NCBI GenBank assembly: GCA_043816185.1 | Contig: JBDRIG010000112.1 | Location: 1-42,800, forward strand | Direction of reading: 5' to 3' | DNA from: Elusimicrobiota bacterium | Lineage (GTDB): Bacteria; Elusimicrobiota; UBA8919 | DNA length: 42,800 nt | Shown: one piece after another, positions 1-42,800 of the stretch | Layout of the letters: each line of letters opens with the position of its first letter | Numbering within the stretch: position 1 is the stretch's first letter | Translations under genes and position numbers: made by a program | Notes under the pieces: model-generated | What the model was told of the DNA's origin: nothing | Database searches by the model: none | The model's input: the letters and a program-made list of their open reading frames with translations, nothing else

Positions 1-1815
1 CTCGGTAAAAAGTTGCTCTAACGATTCTTTTTTGAAATAACCACGATTTACTGCTTTTTCCGATAAAACAATTTCTCTAAAATAGTTTTTCCAGTCGTTT
101 TTGAACCATTTTCCGACGGGAATGCCGAAACCCATTTTGCCTCTATGTAAAATTTCCTTTGGCAAAAAATTCTTGAATGTTTTTTTGAGAATATATTTTG
201 TCGTCAATCCATGTAATTTCCATGCCGACGGAAGTGATGCGGAAAATTCCAAAACTTTATGGTCAAGAAACGGACTCCGTGCTTCAAGTGAGTTTGCCAT
301 TGAGGCAATATCCATTTTAACCAAAAGACACTCTGGAAGATATGCTTTCAAATCCGTGTAAAAAACTCTGTCCATTATATTTCCCGCAGATGCGTTTTCA
401 AATATTTCTTTCATATAATTATACGTGTTCTGATGCAAATTTTTTTTCATATTGTCACTATAAAGTTTCTGTTTTGCTTCATTTGTAAAAAAGCAATGCC
501 ATTGTATATTTCTTAATTCCGGCGGTTCGGAAAGTGCAGAAACGAGCCGTCGTAGGTATCTGAAGTATTTTTTATCCCTAAAAGGTATAAGTGAAGATAA
601 TTTTTCTGTATTCTTTTTTCCAAGTATCTGAAATGGCCAGGAAAAATAAAGAGAACCCTTCATCGCTTTGTATCGTAAATATCCACCAAATGTTTCATCA
701 CCACCATCGCCATTCAATGCTACTGTCACATGTTTTTTTGTCTCATTTGCAACAAAATACGACGGTAATGCGGAAGAATCAGCAAAAGGCTGCCCGTAAT
801 GCCAAACAAGTTTTGGAAGAATTTCAATAAAATTAGATTTAACAATAAACTCGTGATGGTCTGTATTAAAATGTTTTGCGACAATTTTTGCGTATTTCAA
901 TTCAGAAAAACTCGCTTCTTCAAAACCAATAGAAAATGTTTTTATCGGTTGTGGTGAAAGTTGGCTCATGAGTCCAACGACTATACTAGAATCAACTCCT
1001 CCAGATAAAAATGCACCTAATGACACATCTGAAATCATTCGCAATTTCGTCGCTTCCTTCAATAGTTTTTCTGTTTCCGTGCAAGCACAATCAAAAGACA
1101 AATCCGTTTTTTTTGTGAAGTCCAAATCCCAGTATTTTTCTATTTTTATATTTCCATTTTTGTCGCAAGCAAGAGTATGGGCAGGTAAAAGTGATTTTAT
1201 ATTCTCAAAAATTGTTTTTGGCGACGGAATATACTGATATGTTAAAAAAAGGTCAATTGATTCTAAATCAATTTCAGGTGTTTTTTGGAGATATTCGAGA
1301 ATTGATTTTATTTCTGACGCAAAAACAAATGTTCCATTTTTACAATAATAATAAAGTGGCTTTTTGCCAATTCGGTCTTTTGCTATAAAAAGTTTTTTGT
1401 TTTTCTCGTCCCATACGGCAAATGCAAACATTCCTCGCAGATATTGAACGCAGTTTTCGCCATATTCCTCGTATAGATGTACTATAACTTCTGTGTCCGT
1501 CTTTGTATAAAATTTGTGTCTTTTTTCCAAATCTTTTCGCAATTCCAAAAAATTATAAATCTCACCATTAAGCACTACCCATATTGTGCTATCCTCATTG
1601 TAAATCGGCTGGTTACCTGTTTCTAAGTCAATAATTGCAAGTCGCCTTATACCAAAACCCATTTTGGATTTCAGGTTTTGAGTTTCAGATTTAGAAATAT
1701 AATATCCTTCGGAGTCCGGCCCCCTGTGTTTTATTACATCACACATTTTCTGAAGAATATTTTTTTCTACTTGTCTATCATTGGCAAAATTATAAATCCC
1801 AACTATTCCACACAT
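1..1815 (-). CDS. asnB: Asparagine synthase (glutamine-hydrolysing), AsnB/WbpS-type amidotransferase. The C-terminus runs off the left edge of the window.
   Basis: Absent from the ORF track because no stop codon lies in the window. Hand translation of the minus frame from the ATG at 1815 gives MCGIVGIYNFANDRQ..., with the Ntn catalytic Cys2, then RGPDSEGYY and LNGEIYNF. The PP-loop FLSGGVDSS sits near 985-1010. I checked every in-phase triplet from 1 to 1815 and found no tta, cta or tca, so there is no minus-strand stop. Confidence 0.9.
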   Translation of the reverse strand, partial: MCGIVGIYNFANDRQVEKNILQKMCDVIKHRGPDSEGYYISKSETQNLKSKMGFGIRRLAIIDLETGNQPIYNEDSTIWVVLNGEIYNFLELRKDLEKRHKFYTKTDTEVIVHLYEEYGENCVQYLRGMFAFAVWDEKNKKLFIAKDRIGKKPLYYYCKNGTFVFASEIKSILEYLQKTPEIDLESIDLFLTYQYIPSPKTIFENIKSLLPAHTLACDKNGNIKIEKYWDLDFTKKTDLSFDCACTETEKLLKEATKLRMISDVSLGAFLSGGVDSSIVVGLMSQLSPQPIKTFSIGFEEASFSELKYAKIVAKHFNTDHHEFIVKSNFIEILPKLVWHYGQPFADSSALPSYFVANETKKHVTVALNGDGGDETFGGYLRYKAMKGSLYFSWPFQILGKKNTEKLSSLIPFRDKKYFRYLRRLVSALSEPPELRNIQWHCFFTNEAKQKLYSDNMKKNLHQNTYNYMKEIFENASAGNIMDRVFYTDLKAYLPECLLVKMDIASMANSLEARSPFLDHKVLEFSASLPSAWKLHGLTTKYILKKTFKNFLPKEILHRGKMGFGIPVGKWFKNDWKNYFREIVLSEKAVNRGYFKKESLEQLFTE

Positions 1816-1827
1816 AGTTTAGTTTTT

Positions 1828-2802
1828 TTATTTAAACATAATCAATCGCCACATATTTAATGCTGTGATTGCTGCCTTAAAAAAATTCCCGCCGACACCC
1901 TTACTTATACCGACCCTTCTTTTTAGTGTTACCGGTATTTCAATAATCATAAGGTTGTTTTTGAGTGCTACAAGAAGCATTTCACAAGAGAAATGGTTTC
2001 CTTCAACCTTTAATTGGTCTATTATTTTTTCTAACGCTTCCTTTCTAATCAATCTAAAGGTACATCCTAAATCCGTTAGACGAACATTCCAAAATCGTGT
2101 TTGAAGTAACTTTGCCATGAAAACATTTCCCCATTGAATAAAAAAATTTAGTTGAGAATCCGGAGTATTTAGTTCTTTTGTCGTTCTTGTGCCAATCACC
2201 ATATCGGCATTTTCAATGTATGCGATGAGTTTTTTTAAATCACTACCAGAAAAAGTACAATCGCCTTCAACTAAACATACAATATTTCCAAATTTCATCG
2301 CCTCTTTCAATGCACGAATGCAACAGGCACCATAACCCTGAATACTTTCCCCAACTACTTCTGCACCTGCTTTTAATCCCTCTTCCGTGGTTCTATCAAC
2401 TGAATTATTATCAACTACAATTACTTTTGCTACATTTTTTTGAGATAAAAAATCCTTAACCGCGAAACCTATAGAAAGGTCGTCGTTATATGCAGTTAAC
2501 CCAACGGAAATTTGTGGATTAGATACTGGTGCGAACATCAATGACTTCTTTTTTTCGGAAAAAATAGCAGATACTAAAAAATCAAGTATACTAATCACTG
2601 TGCCAAAAATAAAAAAACTATTAGTTATATTCAGTATCCACACCGATTGAAAAACATATATTGAAAAAACACCAAGAATAGAACCAATAACATACATCAG
2701 AAAAAAAATAAAACAAACAACAAAAAAATGAACTCCGTAGAGTAAAAATTTATGATCCTTCATAATTTTACCATTTGACTTGAATAAAAGATTTAATATC
2801 AT
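1828..2802 (-). CDS. Membrane-anchored glycosyltransferase family 2 (GT-A fold)
   Basis: 324-aa ORF with N-terminal TM helices followed by a GT2 core: VGLTAYNDD, VVDNNSVDRT, GYGACCIRAL, LVEGDCTF. The ATG at 2763 (MKDHKF), 4 nt past the upstream stop, is an alternative start. Confidence 0.85.
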   Translation of the reverse strand: MILNLLFKSNGKIMKDHKFLLYGVHFFVVCFIFFLMYVIGSILGVFSIYVFQSVWILNITNSFFIFGTVISILDFLVSAIFSEKKKSLMFAPVSNPQISVGLTAYNDDLSIGFAVKDFLSQKNVAKVIVVDNNSVDRTTEEGLKAGAEVVGESIQGYGACCIRALKEAMKFGNIVCLVEGDCTFSGSDLKKLIAYIENADMVIGTRTTKELNTPDSQLNFFIQWGNVFMAKLLQTRFWNVRLTDLGCTFRLIRKEALEKIIDQLKVEGNHFSCEMLLVALKNNLMIIEIPVTLKRRVGISKGVGGNFFKAAITALNMWRLIMFK

Positions 2803-4177
2803 TTATTAATTGTCCGCTAATCAAACTGCGAAAAAAACGTTTTAATATAAAACGTGGCCTGAAATAAAACTCGCGATAAAATTTTTTATAGTAGATATCG
2901 ACGATATCCCAGTCAAGAGTTGGATGATCATATAAACCCCTTGCCGGGAAATAAAAATTATATTTCGACCATTCCTTTTCCTTAATTTTACCCATCATGC
3001 TTAATTGTTCAAAATAGGGTGTTGATGGCAAGGGAATAGTTATGGAAACCTTTGCTATGTCTAACTCTAGTTCTTTAGCAAAATTTATTGTTTCTTGCAT
3101 TGTTTTTTCAGTTTCACCAGGGAGTGCCAGCATAAAAGATCCATACACCTCTAAACCAGCTTTTTTTGACATCTTTACTGCCTTCCGAATATCTTCACAG
3201 GTTTCTCCTTTACAAATAACTTTAAGAATATCATCATTTCCTGTTTCTATGCCATACAAAACCCTATAGCACCCAGCTCGCTTCATCAGAATCAAGAGTT
3301 CCTGGTCAACACGGTCAGCTCGAATTCCGGTAATGGTCGCCCACGAAAATCTAAGATTTCTCCAAATTATTTCTTCACATATACCTTTGGCTCTCTCAAT
3401 ATTCACGGTAAAACAGTCATCAGAAATGTGAATTTCCTTAAATCCACAATCAAGCATATATTGCATCTCATCTACTACCCTTTTTATTGATTTTGTTCTA
3501 AAATTTTTACCAAAAACATTTTTGTTGCAATAAACACACCCATATGGACAACCGCGACTGGTCTCAATCCACCCCGTTGGATTTGCTTTTGTAAGAAGTT
3601 TAGTCGTTTTATAGTTCTGAAGATTAAATAATCGCCATGCCGGATATGGCAAGTCATCTAAGTTTTTTATAAATTCTCTTCGTTGTGAAACATAGCAATT
3701 ACCATTCTGTTTGAAAGCAATCCCGACAATATCTTCCAACGGTTTCCCTTCCACAATATCAATAATAGAATAATCTCCTTCACCCAGACAAATTATATCT
3801 ATTTCTGACGATTCTAAAACATCGTGAGGCATACTTGTCGGATGCACGCCCCCGGCAATAACAACAATATTTTTATTTGCTTCTTTCACAATCTTTACTA
3901 AACGAAATGATTCTTCAGTCAAAGGTGTAGTAAAACTTATTCCGACATATTGTGGATTAAAAGAATGTAAATCCGCTAAGAATGTTTTTTCATCTATTTT
4001 ATTTAAATCGTCAATTTTAACTGAATGTCCTTTGGAAACTAATGAGCCCGCAATCGTTGCTAAACCCAGCGGCGGCGAATAAATGGCTCCTGGCTTAATC
4101 GTTGACCCTTCATAAATGAAACTGTAAGATGGGTATACCAATAAAATTCTTTTCTCTTGATTATTATCCGAAGACAT
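2768..4177 (-). CDS. B12-binding-domain radical SAM protein (class B), paralog 1
   Basis: The N-terminal Rossmann-like region carries IAGGVHPT and the radical SAM cluster motif is SRGCPYGCVYC. The maximal ORF starts at 4240. The ATG at 4177 is preceded by AGGAGA 7 nt upstream. The ATG at 4195 overlaps the upstream TGA as ATGA. Confidence 0.9.
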   Translation of the reverse strand: MSSDNNQEKRILLVYPSYSFIYEGSTIKPGAIYSPPLGLATIAGSLVSKGHSVKIDDLNKIDEKTFLADLHSFNPQYVGISFTTPLTEESFRLVKIVKEANKNIVVIAGGVHPTSMPHDVLESSEIDIICLGEGDYSIIDIVEGKPLEDIVGIAFKQNGNCYVSQRREFIKNLDDLPYPAWRLFNLQNYKTTKLLTKANPTGWIETSRGCPYGCVYCNKNVFGKNFRTKSIKRVVDEMQYMLDCGFKEIHISDDCFTVNIERAKGICEEIIWRNLRFSWATITGIRADRVDQELLILMKRAGCYRVLYGIETGNDDILKVICKGETCEDIRKAVKMSKKAGLEVYGSFMLALPGETEKTMQETINFAKELELDIAKVSITIPLPSTPYFEQLSMMGKIKEKEWSKYNFYFPARGLYDHPTLDWDIVDIYYKKFYREFYFRPRFILKRFFRSLISGQLINDIKSFIQVKW

Positions 4178-4191
4178 TAACAATTCTCCTA

Positions 4192-4818
4192 TCATTCTTT
4201 CTGAGCAATTATAAGCATTTGCTTTGCCATTGGTTTCCATGGCAAAAAAAGATATATTTTAGTGAGAAAATACGATTTTGGAATAGATGATTTGAAACTG
4301 AAAGGGATAAAGTGTTTTTTTACTAATTTAATAACATATTTTCTACTAATTAGAAGATCACTTAAACTTATGTGGCTGAAAGCTTTTTTATGAGTGTAGT
4401 CATCCCAATATTCACGATAGCAATAATAGTAATTCGGTTGCAACAAAATAAGCTTTCCACCTTTTTTCAATACTCGGTCCAACTGTATAAATAGTAGGTC
4501 TATTTCTTCATCGTTTAAGTGTTCTAATAAATTGCTGGCAAAAACTACATCAACTGTATTATTGGGTATATCAATGTTTGTGACTTCTGAATTGAGAAAT
4601 AGCACTTCATTAGAACAGAAATTCTTCACCTTCGGATTGCTGTCCAATGCATATTTTTTGTTAGCAACAATTTGATTTATAAAATCACAATAACCAGCAC
4701 CTAATTCTACAATGGTTGAAGTATTTGGAATTTCGCGCTGCAGATATTCACAAATAGCTTTCCAGATAGATTTTCTGGATTTGTCATATTGATAACGGCT
4801 CTCAAAGTATTTGTTCAT
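4192..4818 (-). CDS. Class I SAM-dependent methyltransferase
   Basis: 208-aa ORF with motif I VELGAGYCDF, an acidic loop (ALDSN) and motif post-III LKKGGKLILLQP. Confidence 0.85.
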   Translation of the reverse strand: MNKYFESRYQYDKSRKSIWKAICEYLQREIPNTSTIVELGAGYCDFINQIVANKKYALDSNPKVKNFCSNEVLFLNSEVTNIDIPNNTVDVVFASNLLEHLNDEEIDLLFIQLDRVLKKGGKLILLQPNYYYCYREYWDDYTHKKAFSHISLSDLLISRKYVIKLVKKHFIPFSFKSSIPKSYFLTKIYLFLPWKPMAKQMLIIAQKE

Positions 4819-4832
4819 TATTACAATTTTTA

Positions 4833-6590
4833 TTAATTATTTACGTTTATTTTTTTATAAATAACTACATCAATATCTACAAAAGGAATTAAGTAATTTT
4901 TATAAACTTTATCCAAAAACCACGGGACTCTCGTGAACCTTTTTTCAACTTCAAAAACATTTTGAAATTGTGAGGTAGTAGTTTCCTCTTCCTGTCCGAT
5001 GGTAATATAAAAGTCGGGCATTTTCTCCAAAGGAGGACCATCAACCGTATTATATCTCAACTGATAGAACGGCGGATATCCTCCACAATCTGAGAATAGT
5101 TGATTTTTACCACCTATTGTTGAACCCGGTCTGATATTTTCATTAATCCATTTTCCTGCTTTTAACTTATTATCACCGTAAATGAAAATTATACTATAAT
5201 ATAGAGAGTTGAAAAATGTCCAAACAACAACAAAAACAATTGGAATTGTTTTTAACCAGTACCGTCTACCCGATAAGAACAATTCTCTTAATAAACGAGC
5301 AGCAAGAAGAACCAACAATGGTATAATCGGCGTAGATAGGTGTAAATTACATAGCCAAAAGTCTGGATTTGCGCTGATTGCGTAGAAACCGAGAGGAATA
5401 ATACAAGAAAGACACATTATGTCGACTTTGCTACGTTTATAAAAAGCAAATGCTATTCCTAAAACAACAAACATCCATAATGGCCATCCCAATCCATTCG
5501 GTAAAATATCAAATAAATAAACTTTCAAATTATGAAAAGATGGTGAAAATATTGAAAGCCCAGAAGAAATAAATTTGATATCCAATATTGGCTGTTTTGG
5601 ACACAATATCCAGTAAGGATTTGCAATGAAAAAACCGACGAGAATAGCGATAACAAACAGAAATATATTTTTGTTGAAACAAAATTTTATCTTTTCTTTT
5701 ATGTGAACGTCTTTATACGAGAAAACCTTTAATATATGTGCTGTTAAACCATATAGAATTATAATACCGGCGTAATAAAATCCTCCGGTAGCAAAACCAG
5801 CAAATAGACCTGTTAAAAAATACCATTTTTTTTCATTCGTAGTGAGCAATTTATTCGCAAACAATATACTCGTCACTACAAACGGAAGAACAAATACATG
5901 GGGTTTAAGAAAATGGCTGTACACAATAATAATTGGAATAAAGGCATAAATTATTGCACCAAGCAATGCTGTTTCATCGTCATAACAAATTTTACACGCC
6001 AGAAAAAAAATAGGAATTGAGAAAATAAAAAATATGATTGTGCACGCTTTAGGAATTATAAATAACTTTGCTACTTCATTCGGATGATGAAAGTAATATT
6101 TTATATCACTACTTATTTTGTTCAAACCCAACATTGAGCCGATTTTCAATGTTGTGCCGATAAAATAGAGATAATGGCCGCCATAAATGAAAAATCGCGG
6201 GTTAAAATCTAAATTTCTCCAGTTTATTTGGGAAACTGCTTTTAATACTACTTGTTCATCACTGAACTGTGAATGCAATAAATATGTACGCAATGCATCC
6301 AATTTTTTGGTCGAAACGGTAACTTCTTTACCATCAAGATTTAAAACAACCTCATTGCCTTTAGGAATAACATTATGCAAAATATGAATAGGCCCTTGGG
6401 TTAGATAATGTTTATATATTTCATCTCGTCGTGCTTCTAAGAACGGGCTGAGGATTTCAAGTTCTTTCTGGTCTGAAAAGACCAACTCAGTTTGTTGCTT
6501 TTTCGGCAATCCAAACTTGATACCTAAAAGACATAGTAAAAATGATAAGAGCATAGCAACTACAATTATCAGATTTTGTCGAGTAGACAT
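4833..6590 (-). CDS. Polytopic membrane protein, probable GT-C-fold glycosyltransferase (ArnT/PMT_2-like)
   Basis: 585-aa ORF with more than 10 predicted hydrophobic helices and a soluble C-terminal domain. A strong SD precedes the start (gtAGGAGGtttgtaATG at 6590). The family assignment is weaker than for the ORF at 6851-8116. Confidence 0.65.
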   Translation of the reverse strand: MSTRQNLIIVVAMLLSFLLCLLGIKFGLPKKQQTELVFSDQKELEILSPFLEARRDEIYKHYLTQGPIHILHNVIPKGNEVVLNLDGKEVTVSTKKLDALRTYLLHSQFSDEQVVLKAVSQINWRNLDFNPRFFIYGGHYLYFIGTTLKIGSMLGLNKISSDIKYYFHHPNEVAKLFIIPKACTIIFFIFSIPIFFLACKICYDDETALLGAIIYAFIPIIIVYSHFLKPHVFVLPFVVTSILFANKLLTTNEKKWYFLTGLFAGFATGGFYYAGIIILYGLTAHILKVFSYKDVHIKEKIKFCFNKNIFLFVIAILVGFFIANPYWILCPKQPILDIKFISSGLSIFSPSFHNLKVYLFDILPNGLGWPLWMFVVLGIAFAFYKRSKVDIMCLSCIIPLGFYAISANPDFWLCNLHLSTPIIPLLVLLAARLLRELFLSGRRYWLKTIPIVFVVVWTFFNSLYYSIIFIYGDNKLKAGKWINENIRPGSTIGGKNQLFSDCGGYPPFYQLRYNTVDGPPLEKMPDFYITIGQEEETTTSQFQNVFEVEKRFTRVPWFLDKVYKNYLIPFVDIDVVIYKKINVNN

Positions 6591-6850
6591 TACAAACCTC
6601 CTACAACTATTTACATCTTAATCTATTACTGAACTTTTAACACATTACCCAATTGTCAGACAGGCAAAAATAGAAAAAATTACAAAAATTTTGAAGCCGA
6701 GCCATATATTGTTAATAACTCTTTACTTCTAATTTAGGGTTATATTCTTAAATAAGTTGACGGGTTAGTATTGTATCACAAATTTCTTATATTTTTTACA
6801 ATTAAGCGAATTGGTTCAGAATATAAAAATATAAAAATAGAATTTCTTTT

Positions 6851-8116
6851 TCAATTTTTCAAATTTTTCAATTTTTCAAAAATTTTATAAATACATACCG
6901 ATGTAAAAATAAATAAATATGGCATGGTGGGCAATTGATATCTGGGGCCAGTCTCAAAAGTAATATGTCCGGTAAAATAGATTAAAATTAAAATTAAAAT
7001 TACAGAGTTCTGCCAGTTTTTTCTGGACAAAACTATTCCACCAAATGCAAGAATTAAAAAAATACCGTGCAATAATAAAAGTCCTGAACGAATAAAAATA
7101 TAAAAATAATTTTTTTCTGACAAATATTCAGATATAGATTTATCCACACCAAATATAGAGGAATGACTTGTCCACCAAAATCTTGGTAATCTTTTGATTA
7201 AAAGTAAAATATAATTCTTAAAATTTGCTCGTATTAGTTTTATGCCTTCTTGTTTACATTTTTTCTCCCGTTCTATATCAGGAGATCTTTTCGATATAAA
7301 TATTTCTTGTTCTGGATAATTTTCTGATAACTTAAGAATTTTTTCAAAACTTTCATTATATGTTAAGCCGCTTGCCATGTTCCCGGCTATAAACAAACCC
7401 CCGCCTATCCCAATGCTACATGGTTCAATGGTTTCAAATAAACGATAGTTACGAATAGACCATGGAAGCACAATAAGTATAAATGCAATCAAAAATATGA
7501 ACCACTGAATGAACCGCTGAAGATAATTTTTTCTTCCGATAATTATTATTGAAAGTAAAACAACAAATGGAAACAATATTGTCACTGGTCGTGTTAAAGT
7601 AGCAAATCCGAGAAAAATACCACAACCAATAAAATACACAATTTTTGTTTTTTGAAACCACTTGATAAACAAAAAAATAGAAACAATAAATAAGAATGTA
7701 AAGAGTGTTTCTGACAATAATAACCCGGTATATACAATTAAAACAGGATAAAATGCTATTAGCCATGCAGAAAGATTCGCAATTCTTTCGTCAAAAATTT
7801 CTTTTGCAAGATAATATAAGATAACACAGGTTAAAGCGTCTAAAATTGCTTGAAAAACCCTAACCATTATGTAACTATGTCCGAAAATAAAATAAATAAG
7901 ACTCAAGAAAAAAGGATAGACGGGTGGCCTTATCGGCGTTGGTATATGAGGTTTTATTGAAAAACCATTACCAGTTATCAAATTATATGCAATGGCATCG
8001 TATCCAATCTGATCGTTGGTAAGAATTTTTTCCTGTGGGAAAATAAAGATATATCCGATTCTCAAAATAAAAGATACGAATAAAATCAGCAAAAGCGTCT
8101 TTGTATTATTTTTCAT
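6851..8116 (-). CDS. GT-C glycosyltransferase, family 39/83 (ArnT/PMT_2-like)
   Basis: Multi-TM ORF with the typical first-loop region ILTNDQIGYDAIAYNLITGNGFS and PPVYPFFLSLIYFIFG. The ATG at 8116 (MKNNTK) overlaps the upstream TGA as ATGA. The maximal ORF extends to 8167. Confidence 0.8.
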   Translation of the reverse strand: MKNNTKTLLLILFVSFILRIGYIFIFPQEKILTNDQIGYDAIAYNLITGNGFSIKPHIPTPIRPPVYPFFLSLIYFIFGHSYIMVRVFQAILDALTCVILYYLAKEIFDERIANLSAWLIAFYPVLIVYTGLLLSETLFTFLFIVSIFLFIKWFQKTKIVYFIGCGIFLGFATLTRPVTILFPFVVLLSIIIIGRKNYLQRFIQWFIFLIAFILIVLPWSIRNYRLFETIEPCSIGIGGGLFIAGNMASGLTYNESFEKILKLSENYPEQEIFISKRSPDIEREKKCKQEGIKLIRANFKNYILLLIKRLPRFWWTSHSSIFGVDKSISEYLSEKNYFYIFIRSGLLLLHGIFLILAFGGIVLSRKNWQNSVILILILIYFTGHITFETGPRYQLPTMPYLFIFTSVCIYKIFEKLKNLKN

Positions 8117-8644
8117 ATTCCATTTTTTGTAAAAACGAATTCGTTGCAACCATAACCGCCACTGCATGTTTTTAATTTTTCAAGAACAAACCCTCTATTT
8201 CTAAAAAACTTAAAAATTTCTTCCGGTTTGGCGACTTCAAACGGCCAGCCACCAACCCAATTAACAACATCACTCCACGGTGACATCCCTCTGTTTTTTT
8301 TGTAATTCTTCCAAGTAGAAAACGGTCTGAAATAAAAAAAATCGCGAATCATTGTCGGCAACCAGATTCTAACAAAAACAGGCAATAAAATCAACGATTT
8401 AAGTTCGCGCGTGCATTCAACACTTTGCACGTCATAATCAAACGAGTGAACATTTTTTTGATTCCAATTTCATTGCGGCAAGTGAAAAAAGACCGCTTCC
8501 CGAACCAATATCAAGAAAACTTTCCCCCTCAAGATTGCCAATATCCAACATTTCACAAAGAGATTTGACCGCCTGAATTATGCAATTCTCGTTAAGATAT
8601 TTAAGGAAACTTTTCCAATTTTTTCCGAATTCAAAATGTTTCAT
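8113..8644 (-). pseudogene. Frameshifted, and apparently internally deleted, class I SAM-dependent methyltransferase
   Basis: ORFs 8438-8644 (MKHFEFGKNW...FLDIGSGSGLFSLAA...KKCSLV*) and 8113-8430 (...SFDYDVQSVECTRELK...RGMSPWSDVVNWVGGWPFE...GCNEFVF) are two halves of one methyltransferase. The mRNA reads TCA-A7-TGTTCAC (T run 8453-8459 on the plus strand). With A6 the frame reads SKNVHSFDYDVQSVEC without interruption. Confidence 0.7.
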
Positions 8645-8649
8645 TTTGA

Positions 8650-9006
8650 TTATTTTCGTATTGCCAACTTTCTCAATATCTCATACATTTTTGAAGGAAT
8701 GTATTTTCTTAAAATAAAATTTGTTACATAACTTCTGAAAGAAATATAGCAAGTTTTTATTTTGTTAAACAGCGAAATCTCTATCATAAATTTAAAAAAT
8801 CTTTTTTTATAGCGAAATCGCTGAAATTTTGTAACAAAATAACTTATATAACCCGACGGATAAATATAATCCGTTGTACGAACAAACTGCTTGTACTGTT
8901 TATATGAACTGAAGTCCTGATGAAAAGAGAATGTTGACATCTGAACAATTGCATAACATTTTTTTACATGTTCTTTTGTAAGCCATTTAATGTTTTTTTT
9001 TGTCAA
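8650..9006 (-). pseudogene. Detached C-terminal tail of the radical SAM gene immediately upstream, separated by a +1 frameshift in an A9 run
   Basis: The ORF begins at a TTG inside the A9 tract (T run 8993-9001 on the plus strand). With A8 the upstream protein would read ...FNMPIDKKNIKWLTKEH.... The tail carries TKFQRFRYKKRFFKFMIEISLF, which matches ISELRMRTQFWYFPIDMVLI in paralog 4. Confidence 0.65.
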
Positions 9007-10231
9007 TTGGCATATTAAACTTTCCCCAGTCGTCGAGGGTTGATGGTGGAATGTATCCGTATTCTTTTACCAACAGATTGAATATTGATGTACCAGGCAA
9101 CGGTGCCAGATTAGACATCGTAATAGCAATATAAGGGTTATTTTTTGAAATATTTTCAATTACACTAGAAGTTGCTTCAATATCTTTTTCTGTCTCTGTA
9201 GGGAAACAGTTCATAAAATTCAACCTGTGTGGAATTTTATACTCTCTCATTTTATCTATTGTGCGAAATATCTGATCTATCGTAATATCTTTGGTTATTA
9301 TTTCATCTAACAATCTCTGTGATCCTGATTCCGCTCCAAAAAGAAGGCAGATACATCCAGATTTTTTCAGTAGTTCTAAAAATTCATTGCCATATTTTTT
9401 GACTGCCATGTCAAATGTATTGAAACGGCAGTAGGCCTTCCATCGGATTTGTAGGTTTTTTTTAATTATGATATTCAATATCTCATAGCCCCTTGTAGCA
9501 TCAATGAAAAATTCATCTTCATATATAAAATCATAGTTCAGAATATTATACTTTTTGTAATAGTATTCTATTTCCGCAACCACATTTTCAGCAGATTTCT
9601 GACGATATTTCCTTTTATGAAAGGCAACACTGTAGCAAAAACCGCAACGGTAAGGACATCCTCGAGATGTATGTATCGAAATCGTAGATGTTTTGGAAAT
9701 AAAGTATTCGCCGAATAAATGATAAGGCAAATCAGTGTCAATGTTATCTATATTAATCAGTTGTCTAGGAGGATTTGTTATTACTCTGCCTTCACTATTT
9801 TTATAAGCAATACCTTTTACCGAAGATAAATTCCTTTTTTCCAAAAGAGCAATCGCGAGTTCTTTAGAGGTTTCTTCCCCTTCACCTATTACGACAATAT
9901 CAACCAATTTGTTCTGAAGTGTCTGTTCCGTAAGCAGCGATGGATGTACACCACCCAGAATTATAGGAATTGTTTTTTTATATTCTTTAATTCTTTTTGC
10001 AATTTTTAAGCCATCTGTAATCATATTTCCTGTAAGCATACTTATACCGACGAAAAGATAATCCTCGCATCTGATTTTATTTATTGACTCAATTCCAAGA
10101 TGCAATAATGATACATCCAATCCGGTTTGAATCAACGCTCTGGCAACATAAAGCAGTCCCATCGGGAAACTAAATCCTCTTCCCTTGTTTCCTGAATACA
10201 CTAAAAGTACTTTTGGTTTTGATAAAGACAT
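8987..10231 (-). CDS. B12-binding-domain radical SAM protein, paralog 2 (N-terminal 414 aa; the C-terminal tail is frameshifted away)
   Basis: Carries ILGGVHPSLLT and SRGCPYRCGFC. It ends ...DDWGKFNMPIDKKKH* inside a poly(A) run. The paralogs are 490-508 aa, and this ORF plus the 118-aa tail would reach about that size. Confidence 0.85.
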   Translation of the reverse strand: MSLSKPKVLLVYSGNKGRGFSFPMGLLYVARALIQTGLDVSLLHLGIESINKIRCEDYLFVGISMLTGNMITDGLKIAKRIKEYKKTIPIILGGVHPSLLTEQTLQNKLVDIVVIGEGEETSKELAIALLEKRNLSSVKGIAYKNSEGRVITNPPRQLINIDNIDTDLPYHLFGEYFISKTSTISIHTSRGCPYRCGFCYSVAFHKRKYRQKSAENVVAEIEYYYKKYNILNYDFIYEDEFFIDATRGYEILNIIIKKNLQIRWKAYCRFNTFDMAVKKYGNEFLELLKKSGCICLLFGAESGSQRLLDEIITKDITIDQIFRTIDKMREYKIPHRLNFMNCFPTETEKDIEATSSVIENISKNNPYIAITMSNLAPLPGTSIFNLLVKEYGYIPPSTLDDWGKFNMPIDKKKH

Positions 10232-10265
10232 AGGATTAATTTGTTGTACAGGAATTTGAAAACAT

Positions 10266-10324
10266 GCACCTCAAAGGGTGCGGCTACCAGCATGATTTAT
10301 TGGTAGCCGCAGGTTTTAACCTGC
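10266..10324 (-). other. Cluster of three abutting GC-rich stem-loops straight after a stop codon (possible terminator, attenuator or RNA processing site)
   Basis: The arms are gcacc/ggtgc (10266-10270 with 10277-10281), gcggctacca/tggtagccgc (10280-10289 with 10301-10310, a perfect 10 bp) and gcaggt/acctgc (10309-10314 with 10319-10324). Neighbouring stems share 2 nt. Confidence 0.5.
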
Positions 10325-10325
10325 G

Positions 10326-11792
10326 TTAACTTACTTGCCGTTTTCCGGCGATAAAATCTTTCAAATCTCTTATTACTGGACTGTAATTTATTAGTTTATG
10401 CAAAAACTCAATTTGATAAATTTTTGATAAAATTATTGCAAAAACTCTTGGTACGCCTATAACCAAAAATTTTTTTTGATAGTATTTTTGTTGAAGTTGC
10501 CAAGATATTTTGTTGCCTATTAGGAAAAGTCTTTTTCGCTCTTTAACTGATAACTCCGGAGTTTCAAAAATAGGAATGTTTAATCGTGAGTTTGCGTCGT
10601 TTAAATAGTTAGAAGGATGAAAAACAAAATAATTATTTTTTATTACCCAGTCGTAAAGTTCGGTTTTGGGATATGGTGTTATATGGTAAAATTTTACATC
10701 TTCAACTGGATATTTTTTTGCGAGTTCAAATGAGCGTTCAATATCTTCAACTGTTTCGTTTGGCGAACCGATGAGAAAGAAAAGCATCACGGAAAATCCG
10801 AGTTCAGTGGTGTCCTTTATGGCGGTGTCAATGTCTTTTAGTGTCTCGCCTTTCTTTATGATTTGCAGAATTTTATCGGTTCCTGCCTCAACGCCGAAAG
10901 CAATAGTTTTAAAACCGACTTCTTTCATCTTTTCCAACAATTCTCTATTAACCTTATCAGCACGGATGCCGTTTCCACATCCAAGTACAAGTTCAGTCAT
11001 TACGGATTCTTTTAATAAATCGCAGATTTTATTTACCCGATCTGCTAAAAGAGTAAAATTATCATCCGCAAACCAGAAAGTTCTGTAGCCCTTGTCATAC
11101 CAGTATTTAATCTCTCTGATTATGTTTTCCGGACTTCTATATCTGAATTTTTTCCCGATAGCGGACTGCACCGGACAATAAATACAACTGAATGGACAAC
11201 CTCTTGAAGATACTATAGATATGTCTTTTATCGGGGTTGGTGCATTTTTATACGGGTATTTAAGTAGTTCAAATTTATCGTAAGTCGGGAAGGGGATTGA
11301 ATCTAAATCTGAAATAAACGCCCGTTCACCGTTAAAGATTATTTCTCCGTCGGTTCTAAAAATTAGACCTTTTATTTTGTCAAGTTCAATCCCGCTGCAT
11401 ATCTCTACAATCGTCTGTTCTCCTTCTAATACAATTCCGTAGTCAATGCCGTTACAAGATTTTAGTGTTTCCTCTCTGAAAAGCGAAACATGTGGTCCGC
11501 CAACAACTATTTTTATATCTTTAAACTTTTTTTTTAGTCCGTTGATTTTTTCATAACTTTCAAGATAACGGTATGTCATTAGTGAAATTCCGATTAAATC
11601 CGGTCTGAAATTTTCAATCTTTTTGTAAAGGTCGTTTTCTTTATATCCAAGACTCATATCCAAAATATCATATTCAATGTTGTTATATTTTAGAAATTCC
11701 GCAATATAACCCAAACCCGCAAGTATTTTCGGAACTTTGAATATACTTTTATCATATGAAAAGTTCAAAAGCAGTACCTTATTGTAACGCAT
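10326..11792 (-). CDS. B12-binding-domain radical SAM protein, paralog 3
   Basis: Carries VVGGPHVSLF and SRGCPFSCIYC. The track start at 11807 is a TTG. The ATG at 11792 (MRYNKVLLL) overlaps the upstream gene by 14 nt. Confidence 0.9.
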   Translation of the reverse strand: MRYNKVLLLNFSYDKSIFKVPKILAGLGYIAEFLKYNNIEYDILDMSLGYKENDLYKKIENFRPDLIGISLMTYRYLESYEKINGLKKKFKDIKIVVGGPHVSLFREETLKSCNGIDYGIVLEGEQTIVEICSGIELDKIKGLIFRTDGEIIFNGERAFISDLDSIPFPTYDKFELLKYPYKNAPTPIKDISIVSSRGCPFSCIYCPVQSAIGKKFRYRSPENIIREIKYWYDKGYRTFWFADDNFTLLADRVNKICDLLKESVMTELVLGCGNGIRADKVNRELLEKMKEVGFKTIAFGVEAGTDKILQIIKKGETLKDIDTAIKDTTELGFSVMLFFLIGSPNETVEDIERSFELAKKYPVEDVKFYHITPYPKTELYDWVIKNNYFVFHPSNYLNDANSRLNIPIFETPELSVKERKRLFLIGNKISWQLQQKYYQKKFLVIGVPRVFAIILSKIYQIEFLHKLINYSPVIRDLKDFIAGKRQVS

Positions 11793-12909
11793 TGTTTTGT
11801 TGACCAAGTAAATTTATTCCAGGTATTAATCTAGTAAATAATCCATTCCAATGTTTTGCTATTTCTTCAACTTTGTATTTTTTAGCCGATTCACAAGCAT
11901 TTTTGGCAAGGAGATTCCGTTTGTTTTCATCCGACATTAGTTCGTCCATTTTTTTTGACAGCGATTCTATATTACCTGTTGGAACAAGCACGCCGTCCAC
12001 TTCGTTGCTTATAATCTCCGTGGGACCGCTTGGACAGTCAAAACTGACGACGGGAATCCCACACGCCATTGCTTCTATTATGACTATACCAAAACCTTCA
12101 AAACGGGAGGAAAGAACAAATATATCTGACGCAGCAAACTTTTCCGCCGGCTCTTTTACTAATCCCGGTAGTTTAATTCTTTCCTGAAGTTTCAGAGTTG
12201 CAACAATCTTTTCCAAATCGTTTCTTAGTGGTCCCTCGCCATAAATCTCTAAATCCCAATCGGAATGCTTTTCCTTGATCATATCAAATGCCCGAATCAA
12301 AACATCAAATCCTTTTTGATAAGTGAGACGTCCCATTCCTATTATTGTTTTTCTTTCTCCTCTATTTATTATTTTGTCGGTTTTTATAATATTTATCGGA
12401 TTTGGAATCACTATCGCATTACGCCTCATATATCTCGGAAACGATTCTAAAACTCCATTACTCACAGCAACCATTGAAGAAGCAAAAGGGTAAAGTATTA
12501 TTCTCAGTATTTCCCAAAATTTACCTGGAGAATAATATCTGGTATTGACATGTTCCGTGACAATGACTGGCACACCAAGAAATGCTGAAGATAAAATTGT
12601 CAGTACATTTGTCTGGTCAATAAACGAAATAATTACATCGGGTTTTATGGATTTTATTGCATTCCTGATAGTAATAATTTTCGCAATATTTTCTCTAAAT
12701 CTACCGATAATACCGTAATTTTTTCTAATTGCACCCAAATGGTGATGCTTTACGGCAGGATTGAGTTCATAAAACGACTTATTGTTTTCATTGTCAAAAG
12801 TGAATATGTCAACCTGCATGGTTTTTTCAACCCAATAATTTGACAACAAAGATACAATCCTTTCTGCCCCTCCTGCATTCATTGTTGATATTACAATTGC
12901 AATTTTCAT
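11779..12909 (-). CDS. Glycosyltransferase family 4 (GT-B)
   Basis: Carries MKIAIVISTMNAGGAERIV at the N-terminus and the EX7E region SSRFEGFGIVIIEAMACGIPVVSFDCPSGPTEII. Confidence 0.9.
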   Translation of the reverse strand: MKIAIVISTMNAGGAERIVSLLSNYWVEKTMQVDIFTFDNENNKSFYELNPAVKHHHLGAIRKNYGIIGRFRENIAKIITIRNAIKSIKPDVIISFIDQTNVLTILSSAFLGVPVIVTEHVNTRYYSPGKFWEILRIILYPFASSMVAVSNGVLESFPRYMRRNAIVIPNPINIIKTDKIINRGERKTIIGMGRLTYQKGFDVLIRAFDMIKEKHSDWDLEIYGEGPLRNDLEKIVATLKLQERIKLPGLVKEPAEKFAASDIFVLSSRFEGFGIVIIEAMACGIPVVSFDCPSGPTEIISNEVDGVLVPTGNIESLSKKMDELMSDENKRNLLAKNACESAKKYKVEEIAKHWNGLFTRLIPGINLLGQQNNALQ

Positions 12910-12912
12910 AAT

Positions 12913-14439
12913 TTATTTGAATTCTAAGCGTTTTACTTTTTTGAATAACATTATTAAAACCATGTCAATTGGAAAATACCAAAACTGTGTTCTCATTCTC
13001 AATTCAGATATTTTTTGCATTAGTATGAGTAACATCTTCTTTAAATATCTTACCTTTAATGAAAAAATATTTAAATTCACAAAATCCATGTAAAATGAAA
13101 TTTTTCCAACAAAATTTTTATCATTTATCCATATTAGCCTATCAATATTATCAAAACCTGTAAGAATATCCATTGAGTTTGTCCATTCTTCAACAGTTTT
13201 AGGTTGGTTGTAATGATAAATATTTATACATTCGTCATATAGTTCACCTCCGGGATATGGACGAAATATTTGAGGACCAACGATGGACACAATATCCGAA
13301 ATAGATCTTAAACGCCGAATCATTTTTAATGTGCATACTATGTCCAATTTGGTTTCACCGGGGATTCCCATCATAAGTGAAAACGTTGTCCCTATTCCGC
13401 AATTCGTGATAAGTTCCGCAGATTTATATATCTGTTCAACAGTTATGTCCTTTTTCAATTTATTTAAAATTTGTTGTGAGCCGGATTCAGCACCGATTGC
13501 TAAGCGATAACAACCAATGTCCTTTAATTGTATCAGCATATCGCTGTCAACTATTTTTTTATCAAATGCATCCGCCCTGATGCTTGCCATCCATTTAAAA
13601 ACAAGTTTTCTATGTTTAATCTCAGATATAAAATTTTCTATATTTGACCGTTTAATAAAGAAGTCCTCATCAACAAAATCAAAAAAATTTACTGAATAAT
13701 TAGTGATTAGGTGTTCTATCTCATCGCATATTCTTTGCACGGATTTGGTTCTGTATTTTCCAAAAAAGAGGTTTTTATTTGAATTTATGCAAAATGTGCA
13801 TCGATAGGGACATCCGAAACTAGTAAGCATGACCCCGAAATTTACTTCTATTGTTTCCTTACCGCGATAAACAAATCTTCTTTTATATCTGGGGTAGTTG
13901 AAAATATCATAATTAAAATATGGAAGTTCATTCAAATCATGACAAGGTCTCGGTTCAGTTTGGACAAATTTATTATTTTCAAGAAAACACAATCCTTTTA
14001 CTTTAGAAACATCAGATTTATTTTTCAAGGTATGCAACAATTCGTGAGTTGTATGTTCGCCTTCACCGATGCAAACATAATCAACAAACCCCGATTTTAA
14101 AACATCTTCAGGAAAAAGAGAGGAGTGTATCCCACCCCAAATGATAGAGATAAATGGATATCTGGATTTTATATGCTTTGATAGTTGAGACGCATGTGAT
14201 ATCTGCGAAGTCATTACCGAAAAACCAACAAGAATTATTTGATTTGGATTGCTTTTTATGGTATCATCAAACGCTTTGACAGGGTCATCTTCCAAAACCA
14301 TATCAAGTATAGTTGTTTCCCAGCCCTTTGAACAAAGAAAACTTCCAATAGATAATAATCCAGCATATGGATAGGGACTGGATTGCTGTTCTTTTGAATA
14401 ATAAACAGATCTTGGGTTAATTAGTATACAGTCATACAT
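12913..14439 (-). CDS. B12-binding-domain radical SAM protein, paralog 4
   Basis: Carries IWGGIHSSLFP and SFGCPYRCTFC. At 508 aa it retains an intact C-terminal tail. Confidence 0.9.
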   Translation of the reverse strand: MYDCILINPRSVYYSKEQQSSPYPYAGLLSIGSFLCSKGWETTILDMVLEDDPVKAFDDTIKSNPNQIILVGFSVMTSQISHASQLSKHIKSRYPFISIIWGGIHSSLFPEDVLKSGFVDYVCIGEGEHTTHELLHTLKNKSDVSKVKGLCFLENNKFVQTEPRPCHDLNELPYFNYDIFNYPRYKRRFVYRGKETIEVNFGVMLTSFGCPYRCTFCINSNKNLFFGKYRTKSVQRICDEIEHLITNYSVNFFDFVDEDFFIKRSNIENFISEIKHRKLVFKWMASIRADAFDKKIVDSDMLIQLKDIGCYRLAIGAESGSQQILNKLKKDITVEQIYKSAELITNCGIGTTFSLMMGIPGETKLDIVCTLKMIRRLRSISDIVSIVGPQIFRPYPGGELYDECINIYHYNQPKTVEEWTNSMDILTGFDNIDRLIWINDKNFVGKISFYMDFVNLNIFSLKVRYLKKMLLILMQKISELRMRTQFWYFPIDMVLIMLFKKVKRLEFK

Positions 14440-14443
14440 AAAC

Positions 14444-15679
14444 TTATTTTTTTTTGAAAATACGTTTTATAATTTTTTTTAATCGTGGGGATCTGTCTAT
14501 TGTTTCTCTTTTTAGATAATACCATATCTGATAAAAATCAAAAAGACGAATTCTAAACATTATTTTTAATTCTTCAAACGCATATAAGATTTTACCAGAT
14601 AACAAAAATTTCAACATTAAAGGGAATCTGTACGTGGCATAATTCCTTAAGAAAATTTCGTCAAGAATTATTTCTGTGTGGGTGTATTTCTTTTCTTCAT
14701 TCATCTTCCTCAATTTTTGTATAAGAGCTGGTAACGCAGTTGAGACATCATAATCTCGCAATGCTCGTTTATATCCATTTTCAGCAATATGTTTTCTCTC
14801 GTCTTCATTTTTTAGATAATATCTGATTTCTTGAAGCAATTCTTCTTTTGTATTGAAGACCACAATTTCTTTATCCTGTTCAAAAATTTCTTTGCTTTCA
14901 GTTGCAACAGCATATTCTGTTAAAACAAACCCACCACATAAAGCAATTGCTTCAATATTAGCTTTGAATTGTTTTAATCTCTTTGATATAATCCAATCTC
15001 TTTTAAGCATGCTTGGTGGAGCAACACCAGTGAATGTCAGATTAATTTTGCTTCTGTTATAAATCTCAGTTATTTTTTCCACACTTATTCTACTATTGAG
15101 CGTTCCTAGCCCATATTGTTGGACATTTATTCCATTTTTCACAAGATAATCCAAAGAATCTTTTCTTCCATATTTTACCAATGAACCAACAAACGAAACA
15201 TCAATATCTTGAGAAATATTATTCAGTTTATGATACACTGCTGTATCAAAAGCACAAAAAGTGATTGCATTTATTCTCCAGTGTTTGAATGTAAATCTAC
15301 CAACTACATCTGGAACTATAATAAGGTCGGCCACCTGAGCGTAATATATGTCTTTGATATCAAACCAATGATCCCAGTCAAAAAGCATCATGGCCAAAAA
15401 CACTTTTTGGCGAAGCAGCTCAAAAAATTCTACTCTGAATTCAAAACCCCATGAATCTGCCCACACAAAGATAAGAATTTTTATTTTATTTTTATCGATG
15501 AAATCCAAAATGTATTGCTCAATACCACTATTGCCAAGTTCTGAATACAATTTTGGATAATCTAAAAAGTACTGACCATTTTTTATAAACTCTCTTGTAT
15601 AAGCGTTGACAAGATCCGTGCCCATTGGTGCTGAAACATCCGTATTCGCAGATAAAAACAAAGTGTCTTTTGCATTCAT
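14444..15679 (-). CDS. CgeB-family / DUF3880-type glycosyltransferase-like protein
   Basis: 411-aa ORF. Its C-terminal half, GGFVLTEYAVATESKEIFEQDKEIVVFNTKEELLQEIRYYLKNEDERKHIAENGYKRAL, is the typical Glyco_trans_1_2/CgeB signature. Confidence 0.7.
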   Translation of the reverse strand: MNAKDTLFLSANTDVSAPMGTDLVNAYTREFIKNGQYFLDYPKLYSELGNSGIEQYILDFIDKNKIKILIFVWADSWGFEFRVEFFELLRQKVFLAMMLFDWDHWFDIKDIYYAQVADLIIVPDVVGRFTFKHWRINAITFCAFDTAVYHKLNNISQDIDVSFVGSLVKYGRKDSLDYLVKNGINVQQYGLGTLNSRISVEKITEIYNRSKINLTFTGVAPPSMLKRDWIISKRLKQFKANIEAIALCGGFVLTEYAVATESKEIFEQDKEIVVFNTKEELLQEIRYYLKNEDERKHIAENGYKRALRDYDVSTALPALIQKLRKMNEEKKYTHTEIILDEIFLRNYATYRFPLMLKFLLSGKILYAFEELKIMFRIRLFDFYQIWYYLKRETIDRSPRLKKIIKRIFKKK

Positions 15680-15700
15680 AACGTATTTTTTCTAAACCTC

Positions 15701-17290
15701 CTACTGAACCGTCTGGAGAATCTTGTCTCTTACGAGATTGTATATTTTGTAAACCTCTTCAAGTTTGAATAGTAAGGACAAGCTAATATAGACAGCCAAA
15801 CCTGTCAAAACGGATAGCGATGTCGCCAATATCTTGTAAATAATAATTCCCTCATTCCATGAATTCAAAAATCTCATTGTTATGACTGCGGTGAACCCTG
15901 AAATCGTGGCAAAAACTGCTATCTTCAAAACATCTTTCAGAATTTCCAAACCGTGAATATTACCGATGGACTTTTTTAGAGCGACGAAAAACATAACAGC
16001 GATAATCAAAATATTGCAAGATGAAGATAAAGCAATGCCCGCAGCCGGAGGATTAAGTAATCTGATGAACAAGATATTTCCGACGACAGTTAGTACAATT
16101 GATATTGCAATAATCTTCAAAATCCGACTATATTCGTTCAGTATAAACAATAATTTCGAAAAAATAATAGCGGCATAATAGGAAAATAGTTGAAACGCAT
16201 AGAAAAAAAGTATTTTTGAAGTAACTTCGGTGGCTTCAGCAGTAAAATTTCCCCTCTGAAATAATATGGAAACTATTTGTTTGGAAAAAAACGCAATCAT
16301 TACGGCTATTGGTATGAAAACAAAAGCTGCCATGCGGATACTTAATGCAAGAGTATTCCTCAATTCCTCTATTTTGTTATTAGAAACTTGAATGGAAAAG
16401 TAAGTATACAAAACTACTGGAAGCGACGATATAAATACCGTCAGGGGCATTTGCACGATTTTTTCTGCATATGTCAGTGCCGTAATGCTACCAGCCGGCA
16501 GAAATGCCGCCATATTCCTGTTAATCAAGATTACTATACTCGGAGCCACTGAAATAATCATAAATGTCAGAATATTCTTGCCCAGTTTATTCCCTTTGAA
16601 ATATTTGGTTTCAAAACTGAAAGTATATCTGAATCCCATCTTTTTCAGAATGTACATCAAAACAAATGTCTGCAATATTATGCCTGCAGTATATCCCCAT
16701 ACTATTGCATAGATATTATGTCCTTTTTGGAACAGAACAACGGAGGCAATAATACCGATTGTTATCATAATCTGCGAAACCGCGGGATAAAAAAATATTT
16801 TATACGCATTCAGCACCGAAGTCAAAATGCCTGAAAACCCCATAAAAACAAGCATTAAACTGAGAATTTTTAAAATTCTTGCTGCTGGCCAAATTATGTT
16901 TTCAGAAAGACCGGAGAACAGAATTCTTATTATCTGTTCCGAAAAAACGAAAGTGATAAGTGAGATGCCAAGAAAAATAACTACGAAGTAATTCATCGCA
17001 GTGCTCGCAATTTTATTTGAGTTGTTAATCCCATCATCAAGTGACTTAATTAACATCGGAATAAAGACAATACTGAATGTAGATAATATTATTCCACCAG
17101 CCATTGTTGGCACAGTGAGTGCTGAATAATAGGAGTCCATAGAAACTCCAATGCCGAAACACTTAGCAACAATGACTTCCTTTAATAAACTTATCAGGTT
17201 AGTAAATATGCTTACAATAACCAAAGATATTGATGCTACTGCAATAGTTTTATTAACAGACAATGTTTTTCCCATCCGATTTCCTTTCAA
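15701..17290 (-). CDS. murJ: MurJ/MviN-family (MOP superfamily) lipid-linked glycan flippase
   Basis: 529-aa ORF with about 14 hydrophobic helices and the N-terminal signature LLKEVIVAKCFGIGVSMDSYYSA. Whether its substrate is lipid II or the locus glycan cannot be told from sequence. Confidence 0.8.
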   Translation of the reverse strand: MKGNRMGKTLSVNKTIAVASISLVIVSIFTNLISLLKEVIVAKCFGIGVSMDSYYSALTVPTMAGGIILSTFSIVFIPMLIKSLDDGINNSNKIASTAMNYFVVIFLGISLITFVFSEQIIRILFSGLSENIIWPAARILKILSLMLVFMGFSGILTSVLNAYKIFFYPAVSQIMITIGIIASVVLFQKGHNIYAIVWGYTAGIILQTFVLMYILKKMGFRYTFSFETKYFKGNKLGKNILTFMIISVAPSIVILINRNMAAFLPAGSITALTYAEKIVQMPLTVFISSLPVVLYTYFSIQVSNNKIEELRNTLALSIRMAAFVFIPIAVMIAFFSKQIVSILFQRGNFTAEATEVTSKILFFYAFQLFSYYAAIIFSKLLFILNEYSRILKIIAISIVLTVVGNILFIRLLNPPAAGIALSSSCNILIIAVMFFVALKKSIGNIHGLEILKDVLKIAVFATISGFTAVITMRFLNSWNEGIIIYKILATSLSVLTGLAVYISLSLLFKLEEVYKIYNLVRDKILQTVQ

Positions 17291-17599
17291 AATATTTTAT
17301 TCCATCAATTCGTCTAATAGTATATAATGAAGAATTCTTTATTTTCGAGATCTTTTTGCCAAAATTTTTCCAATTATCCCAAACAGCACTAATCACTTTG
17401 CCGGTAAGTCCGTTTGAAGCATCTGATGCCAGAAATACCGACAACTCTGCTGCTAATTCTGGAGAAGTTCCGCCTTCCTTTTTTATCAAGTGTTGAACAA
17501 TCTGCCACACAATACATCCCGGACATCTCAGTTATTTTTGCCAACCCAATGCCTAAATGCAATCCAGTAGTAATCACTATAATATCACTTTTTTTTCAT
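17253..17599 (-). pseudogene. Remnant of a short-chain dehydrogenase/reductase (SDR): N-terminal and C-terminal pieces in different frames, with the middle missing
   Basis: The ATG at 17599 overlaps the transketolase TGA as ATGA and is followed by A8 then a stop. With A7 it reads MKKSDIIVITTGLHLGIGLAKI, which contains the TGxxxGxG motif. About 20 codons later, in another frame, it reads CPGCIVWQ...GGTSPELAAELSVFLASDASNGLTGKVI, the SDR PG motif and C-terminal region. About 345 nt remain of what is normally a gene of roughly 750 nt. Confidence 0.65.
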
Positions 17600-18573
17600 A
17601 AAAGTATCTTTTTAATGTAATTAAAAATATTTGTAGAATCCAATTGATTTAATTTATGTAGATATTCTCGGTTGCCGGTCATCAAAACATGAAAGTCGCT
17701 AAATCCAAGTGAATAAACTTGTTGTTTTGAGTTGCTTCGTGCAATAATTGATAATATCAGTGTATCAAGTCCTGCTTTATTAATAAACCCTTCTTCAAGG
17801 GTTAAAATTTTTTCGTATTTTTTCAATGTGTCTAAAAATTTTTTTTCTTCGAAACCATTCAACATAAAAATATCTACTAAACCAATAAAAATATTTTCTT
17901 TTTGAAGCATTTGTACAACTTTCATAGCAGTGTGTGTCATATATCCGGTTGATACAATACACATTTTTTGTCCTTGAAATATCTCTTTATGCCCTTTTTG
18001 AAAGGAAATCTTTTCCATGTCAGAATAAATGTTAGATAACGGTTTACCATCTAAACGAAGATATTTTGGTTTATTTTCTATTAAAGCATAATTCACAAAC
18101 TTTTTGCAGAGAATACAATCGCTCGGCGAAAAAACAGTGATGTTTGGGAATGTTCTCATAATACTGATGTCTTCTAAAGAATGGTGCGAAGGCCCAGAAA
18201 TATCATAACCTAATCCTGCTCCAACACCTATGAGATTTATGTTAATTTTTCTGAATTGGTGCATAAGCGAAACATTATTTCTTATTTGTTCGCATGCTCT
18301 CATTACAAGAAATGGTGCAATCGCATATGCAAACACAGCGAATCCCTCAATTGCAAGTCCGCACGATATATTGATAAGGTTCTGTTCCGCTATGCCTACA
18401 TTTATAAATCTATCCTTGAAGTCATTCCTCAAACGGTCAAGAGATGTCGCTCCGAAATCCGCCGATAGAAAGAAAATATTTTTATCTTTTTTCATTCTGT
18501 GATATATATTTTCTATCAGTACATCTCGCATTGTTTGCATATTGTTATCCGATGTTTGCAATAATTTTGTCAA
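17596..18573 (-). CDS. Transketolase, C-terminal (pyrimidine-binding) subunit of a split transketolase
   Basis: Carries FINVGIAEQNLINISCGLAIEGF and GPSHHSLEDISIMRTFPNITVFSPSD. Confidence 0.9.
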   Translation of the reverse strand: MTKLLQTSDNNMQTMRDVLIENIYHRMKKDKNIFFLSADFGATSLDRLRNDFKDRFINVGIAEQNLINISCGLAIEGFAVFAYAIAPFLVMRACEQIRNNVSLMHQFRKININLIGVGAGLGYDISGPSHHSLEDISIMRTFPNITVFSPSDCILCKKFVNYALIENKPKYLRLDGKPLSNIYSDMEKISFQKGHKEIFQGQKMCIVSTGYMTHTAMKVVQMLQKENIFIGLVDIFMLNGFEEKKFLDTLKKYEKILTLEEGFINKAGLDTLILSIIARSNSKQQVYSLGFSDFHVLMTGNREYLHKLNQLDSTNIFNYIKKILL

Positions 18574-19363
18574 TTTCTTCGCCAGAAATACTTTTAATAT
18601 GGGATAAAGGGTCTGTTTCCAGCGATGGTATTCCTTTGCCTTTTATAGTATCTGCTATTATTACCTTCGGTTGTCCTTTTTTGTTTTTAATTTTTTTGAT
18701 AATTTTTAGGAGCAAATCAATTTTATGTCCATCGACACGTTCCACAAACCATTTGTACTCCACAAACTTTTTTTCAAGTGGTTCTAAGTCAATGATATTT
18801 TTGCAGAAATTCAGCATAGACGCACCGTTATTGTCAATTATGAGTGTAAGATTGTCTAATCTATGTTCACCAGCAAACATTATTGCTTCCCATACAGATC
18901 CCTCAAACAACTCACCATCACCCATAACAACAAAGATATTTTCAGATTTTTTTTGTCTTTTCAGTGCCAATGATATTCCACAGGCAACGCCCAACCCATG
19001 ACCAAGTGAACCGTTTATTGTTTCATATCCCGGTATGCCTGGATCCGGAATACCGCCAAGCAATGCTCCGGTAGTTGCTACTTTTCCAAGTTCTTTTTTA
19101 TTGAAAAAACCGAGATCAGCAAGTATGGGATATAACGAAACAGAACCATGCCCCTTACTTATTATTAATCTATCCCTTTTTTCCCAAAGCGGTTTTTTTG
19201 GATTAAATTTAAAGAGTCCTCCATAGAATAGTGCAACAAAAATTTCTATTGGGGAGAGTGACGAAGCAATCCGTGTTTCCGGAGCAATTTTATGTATTTT
19301 TAAGGTTTCCTTTTTTACCCAACAGGCCTTATTTTTTAAAAGTTCTATATCTGGTAATATCAT
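18545..19363 (-). CDS. Transketolase, N-terminal (ThDP-binding) subunit of a split transketolase
   Basis: Carries SKGHGSVSLYPILADLGF, GSLGHGLGVACGISLA and the ThDP motif VVMGDGELFEGSVWEA...NL..IIDNN. Confidence 0.9.
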   Translation of the reverse strand: MILPDIELLKNKACWVKKETLKIHKIAPETRIASSLSPIEIFVALFYGGLFKFNPKKPLWEKRDRLIISKGHGSVSLYPILADLGFFNKKELGKVATTGALLGGIPDPGIPGYETINGSLGHGLGVACGISLALKRQKKSENIFVVMGDGELFEGSVWEAIMFAGEHRLDNLTLIIDNNGASMLNFCKNIIDLEPLEKKFVEYKWFVERVDGHKIDLLLKIIKKIKNKKGQPKVIIADTIKGKGIPSLETDPLSHIKSISGEEIDKIIANIG

Positions 19364-20348
19364 TTTTGCTTTCTTTCCTTGTGTGTTGCCTACAATATTC
19401 TAAAAGATATTGCACTCTTTCCTTGAAACTGTATTTCGGATGCCAGCCGGTTTGTTTTGTAAATTTTGTCGTATCTGGTATTTGAAGCGTTACATCAGAC
19501 GGACGAAATAATTTTTTCTCGGCTCTTGTCGGAATTTTACATTTTGCAAGTTTTTTCAACTCTTCAAGGAACTCGCCAACCTTTATTATAGTTAAACCAC
19601 CGATATTGTATGCCTCACCAAATTCACATTTTGTTGTTGCAACCCAGTATGATTCCATCGCATCTCTGACATCAATAATTGTTCTTACGGAATCAAGGTT
19701 GCCATGCAATAATTCTTTTTGAAGTCCTGCTTCTATTCTCGCTACTTGCATCGCAAACGATGTTGCAAAAAGATCTACTCTTCTCGGATTGAGATATGCA
19801 AACATTCTTGTCCGTATGATTTTCATTTTATAACTTCTGAAATAAGCATAACCAAGTAAATCCTGTGTCGCTTTTGAGACGGCATATGGGCTTGATGGAT
19901 TTAGAGGACAATCCTCTTTAATTGGTACATTTTTTGAGTCCACCTGTCCATAAACTTCAGATGTACTGCACAACTGAATTATTGGGTTTATTTCTGCGGT
20001 TCTTACCACTTCAAAAAGATTAGCGGTACCCATAATGTTGTTATTTAAAACTGAAAGCGGTGTAATAAATGATGTCCTGACATTTGCATAAGATGCCAGA
20101 TGGAAAATTGCATCTGGTTTAACTTTTTTTAGAACTGAAAAAATGGAAGAAAAATCGGTGAGGTCGCACTCGTGCAAAATAATTTTGTCTATTGATTTGT
20201 CCAGATTTTTATTTGACGATGTGCTATGCCACCGTGAAATTCCATGTATTTCAACCTCCGGGTGATTTTCCGCGATGTAGTCAGCAAGGTAACTCCCACC
20301 TGAGCCGCCTATCCCTGTAATAAGTGCTTTTTTAATTTTTCTTGGCAT
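19329..20348 (-). CDS. NDP-sugar 4,6-dehydratase of the GDP-mannose 4,6-dehydratase (GMD/DmhA-like) type
   Basis: Carries ALITGIGGSGGSYLADYI (Rossmann fold), STSEVYG, the catalytic YAVSKA, and RMFAYLNPRR, which parallels the GMD FNHESPRR region. Confidence 0.75.
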   Translation of the reverse strand: MPRKIKKALITGIGGSGGSYLADYIAENHPEVEIHGISRWHSTSSNKNLDKSIDKIILHECDLTDFSSIFSVLKKVKPDAIFHLASYANVRTSFITPLSVLNNNIMGTANLFEVVRTAEINPIIQLCSTSEVYGQVDSKNVPIKEDCPLNPSSPYAVSKATQDLLGYAYFRSYKMKIIRTRMFAYLNPRRVDLFATSFAMQVARIEAGLQKELLHGNLDSVRTIIDVRDAMESYWVATTKCEFGEAYNIGGLTIIKVGEFLEELKKLAKCKIPTRAEKKLFRPSDVTLQIPDTTKFTKQTGWHPKYSFKERVQYLLEYCRQHTRKESKNDITRYRTFKK

Positions 20349-20373
20349 AACTTTAATTTTCTCACTTTGATCT

Positions 20374-20423
20374 GTAATCGCTGATTTTAATCAGTGCTAA
20401 CGCCAATTAAAATTGGCGATTAC
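20374..20423 (-). other. Compound stem-loop (an outer stem enclosing two hairpins) in a 78-nt intergenic gap
   Basis: The outer stem is gtaatc (20374-20379) with gattac (20418-20423). The inner hairpins are ctgatt-tt-aatcag and gccaatt-aa-aattggc. The element starts 3 nt after the upstream stop codon. Confidence 0.45.
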
Positions 20424-20426
20424 ACA

Positions 20427-21365
20427 TCATGCATTCCCATATTTGGAATTTTTTATTATTTTATATCCTTTGATAAGTTCTTTTATGCCAATATCTAAAG
20501 AAAATTCTGGTTTAAATCCTGTTTTTTCTATTTTTTCGTTTGAGACGATGTAATCTCTTTTGTCGGTATCTTCGCCCACAGGTGCTTCTAAATAAACAAA
20601 ATCAGGAATATGCGTTTTTATTTTTTCGCAGAGTTCAAGTTTTGAGAGATTTGCCTCTGACAAACCAACATTATATGGTTCGTTTTTCATTTTATCAAAA
20701 TTCTCAATTGCGTGTACAAATGCTCGCGCAACATCCTGTATATGTATGAAATTTCTTTTGAAATGCCCTTCAAATAAAACAATAAATCTGTCGTTGACTG
20801 CACGATAGACAAAATCATTAACCATCAAATCTAACCGCATTCTCGACGACATTCCAAATACTGTTGCAAGTCGGAAACTTATTGAGTTTCCTCTGTCAAG
20901 AACAATTTTTTCCGCATCCATTTTTGTTATTCCGTAGAGCGATATCGGGTTAATTGGTGTTTTTTCCGTGCAGAATTTGCCTTTCTGTCCAATTCCATAT
21001 CCACTATTTGTCGTAGGAATTATTATTTTTTGATTTTTACTTATATTGTTCACTATAAATTTTATCGCGTCAGTATTTATGGTTTTTGCTCCTATTTTAT
21101 CGTTATTGCATAAAGACGCACCTACAAGTGCCGATAGTGGTATAAGCATATCGGCAGTTTTAAGGAGTGGCTTAATAATGCTTTCATCACGGACGTCACC
21201 TCGTATAACTTCAAAGTTGTCATTTAAGCAGACATCCGCCAGTGAATTCTGGTTGTACATAAAATTATCAACAACTGTTACTTTATTACCAAGTGTCAAT
21301 AATTTTGGGACCAAAATAGAACCAATGTAACCCGCTCCGCCTGTAATTAAAATTTTATATTTCAT
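20427..21365 (-). CDS. NAD(P)-dependent extended-SDR sugar epimerase/reductase (candidate 4-keto reductase)
   Basis: Carries ILITGGAGYIGSILVPKLL plus YGITKMDAEK (YxxxK). The ORF is 312 aa. Confidence 0.85.
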   Translation of the reverse strand: MKYKILITGGAGYIGSILVPKLLTLGNKVTVVDNFMYNQNSLADVCLNDNFEVIRGDVRDESIIKPLLKTADMLIPLSALVGASLCNNDKIGAKTINTDAIKFIVNNISKNQKIIIPTTNSGYGIGQKGKFCTEKTPINPISLYGITKMDAEKIVLDRGNSISFRLATVFGMSSRMRLDLMVNDFVYRAVNDRFIVLFEGHFKRNFIHIQDVARAFVHAIENFDKMKNEPYNVGLSEANLSKLELCEKIKTHIPDFVYLEAPVGEDTDKRDYIVSNEKIEKTGFKPEFSLDIGIKELIKGYKIIKNSKYGNA

Positions 21366-21378
21366 AATGTTTCTCTCG

Positions 21379-22539
21379 CTAAATTTTTTTCAGCGTTTTG
21401 TGAAGATACTCAATTTTATCCCGTATATCAAAAGGATAATTCCCAACGAAAAACCCGTTGTAATGTGCAGTATCAGCATTTGTTGATTTTGTATAAGTAT
21501 AGTCAAAATATTTTACAACATCGTGCCTGAGCATACATCCACCTGTTATAATTCTGTATTCTATATTTGCTTTTTTTAATTTCTCAAGCACTTTATCGCG
21601 CGATATACCACTTTTTGGATTTACAATCATTGTGAAACAAAACCAGGAGCTTTCTCCGGTTTCCTTTTGTATGATGAACCGTTCATTGTTTCCAAAAAGT
21701 TTTTGGAAATATTTTGCGTTTTCCCTCCGGATTTTTAAGAATTTGTCCAACTTTTTCAGTTGCACTTTTCCTATTGCTCCATGTAGTTCACCAGGCCGAA
21801 CATTGTACCCAGGTAAAATAAACCTATATGCCTCAAAAAAATCATCGTATTTTTTTTTGTATAATCCGCAATTATCAGGCAAACCTCTTGTCCAGCCATG
21901 AGTTCTTAAACATTTTGCCAAGCAATATAATTCTTTGTTGTTCGTTAAAATCAAGCCGCCTTCCATCGTTGAAATATGATGAGAAAAAAATGTGCTGAAT
22001 GTGTTTATAAGTCCAAATGTTCCTGTGTGTTTTCCGTCAAACCTCGCACCCATCGACTCGCAATTATCTTCAAAAAGTATTATATTGTTTTCTTTGCATA
22101 ACCCTGTAATTTCACCAAATTGGCAGGGATTACCGAGGATGTTTACAGCCACAACCATTTTTGTTTTTTTGGTTATTGCATTTTTAAGTTCCTTTGTATC
22201 AATGTTTAGCGTCTGTAAATCAACATCTACGAACTTCATCTTCAGTCCATACTGATGAAGTGGATAATAAGTTGTGCTCCATGAAATGTTTGGAACAATT
22301 ACTTCATCTCCTCGTTTTAATGGGTTTTCTTTACTGTAAAATAAAGAAGCTACTGCTATCAAATTTGCCGACGAACCGGAGTTAACCATGACACAATGTT
22401 TCATACCAAAGTATTTGGCAAATTGTTCCTCGAATTCTTGGACATGCTTGCCCATAGTAAATTGGTCGCTTTTAATAACTTCAAACATCACTTGTTTTTC
22501 TTCTTTTGAAAATGTTGAATAAAGTAGTTCGTATTTCAT
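21379..22539 (-). CDS. PMP-dependent NDP-4-keto-6-deoxy-sugar 3-dehydratase, ColD/E1-like (DegT/DnrJ/EryC1 fold)
   Basis: Carries MVNSGSSANL, VPNISWSTTYYPLHQYGL, FEDNCESMGA, FSTFFSHHISTMEGG, LRTHGWTRGLP and LPGYNVRPGELHGAIG. Residue 188 by my count is His (codon 21976-21978) where aminotransferases carry the Schiff-base Lys. Confidence 0.85.
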   Translation of the reverse strand: MKYELLYSTFSKEEKQVMFEVIKSDQFTMGKHVQEFEEQFAKYFGMKHCVMVNSGSSANLIAVASLFYSKENPLKRGDEVIVPNISWSTTYYPLHQYGLKMKFVDVDLQTLNIDTKELKNAITKKTKMVVAVNILGNPCQFGEITGLCKENNIILFEDNCESMGARFDGKHTGTFGLINTFSTFFSHHISTMEGGLILTNNKELYCLAKCLRTHGWTRGLPDNCGLYKKKYDDFFEAYRFILPGYNVRPGELHGAIGKVQLKKLDKFLKIRRENAKYFQKLFGNNERFIIQKETGESSWFCFTMIVNPKSGISRDKVLEKLKKANIEYRIITGGCMLRHDVVKYFDYTYTKSTNADTAHYNGFFVGNYPFDIRDKIEYLHKTLKKI

Positions 22540-23552
22540 ATATTCTTATCCAAAATATTTTCTGAATCTGGTTTGTAAAAAATTATTTCTGAACCAGAAA
22601 AATCAAATTCAAATGGTATATGAAGAAATTTTTTTAGTACCTTCTTTAATTTTATCTGATTTTCTGGTTCAGCATAAAAAAGCATAAAACCACCACCACC
22701 CGCACCAAGTAATTTTCCTCCGACGGCACCGTTCACTAATGCTGTTTTGTAAATTTCATCTATGGAATCATTGCTTATTTTGGTAGATAAACACTGTTTT
22801 AATTTCCACGTTTCATTGAGTAGCTTCCCGAACAACCCAAAGTCGGGTTTGACAGATGTCACAATATTATATCCGTCATCAACAAGTTTGTTCATTTTGT
22901 GAAGTTCTTTTTCATTTTTACAGGTATTTTTTATTTGTTCTTCCGCTATGTCTGATGCATTACGCGATATCCCTGTGAAAAAAAGCATAAATTTTTTTTC
23001 AAATTTCGCTATGTTTTCTTTTGTCATAATCACAGGTGAAACCACGATTTTACCGTTATGTAAAAAATCGATTTTATTAAATCCGCCCTGTGCAGCAAAA
23101 ACTTGGTCCTGTGAGCCAACATTTTCTTTAATGATATTTTGTTCAACATAGATAGCAAGTTTGAATAATTCGCTTTTTGAGATAATCTTTCCTTCAAGTG
23201 CAAACATTGCTTTTAACAAGCCAACAGTAAAGGCAGAACTTGAACCCATACCAGATTTTGCGGGTATATCGCCGTCGTGGTGAATGGATATACCCTTCTT
23301 ATACCTAAAATATTTTAATACTTCTCTAACAGACGGATGTTTTATTTCGTCTATGGTTTTGGGATTTTCCATCTGTGAGTAGACTATTCGATGTTTGTGT
23401 TCAAAAAAAGGTGGGAGTTCTCTTATTATCAGATAACAATATTTATCTATTGCTGTACCGAGAACCCTACCGTCGTGTTTCAAATACCACAATGGATAAT
23501 CAGTTCCACCGCCAAAAAAAGATATTCTGTGAGGAGTTCTTGTGATAATCAT
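22536..23552 (-). CDS. GHMP-family sugar kinase, D-glycero-D-manno-heptose-7-phosphate kinase (HddA)-like
   Basis: Carries MIITRTPHRISFFGGGTDYPLWY at the N-terminus, the GHMP motif PAKSGMGSSSAFTVGLL, and LLGAGGGGFMLF. Its stop overlaps the downstream ATG as ATGA. Confidence 0.8.
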   Translation of the reverse strand: MIITRTPHRISFFGGGTDYPLWYLKHDGRVLGTAIDKYCYLIIRELPPFFEHKHRIVYSQMENPKTIDEIKHPSVREVLKYFRYKKGISIHHDGDIPAKSGMGSSSAFTVGLLKAMFALEGKIISKSELFKLAIYVEQNIIKENVGSQDQVFAAQGGFNKIDFLHNGKIVVSPVIMTKENIAKFEKKFMLFFTGISRNASDIAEEQIKNTCKNEKELHKMNKLVDDGYNIVTSVKPDFGLFGKLLNETWKLKQCLSTKISNDSIDEIYKTALVNGAVGGKLLGAGGGGFMLFYAEPENQIKLKKVLKKFLHIPFEFDFSGSEIIFYKPDSENILDKNI

Positions 23553-23688
23553 ATTTTTCTGGTTATGATACTACCGAAAAAAGTTGCTACCAATCTGTTA
23601 TTCCTAACAGAACATATAAAAAAAATTAATCTACTTATGCAACAGAACTTGAACATCGCAATAAATTCTCCAGTGATCTTATTATACA

Positions 23689-24846
23689 TCATTTCTGGAT
23701 TTCCGTCAAACATTTTTCATAGAGTTGGGCATATCGGTTGGCAATGTAGGGAAGTGAGTATTTTTCAATTACGGTTTGCCGTGCTTGGATTCCCAAATTT
23801 GAATATGTTTTAAGGCTGGCACATATTTTGAGAATAACAACGGCAGGTAGGGTAGATTCTGCGACTGCAAATGTGGATTCAAAATTTAATAATAATCCAT
23901 CATAATTGTCGGTTATGATGTCTGCATTTGACCTAATATTATTTGCCAAAACAATAAGACCACTGCTCATTGCTTCAAGGATTGCGTTTGATAACCCCTC
24001 ACCAAACGACGATAGAATAAACGCATCGCTCGCAGATAAAAACTCATTTATGTTTTTTTGAAAACCCAAAAAATGAATATTTTTCTGTGTGAATGAACTT
24101 CTGAAATTTTTTAGTAATGAACCTTCGCCAACTATTAAAAGATGCATATTGCCTGGGATTTTTTCCCAGATATTCAGCAAGGCATCTAATCCTTTTCCTT
24201 GTTCAATACGCCCAGCATAAATACAGATTGGACAGTCGGTTGGGATATTTAATTTTTTTCGCAATGTGGTTTTTTCTTCTATATCCACAGGCCTGAAAAT
24301 ACTAGTGTTAACTCCATTGGGAATTAAAAATGTTTTTTCTTTTGGAAATCCGGCAGAAATTATTTCAGCTAAAACCTCGTTCCCAGGTACAACAAATATG
24401 TCAAAACTTTTTTTGATAATTTTGAGTTTTAATTTTCCGCACGGTTTTGAAATGGAGGTTTCAATATCTCCGGTTTTTCTCGCCCCTCCAAATTTGAGTA
24501 TTATTTTTTTACCAAAAAGTTTTTTAATTAAAATTGCCGAGAATGCATGTGAAGAAGCAAGATGTACATGGATTATGTCGTATTTTTTCGAGTTTTTCAA
24601 AAGAAAAATAAATGAAGATATGCAGAAGAAAAATGATGAAATAGAATCCCGCCCCAATATAAATGTTCTGTGTATCGGTAATCCGTTGATTACCTCATAT
24701 TTTTTTAAGCCTTTTAATCGTGCTGTAAGAATAAAAATATCGTTTTCCATGTCGACAAGGGCACCTGATAATCGCTGTGCCTGTAGTTCGGTTCCACCAA
24801 TTATTGGATAAAATCTTGCTAAAAGCATACAAATTTTTAATTTCAT
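23689..24846 (-). CDS. Glycosyltransferase family 4 (GT-B)
   Basis: Carries FYPIIGGTELQAQRL at the N-terminus and SSFGEGLSNAILEAMSSGLIVLANNIRSNADII (EX7E region). Confidence 0.9.
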   Translation of the reverse strand: MKLKICMLLARFYPIIGGTELQAQRLSGALVDMENDIFILTARLKGLKKYEVINGLPIHRTFILGRDSISSFFFCISSFIFLLKNSKKYDIIHVHLASSHAFSAILIKKLFGKKIILKFGGARKTGDIETSISKPCGKLKLKIIKKSFDIFVVPGNEVLAEIISAGFPKEKTFLIPNGVNTSIFRPVDIEEKTTLRKKLNIPTDCPICIYAGRIEQGKGLDALLNIWEKIPGNMHLLIVGEGSLLKNFRSSFTQKNIHFLGFQKNINEFLSASDAFILSSFGEGLSNAILEAMSSGLIVLANNIRSNADIITDNYDGLLLNFESTFAVAESTLPAVVILKICASLKTYSNLGIQARQTVIEKYSLPYIANRYAQLYEKCLTEIQK

Positions 24847-24912
24847 AAAATACGATTCGTGTGGATAAAAGATAACTACTCGATTTAGATAGACGAAAAT
24901 CTGTTAATCTAA

Positions 24913-25497
24913 CTAAATTGGTTTACTACTGGCTATCCGTTTTATCAAAATTGTCATGCTAAAAATGGTTAGCAATAGACCAGTTAAAAAAATAATATAT
25001 TTGGGTTGGAAATTTTGTGGATTAACAACTACATTTTCAGGAAATGAAATTTTATTTTCATAAAGATTTTTTGTTATTTTTTTCCAATTAGTGTTCATAT
25101 TTCTACTAGTTATTACATATTTTATACCGTACTTCGCAAGTTTTTCTGCGTCAGGATTCTTGCCTAACTTTTCAACAAAATCCTCTATTTTTCCTGTTGT
25201 TAAAGGATCGTATCCTGAGGCATTATAAATATGGTGTGGTATATTTGTATTTGCTGGTAAAAAGTTCTTGAAATTATAATAATTGCACACTTCTGAACGT
25301 ACGTCCAAAGTTACAAGATATTTTTTATCGTCGGAAATATCTTGTAGTTTCACAATATTTTCCGCTGCAAAAAGACGATAGGGCATAAAAAGATTACATA
25401 TATCCCTGAAATAAAACATTTTATCTGTAAAAATTACATTGCTAAAAAAGATTAAGATTGAGATTAAGGTTAAGATTAAGATTTTAGTGTTTTTCAA
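24913..25497 (-). CDS. Mini-YfhO paralog: the N-terminal helix, periplasmic C-terminal segment and C-terminal TM of a YfhO-like protein, without the TM core
   Basis: The N-terminus ILILTLISILIFFSNVIFTDKMFYFRDICNLFMPY parallels IWIFILLAIVIFQYSEIIFHKKIFYIRDLIYIFHPW of the 627-aa ORF at 26473-28356. GIKYVITSRNMNTNWKKITKNLYENKISF parallels NIKYILSDYTLNSKNWQLVHKSHLFIYENKKF. A hydrophobic C-terminal anchor is present in both. Confidence 0.6.
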   Translation of the reverse strand: MKNTKILILTLISILIFFSNVIFTDKMFYFRDICNLFMPYRLFAAENIVKLQDISDDKKYLVTLDVRSEVCNYYNFKNFLPANTNIPHHIYNASGYDPLTTGKIEDFVEKLGKNPDAEKLAKYGIKYVITSRNMNTNWKKITKNLYENKISFPENVVVNPQNFQPKYIIFLTGLLLTIFSMTILIKRIASSKPI

Positions 25498-26227
25498 GTT
25501 TCATCCTTATAATCATTTTAAGATATGAAAAAATCGTTTTTAAAATTTTCATTTTACTTTTGCCAGTTTTAAGGTCGTACCGTAAAACCAAACCAACCTC
25601 TGTAATTATTGCGTTTATGCGTGAAAGTTTAATTAAAATCTCAGCCATACAGGTAAAACCTGCCTCTGCTACCAAGTTTTCACCATAATACTCCTTCGAT
25701 TTTTTTATAATTTTTCCTGAATACGCACGGTAACCACTCGTGTAATCTTTGACATTTCGTATCGGAAAAAACAATTTTAACAATGTTGATGCGCCACCAC
25801 TTAAAATTTTCCTGATATTTGTTAGCCCCATTTCACACCCGCCTACTGCATATCTTGACGCAATAACAATATCGTCGCCGTTATTTATATTTTCTAAAAG
25901 TTTAGAGAATAAGTCGGTTGGATGTGTGTTGTCTGCGTCCATGGTTATTAAAATATCGTTGTCGTTTATAATGGATGAAATATAATTTATGCCTGTCTTC
26001 ATTGCTACACCAAGACCTAAGTTTTTTTCATGATTTATAATTTTTAGATTTAACCTCGTTCTATCTTGGCAGGATAATCTTTTAAGTATCTCAAAAGTAG
26101 CATCAGTAGAGCCATCGTTAACAATACTTAAAAGGTGCTGTTGACCCGAAAGTTGATGTGAGATATTACAAAGAACGGTCTCAATTCCAGAGGACTCGTT
26201 AAAGACAGGTAAAAGCAGATATATCAT
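25484..26227 (-). CDS. GT2 polyprenyl-phosphate sugar synthase (Dpm1/GtrB/ArnC-like)
   Basis: Carries LLLPVFNESSGIE, IVNDGSTDAT, NLGLGVAMKTG, ITMDADNTHP and IASRY. Confidence 0.88.
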   Translation of the reverse strand: MIYLLLPVFNESSGIETVLCNISHQLSGQQHLLSIVNDGSTDATFEILKRLSCQDRTRLNLKIINHEKNLGLGVAMKTGINYISSIINDNDILITMDADNTHPTDLFSKLLENINNGDDIVIASRYAVGGCEMGLTNIRKILSGGASTLLKLFFPIRNVKDYTSGYRAYSGKIIKKSKEYYGENLVAEAGFTCMAEILIKLSRINAIITEVGLVLRYDLKTGKSKMKILKTIFSYLKMIIRMKLEKH

Positions 26228-26442
26228 AAGATAAGTAACTTATACATTCTTATACAGTGAACTACCCCGTCCTTACGGACGGGGACTTCTTGCCGCCGGG
26301 CAGTTAAAATAGTAGCGAGAAAGTGGACAAAGTTACTGGTATAAACAACTGTCAAAATGTAAACAACCGTCAAAAGAATTTTCATCATGGTGATTACGGC
26401 GATAAAATTTACAATACCAACGATGATATTTTTTATCGTCAT
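26224..26442 (-). CDS. Hypothetical small hydrophobic protein (doubtful)
   Basis: 72-aa ORF with an ATG start. The N-terminal two thirds are hydrophobic (IIVGIVNFIAVITMMKILLTVVYILTVVYT) and its stop overlaps the GT2 ATG as ATGA. However, it has no SD, its 3' third runs through a GC-rich hairpin, and part of it is an 18-nt tandem repeat. Confidence 0.3.
   Translation of the reverse strand: MTIKNIIVGIVNFIAVITMMKILLTVVYILTVVYTSNFVHFLATILTARRQEVPVRKDGVVHCIRMYKLLIL
26265..26284 (-). other. 8-bp all-GC-rich hairpin capped by a GNRA tetraloop on the transcribed strand
   Basis: The plus strand reads ccccgtcc-ttac-ggacgggg. On the minus-strand RNA this is CCCCGUCC-GUAA-GGACGGGG, about 40 nt upstream of the GT2 start. 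Confidence 0.6.
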
Positions 26443-26472
26443 AACCAGAAGTTTTTATCGTTGCTATCCTTC

Positions 26473-28356
26473 TTATTGACGACTTTTTTCAACAAAAATT
26501 ATTATACAAATTGAAAGCAGAGAAATCAATAAGCCAATCGTAAACAAAATTGGATTATATAAAAAAAATACTATATAATTTTTTGCATTTTGAAGTTTTA
26601 GTGAACGGAAAATTCTGTTTGCTTTTTCTATATTTGTTTTTTGTCCGTTTATATAAGCATTCCATCCTCGATAAAAAGTATCTGAAAGTATAAGTGTTCC
26701 TGAGTTTTGCGCTTCTATTTTTATTTTTTCTGGCAAATAAGAAATAATTTCTGCATTATATTTTTTTCCATTTTCGTCAATAACGTAACTTCTATCTTGA
26801 AATTTCTTGTTTTCGTAAATAAAAAGGTGACTTTTATGCACTAATTGCCAATTTTTCGAATTAAGAGTGTAATCGCTCAAAATGTATTTGATATTCAATA
26901 ATGAAAGCAACCCGCTTGCATCGTCCACATCTTTCTTCCTCTTAATTTCATAGATTAATTCATCCTGTTCATTTATTTCGAGTGGCTCACCAATTCCATT
27001 TGCATCAAAAAGGTGATAAGGGACTGAAATAATACCTGATAGCCGATCTCTTATTATATATATTCCAATATTGCCGTAGTCAGGTACTTTTATCGTTCTA
27101 ATTGCTGTTGTTTTTGGGGTTGAAAAAAATCTGAAATACGTTTTGTTTTTTGTAAGAAAATTTGCAATTAATCCGCGTTCAAAATAAAAACTATGCTCTA
27201 TTGTTGGATGTATTTTATAAATATAGAACGTAAGTTCGGATATAATTAAAATTGATAAAACTGCTGTTATTTTTTTTAATTTAGTAAGCCCTTCTACTGT
27301 TAAAATAATAAAAATAAAAAACGGAATGTAAAGTATCTGTGAAGGATATCTCATTAAATTAAATCCAGGTATGTAATTATAGGCAAGACCATATAAAGGA
27401 GTCAGTCGACCGACGGAAAAAAATAGCGAAAAGAAAATTAAAAATAAATACAATATCGTTTTTTTATGAACAATTATTTTTCTTTTGAAAAAAAATGATG
27501 CCACAGCGACAATAGATGCGCCAAAACCAATCCAAAATGATCTTAACCAAAAATATTTTTCTCCTACAAAAGAATCTGCCTCTTTTCCTAAAAATATTGG
27601 CGACATAATCGATAACCAATCAAAAAAATGCATTGCCCAAATGGAGGCATCTTCTATTTTTAGACCGCTCTTTCTCACTGAGTTCAATATTAGTTCCACG
27701 CCAGGTAAAATTTGAATTGCTGAAATAATAATAGTGGTAAAAATCACAAGTACCAATTTTTTTAATTTGTTCTCAACAAGTGCCTCTACAAAAAGAAATA
27801 TCATAATAAAAAATATGGTAGGTAAATAGCCTGCAAATAATGAAATTGCAATTGCTAAAGCACAAATAAATATATTGCCAGAAAAAAGAAGAATTATTAA
27901 AGGGAGCCATATACCTGTTCCAAATAGGCTTAAAAATTCAATCTTGGTAATAAAATATCCGCCAAACGAAAAAATTACACCACCGGCAATAGATGCAATT
28001 GTTTTTATTTTTTTTGAACGAAGATATAAAAACAAAAATAGTGCCGCAAGAAAAGTATGCCCAATAATATAAAGTTTAAGTCCAACTATAAATCCAAAAA
28101 TATAAAAGAATATAGAAAATGGATAAAAAACTGCTGTTTGAAAATTTGCTAAAAGAGGCATTCCACAGTATGAATATGGATTCCATAAAGGCATTCTTCC
28201 ATTCATTAACGACTCCGTCACTGCTGTTTTCCATGGATGAAAAATATATATCAGGTCTCGTATATAAAAAATTTTCTTGTGAAAAATAATTTCAGAATAC
28301 TGAAAAATTACTATAGCCAATAGAATAAAAATCCAGATTTTATCTCTTTTTAACAT
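26473..28356 (-). CDS. YfhO-family GT-C membrane glycosyltransferase
   Basis: 627-aa ORF carrying FYIRDLIYIFHPWKTAVTESLMNGRMPLWNPYSYCGMPLLANFQTAVFYPF, many TM helices, a periplasmic C-terminal domain and a terminal TM. Confidence 0.85.
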   Translation of the reverse strand: MLKRDKIWIFILLAIVIFQYSEIIFHKKIFYIRDLIYIFHPWKTAVTESLMNGRMPLWNPYSYCGMPLLANFQTAVFYPFSIFFYIFGFIVGLKLYIIGHTFLAALFLFLYLRSKKIKTIASIAGGVIFSFGGYFITKIEFLSLFGTGIWLPLIILLFSGNIFICALAIAISLFAGYLPTIFFIMIFLFVEALVENKLKKLVLVIFTTIIISAIQILPGVELILNSVRKSGLKIEDASIWAMHFFDWLSIMSPIFLGKEADSFVGEKYFWLRSFWIGFGASIVAVASFFFKRKIIVHKKTILYLFLIFFSLFFSVGRLTPLYGLAYNYIPGFNLMRYPSQILYIPFFIFIILTVEGLTKLKKITAVLSILIISELTFYIYKIHPTIEHSFYFERGLIANFLTKNKTYFRFFSTPKTTAIRTIKVPDYGNIGIYIIRDRLSGIISVPYHLFDANGIGEPLEINEQDELIYEIKRKKDVDDASGLLSLLNIKYILSDYTLNSKNWQLVHKSHLFIYENKKFQDRSYVIDENGKKYNAEIISYLPEKIKIEAQNSGTLILSDTFYRGWNAYINGQKTNIEKANRIFRSLKLQNAKNYIVFFLYNPILFTIGLLISLLSICIIIFVEKSRQ

Positions 28357-28368
28357 TTGTTTACCACC

Positions 28369-30330
28369 CTATCTATTATCTATTATTTTTTCAAGTTTTA
28401 CTGCCTCAATTTGATTACCGATTTTCCTATAAATCAAAGCAAGATTTTTTAAGTGATGTGGTTCTTTTTGTCCGTAAAACACTGCAAGTTTAGCGTATTT
28501 TAATGCTTCAGAATAATTCTTTTTCATAAAATAAATGGATGCCAAGTTGGAATATGTGTTTGCGTTTTCTCTGTTTATCTTCAACGAAAGATTATAATTA
28601 CAAATTGCATCACTAAACTCCCCCGCATTCATCTGTAAAAAACCAACTGAATTGTAAACAGTTGCTAAATCTATTGAGAGCAAGGTTTTTTCATAACCCG
28701 AAGATAAAGATGCACCACTAAAAAGTTTATAGGTTGCAATGATATCGTTATATTCTTTCAGAGCTACATCAATTTTACCTTGCCTTTCGTTCGCCTTTGC
28801 CAATAAATACTTTGCCATAAGGTAATTGGGCTCTATATCCAATGCTTTAGTAAAACAAGGTTCGGATTTACTAAATTCGTTTAAGTCGTAGTAAATATTG
28901 GCAAGTAGACTGATAGCGAATGGATTTTTTGGATTTAATTCAATAGATTTTTTTAAACTTTTTATTGCATTAAGGGTATCACCGGTAACGTAAAACAACT
29001 CTCCGATTATTCTTTGGTATTCGAAATTATTAGGCGAATATTTTATCGCCTTTTTATAAAATTCAAATGCTCTTTCTGGTTGTGTTTTGCGATAATTATT
29101 CCCAATCTTTTCGTATTTTTCCGTATTAAACGGTTTAACGAAAAAATTAACCATATTAAAAATTAAAATTGCTGCCAAAAACCACTGAATATATTTTTTG
29201 TTTATCTTTATTTCTTGTTCGTGATTTTTATAAAGAATATCACTTGATAAAATTATTGCAACAAAAACCAGTGCCGGTAAATGCAAATTAAAATCCACAA
29301 AAGAATGCCCTACTATTGACGATAAAACTACTGTTGAAATAGAAGAATTTTTAATTCCATTTTTGAAAATAATTACAAGAATAAACAAAAAAGCAAGCAA
29401 TGTAAAAAACCCACCTTCTGCTGCAATTTGCAAAAATTCGTTATGTGCAAATCGCGTATTCCTTGAATACCTCGAGATTAAATTACTGACTGGAAAATTA
29501 TATTTATAAAATGATAATTCAAAATTGCCAGGCCCTGTCCCAAAAACAGGTTTTTCTTTTATTACATCAATTGCTGTTTTCCATATCGCAGGTCTTTTTA
29601 ATGCGTAACTATCTCCACCTATTTTTGTAATATCTACAAGTGTCTTTTTAGGAATTGATATGAATATGATTAAAAGCCCGATACCAAAAATTACAAACCC
29701 CCATTTTTTGAACTTAAAATATATGACGGCAGCGATTCCACAAATGAGGGCAAAAAGTCCACCACGCGAGTGTGTTAAAATAATTGCAATCCAAAAAAAT
29801 AAAACTAAAAAGCAATATAATAGTTTTGATTTCAGTTTGTTTTTTTCTAAAATCAAAAGTGGTAAAACAAGTGATGCTCCTGCTGCAATATAACCTGCCG
29901 CCATATTTGGATTTGGCATTGTTGCCTTTGGTATAATTTTTAAAAATGTTTGAATAATGACAATCAGAGATAAAATAAAGGAAATAAAAATCAATCCCAT
30001 ATAAAAATATTTTTTGAAATTTTCGTCATATATGGAGACTACACAATAAAAAAAAACAATATATGAAATTAAAAGAATAACGATATTTATTGATGAATCG
30101 AGATAAACTGTATTTAAGGTTGAGAAAATAATGAGTATAAAAAATATAAAATTTGGAGCATCGATGTCGGTTTTTCGAAAATTAGAAATTATAAAAAACA
30201 AAGTGAAAATTACCGTCTCAAAAATGAAAACTGCTGTTGGGTCTTTTGAGCCATTGAAAAAAGGTGTCAATAAAATAGCGATGAGTGGCAAATAGTAAGT
30301 AATAAACATTAGAATCTTATTTTTTTGCAT
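28369..30330 (-). CDS. O-antigen ligase/polymerase-domain (Wzy_C) membrane protein fused to C-terminal TPR repeats
   Basis: Multi-TM N-terminal half with THSRGGLFALICG and RFAHNEFLQIAAEGG. The C-terminal ~270 aa consist of TPR repeats (for example YQRIIGELFYVTGDTLNAIKSLKKSIELNPKN). Confidence 0.85.
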   Translation of the reverse strand: MQKNKILMFITYYLPLIAILLTPFFNGSKDPTAVFIFETVIFTLFFIISNFRKTDIDAPNFIFFILIIFSTLNTVYLDSSINIVILLISYIVFFYCVVSIYDENFKKYFYMGLIFISFILSLIVIIQTFLKIIPKATMPNPNMAAGYIAAGASLVLPLLILEKNKLKSKLLYCFLVLFFWIAIILTHSRGGLFALICGIAAVIYFKFKKWGFVIFGIGLLIIFISIPKKTLVDITKIGGDSYALKRPAIWKTAIDVIKEKPVFGTGPGNFELSFYKYNFPVSNLISRYSRNTRFAHNEFLQIAAEGGFFTLLAFLFILVIIFKNGIKNSSISTVVLSSIVGHSFVDFNLHLPALVFVAIILSSDILYKNHEQEIKINKKYIQWFLAAILIFNMVNFFVKPFNTEKYEKIGNNYRKTQPERAFEFYKKAIKYSPNNFEYQRIIGELFYVTGDTLNAIKSLKKSIELNPKNPFAISLLANIYYDLNEFSKSEPCFTKALDIEPNYLMAKYLLAKANERQGKIDVALKEYNDIIATYKLFSGASLSSGYEKTLLSIDLATVYNSVGFLQMNAGEFSDAICNYNLSLKINRENANTYSNLASIYFMKKNYSEALKYAKLAVFYGQKEPHHLKNLALIYRKIGNQIEAVKLEKIIDNR

Positions 30331-31858
30331 TGTGGATTTCCTTTAATAAATTTTCATAACATTTTTCATAATAAACGGATTTTGGAGCCACATCCAAAGT
30401 TTTTTTCATCCATAAAACTGCATTTTGCATATCGCCACGTAAATAGCAACCATTAAATAAATCAAAATAAATTTGTGGATTATATTTTTGAAGTTTTGCT
30501 GCTGATAAAAGTTCTATTTCTGCTTCAAAAAGATATGATTTATAACTTGTTATTTTATAATATTGCTGATGAACATTTGAAAGAAAAAAATATGCCTGTG
30601 GGTTTTTATTATCGTATTTTATCGCATTTAGAAAATGTATTTCCGCAATATCATATTTTTTTTTATCAAAACAATATTTACCGATTGCCAAATTTCTGCT
30701 CGCTAAAAATATCATAACCTGTGAGTGAACTGTCCATAAAATTAAAAAAATAGCGATCCATCTAAAAATTGTCTTGTAATTTTGTGCCAATGGAATTGAT
30801 GTCAATCTTTCCTCGCTTGAACAACAGCAAAGCATTAACCAAAATAAAATAGCGTTTGCAGGAATTGTCAAAGTATAATCAAAAATACTATGAAAAAGCA
30901 TTGCAAAAATTGCTGCAAAAAATGGAATATTTTCTGACGTTTTTCTAAACTTGAAAATTTTTATAAGAAACCAAATAAAAGCAGTGAATCCAAAAACTCC
31001 AATTTCAGACGCTAACTGTAAAAAATAATTATGTGCATAAAGCGAGTTTAACCCAACTAATTTGTATTTTTGATAGGCATCCGCAAATGCCCCCAGACCA
31101 ACCCCACTTATAGGTCTTGCTAAAATCATTTTCCCTGCGGTAAGCCACCAGACAACACGATCAAAAGATTGTTTTTCAAAAAATTTAGCAATTAACAAAA
31201 AAATAATAATTCCGCAGATGATAAAAAGATATTTTTTTTGAATAACTATTTTTTTTAAGTATACAAAAAATAGAACTCCCAGAATCGCCGATATTAACCC
31301 TGCCATAGAACCTGTAAAAAAAAGAGCAAGAAAAAAAAGTGATAGTAGAATAATTCTTATTTTGTTTTGTGCAGACGAAAAAAATGTAGTTGTAAATGAG
31401 AAAGTAATAAGCATGCACCCGACCAAGTATCCCGCGAAAACATTAGGGTTATTCATAAACGATGGCGAATTGCCACAACTATTAAATTTCTGATAAAAAG
31501 CGTAAAGAGATAAAACAACCCCACTTATTAAAACAGGCACAATAATATATTTTCTATCAACATTTTTGGCAAAATAAAAAAACGCTATATATGTTAGGAT
31601 ATTAAAAAACTCGTTTTTTGATTCATACAAATTCGCCGATGAAAAAATTGAGATAAAACAGAAAAATAAAAACAGGAATAGAGGAACAGAGAGGGAATGA
31701 GAGAAGTGGAGGGAGATTTCCTTTTTCAAGATTGAGATTAAGATTAAAATTAAAATAAGTAAACGAATTATTGTTTGTATCCACAAATCCAACGAACCAC
31801 ACATCGCAGGTGTTATCAAAAGAATTAATGAAATTAGATAATTTACCCCGCCAATCAT
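30317..31858 (-). CDS. Second O-antigen ligase/polymerase-domain (Wzy_C) membrane protein with C-terminal TPR repeats (tandem paralog)
   Basis: Carries TGSMAGLISAILG and LYAHNYFLQLASEIGVFG, followed by TPR-like repeats (AEIHFLNAIKYDNKNPQAYFFLSNVH...). It overlaps the downstream paralog by 14 nt. Confidence 0.85.
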   Translation of the reverse strand: MIGGVNYLISLILLITPAMCGSLDLWIQTIIRLLILILILISILKKEISLHFSHSLSVPLFLFLFFCFISIFSSANLYESKNEFFNILTYIAFFYFAKNVDRKYIIVPVLISGVVLSLYAFYQKFNSCGNSPSFMNNPNVFAGYLVGCMLITFSFTTTFFSSAQNKIRIILLSLFFLALFFTGSMAGLISAILGVLFFVYLKKIVIQKKYLFIICGIIIFLLIAKFFEKQSFDRVVWWLTAGKMILARPISGVGLGAFADAYQKYKLVGLNSLYAHNYFLQLASEIGVFGFTAFIWFLIKIFKFRKTSENIPFFAAIFAMLFHSIFDYTLTIPANAILFWLMLCCCSSEERLTSIPLAQNYKTIFRWIAIFLILWTVHSQVMIFLASRNLAIGKYCFDKKKYDIAEIHFLNAIKYDNKNPQAYFFLSNVHQQYYKITSYKSYLFEAEIELLSAAKLQKYNPQIYFDLFNGCYLRGDMQNAVLWMKKTLDVAPKSVYYEKCYENLLKEIHNAKK

Positions 31859-32106
31859 AATATCTTGCCTTGTATAATAAATTTCAAGATTTGCAGATAA
31901 TCGTTTAAATCAGACTGTTTATAACGATAAACTGGATTACTGTTTAAAACAGTAAATAGATGATATTTTCAGATGACCATATTTGAGATGATTTCGTGGT
32001 GTGACGACGAAGATATATTTTTTACTGACCAGGAAGGAGCAACGCAGAAATCAGCTAAAGATGGTAGTTTCCAAATAGACGGGCAGTTCTGAGCTACAAC
32101 TACGAA

Positions 32107-32173
32107 ACTCGTCGTTTGTGTATTGTGGTAAATATATCACGCTCTTCATTACTCGTCGTTTGCGTATCGTGGT
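32107..32173. repeat. Two copies of a 23-nt direct repeat (21/23 identical) with a 44-nt period, in a 442-nt intergenic region
   Basis: The copies are actcgtcgtttgtgtattgtggt (32107-32129) and actcgtcgtttgcgtatcgtggt (32151-32173). A third tcgtggtg box lies at 31994-32001, next to gacgacgaag, which is an inverted copy of the cgtcgt part. Confidence 0.7.
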
Positions 32174-32300
32174 GAAACGCCTTCGCTATTCGTTCTTTAT
32201 TTCGCTTCAAACCCGTTTTACCAAAACCCACTCGCTTCAAAACTCACTATGTCAAAATTTGTTCTGTCAAAACGATATCTATTTATCACCTTGAGTAGTA

Positions 32301-32909
32301 TCACCACTTTTTGTATTTGCTGGATTTTTTTGCAGTTAAGAATTTATATATAAGATAGACAGCTAAAATCATTATGCCAAGTAATTGTAAGATTTTTAGA
32401 CGTGCAATCATCGTTCCTAAAAGAAGTGGAATGACTCCACAAAAAGGAAAAACATAATCAAGAAAATTTTTTGCACAACCACCTTTCTGAGTTTCATTTT
32501 CAACCAACGGTGGAATACTTAGCAGCGAAATTGCAACAAGTTCTTTTACCACTTTAATTAATACGGCATTGTTAGAATCTTTGACAAGTTTTGTCTCACA
32601 TTGCTTTACAAGTTCGTCAATTCGTTCTTGTTTAATCCCAAGCGAAATTATTGAATTGTATATCTCAGGATTATTTGGCTCTTTTGATAGGGCTTTTTCG
32701 TAGGCATCTTGAGCAAGAAGAAAAAAAGTATTCTCTTTTTCTATGTCACCTTTTATTTCATACGCCTGCCCCAATTTGTGGAGCGCCTGAGGATTTGTTA
32801 TGTCTATTTTTAGTGCTTTTTGGTATTCCGATATAGATAGTTCAATGCTACCCACTTTTTTGTAGACATCACCGTTTTTTATATGAATACCAATATCTTC
32901 ACTATCCAT
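32301..32909 (-). CDS. TPR-repeat protein with a C-terminal membrane anchor
   Basis: 202-aa ORF with TPR-like repeats (YQKALKIDITNPQALHKLGQAYEIKGD, AQDAYEKALSKEPNNPEIYNSI) and then two hydrophobic helices (VFPFCGVIPLLLGTMIA, LLGIMILAVYLIYKFL). Confidence 0.75.
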   Translation of the reverse strand: MDSEDIGIHIKNGDVYKKVGSIELSISEYQKALKIDITNPQALHKLGQAYEIKGDIEKENTFFLLAQDAYEKALSKEPNNPEIYNSIISLGIKQERIDELVKQCETKLVKDSNNAVLIKVVKELVAISLLSIPPLVENETQKGGCAKNFLDYVFPFCGVIPLLLGTMIARLKILQLLGIMILAVYLIYKFLTAKKSSKYKKW

Positions 32910-33160
32910 AAAATAACTCTCACTTTATTTGAGATTATGATGATAGCGACATAAAAACAGACAACAATGATAATTTTGTCTCTTATCGTCGTAATCGCTT
33001 TTTATAAATCACTATAATCAAAATCGTTGATGACCTTTTCTTCTTCGATGAAACCTATTTGAATAACGGTTTTAGTATATAAAATAATTGTTAACAAATC
33101 AAACTAAAAATAAAAAATTTGCTTGTGAGCGACTATAAATCGCCATTCACCTTATTTTAA

Positions 33161-33415
33161 TCGTCGAGCGAAGGAAAAGTTTCTGCAGAAGCTTCCCCCG
33201 ATTTATCGTGACACCTTTTTTTTTAATCGCAGGAGCGAGGGGATTGTTGCAGGGCTTCTCGGCAGGTCGGCATACGCATTCAGCCGACCGAGAGAGAGCG
33301 CTGCCCCTCGAGCAGATAGCGTCCCTGCGAGACAACTCCCGAGCACACTCCACACTACAAACTCTAATGAGGTAAGGTCTGGCAACCATCATGGAGTGGA
33401 TTTTTCTTCGACGAA
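33161..33415. ncRNA. Candidate structured non-coding RNA (~255 nt, GC-rich), family unresolved. The minus strand is favoured only because transcription there is co-directional.
   Basis: This is a GC island in AT-rich DNA: my hand count of 33231-33350 gives 76 G+C out of 120. The ends pair as tcgtcga (33161-33167) with tcgacga (33409-33415), and the stem extends through gaaggaaaa/ttttcttc. Nested internal helices are all Watson-Crick: CACUCC/GGAGUG, GGGA(G)UUGU/ACAAUCCC, GCAGGG/CCCUGC and GGUCGGC/GCCGACC. The ORFs across it (33147-33392 and 33203-33385) look non-coding. Confidence 0.5.
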
Positions 33416-33437
33416 GTCTTTTTGAGAAATAAATTCA

Positions 33438-34313
33438 TTACTCCAAATATGGCTCTACGTGAACAATTACATCTTTAATAAAAGATTTCTCTTTAATTAT
33501 GAATTCCTTTAAATTAGTCGCTATTTCATGTCCTTTTGATACGCTGTAATCCTTATGAACGAATATTGAAACATCTATTATGTAATTCCTTCCAATGGGA
33601 TGCACTCGCAAATTAGAAATTTTTTTTATTTCGGGATATTTTAAAATAAACTCTCTTATTTCCTTTACAAATTTTTCCGAAGGAATAGAATCCATTACTA
33701 TTTTATTGCTCTCGTTCATTATATTCACACCTGTTCTCATAATAAAAATCGATACGACCAAACTTGCAACTGGATCAAAAAAAAGCCATCCCATTCGAGC
33801 ACCCACGATACCAACAAACACACTCAACGACGATAGAACATCTGAACGATGATCGAAAGCATTTGTCTTGATAGCAGGTGAGTTTAAAATATTGCCAACT
33901 TTCAGAGTATATCTGTACAGCACTTCTTTTATTATTATTGTAATTATTGCAGCCCATAAAGCAATAGAATGGGGACGACTGTAATGTTTGTGAATTATGA
34001 TGTGAAAAGCTGAATATCCGATGAAAAAACCTGTCAACAACACAATAATAGAAACAATCCATGAAACAATAACTTCTATGTTTTCATGCCCATATGGATG
34101 TTCGTCATCCTCAGGTTTTTTAGCCATTTTTATACCAAAATAAACAATCGCAGATGTTAATACATCAAAAAGCGAATTGATGGCATCTGCAACCATCGCC
34201 TGACTATGGCCAAAAATCCCAACAAGAAACTTAAATATCAGCAGAATGCTATTTGAAATAAGTCCTATTGTTATGCAAACATATTCGTTTTTGAAATCGA
34301 TTTTTTTTGTCAT
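33438..34313 (-). CDS. Cation diffusion facilitator (CDF) family divalent-metal efflux transporter (CzcD/FieF-like)
   Basis: Carries GHSQAMVADAINSLFDVLTS, DDEHPYGHENIE and DHRSDVLSSL, with six hydrophobic helices and a C-terminal cytoplasmic domain. Confidence 0.9.
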   Translation of the reverse strand: MTKKIDFKNEYVCITIGLISNSILLIFKFLVGIFGHSQAMVADAINSLFDVLTSAIVYFGIKMAKKPEDDEHPYGHENIEVIVSWIVSIIVLLTGFFIGYSAFHIIIHKHYSRPHSIALWAAIITIIIKEVLYRYTLKVGNILNSPAIKTNAFDHRSDVLSSLSVFVGIVGARMGWLFFDPVASLVVSIFIMRTGVNIMNESNKIVMDSIPSEKFVKEIREFILKYPEIKKISNLRVHPIGRNYIIDVSIFVHKDYSVSKGHEIATNLKEFIIKEKSFIKDVIVHVEPYLE

Positions 34314-34319
34314 AATTAT

Positions 34320-35528
34320 TTACGCTTTTTTGGAAATCTTCTGTGTTTTAAGCAAGGCTTCCGCTAAAGCCGAGTATATAAGCGGCTGGATTGATGCTCC
34401 AGCTCGTCGACAGGAATCTTCACTAAACTGTGTTATAGTTTTACCTAACACTATTTTTAACGGAATTTTTTTCTTTATGTTAGGGAGATATGCAATTTTA
34501 TTCATATATGGTTTGTTTTTTCTTGGAATTCCAATAATTTTTTCAGCATAGTAATCGGCATCTGGATGATTTTTTCCTAATATATTTTCAATATAATAAA
34601 TCGCATCATTGATTTCAATAAATTTTAATTCTGATAGATATGCCATATTACCTTTTTCTATCTCTATATCTTCGGACCCCGTGATTTCAGGTAAAGGGTG
34701 TTGAACTTGCTGAAAATCATTCAAAACAAATTCGCATTTTTCAACAATTTCCTGAGTATTGTTCAAAAATTCCTGAGGCATAGTAGCATCAAGCATTTCT
34801 TTTTCCGACTTAAGCCAATAGTGGTGTGAATCAGTTTGAAATGATGAAATTTTCTCAAAACGGGTTTTTATTATAATATCATGAGCAAGCCAATCGTCAA
34901 TTTCTAAATAGTGAACATCATTTGTTGCAATCGGTTTTACATTATGTTTTTTTGCAAGTTCCAATAGACCCTTATTTGATATCTCTTCGTCGCTAATTCC
35001 GTGTTTTGCTATTTCAACGTAGAAATCATTTTTAAAAATTTCTTTGTATTTTAAAAAAATTTTTTCCGCATCTGAAAAACCGTTTTTTATATATGCTTGT
35101 GATATTTGGTTAAAAAAACAGGCGGATGAAGCAATTAAACCTTCGTGATATTTTTCTAAAAGTTTCCAATCAACAAGTCCGCGTTTTTCATAATAATTAT
35201 TTATAAGCCAACTGTCTGAAACAAGACTTACGAGATTTTTATATCCAACCTCATTTTTGGCAAATAAAAGAAGGTGATGTCTATTTTTATCTTTTTTTTC
35301 AATTGATTTTTGGGCATCGTCAACAAAATATACTTCAACACCAAAAATAGGTTTTACATTATGTTTTTTACAAGCATCTGAAAACTCATATATAAATGGC
35401 ATTTCGCCGTGTTCCGTCATAGCAATGGCATTTTGTCCAAATGATTTCGCTTTTTTTACTGCTTCATCAATTCGCAAAGCACTATCAGAAAATGAGCCTA
35501 TAAAATGATTATGTAGATGAGTAAACAT
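34320..35528 (-). CDS. PHP-domain protein derived from the N-terminus of DNA polymerase III alpha (DnaE), lacking the polymerase palm
   Basis: Collinear with the DnaE PHP domain: FTHLHNHFIGSFSDS, AIAMTEHGEM, VKPIFGVEVYF, HLLLFAKNEVGYKNLVSLVS, HEGLIASSAC, ATNDVHYLEIDDWLAHD, YWLKSEKEML and LNNTQEIVEKCEF. It then jumps to a degenerate fingers-like stretch, AEKIIGIPRKNK...IPLKIVLGKTITQFSED, and stops at 402 aa. I found no PDxDxDF-type catalytic motif. An SD (AAGGA) lies upstream of the ATG. Confidence 0.8.
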   Translation of the reverse strand: MFTHLHNHFIGSFSDSALRIDEAVKKAKSFGQNAIAMTEHGEMPFIYEFSDACKKHNVKPIFGVEVYFVDDAQKSIEKKDKNRHHLLLFAKNEVGYKNLVSLVSDSWLINNYYEKRGLVDWKLLEKYHEGLIASSACFFNQISQAYIKNGFSDAEKIFLKYKEIFKNDFYVEIAKHGISDEEISNKGLLELAKKHNVKPIATNDVHYLEIDDWLAHDIIIKTRFEKISSFQTDSHHYWLKSEKEMLDATMPQEFLNNTQEIVEKCEFVLNDFQQVQHPLPEITGSEDIEIEKGNMAYLSELKFIEINDAIYYIENILGKNHPDADYYAEKIIGIPRKNKPYMNKIAYLPNIKKKIPLKIVLGKTITQFSEDSCRRAGASIQPLIYSALAEALLKTQKISKKA

Positions 35529-35589
35529 TATATTTTCCTTATATTAGATATAAACCTTTGTTTCGCATTTCCGTGCACTTCCGCGTTAG

Positions 35590-35617
35590 ATTATAATATA
35601 ATAAATAAAATAAGCAA
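35590..35617 (-). promoter_or_regulatory. Putative sigma-70-type promoter for the PHP/CDF transcription unit
   Basis: The minus strand reads TTGCTT (35617-35612), a 16-nt spacer, then TATAAT (35595-35590), about 60 nt upstream of the ATG at 35528. Confidence 0.35.
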
Positions 35618-35634
35618 CTTTACGCGTGTTGCTT
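35600..35634 (-). terminator. Putative Rho-independent terminator after the secreted PHP gene
   Basis: The minus-strand RNA has AAGCAAC (35634-35628), a 9-nt loop and GUUGCUU (35618-35612), followed by AUUUUAUUUAUU. Confidence 0.45.
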
Positions 35635-35669
35635 TTATTCATATAAACATCAACAAAACAGGATATACA

Positions 35670-37070
35670 TTAAAACATAAACTTCGCAACAATTGTAGTC
35701 TCTTTAATATTAAAATCATAACCAAAAATTGCAGGACCATACGTTGCCGAAACTGACGATATTTTAATCGATTTTTTTAATTCACTATTTTTGTCAAATA
35801 GACTTTTAACTCCAATCACATTCAAGACATTGTAAACCTGCTCGTCATAAGTTGTGCAAATTTTTACATTTCCCGCCCGATAACCAACTGGTAGAGATGA
35901 AAAAATAATTTTGCTGAATAAAAATTCAACATTATCTTTTATGTCGTCGTAAAGTGACAGTGTAGAATAAATGGATTGGATTGCCTTAAATTCTATAAGT
36001 GACTTATATGGCAAATAAACTCCACTCAAAACGGGGCGAACATCACCATTTTCCATCGCCTCTTTTATTCCGTTAAGCGATTTTTCTCCCACCTTCACAA
36101 TTGAATAGCCAGAATAACCAACACCATTTTTGAAGTGTGAATCTGACGAGGAAAGATAAAACTTTTTCTGTTTTCTTAATTTTTTTTTAATTTTTGTTTG
36201 CCTAAAAAAATCATATGGAAGAAAGGAACTACCGTTATAGAGTTCAACGCCGTCAAACTTTTGCGAGTATGATTGCTTCAAGCCAACACCAGATTTCTGT
36301 GTTGGATGAGCAGCAATCGCAAGACCATTCTGACGGTGAATTTCTGCTATCGTTTCATCAACGCTCATATTCTGATGAATATGCGTTTTTATAAAAAGTG
36401 CTACAATATGACCGTCAACTGTGGAAATCTCTTCCCCAGAAATTACAAAAAAATCTTTTTTTATCAACCCGCGAACTTTTAATTTTTCTACTATATCTTT
36501 TGTTTGATAATCGTTATGGTCGGTAATTGCAATCGCACTAAGACCTTTTTTGTTAGCGTGAATTATAAGTTTTTCTATATCGGAAACTGAATCGTGAGAG
36601 TGAATTGTATGCAGGTGTGTATCTATGGCGATTTCATTATCTGCAACGAAAATTTTTTTGGTATTGAGTAAGAAAAAAACAGAATTTATCATAAAATCCT
36701 GCTCGGCATATTTTTTCTTTTTAAGATATATTTGTATGGAGTCCGACGGCAATGAAAAACCGATTACATTGAGAGCAAAAATTTCTGCGGATTTTTCATA
36801 AAAATATTTCCTATTGCTTTTAAGATAATTAAATTCTGACTCGGAATCCAGAAGAAGTTGACGTGCTGTGTTCTGCACAACAACTGGATATTTTTGCCCC
36901 TCTTCAAAATCGCCAGCAGGATAATAAATATTTCCATAGTGTAATTTTTCTGAAATATAATCGTAAGCAGAAAAACATGGTGCGGGACATAGTGCATATA
37001 ACACAGTGAAAAAAAGAAAAACAAAAACCCTATACCTTTTATCCTCAACCCCATATACTAACTTTTTCAT
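35670..37070 (-). CDS. Secreted PHP-family metal-dependent phosphoesterase
   Basis: The N-terminal signal-like sequence is RVFVFLFFTVLYALCPAPCFSAYDY. The PHP motifs are IDTHLHTIHSHDS, AIAITDHND, GEEIST, AIAAHP and SSSDSH. Confidence 0.8.
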   Translation of the reverse strand: MKKLVYGVEDKRYRVFVFLFFTVLYALCPAPCFSAYDYISEKLHYGNIYYPAGDFEEGQKYPVVVQNTARQLLLDSESEFNYLKSNRKYFYEKSAEIFALNVIGFSLPSDSIQIYLKKKKYAEQDFMINSVFFLLNTKKIFVADNEIAIDTHLHTIHSHDSVSDIEKLIIHANKKGLSAIAITDHNDYQTKDIVEKLKVRGLIKKDFFVISGEEISTVDGHIVALFIKTHIHQNMSVDETIAEIHRQNGLAIAAHPTQKSGVGLKQSYSQKFDGVELYNGSSFLPYDFFRQTKIKKKLRKQKKFYLSSSDSHFKNGVGYSGYSIVKVGEKSLNGIKEAMENGDVRPVLSGVYLPYKSLIEFKAIQSIYSTLSLYDDIKDNVEFLFSKIIFSSLPVGYRAGNVKICTTYDEQVYNVLNVIGVKSLFDKNSELKKSIKISSVSATYGPAIFGYDFNIKETTIVAKFMF

Positions 37071-37088
37071 CTATGCATTCCGTATTCC

Positions 37089-40000
37089 TCAGAATATTAT
37101 GCTAAGAGAAGAGGAAATTTCGAGAGAATAGTAGTTATCCTTTTTTTTCTTTCTATCCATAAAATAAGAACTGCCAGGCATAAGATTGAATCTTAAATTG
37201 TCGGATATAGAAACTGCATAATCGCCAGTTAAATTAATTGAATAAGTTTCAGCATTATTTATATCAATAATTTTATCGTGTGTTTGCGAATATTTTAAAC
37301 TACTGTTTACCGTAAGTCGACTTTGATAATTGTACTGTTTTTTTAATATAAACGGTATTGAAAATGTAGAAGGTTTGGAAACGTCATAGTTGATACCCAA
37401 AGATGCAATTTGTGTTATAGAGTTTTTAGTTATTTTCGGTGTACCGTCAACCTCAAATTCGGTTTTCATCTCGTATCGCGGCGTGAATCGCCAGTTTTGA
37501 TACTTAAGAAATCTGTAACCAGTCTGAAATGCCATAGATTGTACATCACCATCAGCAGTAATTTTATTTTGTTTAATATCTTTTGCAAAAACTTTTGTAG
37601 TACCATACGATGCAAAACAATCAAATCTTTTTATAACATTGAATCTGTAATCATATAGATTTGAAATTGTTTGTTCAAATTTTGTTTTTTCATTAAAGGC
37701 ATAACTATCAATAATTCGCGTTGTATGTCTAAAATTAACAAATGTATCGGACATATATTTTTCAATAAAGAAAAATTTCTCGACACTAGAAACTCCCACA
37801 GTTAAATCAGGCCAATTTAATGTTACTACTCGACTTTGTGTACCTGTTATTTCGTTTTTCTTATCTGTTTGAGAATATGCTGAAGCTACTGTAACTGATT
37901 TTATTGGAGATAAACGACCTCTGAAAGGTAAAAACTCAAAAGGTGAGTATCTAGCATTTCCACGAATAGTATCTGATAAAGTAAAAGATTCTCTTGTCCC
38001 AGTTAGTATGTTTTCTGCTGACAAATTTTTCTCAAGCAATTTTTCTCGCATAAATAATTTATTGTAGATATATTCCGCTTTTTTAACATTTTTATAGCTA
38101 TTGCCATCGACAATCTCGAATGAAGAATTTAATGACAAGGAATTTAATGGTGCAAAATTAATAATATCGTGAGGTGTTAATGAAATAGATATATTGCCAC
38201 TGAATGTTCTAACAACCGTTTTGGTTTCTGGCTCAATATATCCCGTAACAGCTCCATAGAGAGGATCATATCGTACCTCGCTAGACACAACAAGATTATA
38301 TGTCTGTGTTATTTCCGAATTGCAGGATGCTGTGGGAACAAACCATGAAAATATATGCAATGATGTTGAAAGCGAAGCAGTTTGTGAATCGTTTTTTGGA
38401 TAATCTGTTTTTACTTTACCGATAAGTTGTTTTTTTTCACGGGTAACAGAAAACTTATAAGTAGGCGACAAAGACAAATTGGAAAACGGTTTTATTCCGA
38501 ACCAGTCGTTAAGCCAACTTGTTGGCGTAAAAGATGTTCCACCTGAATAATTATCTGAATATGTCTGAAGATACCAACTGGTTGTAAAATTAACCAACTC
38601 AGAAAAATTGATGTTTTTTTTAAGTGGATAACCTTGAAAAGCATCTGTGTGTGAATAAGATGCGGAAAGGTTGTTTGGAATTATATAAAGTTTAAGCGGA
38701 TTTGTGTAATCAAAGGTATTGTTTAATATATTTGTTTCATTATGCTGAATAAGAATGTTTGATTCGGTAATCGACCTTGAATAAGAACAGCCAAGACGAG
38801 GAAATTTTTGAATAGTTAACGATGTTGAACTATTACCAGAAACGGTAGTAACTTTTCCTTCTTCTAAAATTGAAACGAGGTTTAGACTACCAGTTTGGAT
38901 CGCCGAGGGTATTACTGTAACTATTTTTGAAATAGATGTATTTAGCGGTATTGAAATCCAACTTAAAAATTCTGGTTTCAACAACCACAATTGAGGTATA
39001 TTAAAATAACTCGATATTTCTTCGTAATCCCTGTTTGAAATCTGGGTTGTAAGTGTTTGAAAATCACGATTAATAAACTTAAATTTTCCGCCAAAAGTTG
39101 CCCAATTGGGAACAGTAAAATCTGCATTATATCTATTGGCATATCCTGTAATTTTCCACGACTCATCTAAATAAATTTCATCAAGCCATATTTCATCATT
39201 CTCAATCTTTAAACCACTTTGATTTATAATCAATATTTTTATCTGCGATATATTGGTAAGCGATGGATTTCCGACGATGGTTAGTGGCTGACCTCCTACC
39301 TCCATTCTATCAGGTTTTTTGTCCTTATTTAAGTCAACTAATGAAAGTGTGATTTCTCTCCAACCATTCCAATTTGGCACAGTTTTATACTCATAGTATG
39401 CTGATTCTGCACCAAATTGTATAGCAAATGTTGCGTTTTTTGAACCACGACCATCTAAACTACCACCCCACAAATAAAATGTAAGTTTCTTATGTTTCGA
39501 GTAATCTGCAGAACGGGAAAAAACAAATTTTGTTGTTGCAGTGGAACCATTTTCAAGCGTATATTTTAATTGAAGGGATTGCTCTTTTTTGCCATTTAAG
39601 TCGCCATTTTTATCTATAAGTTTATAGAGGTTTTTGAACGTCTCCGGAAAAGTATCATAAAGTGGTGTATACACTGTGTTGTCAATGTTATTTATTGCTG
39701 TAGCTGTCATTTCACCAGTTCCAAATATAGTTGGTTTTTCCCACTTGTTTCCAACCACCGAAATATCCACAAACTGAATACTCCGATAAGAAGAATTACC
39801 ATATGGGGATTTTACATTCAATCTTATTTGTTTCGCCGTCTCCCACGTTGTCACACCACCAAGAGGAATAATAAAATGCTTCCAGCCAGCGGGCCAAGAA
39901 ATATTGTTATATGCAATTCCGCTTTCGTCCTTAAAACCAATCGTTCCGTCGGAATTTGTAAAAGTTGCTATATTAAAACTACCGAGAATACTATCGCTGC

Positions 40001-42305
40001 GTCTTAATACACCGTCTCCATCTAAATCCTCAGTATCAATTTTTCCGTTATCTGCACCTATCAAGGTTACACTTCCATCGGGATGATTAAATGCAATTCC
40101 CGTATCTTCACCTGGATTTACAATACCATCGGAGTTTTTATCCTCAGTATCCATTAATCCATCACTATCGGCATCTTCGTTTAGTGAGCCGATTGAAAAT
40201 GTTATTTCGTCACCAGAATTATCGCCATACATCCAAAAATCTAAAAAAAGTTTCTTTGTGTAGTCGACACCAAGACGAGAAATTGGATAAATAATTGATG
40301 CCTCTTTACTCTGATTGAGTTTATATAAAACATTTAGTATCTGTTGTTTTATGTCCTTTTCTTCCTCTTGTATCGACGGATTTATCTCCACGCGTTTAAC
40401 ATCTACATTCGTCCAACTAACTGCGCTGTTTGCTGTTTGATCGGCAGATATATTCGCAGAATATTTCCACGACTCGGCGTTAGATGACATTGTATCTGCT
40501 TGTTTAATGCCTTCCATGTTTTCAATTAAGGCATTTCCAAAAATGTTCGGGTTTCTAATGCTTGACGCATACTCACCAGAAAAAGATGGTTGAAACGGTA
40601 AATTACTAAACGATGCTTTTGTATCAAACTCCCACACAGAAATACTCTCAGGGCTTGAACGAACATCTGGCGATGTTAAGGGTGTTAAGGGAAAATTATA
40701 CAAAAAAGTAGAACCAAATGAAAAATTATTATAAGGAGCATACTCAACGCGAGTGCCAATAACCGTCTGATCCATTTGCCCCCCAAAAGGCATCCATTCA
40801 TAGGTTATATCGATAAGTGTCGTGTCGTTTATTTTTTCTTCGCTTAAAAAAGTGACAAAACCTGAATCATAATCCATAAAGTAATCAATATCTCTTATTA
40901 ATTGTTTACCATCTATCATGATTTTTTCCGACTGTGGGATTATATTAGGACGCACAAGATATGATTTTGTACGGTATTTGTATTCGGTATAAATTATATA
41001 ATTTCTGGTGGGTGTTGCAGCATACGTATTTTGTGGAAATGGCTCTTTGTCGTTGCCTTCACCATCTGTAAACCTGAAGATTCCCGCTTCAAAATCTACC
41101 TCAATATTGTCAGGATATTTTGCTATTTCAGGTGTATTTTTGAGAGATAAATCCTTAATTCTTAATATAAAATTACTCCTATTATCATCACGAATAACTT
41201 TTGTTCTTCCTATTGAATAATAATTTTTAAGTTCGTAATTAAGCGTTTCTGATTCGTCTTTTATTAGTTTAAATGTTGTAAAAGGCATGTCGTCTTTCAC
41301 TCGAGTTCCGTCTTTTTTTTCATAATCAATGGCAATAATATAATTCTGTCCAATTGATTTTCTAAAAACAATAACACCCCGTTCATAATCAATTGTGTAG
41401 TCATTCCCAGGATACAAAAGGTCGCATGCCGCAGAAAAAGATGAATCACTAACGCCATACTTTGAGACGGTGATTGAGGACGTAAGTATAGTATTGTTTG
41501 TAGCATTTCTGTCGTCAACATATATAATTTCTGTGCCAGGTTTTATTGGAAGATGAGTGGTAGACAAGGCAAGTTTATAATATTTCCGTCTTAAATAAGC
41601 TGTATCATTAATCTCTTTTTTTTCGAAGCTAGTTGAACCACGGAAGCATTTCGTCTCGGTAGTTCCCTTTGTTCTGGAAAACACTCCATAAAAATTCGCT
41701 TTTTTATGTTTTAGTTTCGCCATTGCGCCAAATGCCGCCTTATTGTAAGAGACAAACTCTGTTCCTGGAAGCGAGAGCGTAATATCACCAAATGCTATAT
41801 CTTGAACTAACTCATCGGGGTCACCCTTATAAACAATTGAGATATCTTTTTTATTTTCAACTGTATCGTCGTAATCAATACCAACGGTAATTTTTCTTTT
41901 TACTGTTCCTTTGATACGCATTTGTAATTGTTGGGTAAGCTCAAACCCACTTGGGAATGGTTGGGTTTTTTTATCGTCCCTTTTGTAAAAATATTTTGAA
42001 GATGCAAACTTCATTCTAATAAATTTTCTACCTGAAATTGCAAGTTTTGACTCATATGGAAGTTCTATTCCGTCGGAAAGTATCGCAGGTACGATGGGGC
42101 CAGCTGTAGTAGTTGTGATATCTACTCGGAATGACTTCGGCCTGGTGGTTTCTATTTTTTCTTCCCTGTATTCTTTTTTTTCTTTTTGTTGTCTTATCTG
42201 GTTCCAATCATCAATGTCAAAATCTTCTGCTGAAAGACAGAGAATAAGAGGGCGAGAGAGTAGGAGAGTGAGTAAAAATATGATTTGTGTGATTTGTTTT
42301 TTCAT
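37089..42305 (-). CDS. Giant outer-membrane beta-barrel protein, distantly SprA-like (T9SS translocon family), with an Asp-rich Ca-binding-type insert
   Basis: 1743-aa maximal ORF with ATGs at 42320 and 42305 (MKKQITQIIFLLTLLL signal). The N-terminal block ITVGIDYDDTVENKKDISIVYKGDPDELVQDIAFGDITLSLPGTEFVSYNKAAFGAMAKL...FYGVFSRTKG resembles the SprA N-terminal signature as I recall it. DxDxDG-like repeats (DADSDGLMDTEDKNSDG, DTEDLDGDGV) lie at about 39990-40190. The rest is long, alternating and beta-rich, and the C-terminus is ...LEISSSLSIIF with a terminal Phe (OMP beta-signal). Confidence 0.8.
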   Translation of the reverse strand: MKKQITQIIFLLTLLLSRPLILCLSAEDFDIDDWNQIRQQKEKKEYREEKIETTRPKSFRVDITTTTAGPIVPAILSDGIELPYESKLAISGRKFIRMKFASSKYFYKRDDKKTQPFPSGFELTQQLQMRIKGTVKRKITVGIDYDDTVENKKDISIVYKGDPDELVQDIAFGDITLSLPGTEFVSYNKAAFGAMAKLKHKKANFYGVFSRTKGTTETKCFRGSTSFEKKEINDTAYLRRKYYKLALSTTHLPIKPGTEIIYVDDRNATNNTILTSSITVSKYGVSDSSFSAACDLLYPGNDYTIDYERGVIVFRKSIGQNYIIAIDYEKKDGTRVKDDMPFTTFKLIKDESETLNYELKNYYSIGRTKVIRDDNRSNFILRIKDLSLKNTPEIAKYPDNIEVDFEAGIFRFTDGEGNDKEPFPQNTYAATPTRNYIIYTEYKYRTKSYLVRPNIIPQSEKIMIDGKQLIRDIDYFMDYDSGFVTFLSEEKINDTTLIDITYEWMPFGGQMDQTVIGTRVEYAPYNNFSFGSTFLYNFPLTPLTSPDVRSSPESISVWEFDTKASFSNLPFQPSFSGEYASSIRNPNIFGNALIENMEGIKQADTMSSNAESWKYSANISADQTANSAVSWTNVDVKRVEINPSIQEEEKDIKQQILNVLYKLNQSKEASIIYPISRLGVDYTKKLFLDFWMYGDNSGDEITFSIGSLNEDADSDGLMDTEDKNSDGIVNPGEDTGIAFNHPDGSVTLIGADNGKIDTEDLDGDGVLRRSDSILGSFNIATFTNSDGTIGFKDESGIAYNNISWPAGWKHFIIPLGGVTTWETAKQIRLNVKSPYGNSSYRSIQFVDISVVGNKWEKPTIFGTGEMTATAINNIDNTVYTPLYDTFPETFKNLYKLIDKNGDLNGKKEQSLQLKYTLENGSTATTKFVFSRSADYSKHKKLTFYLWGGSLDGRGSKNATFAIQFGAESAYYEYKTVPNWNGWREITLSLVDLNKDKKPDRMEVGGQPLTIVGNPSLTNISQIKILIINQSGLKIENDEIWLDEIYLDESWKITGYANRYNADFTVPNWATFGGKFKFINRDFQTLTTQISNRDYEEISSYFNIPQLWLLKPEFLSWISIPLNTSISKIVTVIPSAIQTGSLNLVSILEEGKVTTVSGNSSTSLTIQKFPRLGCSYSRSITESNILIQHNETNILNNTFDYTNPLKLYIIPNNLSASYSHTDAFQGYPLKKNINFSELVNFTTSWYLQTYSDNYSGGTSFTPTSWLNDWFGIKPFSNLSLSPTYKFSVTREKKQLIGKVKTDYPKNDSQTASLSTSLHIFSWFVPTASCNSEITQTYNLVVSSEVRYDPLYGAVTGYIEPETKTVVRTFSGNISISLTPHDIINFAPLNSLSLNSSFEIVDGNSYKNVKKAEYIYNKLFMREKLLEKNLSAENILTGTRESFTLSDTIRGNARYSPFEFLPFRGRLSPIKSVTVASAYSQTDKKNEITGTQSRVVTLNWPDLTVGVSSVEKFFFIEKYMSDTFVNFRHTTRIIDSYAFNEKTKFEQTISNLYDYRFNVIKRFDCFASYGTTKVFAKDIKQNKITADGDVQSMAFQTGYRFLKYQNWRFTPRYEMKTEFEVDGTPKITKNSITQIASLGINYDVSKPSTFSIPFILKKQYNYQSRLTVNSSLKYSQTHDKIIDINNAETYSINLTGDYAVSISDNLRFNLMPGSSYFMDRKKKKDNYYSLEISSSLSIIF

Positions 42306-42326
42306 CTGTGCAATCCGCATTTTATT

Positions 42327-42355
42327 ATTTTACCAAATTCGAACGAAATAAACAA
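42327..42355 (-). promoter_or_regulatory. Possible extended -10 promoter upstream of the giant OMP gene
   Basis: The minus strand reads TTGTTT (42355-42350), a 17-nt spacer ending in TGG, then TAAAAT (42332-42327). It lies very close to the first ATG, so the call is weak. Confidence 0.25.
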
Positions 42356-42800
42356 TAAAAAAACTTGAATTTGTAAATGGTAGAATAAAGTATCTAGTTA
42401 TGATAAAGAATATGGTAAAGAAAAGGTTCCGCATGTAATAGCGGAATATATAGTAAGATGTATGTGACGATAAAGACATTATATGGATAGTGGCGTGAGA
42501 AACAAGAAGTAGAGAGGTAAAAAATAAGAAACAGAGATGTAGGTTGTTGTAGACACGAATTTATTCGTGCGCTTTTGTATGATCGCAGACAGTGCCTACA
42601 AGAAACTTTAAGGTTTTCTTATTCGATAAGACCAATTAAAGATAAGTAACGCAACAGTAAGTGCTTGTCAACTCATTTAATAATCTAACCCTTGGTAAGA
42701 AGGAACAGAGTTATTAACAACATAAAGTTCAGGTTCAAAATTTTCCTGAATTTTCTTAGATTTAGAAGTCATTTGAAAAATTTTATCTAATTTTTTGTCT

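Follow-up and report, generated by a model that had tools for sequence, protein, structure and literature searches.

Results

The window, i.e. the whole stretch of 42,800 nucleotides of Elusimicrobiota bacterium DNA that was analysed, holds four radical SAM genes, here named rSAM-A to rSAM-D, set among genes for sugar transfer and sugar-nucleotide synthesis (Table 1). Gaps between genes are mostly 0-21 nt when starts are taken from orthologs, and the GT4 and rSAM-C genes overlap by 14 nt, MT2 and GTC2 by an ATGA.

Table 1. Features of the glycan locus, with bit scores for B12-binding (PF02310) and Radical_SAM (PF04055) domains.
Feature	Position	Strand	Basis and remarks
AsnB-like glutamine amidotransferase	1-1815	-	Directly downstream of rSAM-A cassette; leaves window at left end
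GT2, polyprenyl-phosphate sugar synthase type	1828-2763	-	Pfam GT2; N-terminal membrane segment; ORF 1828-2802, likely start 2763
rSAM-A, B12-domain radical SAM	2768-4195	-	475 aa from conserved, likely start 4195; ORF 2768-4240: PF02310 65, PF04055 87
MT1, class I SAM methyltransferase	4192-4818	-	Pfam Methyltransf_11/25; stop abuts rSAM-A start
GTC1, polytopic GT-C-type glycosyltransferase	4833-6590	-	585 aa; Pfam PMT_2, 36 bits
GTC2, ArnT/PMT-like GT-C glycosyltransferase	6851-8167	-	Likely start 8116
MT2 pseudogene, class I methyltransferase remnant	8113-8644	-	Compared with intact L007:15784-16596
rSAM-B, B12-domain radical SAM, frameshifted	8650-10231	-	A9 run at 8993-9001; ORF 8987-10231: PF02310 66, PF04055 76
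rSAM-C, B12-domain radical SAM	10326-11792	-	Likely start 11792; ORF 10326-11807: PF02310 70, PF04055 95
GT4 glycosyltransferase	11779-12909	-	Between rSAM-D and rSAM-C; Pfam Glycos_transf_1, 151 bits
rSAM-D, B12-domain radical SAM	12913-14439	-	PF02310 56.5, PF04055 64
CgeB-like Glyco_trans_1_2 protein	14444-15679	-	Pfam, 69 bits
MurJ/MOP-family flippase	15701-17290	-	Pfam MurJ, 220 bits
Sugar-nucleotide block	17596-23552	-	Split transketolase, 4,6-dehydratase, epimerase/reductase, DegT (RfbH-like), HddA-like GHMP kinase
Remaining assembly locus	23689-31858	-	GT4, 194-aa unknown, GT2 with GT-C, two Wzy_C

Both Pfam domains exceed the gathering score in all four radical SAM ORFs, in agreement with the architecture that the original prediction had read from the translations. 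The GGxH motif (IAGGVHPT, ILGGVHPS, VVGGPHVS and IWGGIHSS) and the three cysteines of CxxxCxxC (CPYGCVYC, CPYRCGFC, CPFSCIYC and CPYRCTFC) are invariant across the four, and GGxH is invariant in 23 rSAM-A orthologs as well. Pairwise identities of 27-31% with E values of 1e-32 to 1e-55 show that these are genuine but ancient paralogs. The C-terminal tails, supposed to be basic and hydrophobic, are indeed basic (13-17 K+R versus 2-8 D+E in the last 70 residues) but amphipathic, and a clear transmembrane helix was not found in this segment of any of the four.

The expectation that no characterised family would fit the four proteins was borne out. The scores of all four stay under the cut-off for every curated family (HpnJ, BchE, AprD4, MgmA and others), and the shortfall against NCBIfam equivalogs is at least 2.5-fold. 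The best curated match is HpnJ for rSAM-A (227 bits) and rSAM-C (184 bits; cut-off 577.6), BchE for rSAM-D (169 bits; cut-off 481) and the RiPP enzyme ApyD for rSAM-B (143 bits; cut-off 750). Sequence matches to solved structures have best E values of 1e-13 to 1e-24, the closest PDB sequence for all four being MgmA, a protein glutamine C-methylase (family cut-off 360). The AF2 model of rSAM-A (pLDDT 91) has a class-B fold, with AprD4 as its nearest solved structure (TM 0.77).

Orthologs of rSAM-A at 47-82% identity occur in many phyla. In L001, L004 and L005 the cassette stands alone as a compact unit, in which both rSAM-A and the GT2 immediately downstream are 67-72% identical to those of the window; a methyltransferase lies directly upstream of rSAM-A in these three loci and in L020. 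The cassette is also kept in L026, with a GTC1 ortholog (41% identity) directly upstream of rSAM-A and an MT1-like gene between rSAM-A and GT2. The GT2 has sub-threshold NCBIfam matches to AglJ, dolichyl-phosphate hexose transferase and PpgS. The AsnB-like reading frame runs without a stop from MCGIVG (~1815) to the edge of the window and scores 523 bits with asn_synth_AEB (NCBIfam cut-off 267) and 587 bits with the XrtA-type EPS amidotransferase model, which is under the cut-off of 817; its counterparts close to A-type or A-like cassettes are 50-55% identical in L001 and L040 and 32-37% in L004, L012 and L044.

Among rSAM-A orthologs of at least 40% identity, 14 of 15 have a GT2 gene within 4 kb and 7 of 15 both GT2 and GT-C, versus 9/41 and 4/41 for B12 radical SAM genes of less than 30% identity, a gradient that may be inflated since the neighbour HMMs were seeded from the window's own proteins and may favour close taxa. 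Pfam-verified GT2 and PMT_2 genes also flank A-like radical SAM genes in loci of Methanosarcinales, Nanoarchaeota, Actinomycetes and Bifidobacteriaceae. The rSAM-A cassette is recurrent in Elusimicrobia and also in archaea, with tight conservation only for the pair of rSAM-A and GT2, while the MT1 and GT-C partners vary between genomes.

rSAM-C and rSAM-D are under purifying selection, as their orthologs in the close relative L007 are 78% and 90% identical with dN/dS of 0.13 and 0.17, respectively. The order MurJ, Glyco_trans_1_2, rSAM-D, GT4, rSAM-C is conserved in L007/L091 (dN/dS 0.11-0.19), and L095 has the order flippase, rSAM-D, GT4, B12 radical SAM. The GT4, PglH/PglJ-like below the NCBIfam threshold, has an ortholog of 85% identity in L007, the flippase (TIGR01695, 228 bits; cut-off 235.6) is syntenic in L007 and L010, and CgeB-like proteins adjoin B- or D-type radical SAM genes in L007, L010, L096 and L097.

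At 40-51% identity, rSAM-C has homologs in at least 60 representative clusters. Some homologs are natural fusions with GT4 (P0367, P0368), GT2 (P0390, P0432), GT56 and GT4 (P0484), DegT (P0445) or methyltransferases, and P0434 joins such a homolog to a methyltransferase, a GT2 and a CgeB-like domain (29% identity over 294 aa to the homologous window protein); these are metagenome gene calls and some fusions could be artefacts. Judged from sequence, each of the four radical SAM proteins is a member of a widespread uncharacterised family whose genes adjoin, or are fused to, those of sugar-transferring enzymes. The linkage to glycosyltransferases that had been proposed is kept in relatives and reinforced by the fusions, and none of the four groups with a known family.

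The ORF and the separate tail originally listed for rSAM-B are parts of a single gene, in which the A9 run carries a +1 frameshift. Minus one A, the gene encodes a 526-aa protein, 98-100% of whose length matches intact orthologs of 522-545 aa. Two SAM methyltransferases had been predicted; MT1 stands, whereas MT2 is a pseudogene that, compared with the intact 270-aa protein of L007, has lost ~91 aa of the SAM-binding core and is also frameshifted at an A7 run (repaired product 176 aa). rSAM-B and the adjoining methyltransferase are thus predicted to be inactive in this genome. In L007, rSAM-B is cut to its first 73 nt, and a gene for a NanM-type sugar O-methyltransferase takes up the slot after it.

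Pfam and NCBIfam searches also agreed with the ArnT-like and GT-C pair, the GT4, the CgeB-like glycosyltransferase and the flippase predicted as neighbours. GTC2 matches PMT_2 (75 bits) and PMT (45 bits) and, weakly, the NCBIfam models ArnT and LA_3751; its L007 ortholog is 78% identical (dN/dS 0.19). In L009 and L010, rSAM-B orthologs adjoin a sugar-nucleotide block like that of the window, with kinase, DegT, epimerase and dehydratase 73-84% identical and the split ThDP (transketolase-type) genes detected by Pfam only. In L096 and L097 they lie beside CgeB-like glycosyltransferases, flippases, PMT_2 and Wzy_C genes. In the remaining assembly locus the GT2 is Dol-P-hexose/ArnC-like, its GT-C is YfhO-like and one Wzy_C protein carries TPR repeats. 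A small GtrA/ArnE-type flippase and an initiating phosphoglycosyltransferase were not found in the window. A fragment of DnaE in another part of the window suggests that there may be further gene remnants.

Discussion

The idea of four radical SAM enzymes in one pathway was not supported: they fall into three or more modules that are conserved independently and lie apart in other genomes. L007, for example, has rSAM-D and rSAM-C but lacks rSAM-B, as well as any rSAM-A cassette within 10 kb. We consider it probable, on the evidence of domains and gene context, that the four are radical enzymes that tailor sugars attached to a nucleotide or a lipid, in a mosaic Wzx/Wzy-type surface-glycan locus of three modules. 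The locus would be a single-strand, O-antigen- or capsule-like cluster of an Elusimicrobiota-like bacterium. Its first module (GT-C, MT1, rSAM-A, GT2 and possibly AsnB) may constitute a three-component extracytoplasmic glycosylation system, in which GT2 would place a sugar on polyprenyl phosphate, rSAM-A would alter the lipid-linked sugar at the cytoplasmic face together with MT1 and perhaps the amidotransferase, and the GT-C would then move the altered sugar to an acceptor outside the cytoplasm. In the second (flippase, CgeB-like glycosyltransferase, rSAM-D, GT4 and rSAM-C), the two radical SAM proteins and adjacent transferases could act on a donor sugar or a lipid-linked repeat unit. The third would comprise rSAM-B, elsewhere accompanied by the kinase, DegT, epimerase, dehydratase and transketolase block, and here apparently switched off by frameshift, as is the methyltransferase.

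The lesions raise the question of whether the cluster is decaying, with its radical SAM genes largely non-functional relics in this genome. The frameshifted rSAM-B, the deleted and frameshifted MT2, the 73-nt remnant in the close relative and the DnaE fragment are consistent with such decay, but rSAM-A, rSAM-C, rSAM-D and all flanking transferases are intact, the dN/dS of rSAM-C and rSAM-D is low, and 43 long homopolymer runs, all but two of the other 42 inside annotated genes, interrupt an ORF only at the A9 run of rSAM-B (0/42 elsewhere), all of which makes general decay highly improbable. Somewhat unlikely, yet deserving of attention, is that the A9 frameshift stems from a sequencing error or from phase variation that turns the gene on and off, not from decay. 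In favour of this, only one base is changed, within a homopolymer, repair restores a full-length and conserved protein, and surface-glycan genes are a classical setting for contingency loci built on homopolymer tracts. Against this, none of the eight other 9-nt runs, all within ORFs, breaks its ORF, and the adjacent MT2 has unambiguously lost ~91 codons, so that the pair of rSAM-B and MT2 looks inactivated as a unit.

Alternatively, the target might be the lipid part of the molecule (polyprenyl carrier, glycolipid anchor or lipid A), with hydrocarbon chains being methylated, cyclised or cross-linked, or a lipid-linked hexose being converted to a carbocyclic head group as has been proposed for HpnJ and Cds. 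HpnJ is the best curated match of two of the four, ring contraction of lipid-linked hexoses is the proposed role of HpnJ and Cds and class B enzymes are often lipid-acting (PMC13459092), the basic amphipathic tails suggest membrane association, and GTC2 resembles ArnT, a lipid A modifier. Yet HpnJ scores lie far under the cut-off, hopanoid or tetraether genes were not found in the window, and the fusion partners are glycosyltransferases, the DegT sugar aminotransferase and methyltransferases, with no lipid enzymes among them; moreover, ring contraction to a cyclitol phosphate would presumably leave the adjacent GT-C without a usable glycosyl donor. We regard a lipid target as distinctly unlikely. 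Least probable of all appears a protein or peptide substrate, with the enzymes as RiPP-like C-methylases or modifiers of PMT_2 glycoprotein substrates and the glycan genes as mere neighbours in a protein-glycosylation locus; the matches to ApyD and MgmA and the occurrence of protein O-mannosyltransferases among PMT_2 proteins speak for it, but scores are far under the family cut-offs, precursor-peptide, protease and transporter genes typical of RiPPs were not seen in the window, and conserved neighbours and fusion partners are sugar enzymes.

If sugars are the substrates, a 5′-deoxyadenosyl radical would take hydrogen from an unactivated sugar carbon, probably followed by methyl transfer from methylcobalamin. 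Such C-methylation is the most likely reaction by analogy; dehydration or deoxygenation, epimerisation and ring rearrangement are less likely outcomes. AprD4, the best structural neighbour of rSAM-A, is a sugar-modifying radical SAM enzyme and is not known to use cobalamin, and a B12-binding Pfam domain is no proof that the four enzymes do, so cobalamin dependence is best taken as presumptive. The four families suggest a so far uncharacterised radical chemistry acting on the surface sugars of bacteria and archaea.

The route suggested for the rSAM-A module, in which a lipid-linked monosaccharide is altered after its synthase and before the GT-C, has known parallels in DprE1/E2 and the ORF13 epimerase (PMC11127046). 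C-methylases make up most of the characterised class B enzymes, among them the sugar methylases GenK, GenD1, Fms7 and MoeK5, and a sequence similarity network places HpnJ in a cluster with Fom3 and MoeK5 (PMC9204698).

Organization of the glycan assembly locus

From position 1 to ~32 kb every substantial ORF is encoded by the minus strand, the GC content is ~33% throughout, and the best matches of every queried protein are from Elusimicrobiota. Four of the genes encode radical SAM proteins with a B12 domain (rSAM-A, rSAM-B, rSAM-C and rSAM-D). With starts taken from orthologs, junctions are mostly gaps of 0-21 nt or short overlaps, and longer gaps are limited to 6590-6851, 10231-10326, 17290-17596 and sites further upstream.

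Gene order 5'→3' along the minus strand; the last three rows are ORFs at higher coordinates
Order	Gene product	Coordinates	Strand	Basis
1	Two Wzy_C proteins, one with TPR repeats	28369-31858	-	
2	YfhO-like GT-C	25484-28356 (with 3)	-	
3	Dol-P-hexose/ArnC-like GT2	25484-28356 (with 2)	-	
4	194-aa unknown		-	
5	GT4		-	
6	HddA-like GHMP kinase		-	
7	DegT (RfbH-like)		-	
8	Epimerase/reductase		-	
9	4,6-dehydratase		-	
10	Split transketolase		-	
11	MurJ-type flippase	15701-17290	-	
12	CgeB-like Glyco_trans_1_2 protein		-	
13	rSAM-D	12913-14439	-	Pfam
14	GT4		-	
15	rSAM-C	10326-11807	-	Pfam
16	rSAM-B, frameshifted	8987-10231 + tail ORF 8650-9006	-	Pfam
17	MT2, methyltransferase pseudogene	8113-8644	-	
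18	GTC2, ArnT/PMT-like	6851-8167	-	PMT_2 domain
19	GTC1, PMT_2	4833-6590	-	PMT_2 domain
20	MT1, methyltransferase	4192-4818	-	
21	rSAM-A	2768-4240	-	Pfam
22	GT2, AglJ/Dol-P-hexose/PpgS-like		-	
23	AsnB-like amidotransferase, runs off the left edge of the window	1-1815	-	
	402-aa ORF	34320-35528	-	
	CehA/McbA-like PHP metallohydrolase	35670-37070		
	1743-aa ORF	37089-42320	-	

Several features of a Wzx/Wzy-dependent surface polysaccharide locus are present: a MurJ/Polysacc_synt_3 flippase of the MOP family, which is the sole flippase-like gene of the window, two Wzy_C proteins, and GT4, GT2 and GT-C genes. An initiating phosphoglycosyltransferase (WbaP/WecA type) was sought among the 30 main non-nested minus-strand ORFs, and neither a Bac_transf nor a Glycos_transf_4 (MraY-like) domain was found; the gene may lie outside the 42.8 kb. 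Scans of the window for tRNAs and Rfam families gave zero matches. Promoter and terminator counts were not above those in shuffled sequence and are thus uninformative on sub-operon boundaries.

Several further observations concern individual genes. The YfhO-like GT-C and the adjoining GT2, which also resembles PpgS, form a second putative three-component pair, followed in window coordinates by the two Wzy_C proteins. The AsnB-like protein resembles amidotransferases of the XrtA/EPS type. The best NCBIfam match of MT1 is CpaM, a corrinoid-protein-associated methyltransferase, but the match is very weak (23 bits, E 3e-5) and probably reflects generic class I methyltransferase similarity only. 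At the far end, similarity of the 402-aa ORF to the ~1150-aa DNA polymerase III alpha is confined to the first ~300 residues of the polymerase (PHP region); the ORF represents a piece of a larger gene or else a PHP protein that stands alone. The 1743-aa ORF has as its sole match a weak, sub-threshold one to carbohydrate-binding module 11.

Four distinct families of B12-domain radical SAM proteins

The radical SAM core (PF04055, 64-95 bits, above the gathering score) and, N-terminal to it, the B12-binding domain (PF02310, 56-70 bits against a cut-off of 32.1) are present in all four proteins. This bears out the architecture in the original prediction, whose GGxH and CxxxCxxC strings were all recovered in the translations. 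The three cluster cysteines and GGxH are identical in the four proteins, and GGxH is found in all 23 rSAM-A orthologs as well. The C-terminal 70 residues of each are strongly basic and amphipathic, without a convincing transmembrane helix. Pairwise identity among the four is only 27-31%, as against 50-90% between each gene and its own orthologs, which rules out recent tandem duplication and identifies them as ancient paralogs.

Family placement was based on curated HMM scores, used as a proxy in place of a tree with Fom3, GenK, TsrM, HpnP/R, BchE and Grs/Tes. The best curated NCBIfam matches are HpnJ for rSAM-A and rSAM-C, BchE for rSAM-D and ApyD for rSAM-B, and all fall short. Against HpnJ (TIGR03471, cut-off 577.6 bits) rSAM-A scored 227, rSAM-C 184, rSAM-B 131 and rSAM-D 128 bits; against BchE (TIGR02026, cut-off 481 bits) the corresponding values were 204, 133, 119 and 169 bits; and rSAM-B reached 143 bits of the 750 set for ApyD. 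The AprD4 diol dehydratase family (NF033070, cut-off 500) was missed with 54-87 bits and MgmA (TIGR04014, cut-off 360) with 96-147 bits across the four. Membership in a characterised family was rejected on these scores, which amount to at most 40% of any equivalog cut-off, and on the weakness of the PDB sequence matches. Of the genes expected around such enzymes, the hopanoid genes shc, hpnH, hpnI and hpnK were absent from the Pfam/NCBIfam annotations of the window's ORFs, and no tetrapyrrole genes were found in the window.

Structure prediction, also proposed at the outset, was run on rSAM-A. The AlphaFold (AF2) model, built from 23 orthologs (pLDDT 91, pTM 0.90), begins with a Rossmann (alpha/beta) domain, continues with a radical SAM barrel and ends in three helices. 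In Foldseek searches its nearest solved structure was AprD4 (TM 0.77/0.81), followed by MgmA, TsrM, CysS, OxsB and TokK. AprD4 has a B12-type domain but is not known to use cobalamin. By sequence, the best solved-structure match of all four proteins is PDB 9ccb (E 1e-13 to 1e-24), which is MgmA, the glutamine C-methyltransferase of MCR (PMC11796369). The predicted structure confirms the class B fold of rSAM-A, and does not place it in any characterised family.

A compact rSAM-A cassette recurs in other genomes

In three other Elusimicrobia contigs (L001, L004 and L005) rSAM-A orthologs of 67-72% identity are found in a compact stand-alone cassette, and the cassette GT2 is as conserved as rSAM-A (67-72%). 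The order in L001 and L005 is PMT_2-type GT-C, methyltransferase, rSAM-A and GT2, whereas in L004 the GT-C comes after GT2 and not ahead of the methyltransferase. In a groundwater Elusimicrobia contig (L026) the genes run GTC1 homolog (41%), rSAM-A (42%), MT1-like gene and GT2 (43%), with GTC1 immediately ahead of rSAM-A. An AsnB-like amidotransferase recurs near A-type cassettes in five other loci (L001, L004, L012, L040 and L044).

Linkage was scanned with the rSAM-A family profile in one genome per species, and flanks were searched by iterated local HMMs seeded from this window's own proteins. By this measure, 14 of the 15 loci with a B12-domain radical SAM gene at least 40% identical to rSAM-A have a GT2 within 4 kb, and GT2 and GT-C occur together within that distance in seven. 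At 30-39% identity these numbers are 11 and four of 27 loci, and below 30% nine and four of 41. In loci of Methanosarcinales, Nanoarchaeota, Actinomycetes, Bifidobacteriaceae and Elusimicrobia, the assignment of GT2 and PMT_2 genes next to A-like genes was confirmed with Pfam. The cassette GT2 of the window scores 51 bits with the Pfam GT2 model, and 75, 49 and 35 bits, all below cut-off, with the NCBIfam models for AglJ, Dol-P-hexose transferase and PpgS. No small dedicated flippase (GtrA, ArnE/F or MATE) was found in or beside the rSAM-A cassette.

The rSAM-D/rSAM-C module and the setting of rSAM-B

The close relative (L007/L091) retains the order MurJ, GT1_2, rSAM-D, GT4, rSAM-C, a variable slot, an intact MT2 and GTC2, with identities to the window of 90% for rSAM-D, 78% for rSAM-C, 85% for GT4, 80% for MurJ and 78% for GTC2. 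The dN/dS values between the two genomes are 0.13 for rSAM-C and 0.17 for rSAM-D, with 0.11-0.19 in the flanking transferases, and both radical SAM genes are under purifying selection. Across the adjacent genes at 6851-17290, dS relative to L007 varies from 0.27 (rSAM-D) to 1.35 (CgeB-like glycosyltransferase), which points to a recombining mosaic locus. Upstream of the flippase the close relative has four more radical SAM genes, three with a B12 domain and one with HemN_C, together with an SDR gene (L007 247-6300), and no rSAM-A cassette was found within 10 kb. A more distant rSAM-D ortholog (52-54% identity) occurs in L095 in the order flippase, rSAM-D, GT4 and B12-domain radical SAM, with three further B12-domain radical SAM genes and a methyltransferase upstream.

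Orthologs of rSAM-B in L009 and L010 (58-63% identity over the core) adjoin a kinase/DegT/epimerase/dehydratase block whose genes are 73-84% identical to those of the window; split ThDP (transketolase-type) genes, called by Pfam only, then follow. In L009 the 4,6-dehydratase ortholog beside rSAM-B (5342-7444) measures 700 aa and contains an intein-like insertion, with a weak Intein_splicing match splitting its Epimerase domain. In L096 (Nitrospirae) and L097 the rSAM-B orthologs lie amid CgeB-like transferases, a flippase, GT4, PMT_2 and Wzy_C, and in L096 this set comes after a NusG-family gene. Of rSAM-B the close relative keeps no more than 73 nt from the start of the gene, at 86% identity (L091 9476-9559). 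The next gene, 448 aa in length and of NanM type, passes the cut-off of TIGR04371 (putative sugar O-methyltransferase). The same slot is thus taken by a radical SAM gene in one of two close genomes and by an ordinary sugar methyltransferase in the other.

Linkage to glycosyltransferases, whose absence in relatives would have counted against the original prediction, is conserved for these genes, but as three modules found in other genomes: the rSAM-A cassette with its GT-C, MT1, GT2 and AsnB, the flippase/CgeB-like/rSAM-D/GT4/rSAM-C module, and rSAM-B. This conservation does not support one pathway formed by all four genes.

Inactivation of rSAM-B and MT2

The split of rSAM-B into an ORF and a tail had been seen earlier; the cause had not. 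The two are a single gene with a frameshift in the A9 run at 8993-9001 (minus strand). Removal of one A gives a 526-aa protein that aligns over 98-100% with intact orthologs of 522-545 aa, the best at 78% identity. The neighbouring MT2, previously counted as the second methyltransferase of the locus, is a pseudogene. Compared with its intact 270-aa ortholog (L007:15784-16596) it has lost ~91 residues of the SAM-binding core and has a frameshift at an A7 run.

Pervasive homopolymer sequencing error could produce a lesion like that in rSAM-B. However, in a census of 43 runs in the window (A/T runs of at least 8 nt and one C run of 6) only the A9 run of rSAM-B breaks an ORF, indicating that random homopolymer error is not pervasive, and the ~91-codon deletion in MT2 also makes this explanation unlikely. 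We conclude that the rSAM-B/MT2 pair is inactivated in this genome, in which one of at least three radical SAM-glycosyltransferase modules is decaying. For the A9 lesion itself, possible origins are a fixed mutation, phase variation of the tract and an isolated sequencing error.

Some homologs of rSAM-C are fused to glycosyltransferases

A pattern scan of metagenomes gave only three rSAM-C loci because the patterns were short. Exhaustive HMMER searching recovered 7,789 representatives with E values of 1e-30 or lower, and at least 60 clusters match rSAM-C along its full length with 40-51% identity, so that rSAM-C does not belong to a rare family. Some relatives are multi-domain proteins, with 38-51% identity over the matched domain. 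In these the radical SAM unit is joined to GT4 (P0367, P0368), GT2 (P0390), a methyltransferase (P0369, P0420, P0455), a DegT aminotransferase (P0445), two methyltransferases and GT2 (P0432), or a methyltransferase and GT2 behind an N-terminal DUF3880/Glyco_trans_1_2 domain (P0434), and in P0484 it stands between GT56 and GT4. The window's CgeB-like protein and the N-terminal domain of P0434 are homologs, with 29% identity over 294 aa (E 7e-29). In three giant predicted proteins of 2.1-2.3 thousand residues (P0391, P0414, P0467) radical SAM domains occur in tandem, four or five per protein; a B12 domain accompanies three or four of these, and in two of the three proteins one radical SAM unit carries a SPASM domain.

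Individual fusions, being metagenomic gene calls, could be artefacts. Taken together they mirror the gene adjacencies of the window. No other evidence argues as strongly for joint action of the enzymes and transferases on sugars, or for the ability of several radical SAM modules to work in a common pathway.

Proposed role in glycan biosynthesis

An uncharacterised radical tailoring tied to glycan assembly, as originally predicted, is supported by this analysis, although the locus is better described as a mosaic of at least three conserved radical SAM-glycosyltransferase modules. Beyond the observed architecture, paralogy, linkage, fusions, selection and lesions, we infer for these enzymes substrates, a reaction type, a use of cobalamin, a membrane side and an order of steps. 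The layout of the rSAM-A cassette would correspond to three-component extracytoplasmic glycosylation, in which a polyprenyl-phosphate sugar synthase (GT2) works with a GT-C transferase. Radical SAM catalysis depends on SAM and on a reductant, which would place rSAM-A on the cytoplasmic side, where it would act on an NDP-sugar, or on a polyprenyl-phosphate sugar before flipping. Its basic amphipathic tail would fit a membrane-bound substrate. The tight coupling of rSAM-D and rSAM-C to GT4 and the CgeB-like protein suggests a donor sugar or an Und-PP-linked repeat unit as their substrate, and the linkage of rSAM-B to the sugar-nucleotide block suggests that it may modify the sugar made there. 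One may speculate that the HddA-like kinase, GMD-like dehydratase and RfbH-like DegT fit a deoxy-heptose or similar sugar.

Most characterised class B enzymes are C-methylases, including the sugar methylases GenK, GenD1, Fms7 and MoeK5, and in a sequence similarity network HpnJ falls together with MoeK5 and Fom3 (PMC9204698). On these grounds C-methylation is ranked first among reaction types, with a share that we would put at somewhat under half of the total. The alternatives are an AprD4-like dehydration or deoxygenation, epimerisation, and a rearrangement like those of HpnJ and Cds (PMC13459092). For rSAM-A, ring contraction of the HpnJ/Cds type is unlikely because the product must still serve GT-C as a glycosyl donor.

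The conserved linkage, the fusions, the slot replacement and the purifying selection together make a concrete, testable case for radical sugar chemistry on microbial surfaces, most likely yielding C-methyl or otherwise rearranged sugars. In many uncultured bacterial phyla and in DPANN-type archaea, glycosyltransferases, GT-C enzymes and flippases are stable genomic partners of four distinct families of radical SAM enzymes. One of these families, that of rSAM-C, has homologs that in some cases are physically joined to a glycosyltransferase, and ordinary sugar O-methyltransferases can take the place of family members in the same slot. A broader proposal, which we offer tentatively and consider less likely than not, has two parts. 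rSAM-A and its orthologs would define a new extracytoplasmic glycosylation step in which a polyprenyl-phosphate-linked monosaccharide is rewritten, by C-methylation or a different radical change, between the GT2 synthase and GT-C. In addition, sets of B12-domain radical SAM enzymes, sometimes fused as polyproteins of four or five domains or to glycosyltransferases, would modify the surface glycans of Elusimicrobiota, Omnitrophota, Nitrospirota and DPANN archaea in several radical steps, giving sugars unseen in characterised polysaccharides.

Class B radical SAM enzymes are known for modifying antibiotics, cofactors, proteins and membrane lipids; recent reviews of class B and lipid-modifying radical SAM enzymes assign none to a cell-surface polysaccharide pathway. 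Our literature search, which was incomplete so that an earlier description is possible, found no work linking radical SAM enzymes with cell-surface polysaccharides, GT-C or three-component glycosylation. If the chemistry is as proposed, it would provide a new enzyme class for glycan biosynthesis and glyco-engineering and would help to account for the abundance of B12-domain radical SAM genes in the genomes of these lineages. The loci offer compact targets for reconstitution, the best being the four-gene cassette of GT-C, methyltransferase, rSAM-A and GT2.

Comparison with known systems

A connection with the radical SAM genes that accompany nitrogenase paralogs in groundwater Elusimicrobia (bioRxiv 10.1101/765248) was considered and rejected, as the context differs and no nif-like genes are found here.

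MgmA shares the class B fold of the rSAM-A model and is the best solved-structure sequence match of all four proteins, but its substrate is a protein, its family scores here are below threshold, and the present organism is no methanogen and offers no MCR context. AprD4, the radical SAM 1,2-diol dehydratase of apramycin biosynthesis, is structurally closest to the rSAM-A model and has a sugar substrate, whereas sequence identity to rSAM-A is only 19-20% and the NF033070 score, at 87 bits, falls short of the cut-off of 500. The dehydratase has a reductase partner, AprD3, of which no counterpart was seen here.

HpnJ (hopanoid cyclitol ether) and the calditol synthase Cds are radical SAM enzymes with a B12 domain as well; each works after a glycosyltransferase, with a lipid-linked hexose as substrate (PMC13459092). 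The HpnJ scores of rSAM-A and rSAM-C (227 and 184 bits) are far below 577.6, and the window holds no hopanoid or tetraether genes. MoeK5, GenK, GenD1 and Fms7 share the B12 domain and radical SAM architecture with the enzymes described here and tailor unactivated sugar carbons of moenomycin and aminoglycosides; no curated model for any of the four matched at threshold. The moenomycin pathway uses AsnB-like amidotransferases, a feature that the rSAM-A cassette may share. MoeK5 works within lipid-linked glycan biosynthesis and co-clusters with HpnJ, the best curated match of rSAM-A (PMC9204698). All four belong to actinomycete secondary-metabolite clusters, while the genes described here are found in uncultured phyla and archaea, at loci for primary cell-envelope glycans.

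The pairing of a putative polyprenyl-phosphate GT2 synthase with a GT-C would be shared with three-component systems such as GtrA/B/V, ArnC/ArnT, PpgS/Rv3779, CsbB/YfhO, Citrobacter ORF15/14/12 with the ORF13 epimerase, and DprE1/E2 (PMC11127046). In the rSAM-A cassette no dedicated small flippase was seen. Tailoring of a lipid-linked monosaccharide between the synthase and GT-C steps has precedents in DprE1/E2 and in the ORF13 epimerase, which acts on Und-P-ribofuranose (PMC11127046). In the rSAM-A cassette the auxiliary enzyme would instead be a B12-domain radical SAM protein, together with a methyltransferase, and our literature search found no three-component system of this kind.

Follow-up and report, generated by a model that had tools for sequence, protein, structure and literature searches.

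Background

A short block of GC-rich DNA lies between a gene for a CDF cation-efflux transporter and a TPR gene on a contig of an Elusimicrobiota bacterium, and it raises the question of what such a block is: a structured RNA without a named family, a small gene, a segment of regulatory DNA or a piece of DNA that came from elsewhere. According to GC-IGR surveys by the Breaker laboratory, structured RNAs are enriched in those intergenic regions of AT-rich genomes that are long and GC-rich (PMC11109978, PMC8632094). In the survey of 50 genomes, 2948 of the 4714 regions collected were known ORFs, 607 were low-ranking candidates and 427 were left unnamed, and the same collection held 250 mobile or repeat elements, 107 protein-binding candidates, 48 terminator stems and a few hundred credible RNA candidates (PMC11109978, Table 1). 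The unnamed class, as used in the survey of 26 genomes, consists of regions with three or fewer representatives (PMC8632094). Without homologues, an excess of GC by itself does not establish a structured RNA.

In this study we analyse the block within its window, that is, the whole 42.8-kb stretch of DNA under study, together with related loci and larger sequence collections. At a probability of about 0.4, we favour a non-coding structured RNA that is specific to its lineage, about 255 nt long and most likely encoded on the minus strand. If it is a real RNA, it adds a lineage-specific structured RNA to the Elusimicrobiota, for which our literature search found no RNA-specific work and nothing that pairs Elusimicrobia with RNase P RNA, and it offers a place to study how a very large glycan operon is controlled; a mobile or foreign fragment in decay would be nothing out of the ordinary.

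A GC island ahead of a glycan-synthesis cluster

The element as delimited here runs from 33161 to 33415 (255 nt, 53% GC), with limits set by a terminal stem that joins its ends. A sequence-only reading of this DNA had described a GC-rich block in otherwise AT-rich surroundings, and the recount bears this out, with 76 of 120 positions being G or C in the core at 33231-33350, the strongest GC outlier of the 42.8-kb window. Taken over all 120-nt windows of the 42.8 kb, GC content has a mean of 32.9% and a standard deviation of 5.4%; the top window (33232-33351) reaches 64.2%, or 5.8 standard deviations above that mean, and the runner-up anywhere in the 42.8 kb stands at 50.8%. The GC island is thus real and unique within the window. 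The element is present there in one copy, with no repeat longer than 13 nt tying it to the rest of the window, and the A9 run described previously is found in the AT-rich patch that breaks the island up.

All un-nested ORFs of at least 110 aa in the window lie on the minus strand. Read along that strand, two PHP-domain genes are followed by the CDF gene, a gap of 22 nt, the element, two promoter-like sites and the TPR gene, and the features that matter here are as follows.

33438-34313, minus strand: CDF cation-efflux gene, with its stop codon 22 nt upstream of the element
33161-33415: GC-rich element
33216-33224: run of T9 on the plus strand (A9 on the minus strand) in the AT-rich patch
33132-33160, minus strand: promoter-like site TTAAAA-17-TATAGT, directly downstream of the element (consensus match only)
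33074-33102, minus strand: promoter-like site TTGATT-17-TATACT (consensus match only)
32301-32909, minus strand: TPR gene, ATG at 32909, first gene of a one-directional glycan-synthesis cluster of about 31 kb

The cluster encodes two Wzy_C proteins, many glycosyltransferases, sugar-nucleotide enzymes, MurJ, PMT_2 and four B12-binding radical-SAM enzymes, along with a YfhO-like gene whose match is weak and falls below the Pfam cut-off. No promoter-like site was found ahead of the element on the minus strand, and there is none inside 33161-33415.

Coding potential

One ORF across the element was considered as a possible gene for a small protein.

33147-33392, minus strand: Cys/Arg-rich ORF of 81 aa with an ATG start

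The ORF shares its strand with all the other genes, and two co-registered frames stay open through the element; at 53% GC, though, open frames are to be expected, and no GGAGG-like Shine-Dalgarno sequence precedes the ATG. GC content at codon positions 1, 2 and 3 of the ORF is flat (0.49/0.52/0.55), whereas the native genes of the window give about 0.40/0.30/0.27 in every case. The ORF went unmatched in Pfam and returned zero matches when compared by phmmer with 1.84 billion representative proteins. The six-frame translations, joined as one query meant to catch spurious ORF calls over homologous elements, returned nothing at E ≤ 10 from 5.8 billion protein clusters, the window itself included. 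Since no frame finds a protein match, the element is no fragment of a recognisable gene, transposases included. The doubt expressed earlier about the ORFs across this block was therefore well placed, given the flat codon-position GC and the silence of the protein searches: the element is non-coding, and we give almost no credence to a small protein encoded by the 81-aa frame. A non-coding stretch of 64% GC in a genome of 33% GC has either been kept by selection or arrived recently, and these two possibilities frame what follows.

Predicted fold and its significance

The helices were listed from minimum-free-energy (MFE) folds of both strands, and all those that had been drawn from the sequence by eye are recovered in the folds of both.

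33161-33175: left arm of the terminal stem, TCGTCGAG.GAAGGA, pairing with 33401-33414
33401-33414: right arm of the terminal stem in the MFE fold, TTTTTCTTCGACGA
33346-33398: hairpin domain closed by CACTCCA/TGGAGTG, with two inner hairpins of 3-4 bp each
33239-33340: long domain with two hairpins inside, closed in the MFE fold by GGGG.TTGTT+GCAGGG / CCCTGC+GACAA.TCCC
33265-33289: perfect 7-bp hairpin GGTCGGC/GCCGACC with an 11-nt loop, inside the long domain and the best-defined local structure
33298-33322: second inner hairpin of the MFE folds, CTGCTC/GGGCAG on the minus strand and GCGCTG/TAGCGT on the plus strand

The terminal stem has a core of TCGTCGA/TCGACGA with an extension, so that the ends of the element are joined by 7 perfect base pairs and 8 further ones across two gaps. 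The closing helices of the long domain can be written GGG(G).TTGT/ACAA.CCC and GCAGGG/CCCTGC. Around the 7-bp hairpin (33258-33300) the folding z-score is -3.1 on the plus strand and -1.8 on the minus strand. An exact same-sense copy of its 11-nt loop occurs in murJ at 16802-16812, where the likeness extends to 18 of 20 bases; as a candidate target of the loop this copy was judged a chance match (blast E = 0.42 within the window).

As a whole, the element folds only marginally better than shuffles of matched composition, into an ill-defined ensemble. Both strands have an MFE of about -86 kcal/mol, which against dinucleotide-preserving shuffles corresponds to z-scores of -2.2 (plus) and -1.9 (minus) for 33161-33415 and of -1.4 (plus) and -1.6 (minus) for the wider segment 33150-33425. 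Ensemble diversity is no lower than that of the shuffles (z of +0.1 and +0.4); the MFE structure accounts for only about 1e-4 of the ensemble, and the centroid departs markedly from it. The description of the block as highly base-paired is weakened by this comparison, the pairing being mostly an effect of composition (z from -1.4 to -2.2 against shuffles). Perfect 7-bp helices number three in the 255 nt, against roughly two that we estimate by chance, and GNRA or UUCG tetraloops cap none of the hairpins in the two MFE folds.

Of the individual features, the terminal stem stands out most. Its energy of -15.3 kcal/mol places it among the best 0.07% of pairs of 20-mers lying 255 nt apart in the window and in the top 0.2% of GC-matched pairs, a rank uncorrected for freely chosen end points; because the end points were chosen to maximise this energy, the stem is suggestive at best. 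G-U pairs give no guide to the strand. They make up 8 of 77 pairs in the plus-strand MFE fold and 7 of 79 in the minus-strand fold, where shuffles give 12 ± 3%, and with a fraction equal on both strands and at shuffle level, the strand is indeed undecidable from G-U pairs, as had been said. The reason offered for this, that all helices are Watson-Crick, holds for the core helices and fails for the MFE folds taken whole.

An intrinsic terminator, defined as a GC-rich hairpin with a loop of 3-8 nt and a U-tract directly after it, was sought on either strand of 32800-33600, and no canonical one and no such U-tract was found. On the plus strand TTTTTCTT comes after the CACTCCA/TGGAGTG hairpin domain, and it was rejected as a terminator tract on the ground that the stem preceding it encloses an interior of 39 nt.

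Known RNA families

No confident family emerged for the element when the comparison with covariance models called for earlier was carried out, using the 4227 models of Rfam 15. At gathering thresholds there were zero matches in the whole window, and at E ≤ 10 a search of 801 nt gave no match overlapping the element. With the laxest filters and 291 nt of sequence, only fstAT (13.8 bits, gathering threshold 72) and sno_ncR3 (12.6 bits, gathering threshold 88) appeared, both of which are noise. ARAGORN found no tRNA or tmRNA in the window. The prior exclusion of RNase P RNA, cobalamin riboswitches, tmRNA, SRP RNA and 6S RNA is borne out by these empty Rfam searches at E ≤ 10 and by ARAGORN.

The resemblances that had invited such comparisons can be accounted for in detail. 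On the minus strand, GAAGAAAAAUCCACUCC and GCAGAAAC are faintly similar to CR-I and CR-V of RNase P RNA, and a GC-rich, RNA-like block in an AT-rich genome carrying two such strings is what gives the element its likeness to that RNA. The CR-I-like string (33413-33397, minus strand) comes straight after the terminal stem's 5' strand, and its pairing partner is the CR-V-like string, so the two are simply the strands of an extension of that stem; without P2 and P3 a P4 topology is impossible, and RNase P RNA was rejected. The element differs from it further in its length of 255 nt, in having no S-domain (P7-P12) and in the silence of the type-T model RF02357, which like RF00010, RF00011, RF00373 and RF00009 shows no match to the element at E ≤ 10. 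The string ACCUGCC on the minus strand resembles part of a B12 box. Cobalamin riboswitches carry the conserved motif GCCACUG, and GCCACTG is absent from both strands of 32910-33437; with RF00174, RF01482 and RF01689 giving no match at E ≤ 10 and the motif missing, a cobalamin riboswitch was rejected as well. For SRP RNA, which is marked by a conserved helix 8 motif, and for 6S RNA there is no Rfam match at E ≤ 10; GGAAGCAG is not present, and the branched fold of the element is unlike a single long hairpin.

One might still propose that the element is a highly reduced or divergent form of a known RNA, such as a minimal RNase P RNA, a cobalamin riboswitch or an EAR-like antitermination RNA, and the faint CR-I and CR-V likeness, the partial B12 box and the four B12-binding radical-SAM enzymes encoded in the downstream cluster would all speak for it. 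We consider this highly improbable. The RNase P, cobalamin, EAR and other models stay silent at E ≤ 10, even over 291 nt with lax filters; the CR-like strings belong to the terminal-stem extension, with no P2 or P3 between P1 and the supposed P4; and GCCACUG is missing. Cobalamin riboswitches, moreover, normally govern the supply of B12 and not the enzymes that use it, which counts against a B12 reading. The earlier, tentative connections with RNase P and B12 may be set aside.

Repeats within the element

Two diverged copies of a direct repeat lie in the left part of the element, the outer one reaching slightly beyond its edge.

33147-33195, plus strand: direct repeat copy 1, the AT-richer outer copy, CACCTT(T)nAATCG..GAGCGARGG..GCAG.GCTTC
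33212-33258, plus strand: direct repeat copy 2, GC-richer, found by local alignment to copy 1

Their local alignment scores 38, a value that none of 1000 shuffles reaches (14.8 ± 2.8), and alignments of the repeat unit to AT-rich coding sequence unrelated to it, in other parts of the window, score as high as 34. A model in which an inner element is nested in an older, decayed outer copy was tried and rejected: the left halves are alike, and the resemblance of the right halves is matched by 920 of 1000 shuffles. Another direct repeat, identical at 20 of 25 positions, occupies 33038-33062 and 33401-33425, which are not the ends of the element. Tandem Repeats Finder reported nothing, and the motifs TTCGWCGAA and CACCTT..AATCG do not recur elsewhere in the window.

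Distribution among relatives and wider searches

A MAG labelled Elusimicrobiota encodes a CDF transporter with 82% identity to the one here, and other relatives bear that label as well. For comparison we gathered 12 distinct related loci (17 contigs) containing one of the flanking genes. Five loci are CDF relatives, at 76-82% identity, and in all five the GC island after the CDF gene is absent; the gene that follows within 0-100 nt is an HD-domain gene (L009-L011), an ORF of 252 aa (L001) or a Cupin gene (L034). The TPR relatives comprise twelve contigs with seven distinct orthologues at 64-68% identity (L012-L018, L030-L033). They share the operon that begins with TPR and Wzy_C, ahead of which stands a secretin gene, a UPF0164 gene or another gene, with a spacer of 0-123 nt, and in all twelve contigs the element is absent upstream of the operon. 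The whole 528-nt spacer between CDF and TPR is therefore peculiar to this contig among the loci compared. This contig also has a second insert of its own, beyond the TPR gene.

Searches for the element itself gave a similar picture. In the related sequence, about 197 kb in total, the window itself was the sole match to blastn, nhmmer and a covariance model built from the 120-nt core. An exact-pattern scan of JGI metagenomes for the central hairpin, with the loop left free, gave one chance match on a contig of 70% GC (L019); six pattern scans of IMG/VR with element sequences gave nothing related, and blastn against phage and plasmid collections gave short chance matches only. The lack of a homologue is a weak negative, drawn from the related loci, from exact patterns and from phage, plasmid and viral sets.

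By these results the element belongs to the unnamed class of the GC-IGR surveys, a holding category without functional meaning. Like the unnamed and low-ranking candidates described there, it is long, has GC far above that of an AT-rich host, is non-coding, lacks an Rfam match and has no more than three representatives (PMC6429828, PMC8632094, PMC11109978); it differs in that for this element no second representative was found.

Foreign, regulatory or misassembled DNA

The main rival to a structured RNA takes the element for a recent remnant of mobile or foreign non-coding DNA, either MITE-like or the end of a lost insertion, which would have arrived at this gene junction too lately to have drifted to the AT richness of its host, would have no function as RNA and would at most feed the neighbouring promoter region. 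Its absence after the CDF gene and before the TPR operon in every relative compared speaks for such an origin, and the second contig-specific insert beyond the TPR gene points the same way, as do the ends, which form imperfect inverted repeats (TCGTCGA..GAAG.AAAA), and the AT-richer outer copy of the direct repeat, which looks as if it were decaying. In the GC-IGR surveys, mobile and repeat elements also form the largest assigned class, as numerous as the credible RNA candidates (PMC11109978). Several features nevertheless sit badly with it: the element is single-copy in 42.8 kb, no target-site duplication abuts 33161 and 33415, phage, plasmid and viral collections hold no match, and no frame contains a transposase fragment. 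The inverted repeat, whose duplex energy lies in the top 0.2% of GC-matched pairs, needs two gaps, and its alignment score of 15 is not significant beside the 12.2 ± 2.0 expected. Bacterial MITEs such as Correia, RUP, ERIC and PATE do share with the element a size class of 100-400 nt, an intergenic position, ends that in the element may count as inverted repeats, an ability to fold into a long hairpin and a site that is empty in relatives. They usually have the GC content of their host, though, which also counts against this origin, and the element has GC far above its host, gapped terminal repeats, no target-site duplication and no second copy. On balance we regard a mobile or foreign remnant as a serious but somewhat unlikely explanation.

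The position of the block, directly upstream of the promoter-like sites that head a 31-kb surface-glycan cluster, and its length of about 250 bp between inverted repeats also suggest a segment acting at the level of DNA, be it an inverton bounded by the terminal repeats, as at Bacteroides capsule loci, or a protein-binding region. Invertons of 30-750 bp reportedly occur at such loci. An inverton reading has to contend with the lack of any promoter-like site within the element and of a recombinase domain among the Pfam-annotated genes of the window, and with repeats that are short (7 perfect base pairs) and gapped, about 650 such pairs being expected by chance in the window by our estimate. A DNA-level role would leave the GC richness unexplained, and we find it improbable. 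Another candidate is a faulty assembly, which would have spliced together two places in one genome, or brought in a stray fragment, by way of the element. Compared with the relatives, the order of genes breaks on both sides exactly here; yet the neighbours of CDF vary among the relatives too (HD gene, Cupin gene, another ORF), so that a break at this place is unremarkable by itself, and two chimeric joins would be required to bring in a foreign piece of about 200 nt. The two sides have GC contents of 32.7% and 33.2% with the same codon-position pattern, and this equal composition, together with the lack of any repeat above 13 nt between the element and the rest of the window, makes misassembly unlikely; our credence in it is small.

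A possible structured RNA downstream of the CDF gene

We return to the structured RNA as the reading that fits the observations best, if tentatively. It draws on the excess of GC, the lack of a coding signal, a modest folding signal and the single copy, and on a layout in which a gene stop, a GC-rich block, two promoter-like sites and the next operon succeed one another. Set against these are the marginal stability, the lack of GNRA or UUCG caps, of a strand signal and of a canonical terminator, the absence from 12 of 12 related loci, and the failure of the sets searched to yield a homologue on which covariation could be measured. The GC-IGR surveys also counsel caution, in that mobile and repeat elements there equal the credible RNA candidates in number and most regions of this kind go unnamed (PMC11109978). 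The proposal of an unclassified structured RNA agrees with the missing family match and with the GC excess expected of such an RNA in an AT-rich genome, and is weakened by a stability that is marginal and by folds that favour neither strand.

If the element is an RNA, the minus strand is favoured as the strand of every gene in the window, and its place 22 nt past the CDF stop, with no promoter-like site before it, suggests that it would be transcribed as a 3' extension of the CDF message. The transcript would then fold into a multi-hairpin body shut by the terminal stem, and this body may give the CDF message a stable 3' structure, one that shields or terminates it and also insulates it against the promoter or promoters of the glycan cluster just downstream. 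Alternatively, it could be released as a small RNA derived from the 3' UTR. A bolder version, which we think rather doubtful, would make the element the first sighted member of an undescribed class of structured RNAs in the Elusimicrobiota, acting either as a 3'-UTR-derived regulator or as an EAR-like leader that governs transcription of the 31-kb operon.

Two known systems are worth setting beside this proposal. EAR (eps-associated RNA, RF01735) and other leaders of processive antitermination in polysaccharide operons are called to mind by the position of the element, which heads a glycan operon that is very long and runs in one direction. Here, in contrast, there is no Rfam match, the promoter-like sites lie downstream of the element instead of upstream, relatives with the same operon do without the element, and no NusG-paralogue gene is found among the Pfam-annotated genes of the window. 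Similar in position are structured 3'-UTR elements and REP-like hairpins that stabilise mRNA, which likewise follow a stop codon at once, precede the next promoter and consist of GC-rich hairpins with no canonical U-tract. REP and BIME sequences measure about 35-40 nt per unit and are multi-copy, whereas the element is 255 nt long, branched and single-copy in the window.

Arrangement of the flanking genes and spacers

Relatives of both genes flanking the GC-rich element, the CDF gene and the TPR gene, are present in one sample, where they lie on separate contigs (L012, Logan SRR29054607_3587, carrying the TPR operon, and L009, SRR29054607_63, carrying the CDF relative). In that relative, then, the CDF gene is not adjacent to the TPR operon; on its upstream side, the contig with the TPR operon reaches only 889 nt beyond the TPR gene before it ends.

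Another contig-specific spacer, ~440 nt long (31859-32300), parts the first Wzy_C gene from the TPR gene, two genes that overlap or abut in relatives. Within it no Rfam match was found and a folding signal is absent (z +1 to +2), and it carries a direct repeat of a kind of which none is expected by chance.

Direct repeats in the two spacers
32107-32132 and 32151-32176: 26-nt direct repeat, ACTCGTCGTTTGYGTATYGTGGTRAA
33038-33062 and 33401-33425: 25-nt direct repeat, TTCTTCTTCGATGAAACCTATTTGA and TTTTTCTTCGACGAAGTCTTTTTGA, 20/25 identical, copies 363 nt apart

The right copy of the 25-nt repeat partly covers the element's right end; the left copy is found 100 nt beyond the element's left end. 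By our own estimate the repeat is of marginal significance, at ~0.05 in this 600-nt region.

Likeness of the central hairpin to murJ

In the element's central hairpin, the loop together with the 3' arm (ATACGCATTCAGCCGACCGA, 33272-33291) has a same-sense counterpart in murJ at 16802-16819, with 18/20 bases matching. An element transcript from the plus strand would be antisense to the murJ mRNA at that site. Since the blast E-value of the match is 0.42 within the window, the likeness is probably due to chance.

Other genes of the window

37089-42320, minus strand: 1743-aa ORF
1828-32909, minus strand: one-directional glycan-synthesis cluster, ~31 kb
2768-4240, 8987-10231, 10326-11807 and 12913-14439, minus strand: four paralogous B12-binding radical-SAM genes in the glycan cluster

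The 1743-aa ORF has no above-threshold Pfam domain, its sole match being a sub-threshold CBM_11 (residues 916-999), and the ORFs at 8113-8430 and 8650-9006 are likewise without a Pfam family. The glycan cluster also encodes two PMT_2 proteins, MurJ, a split transketolase and two Wzy_C proteins. In relatives the same operon is preceded by the type IV pilus genes pilMNOPQ, a gene order which hints that the cluster may serve in the glycosylation of pilin or of a surface protein.
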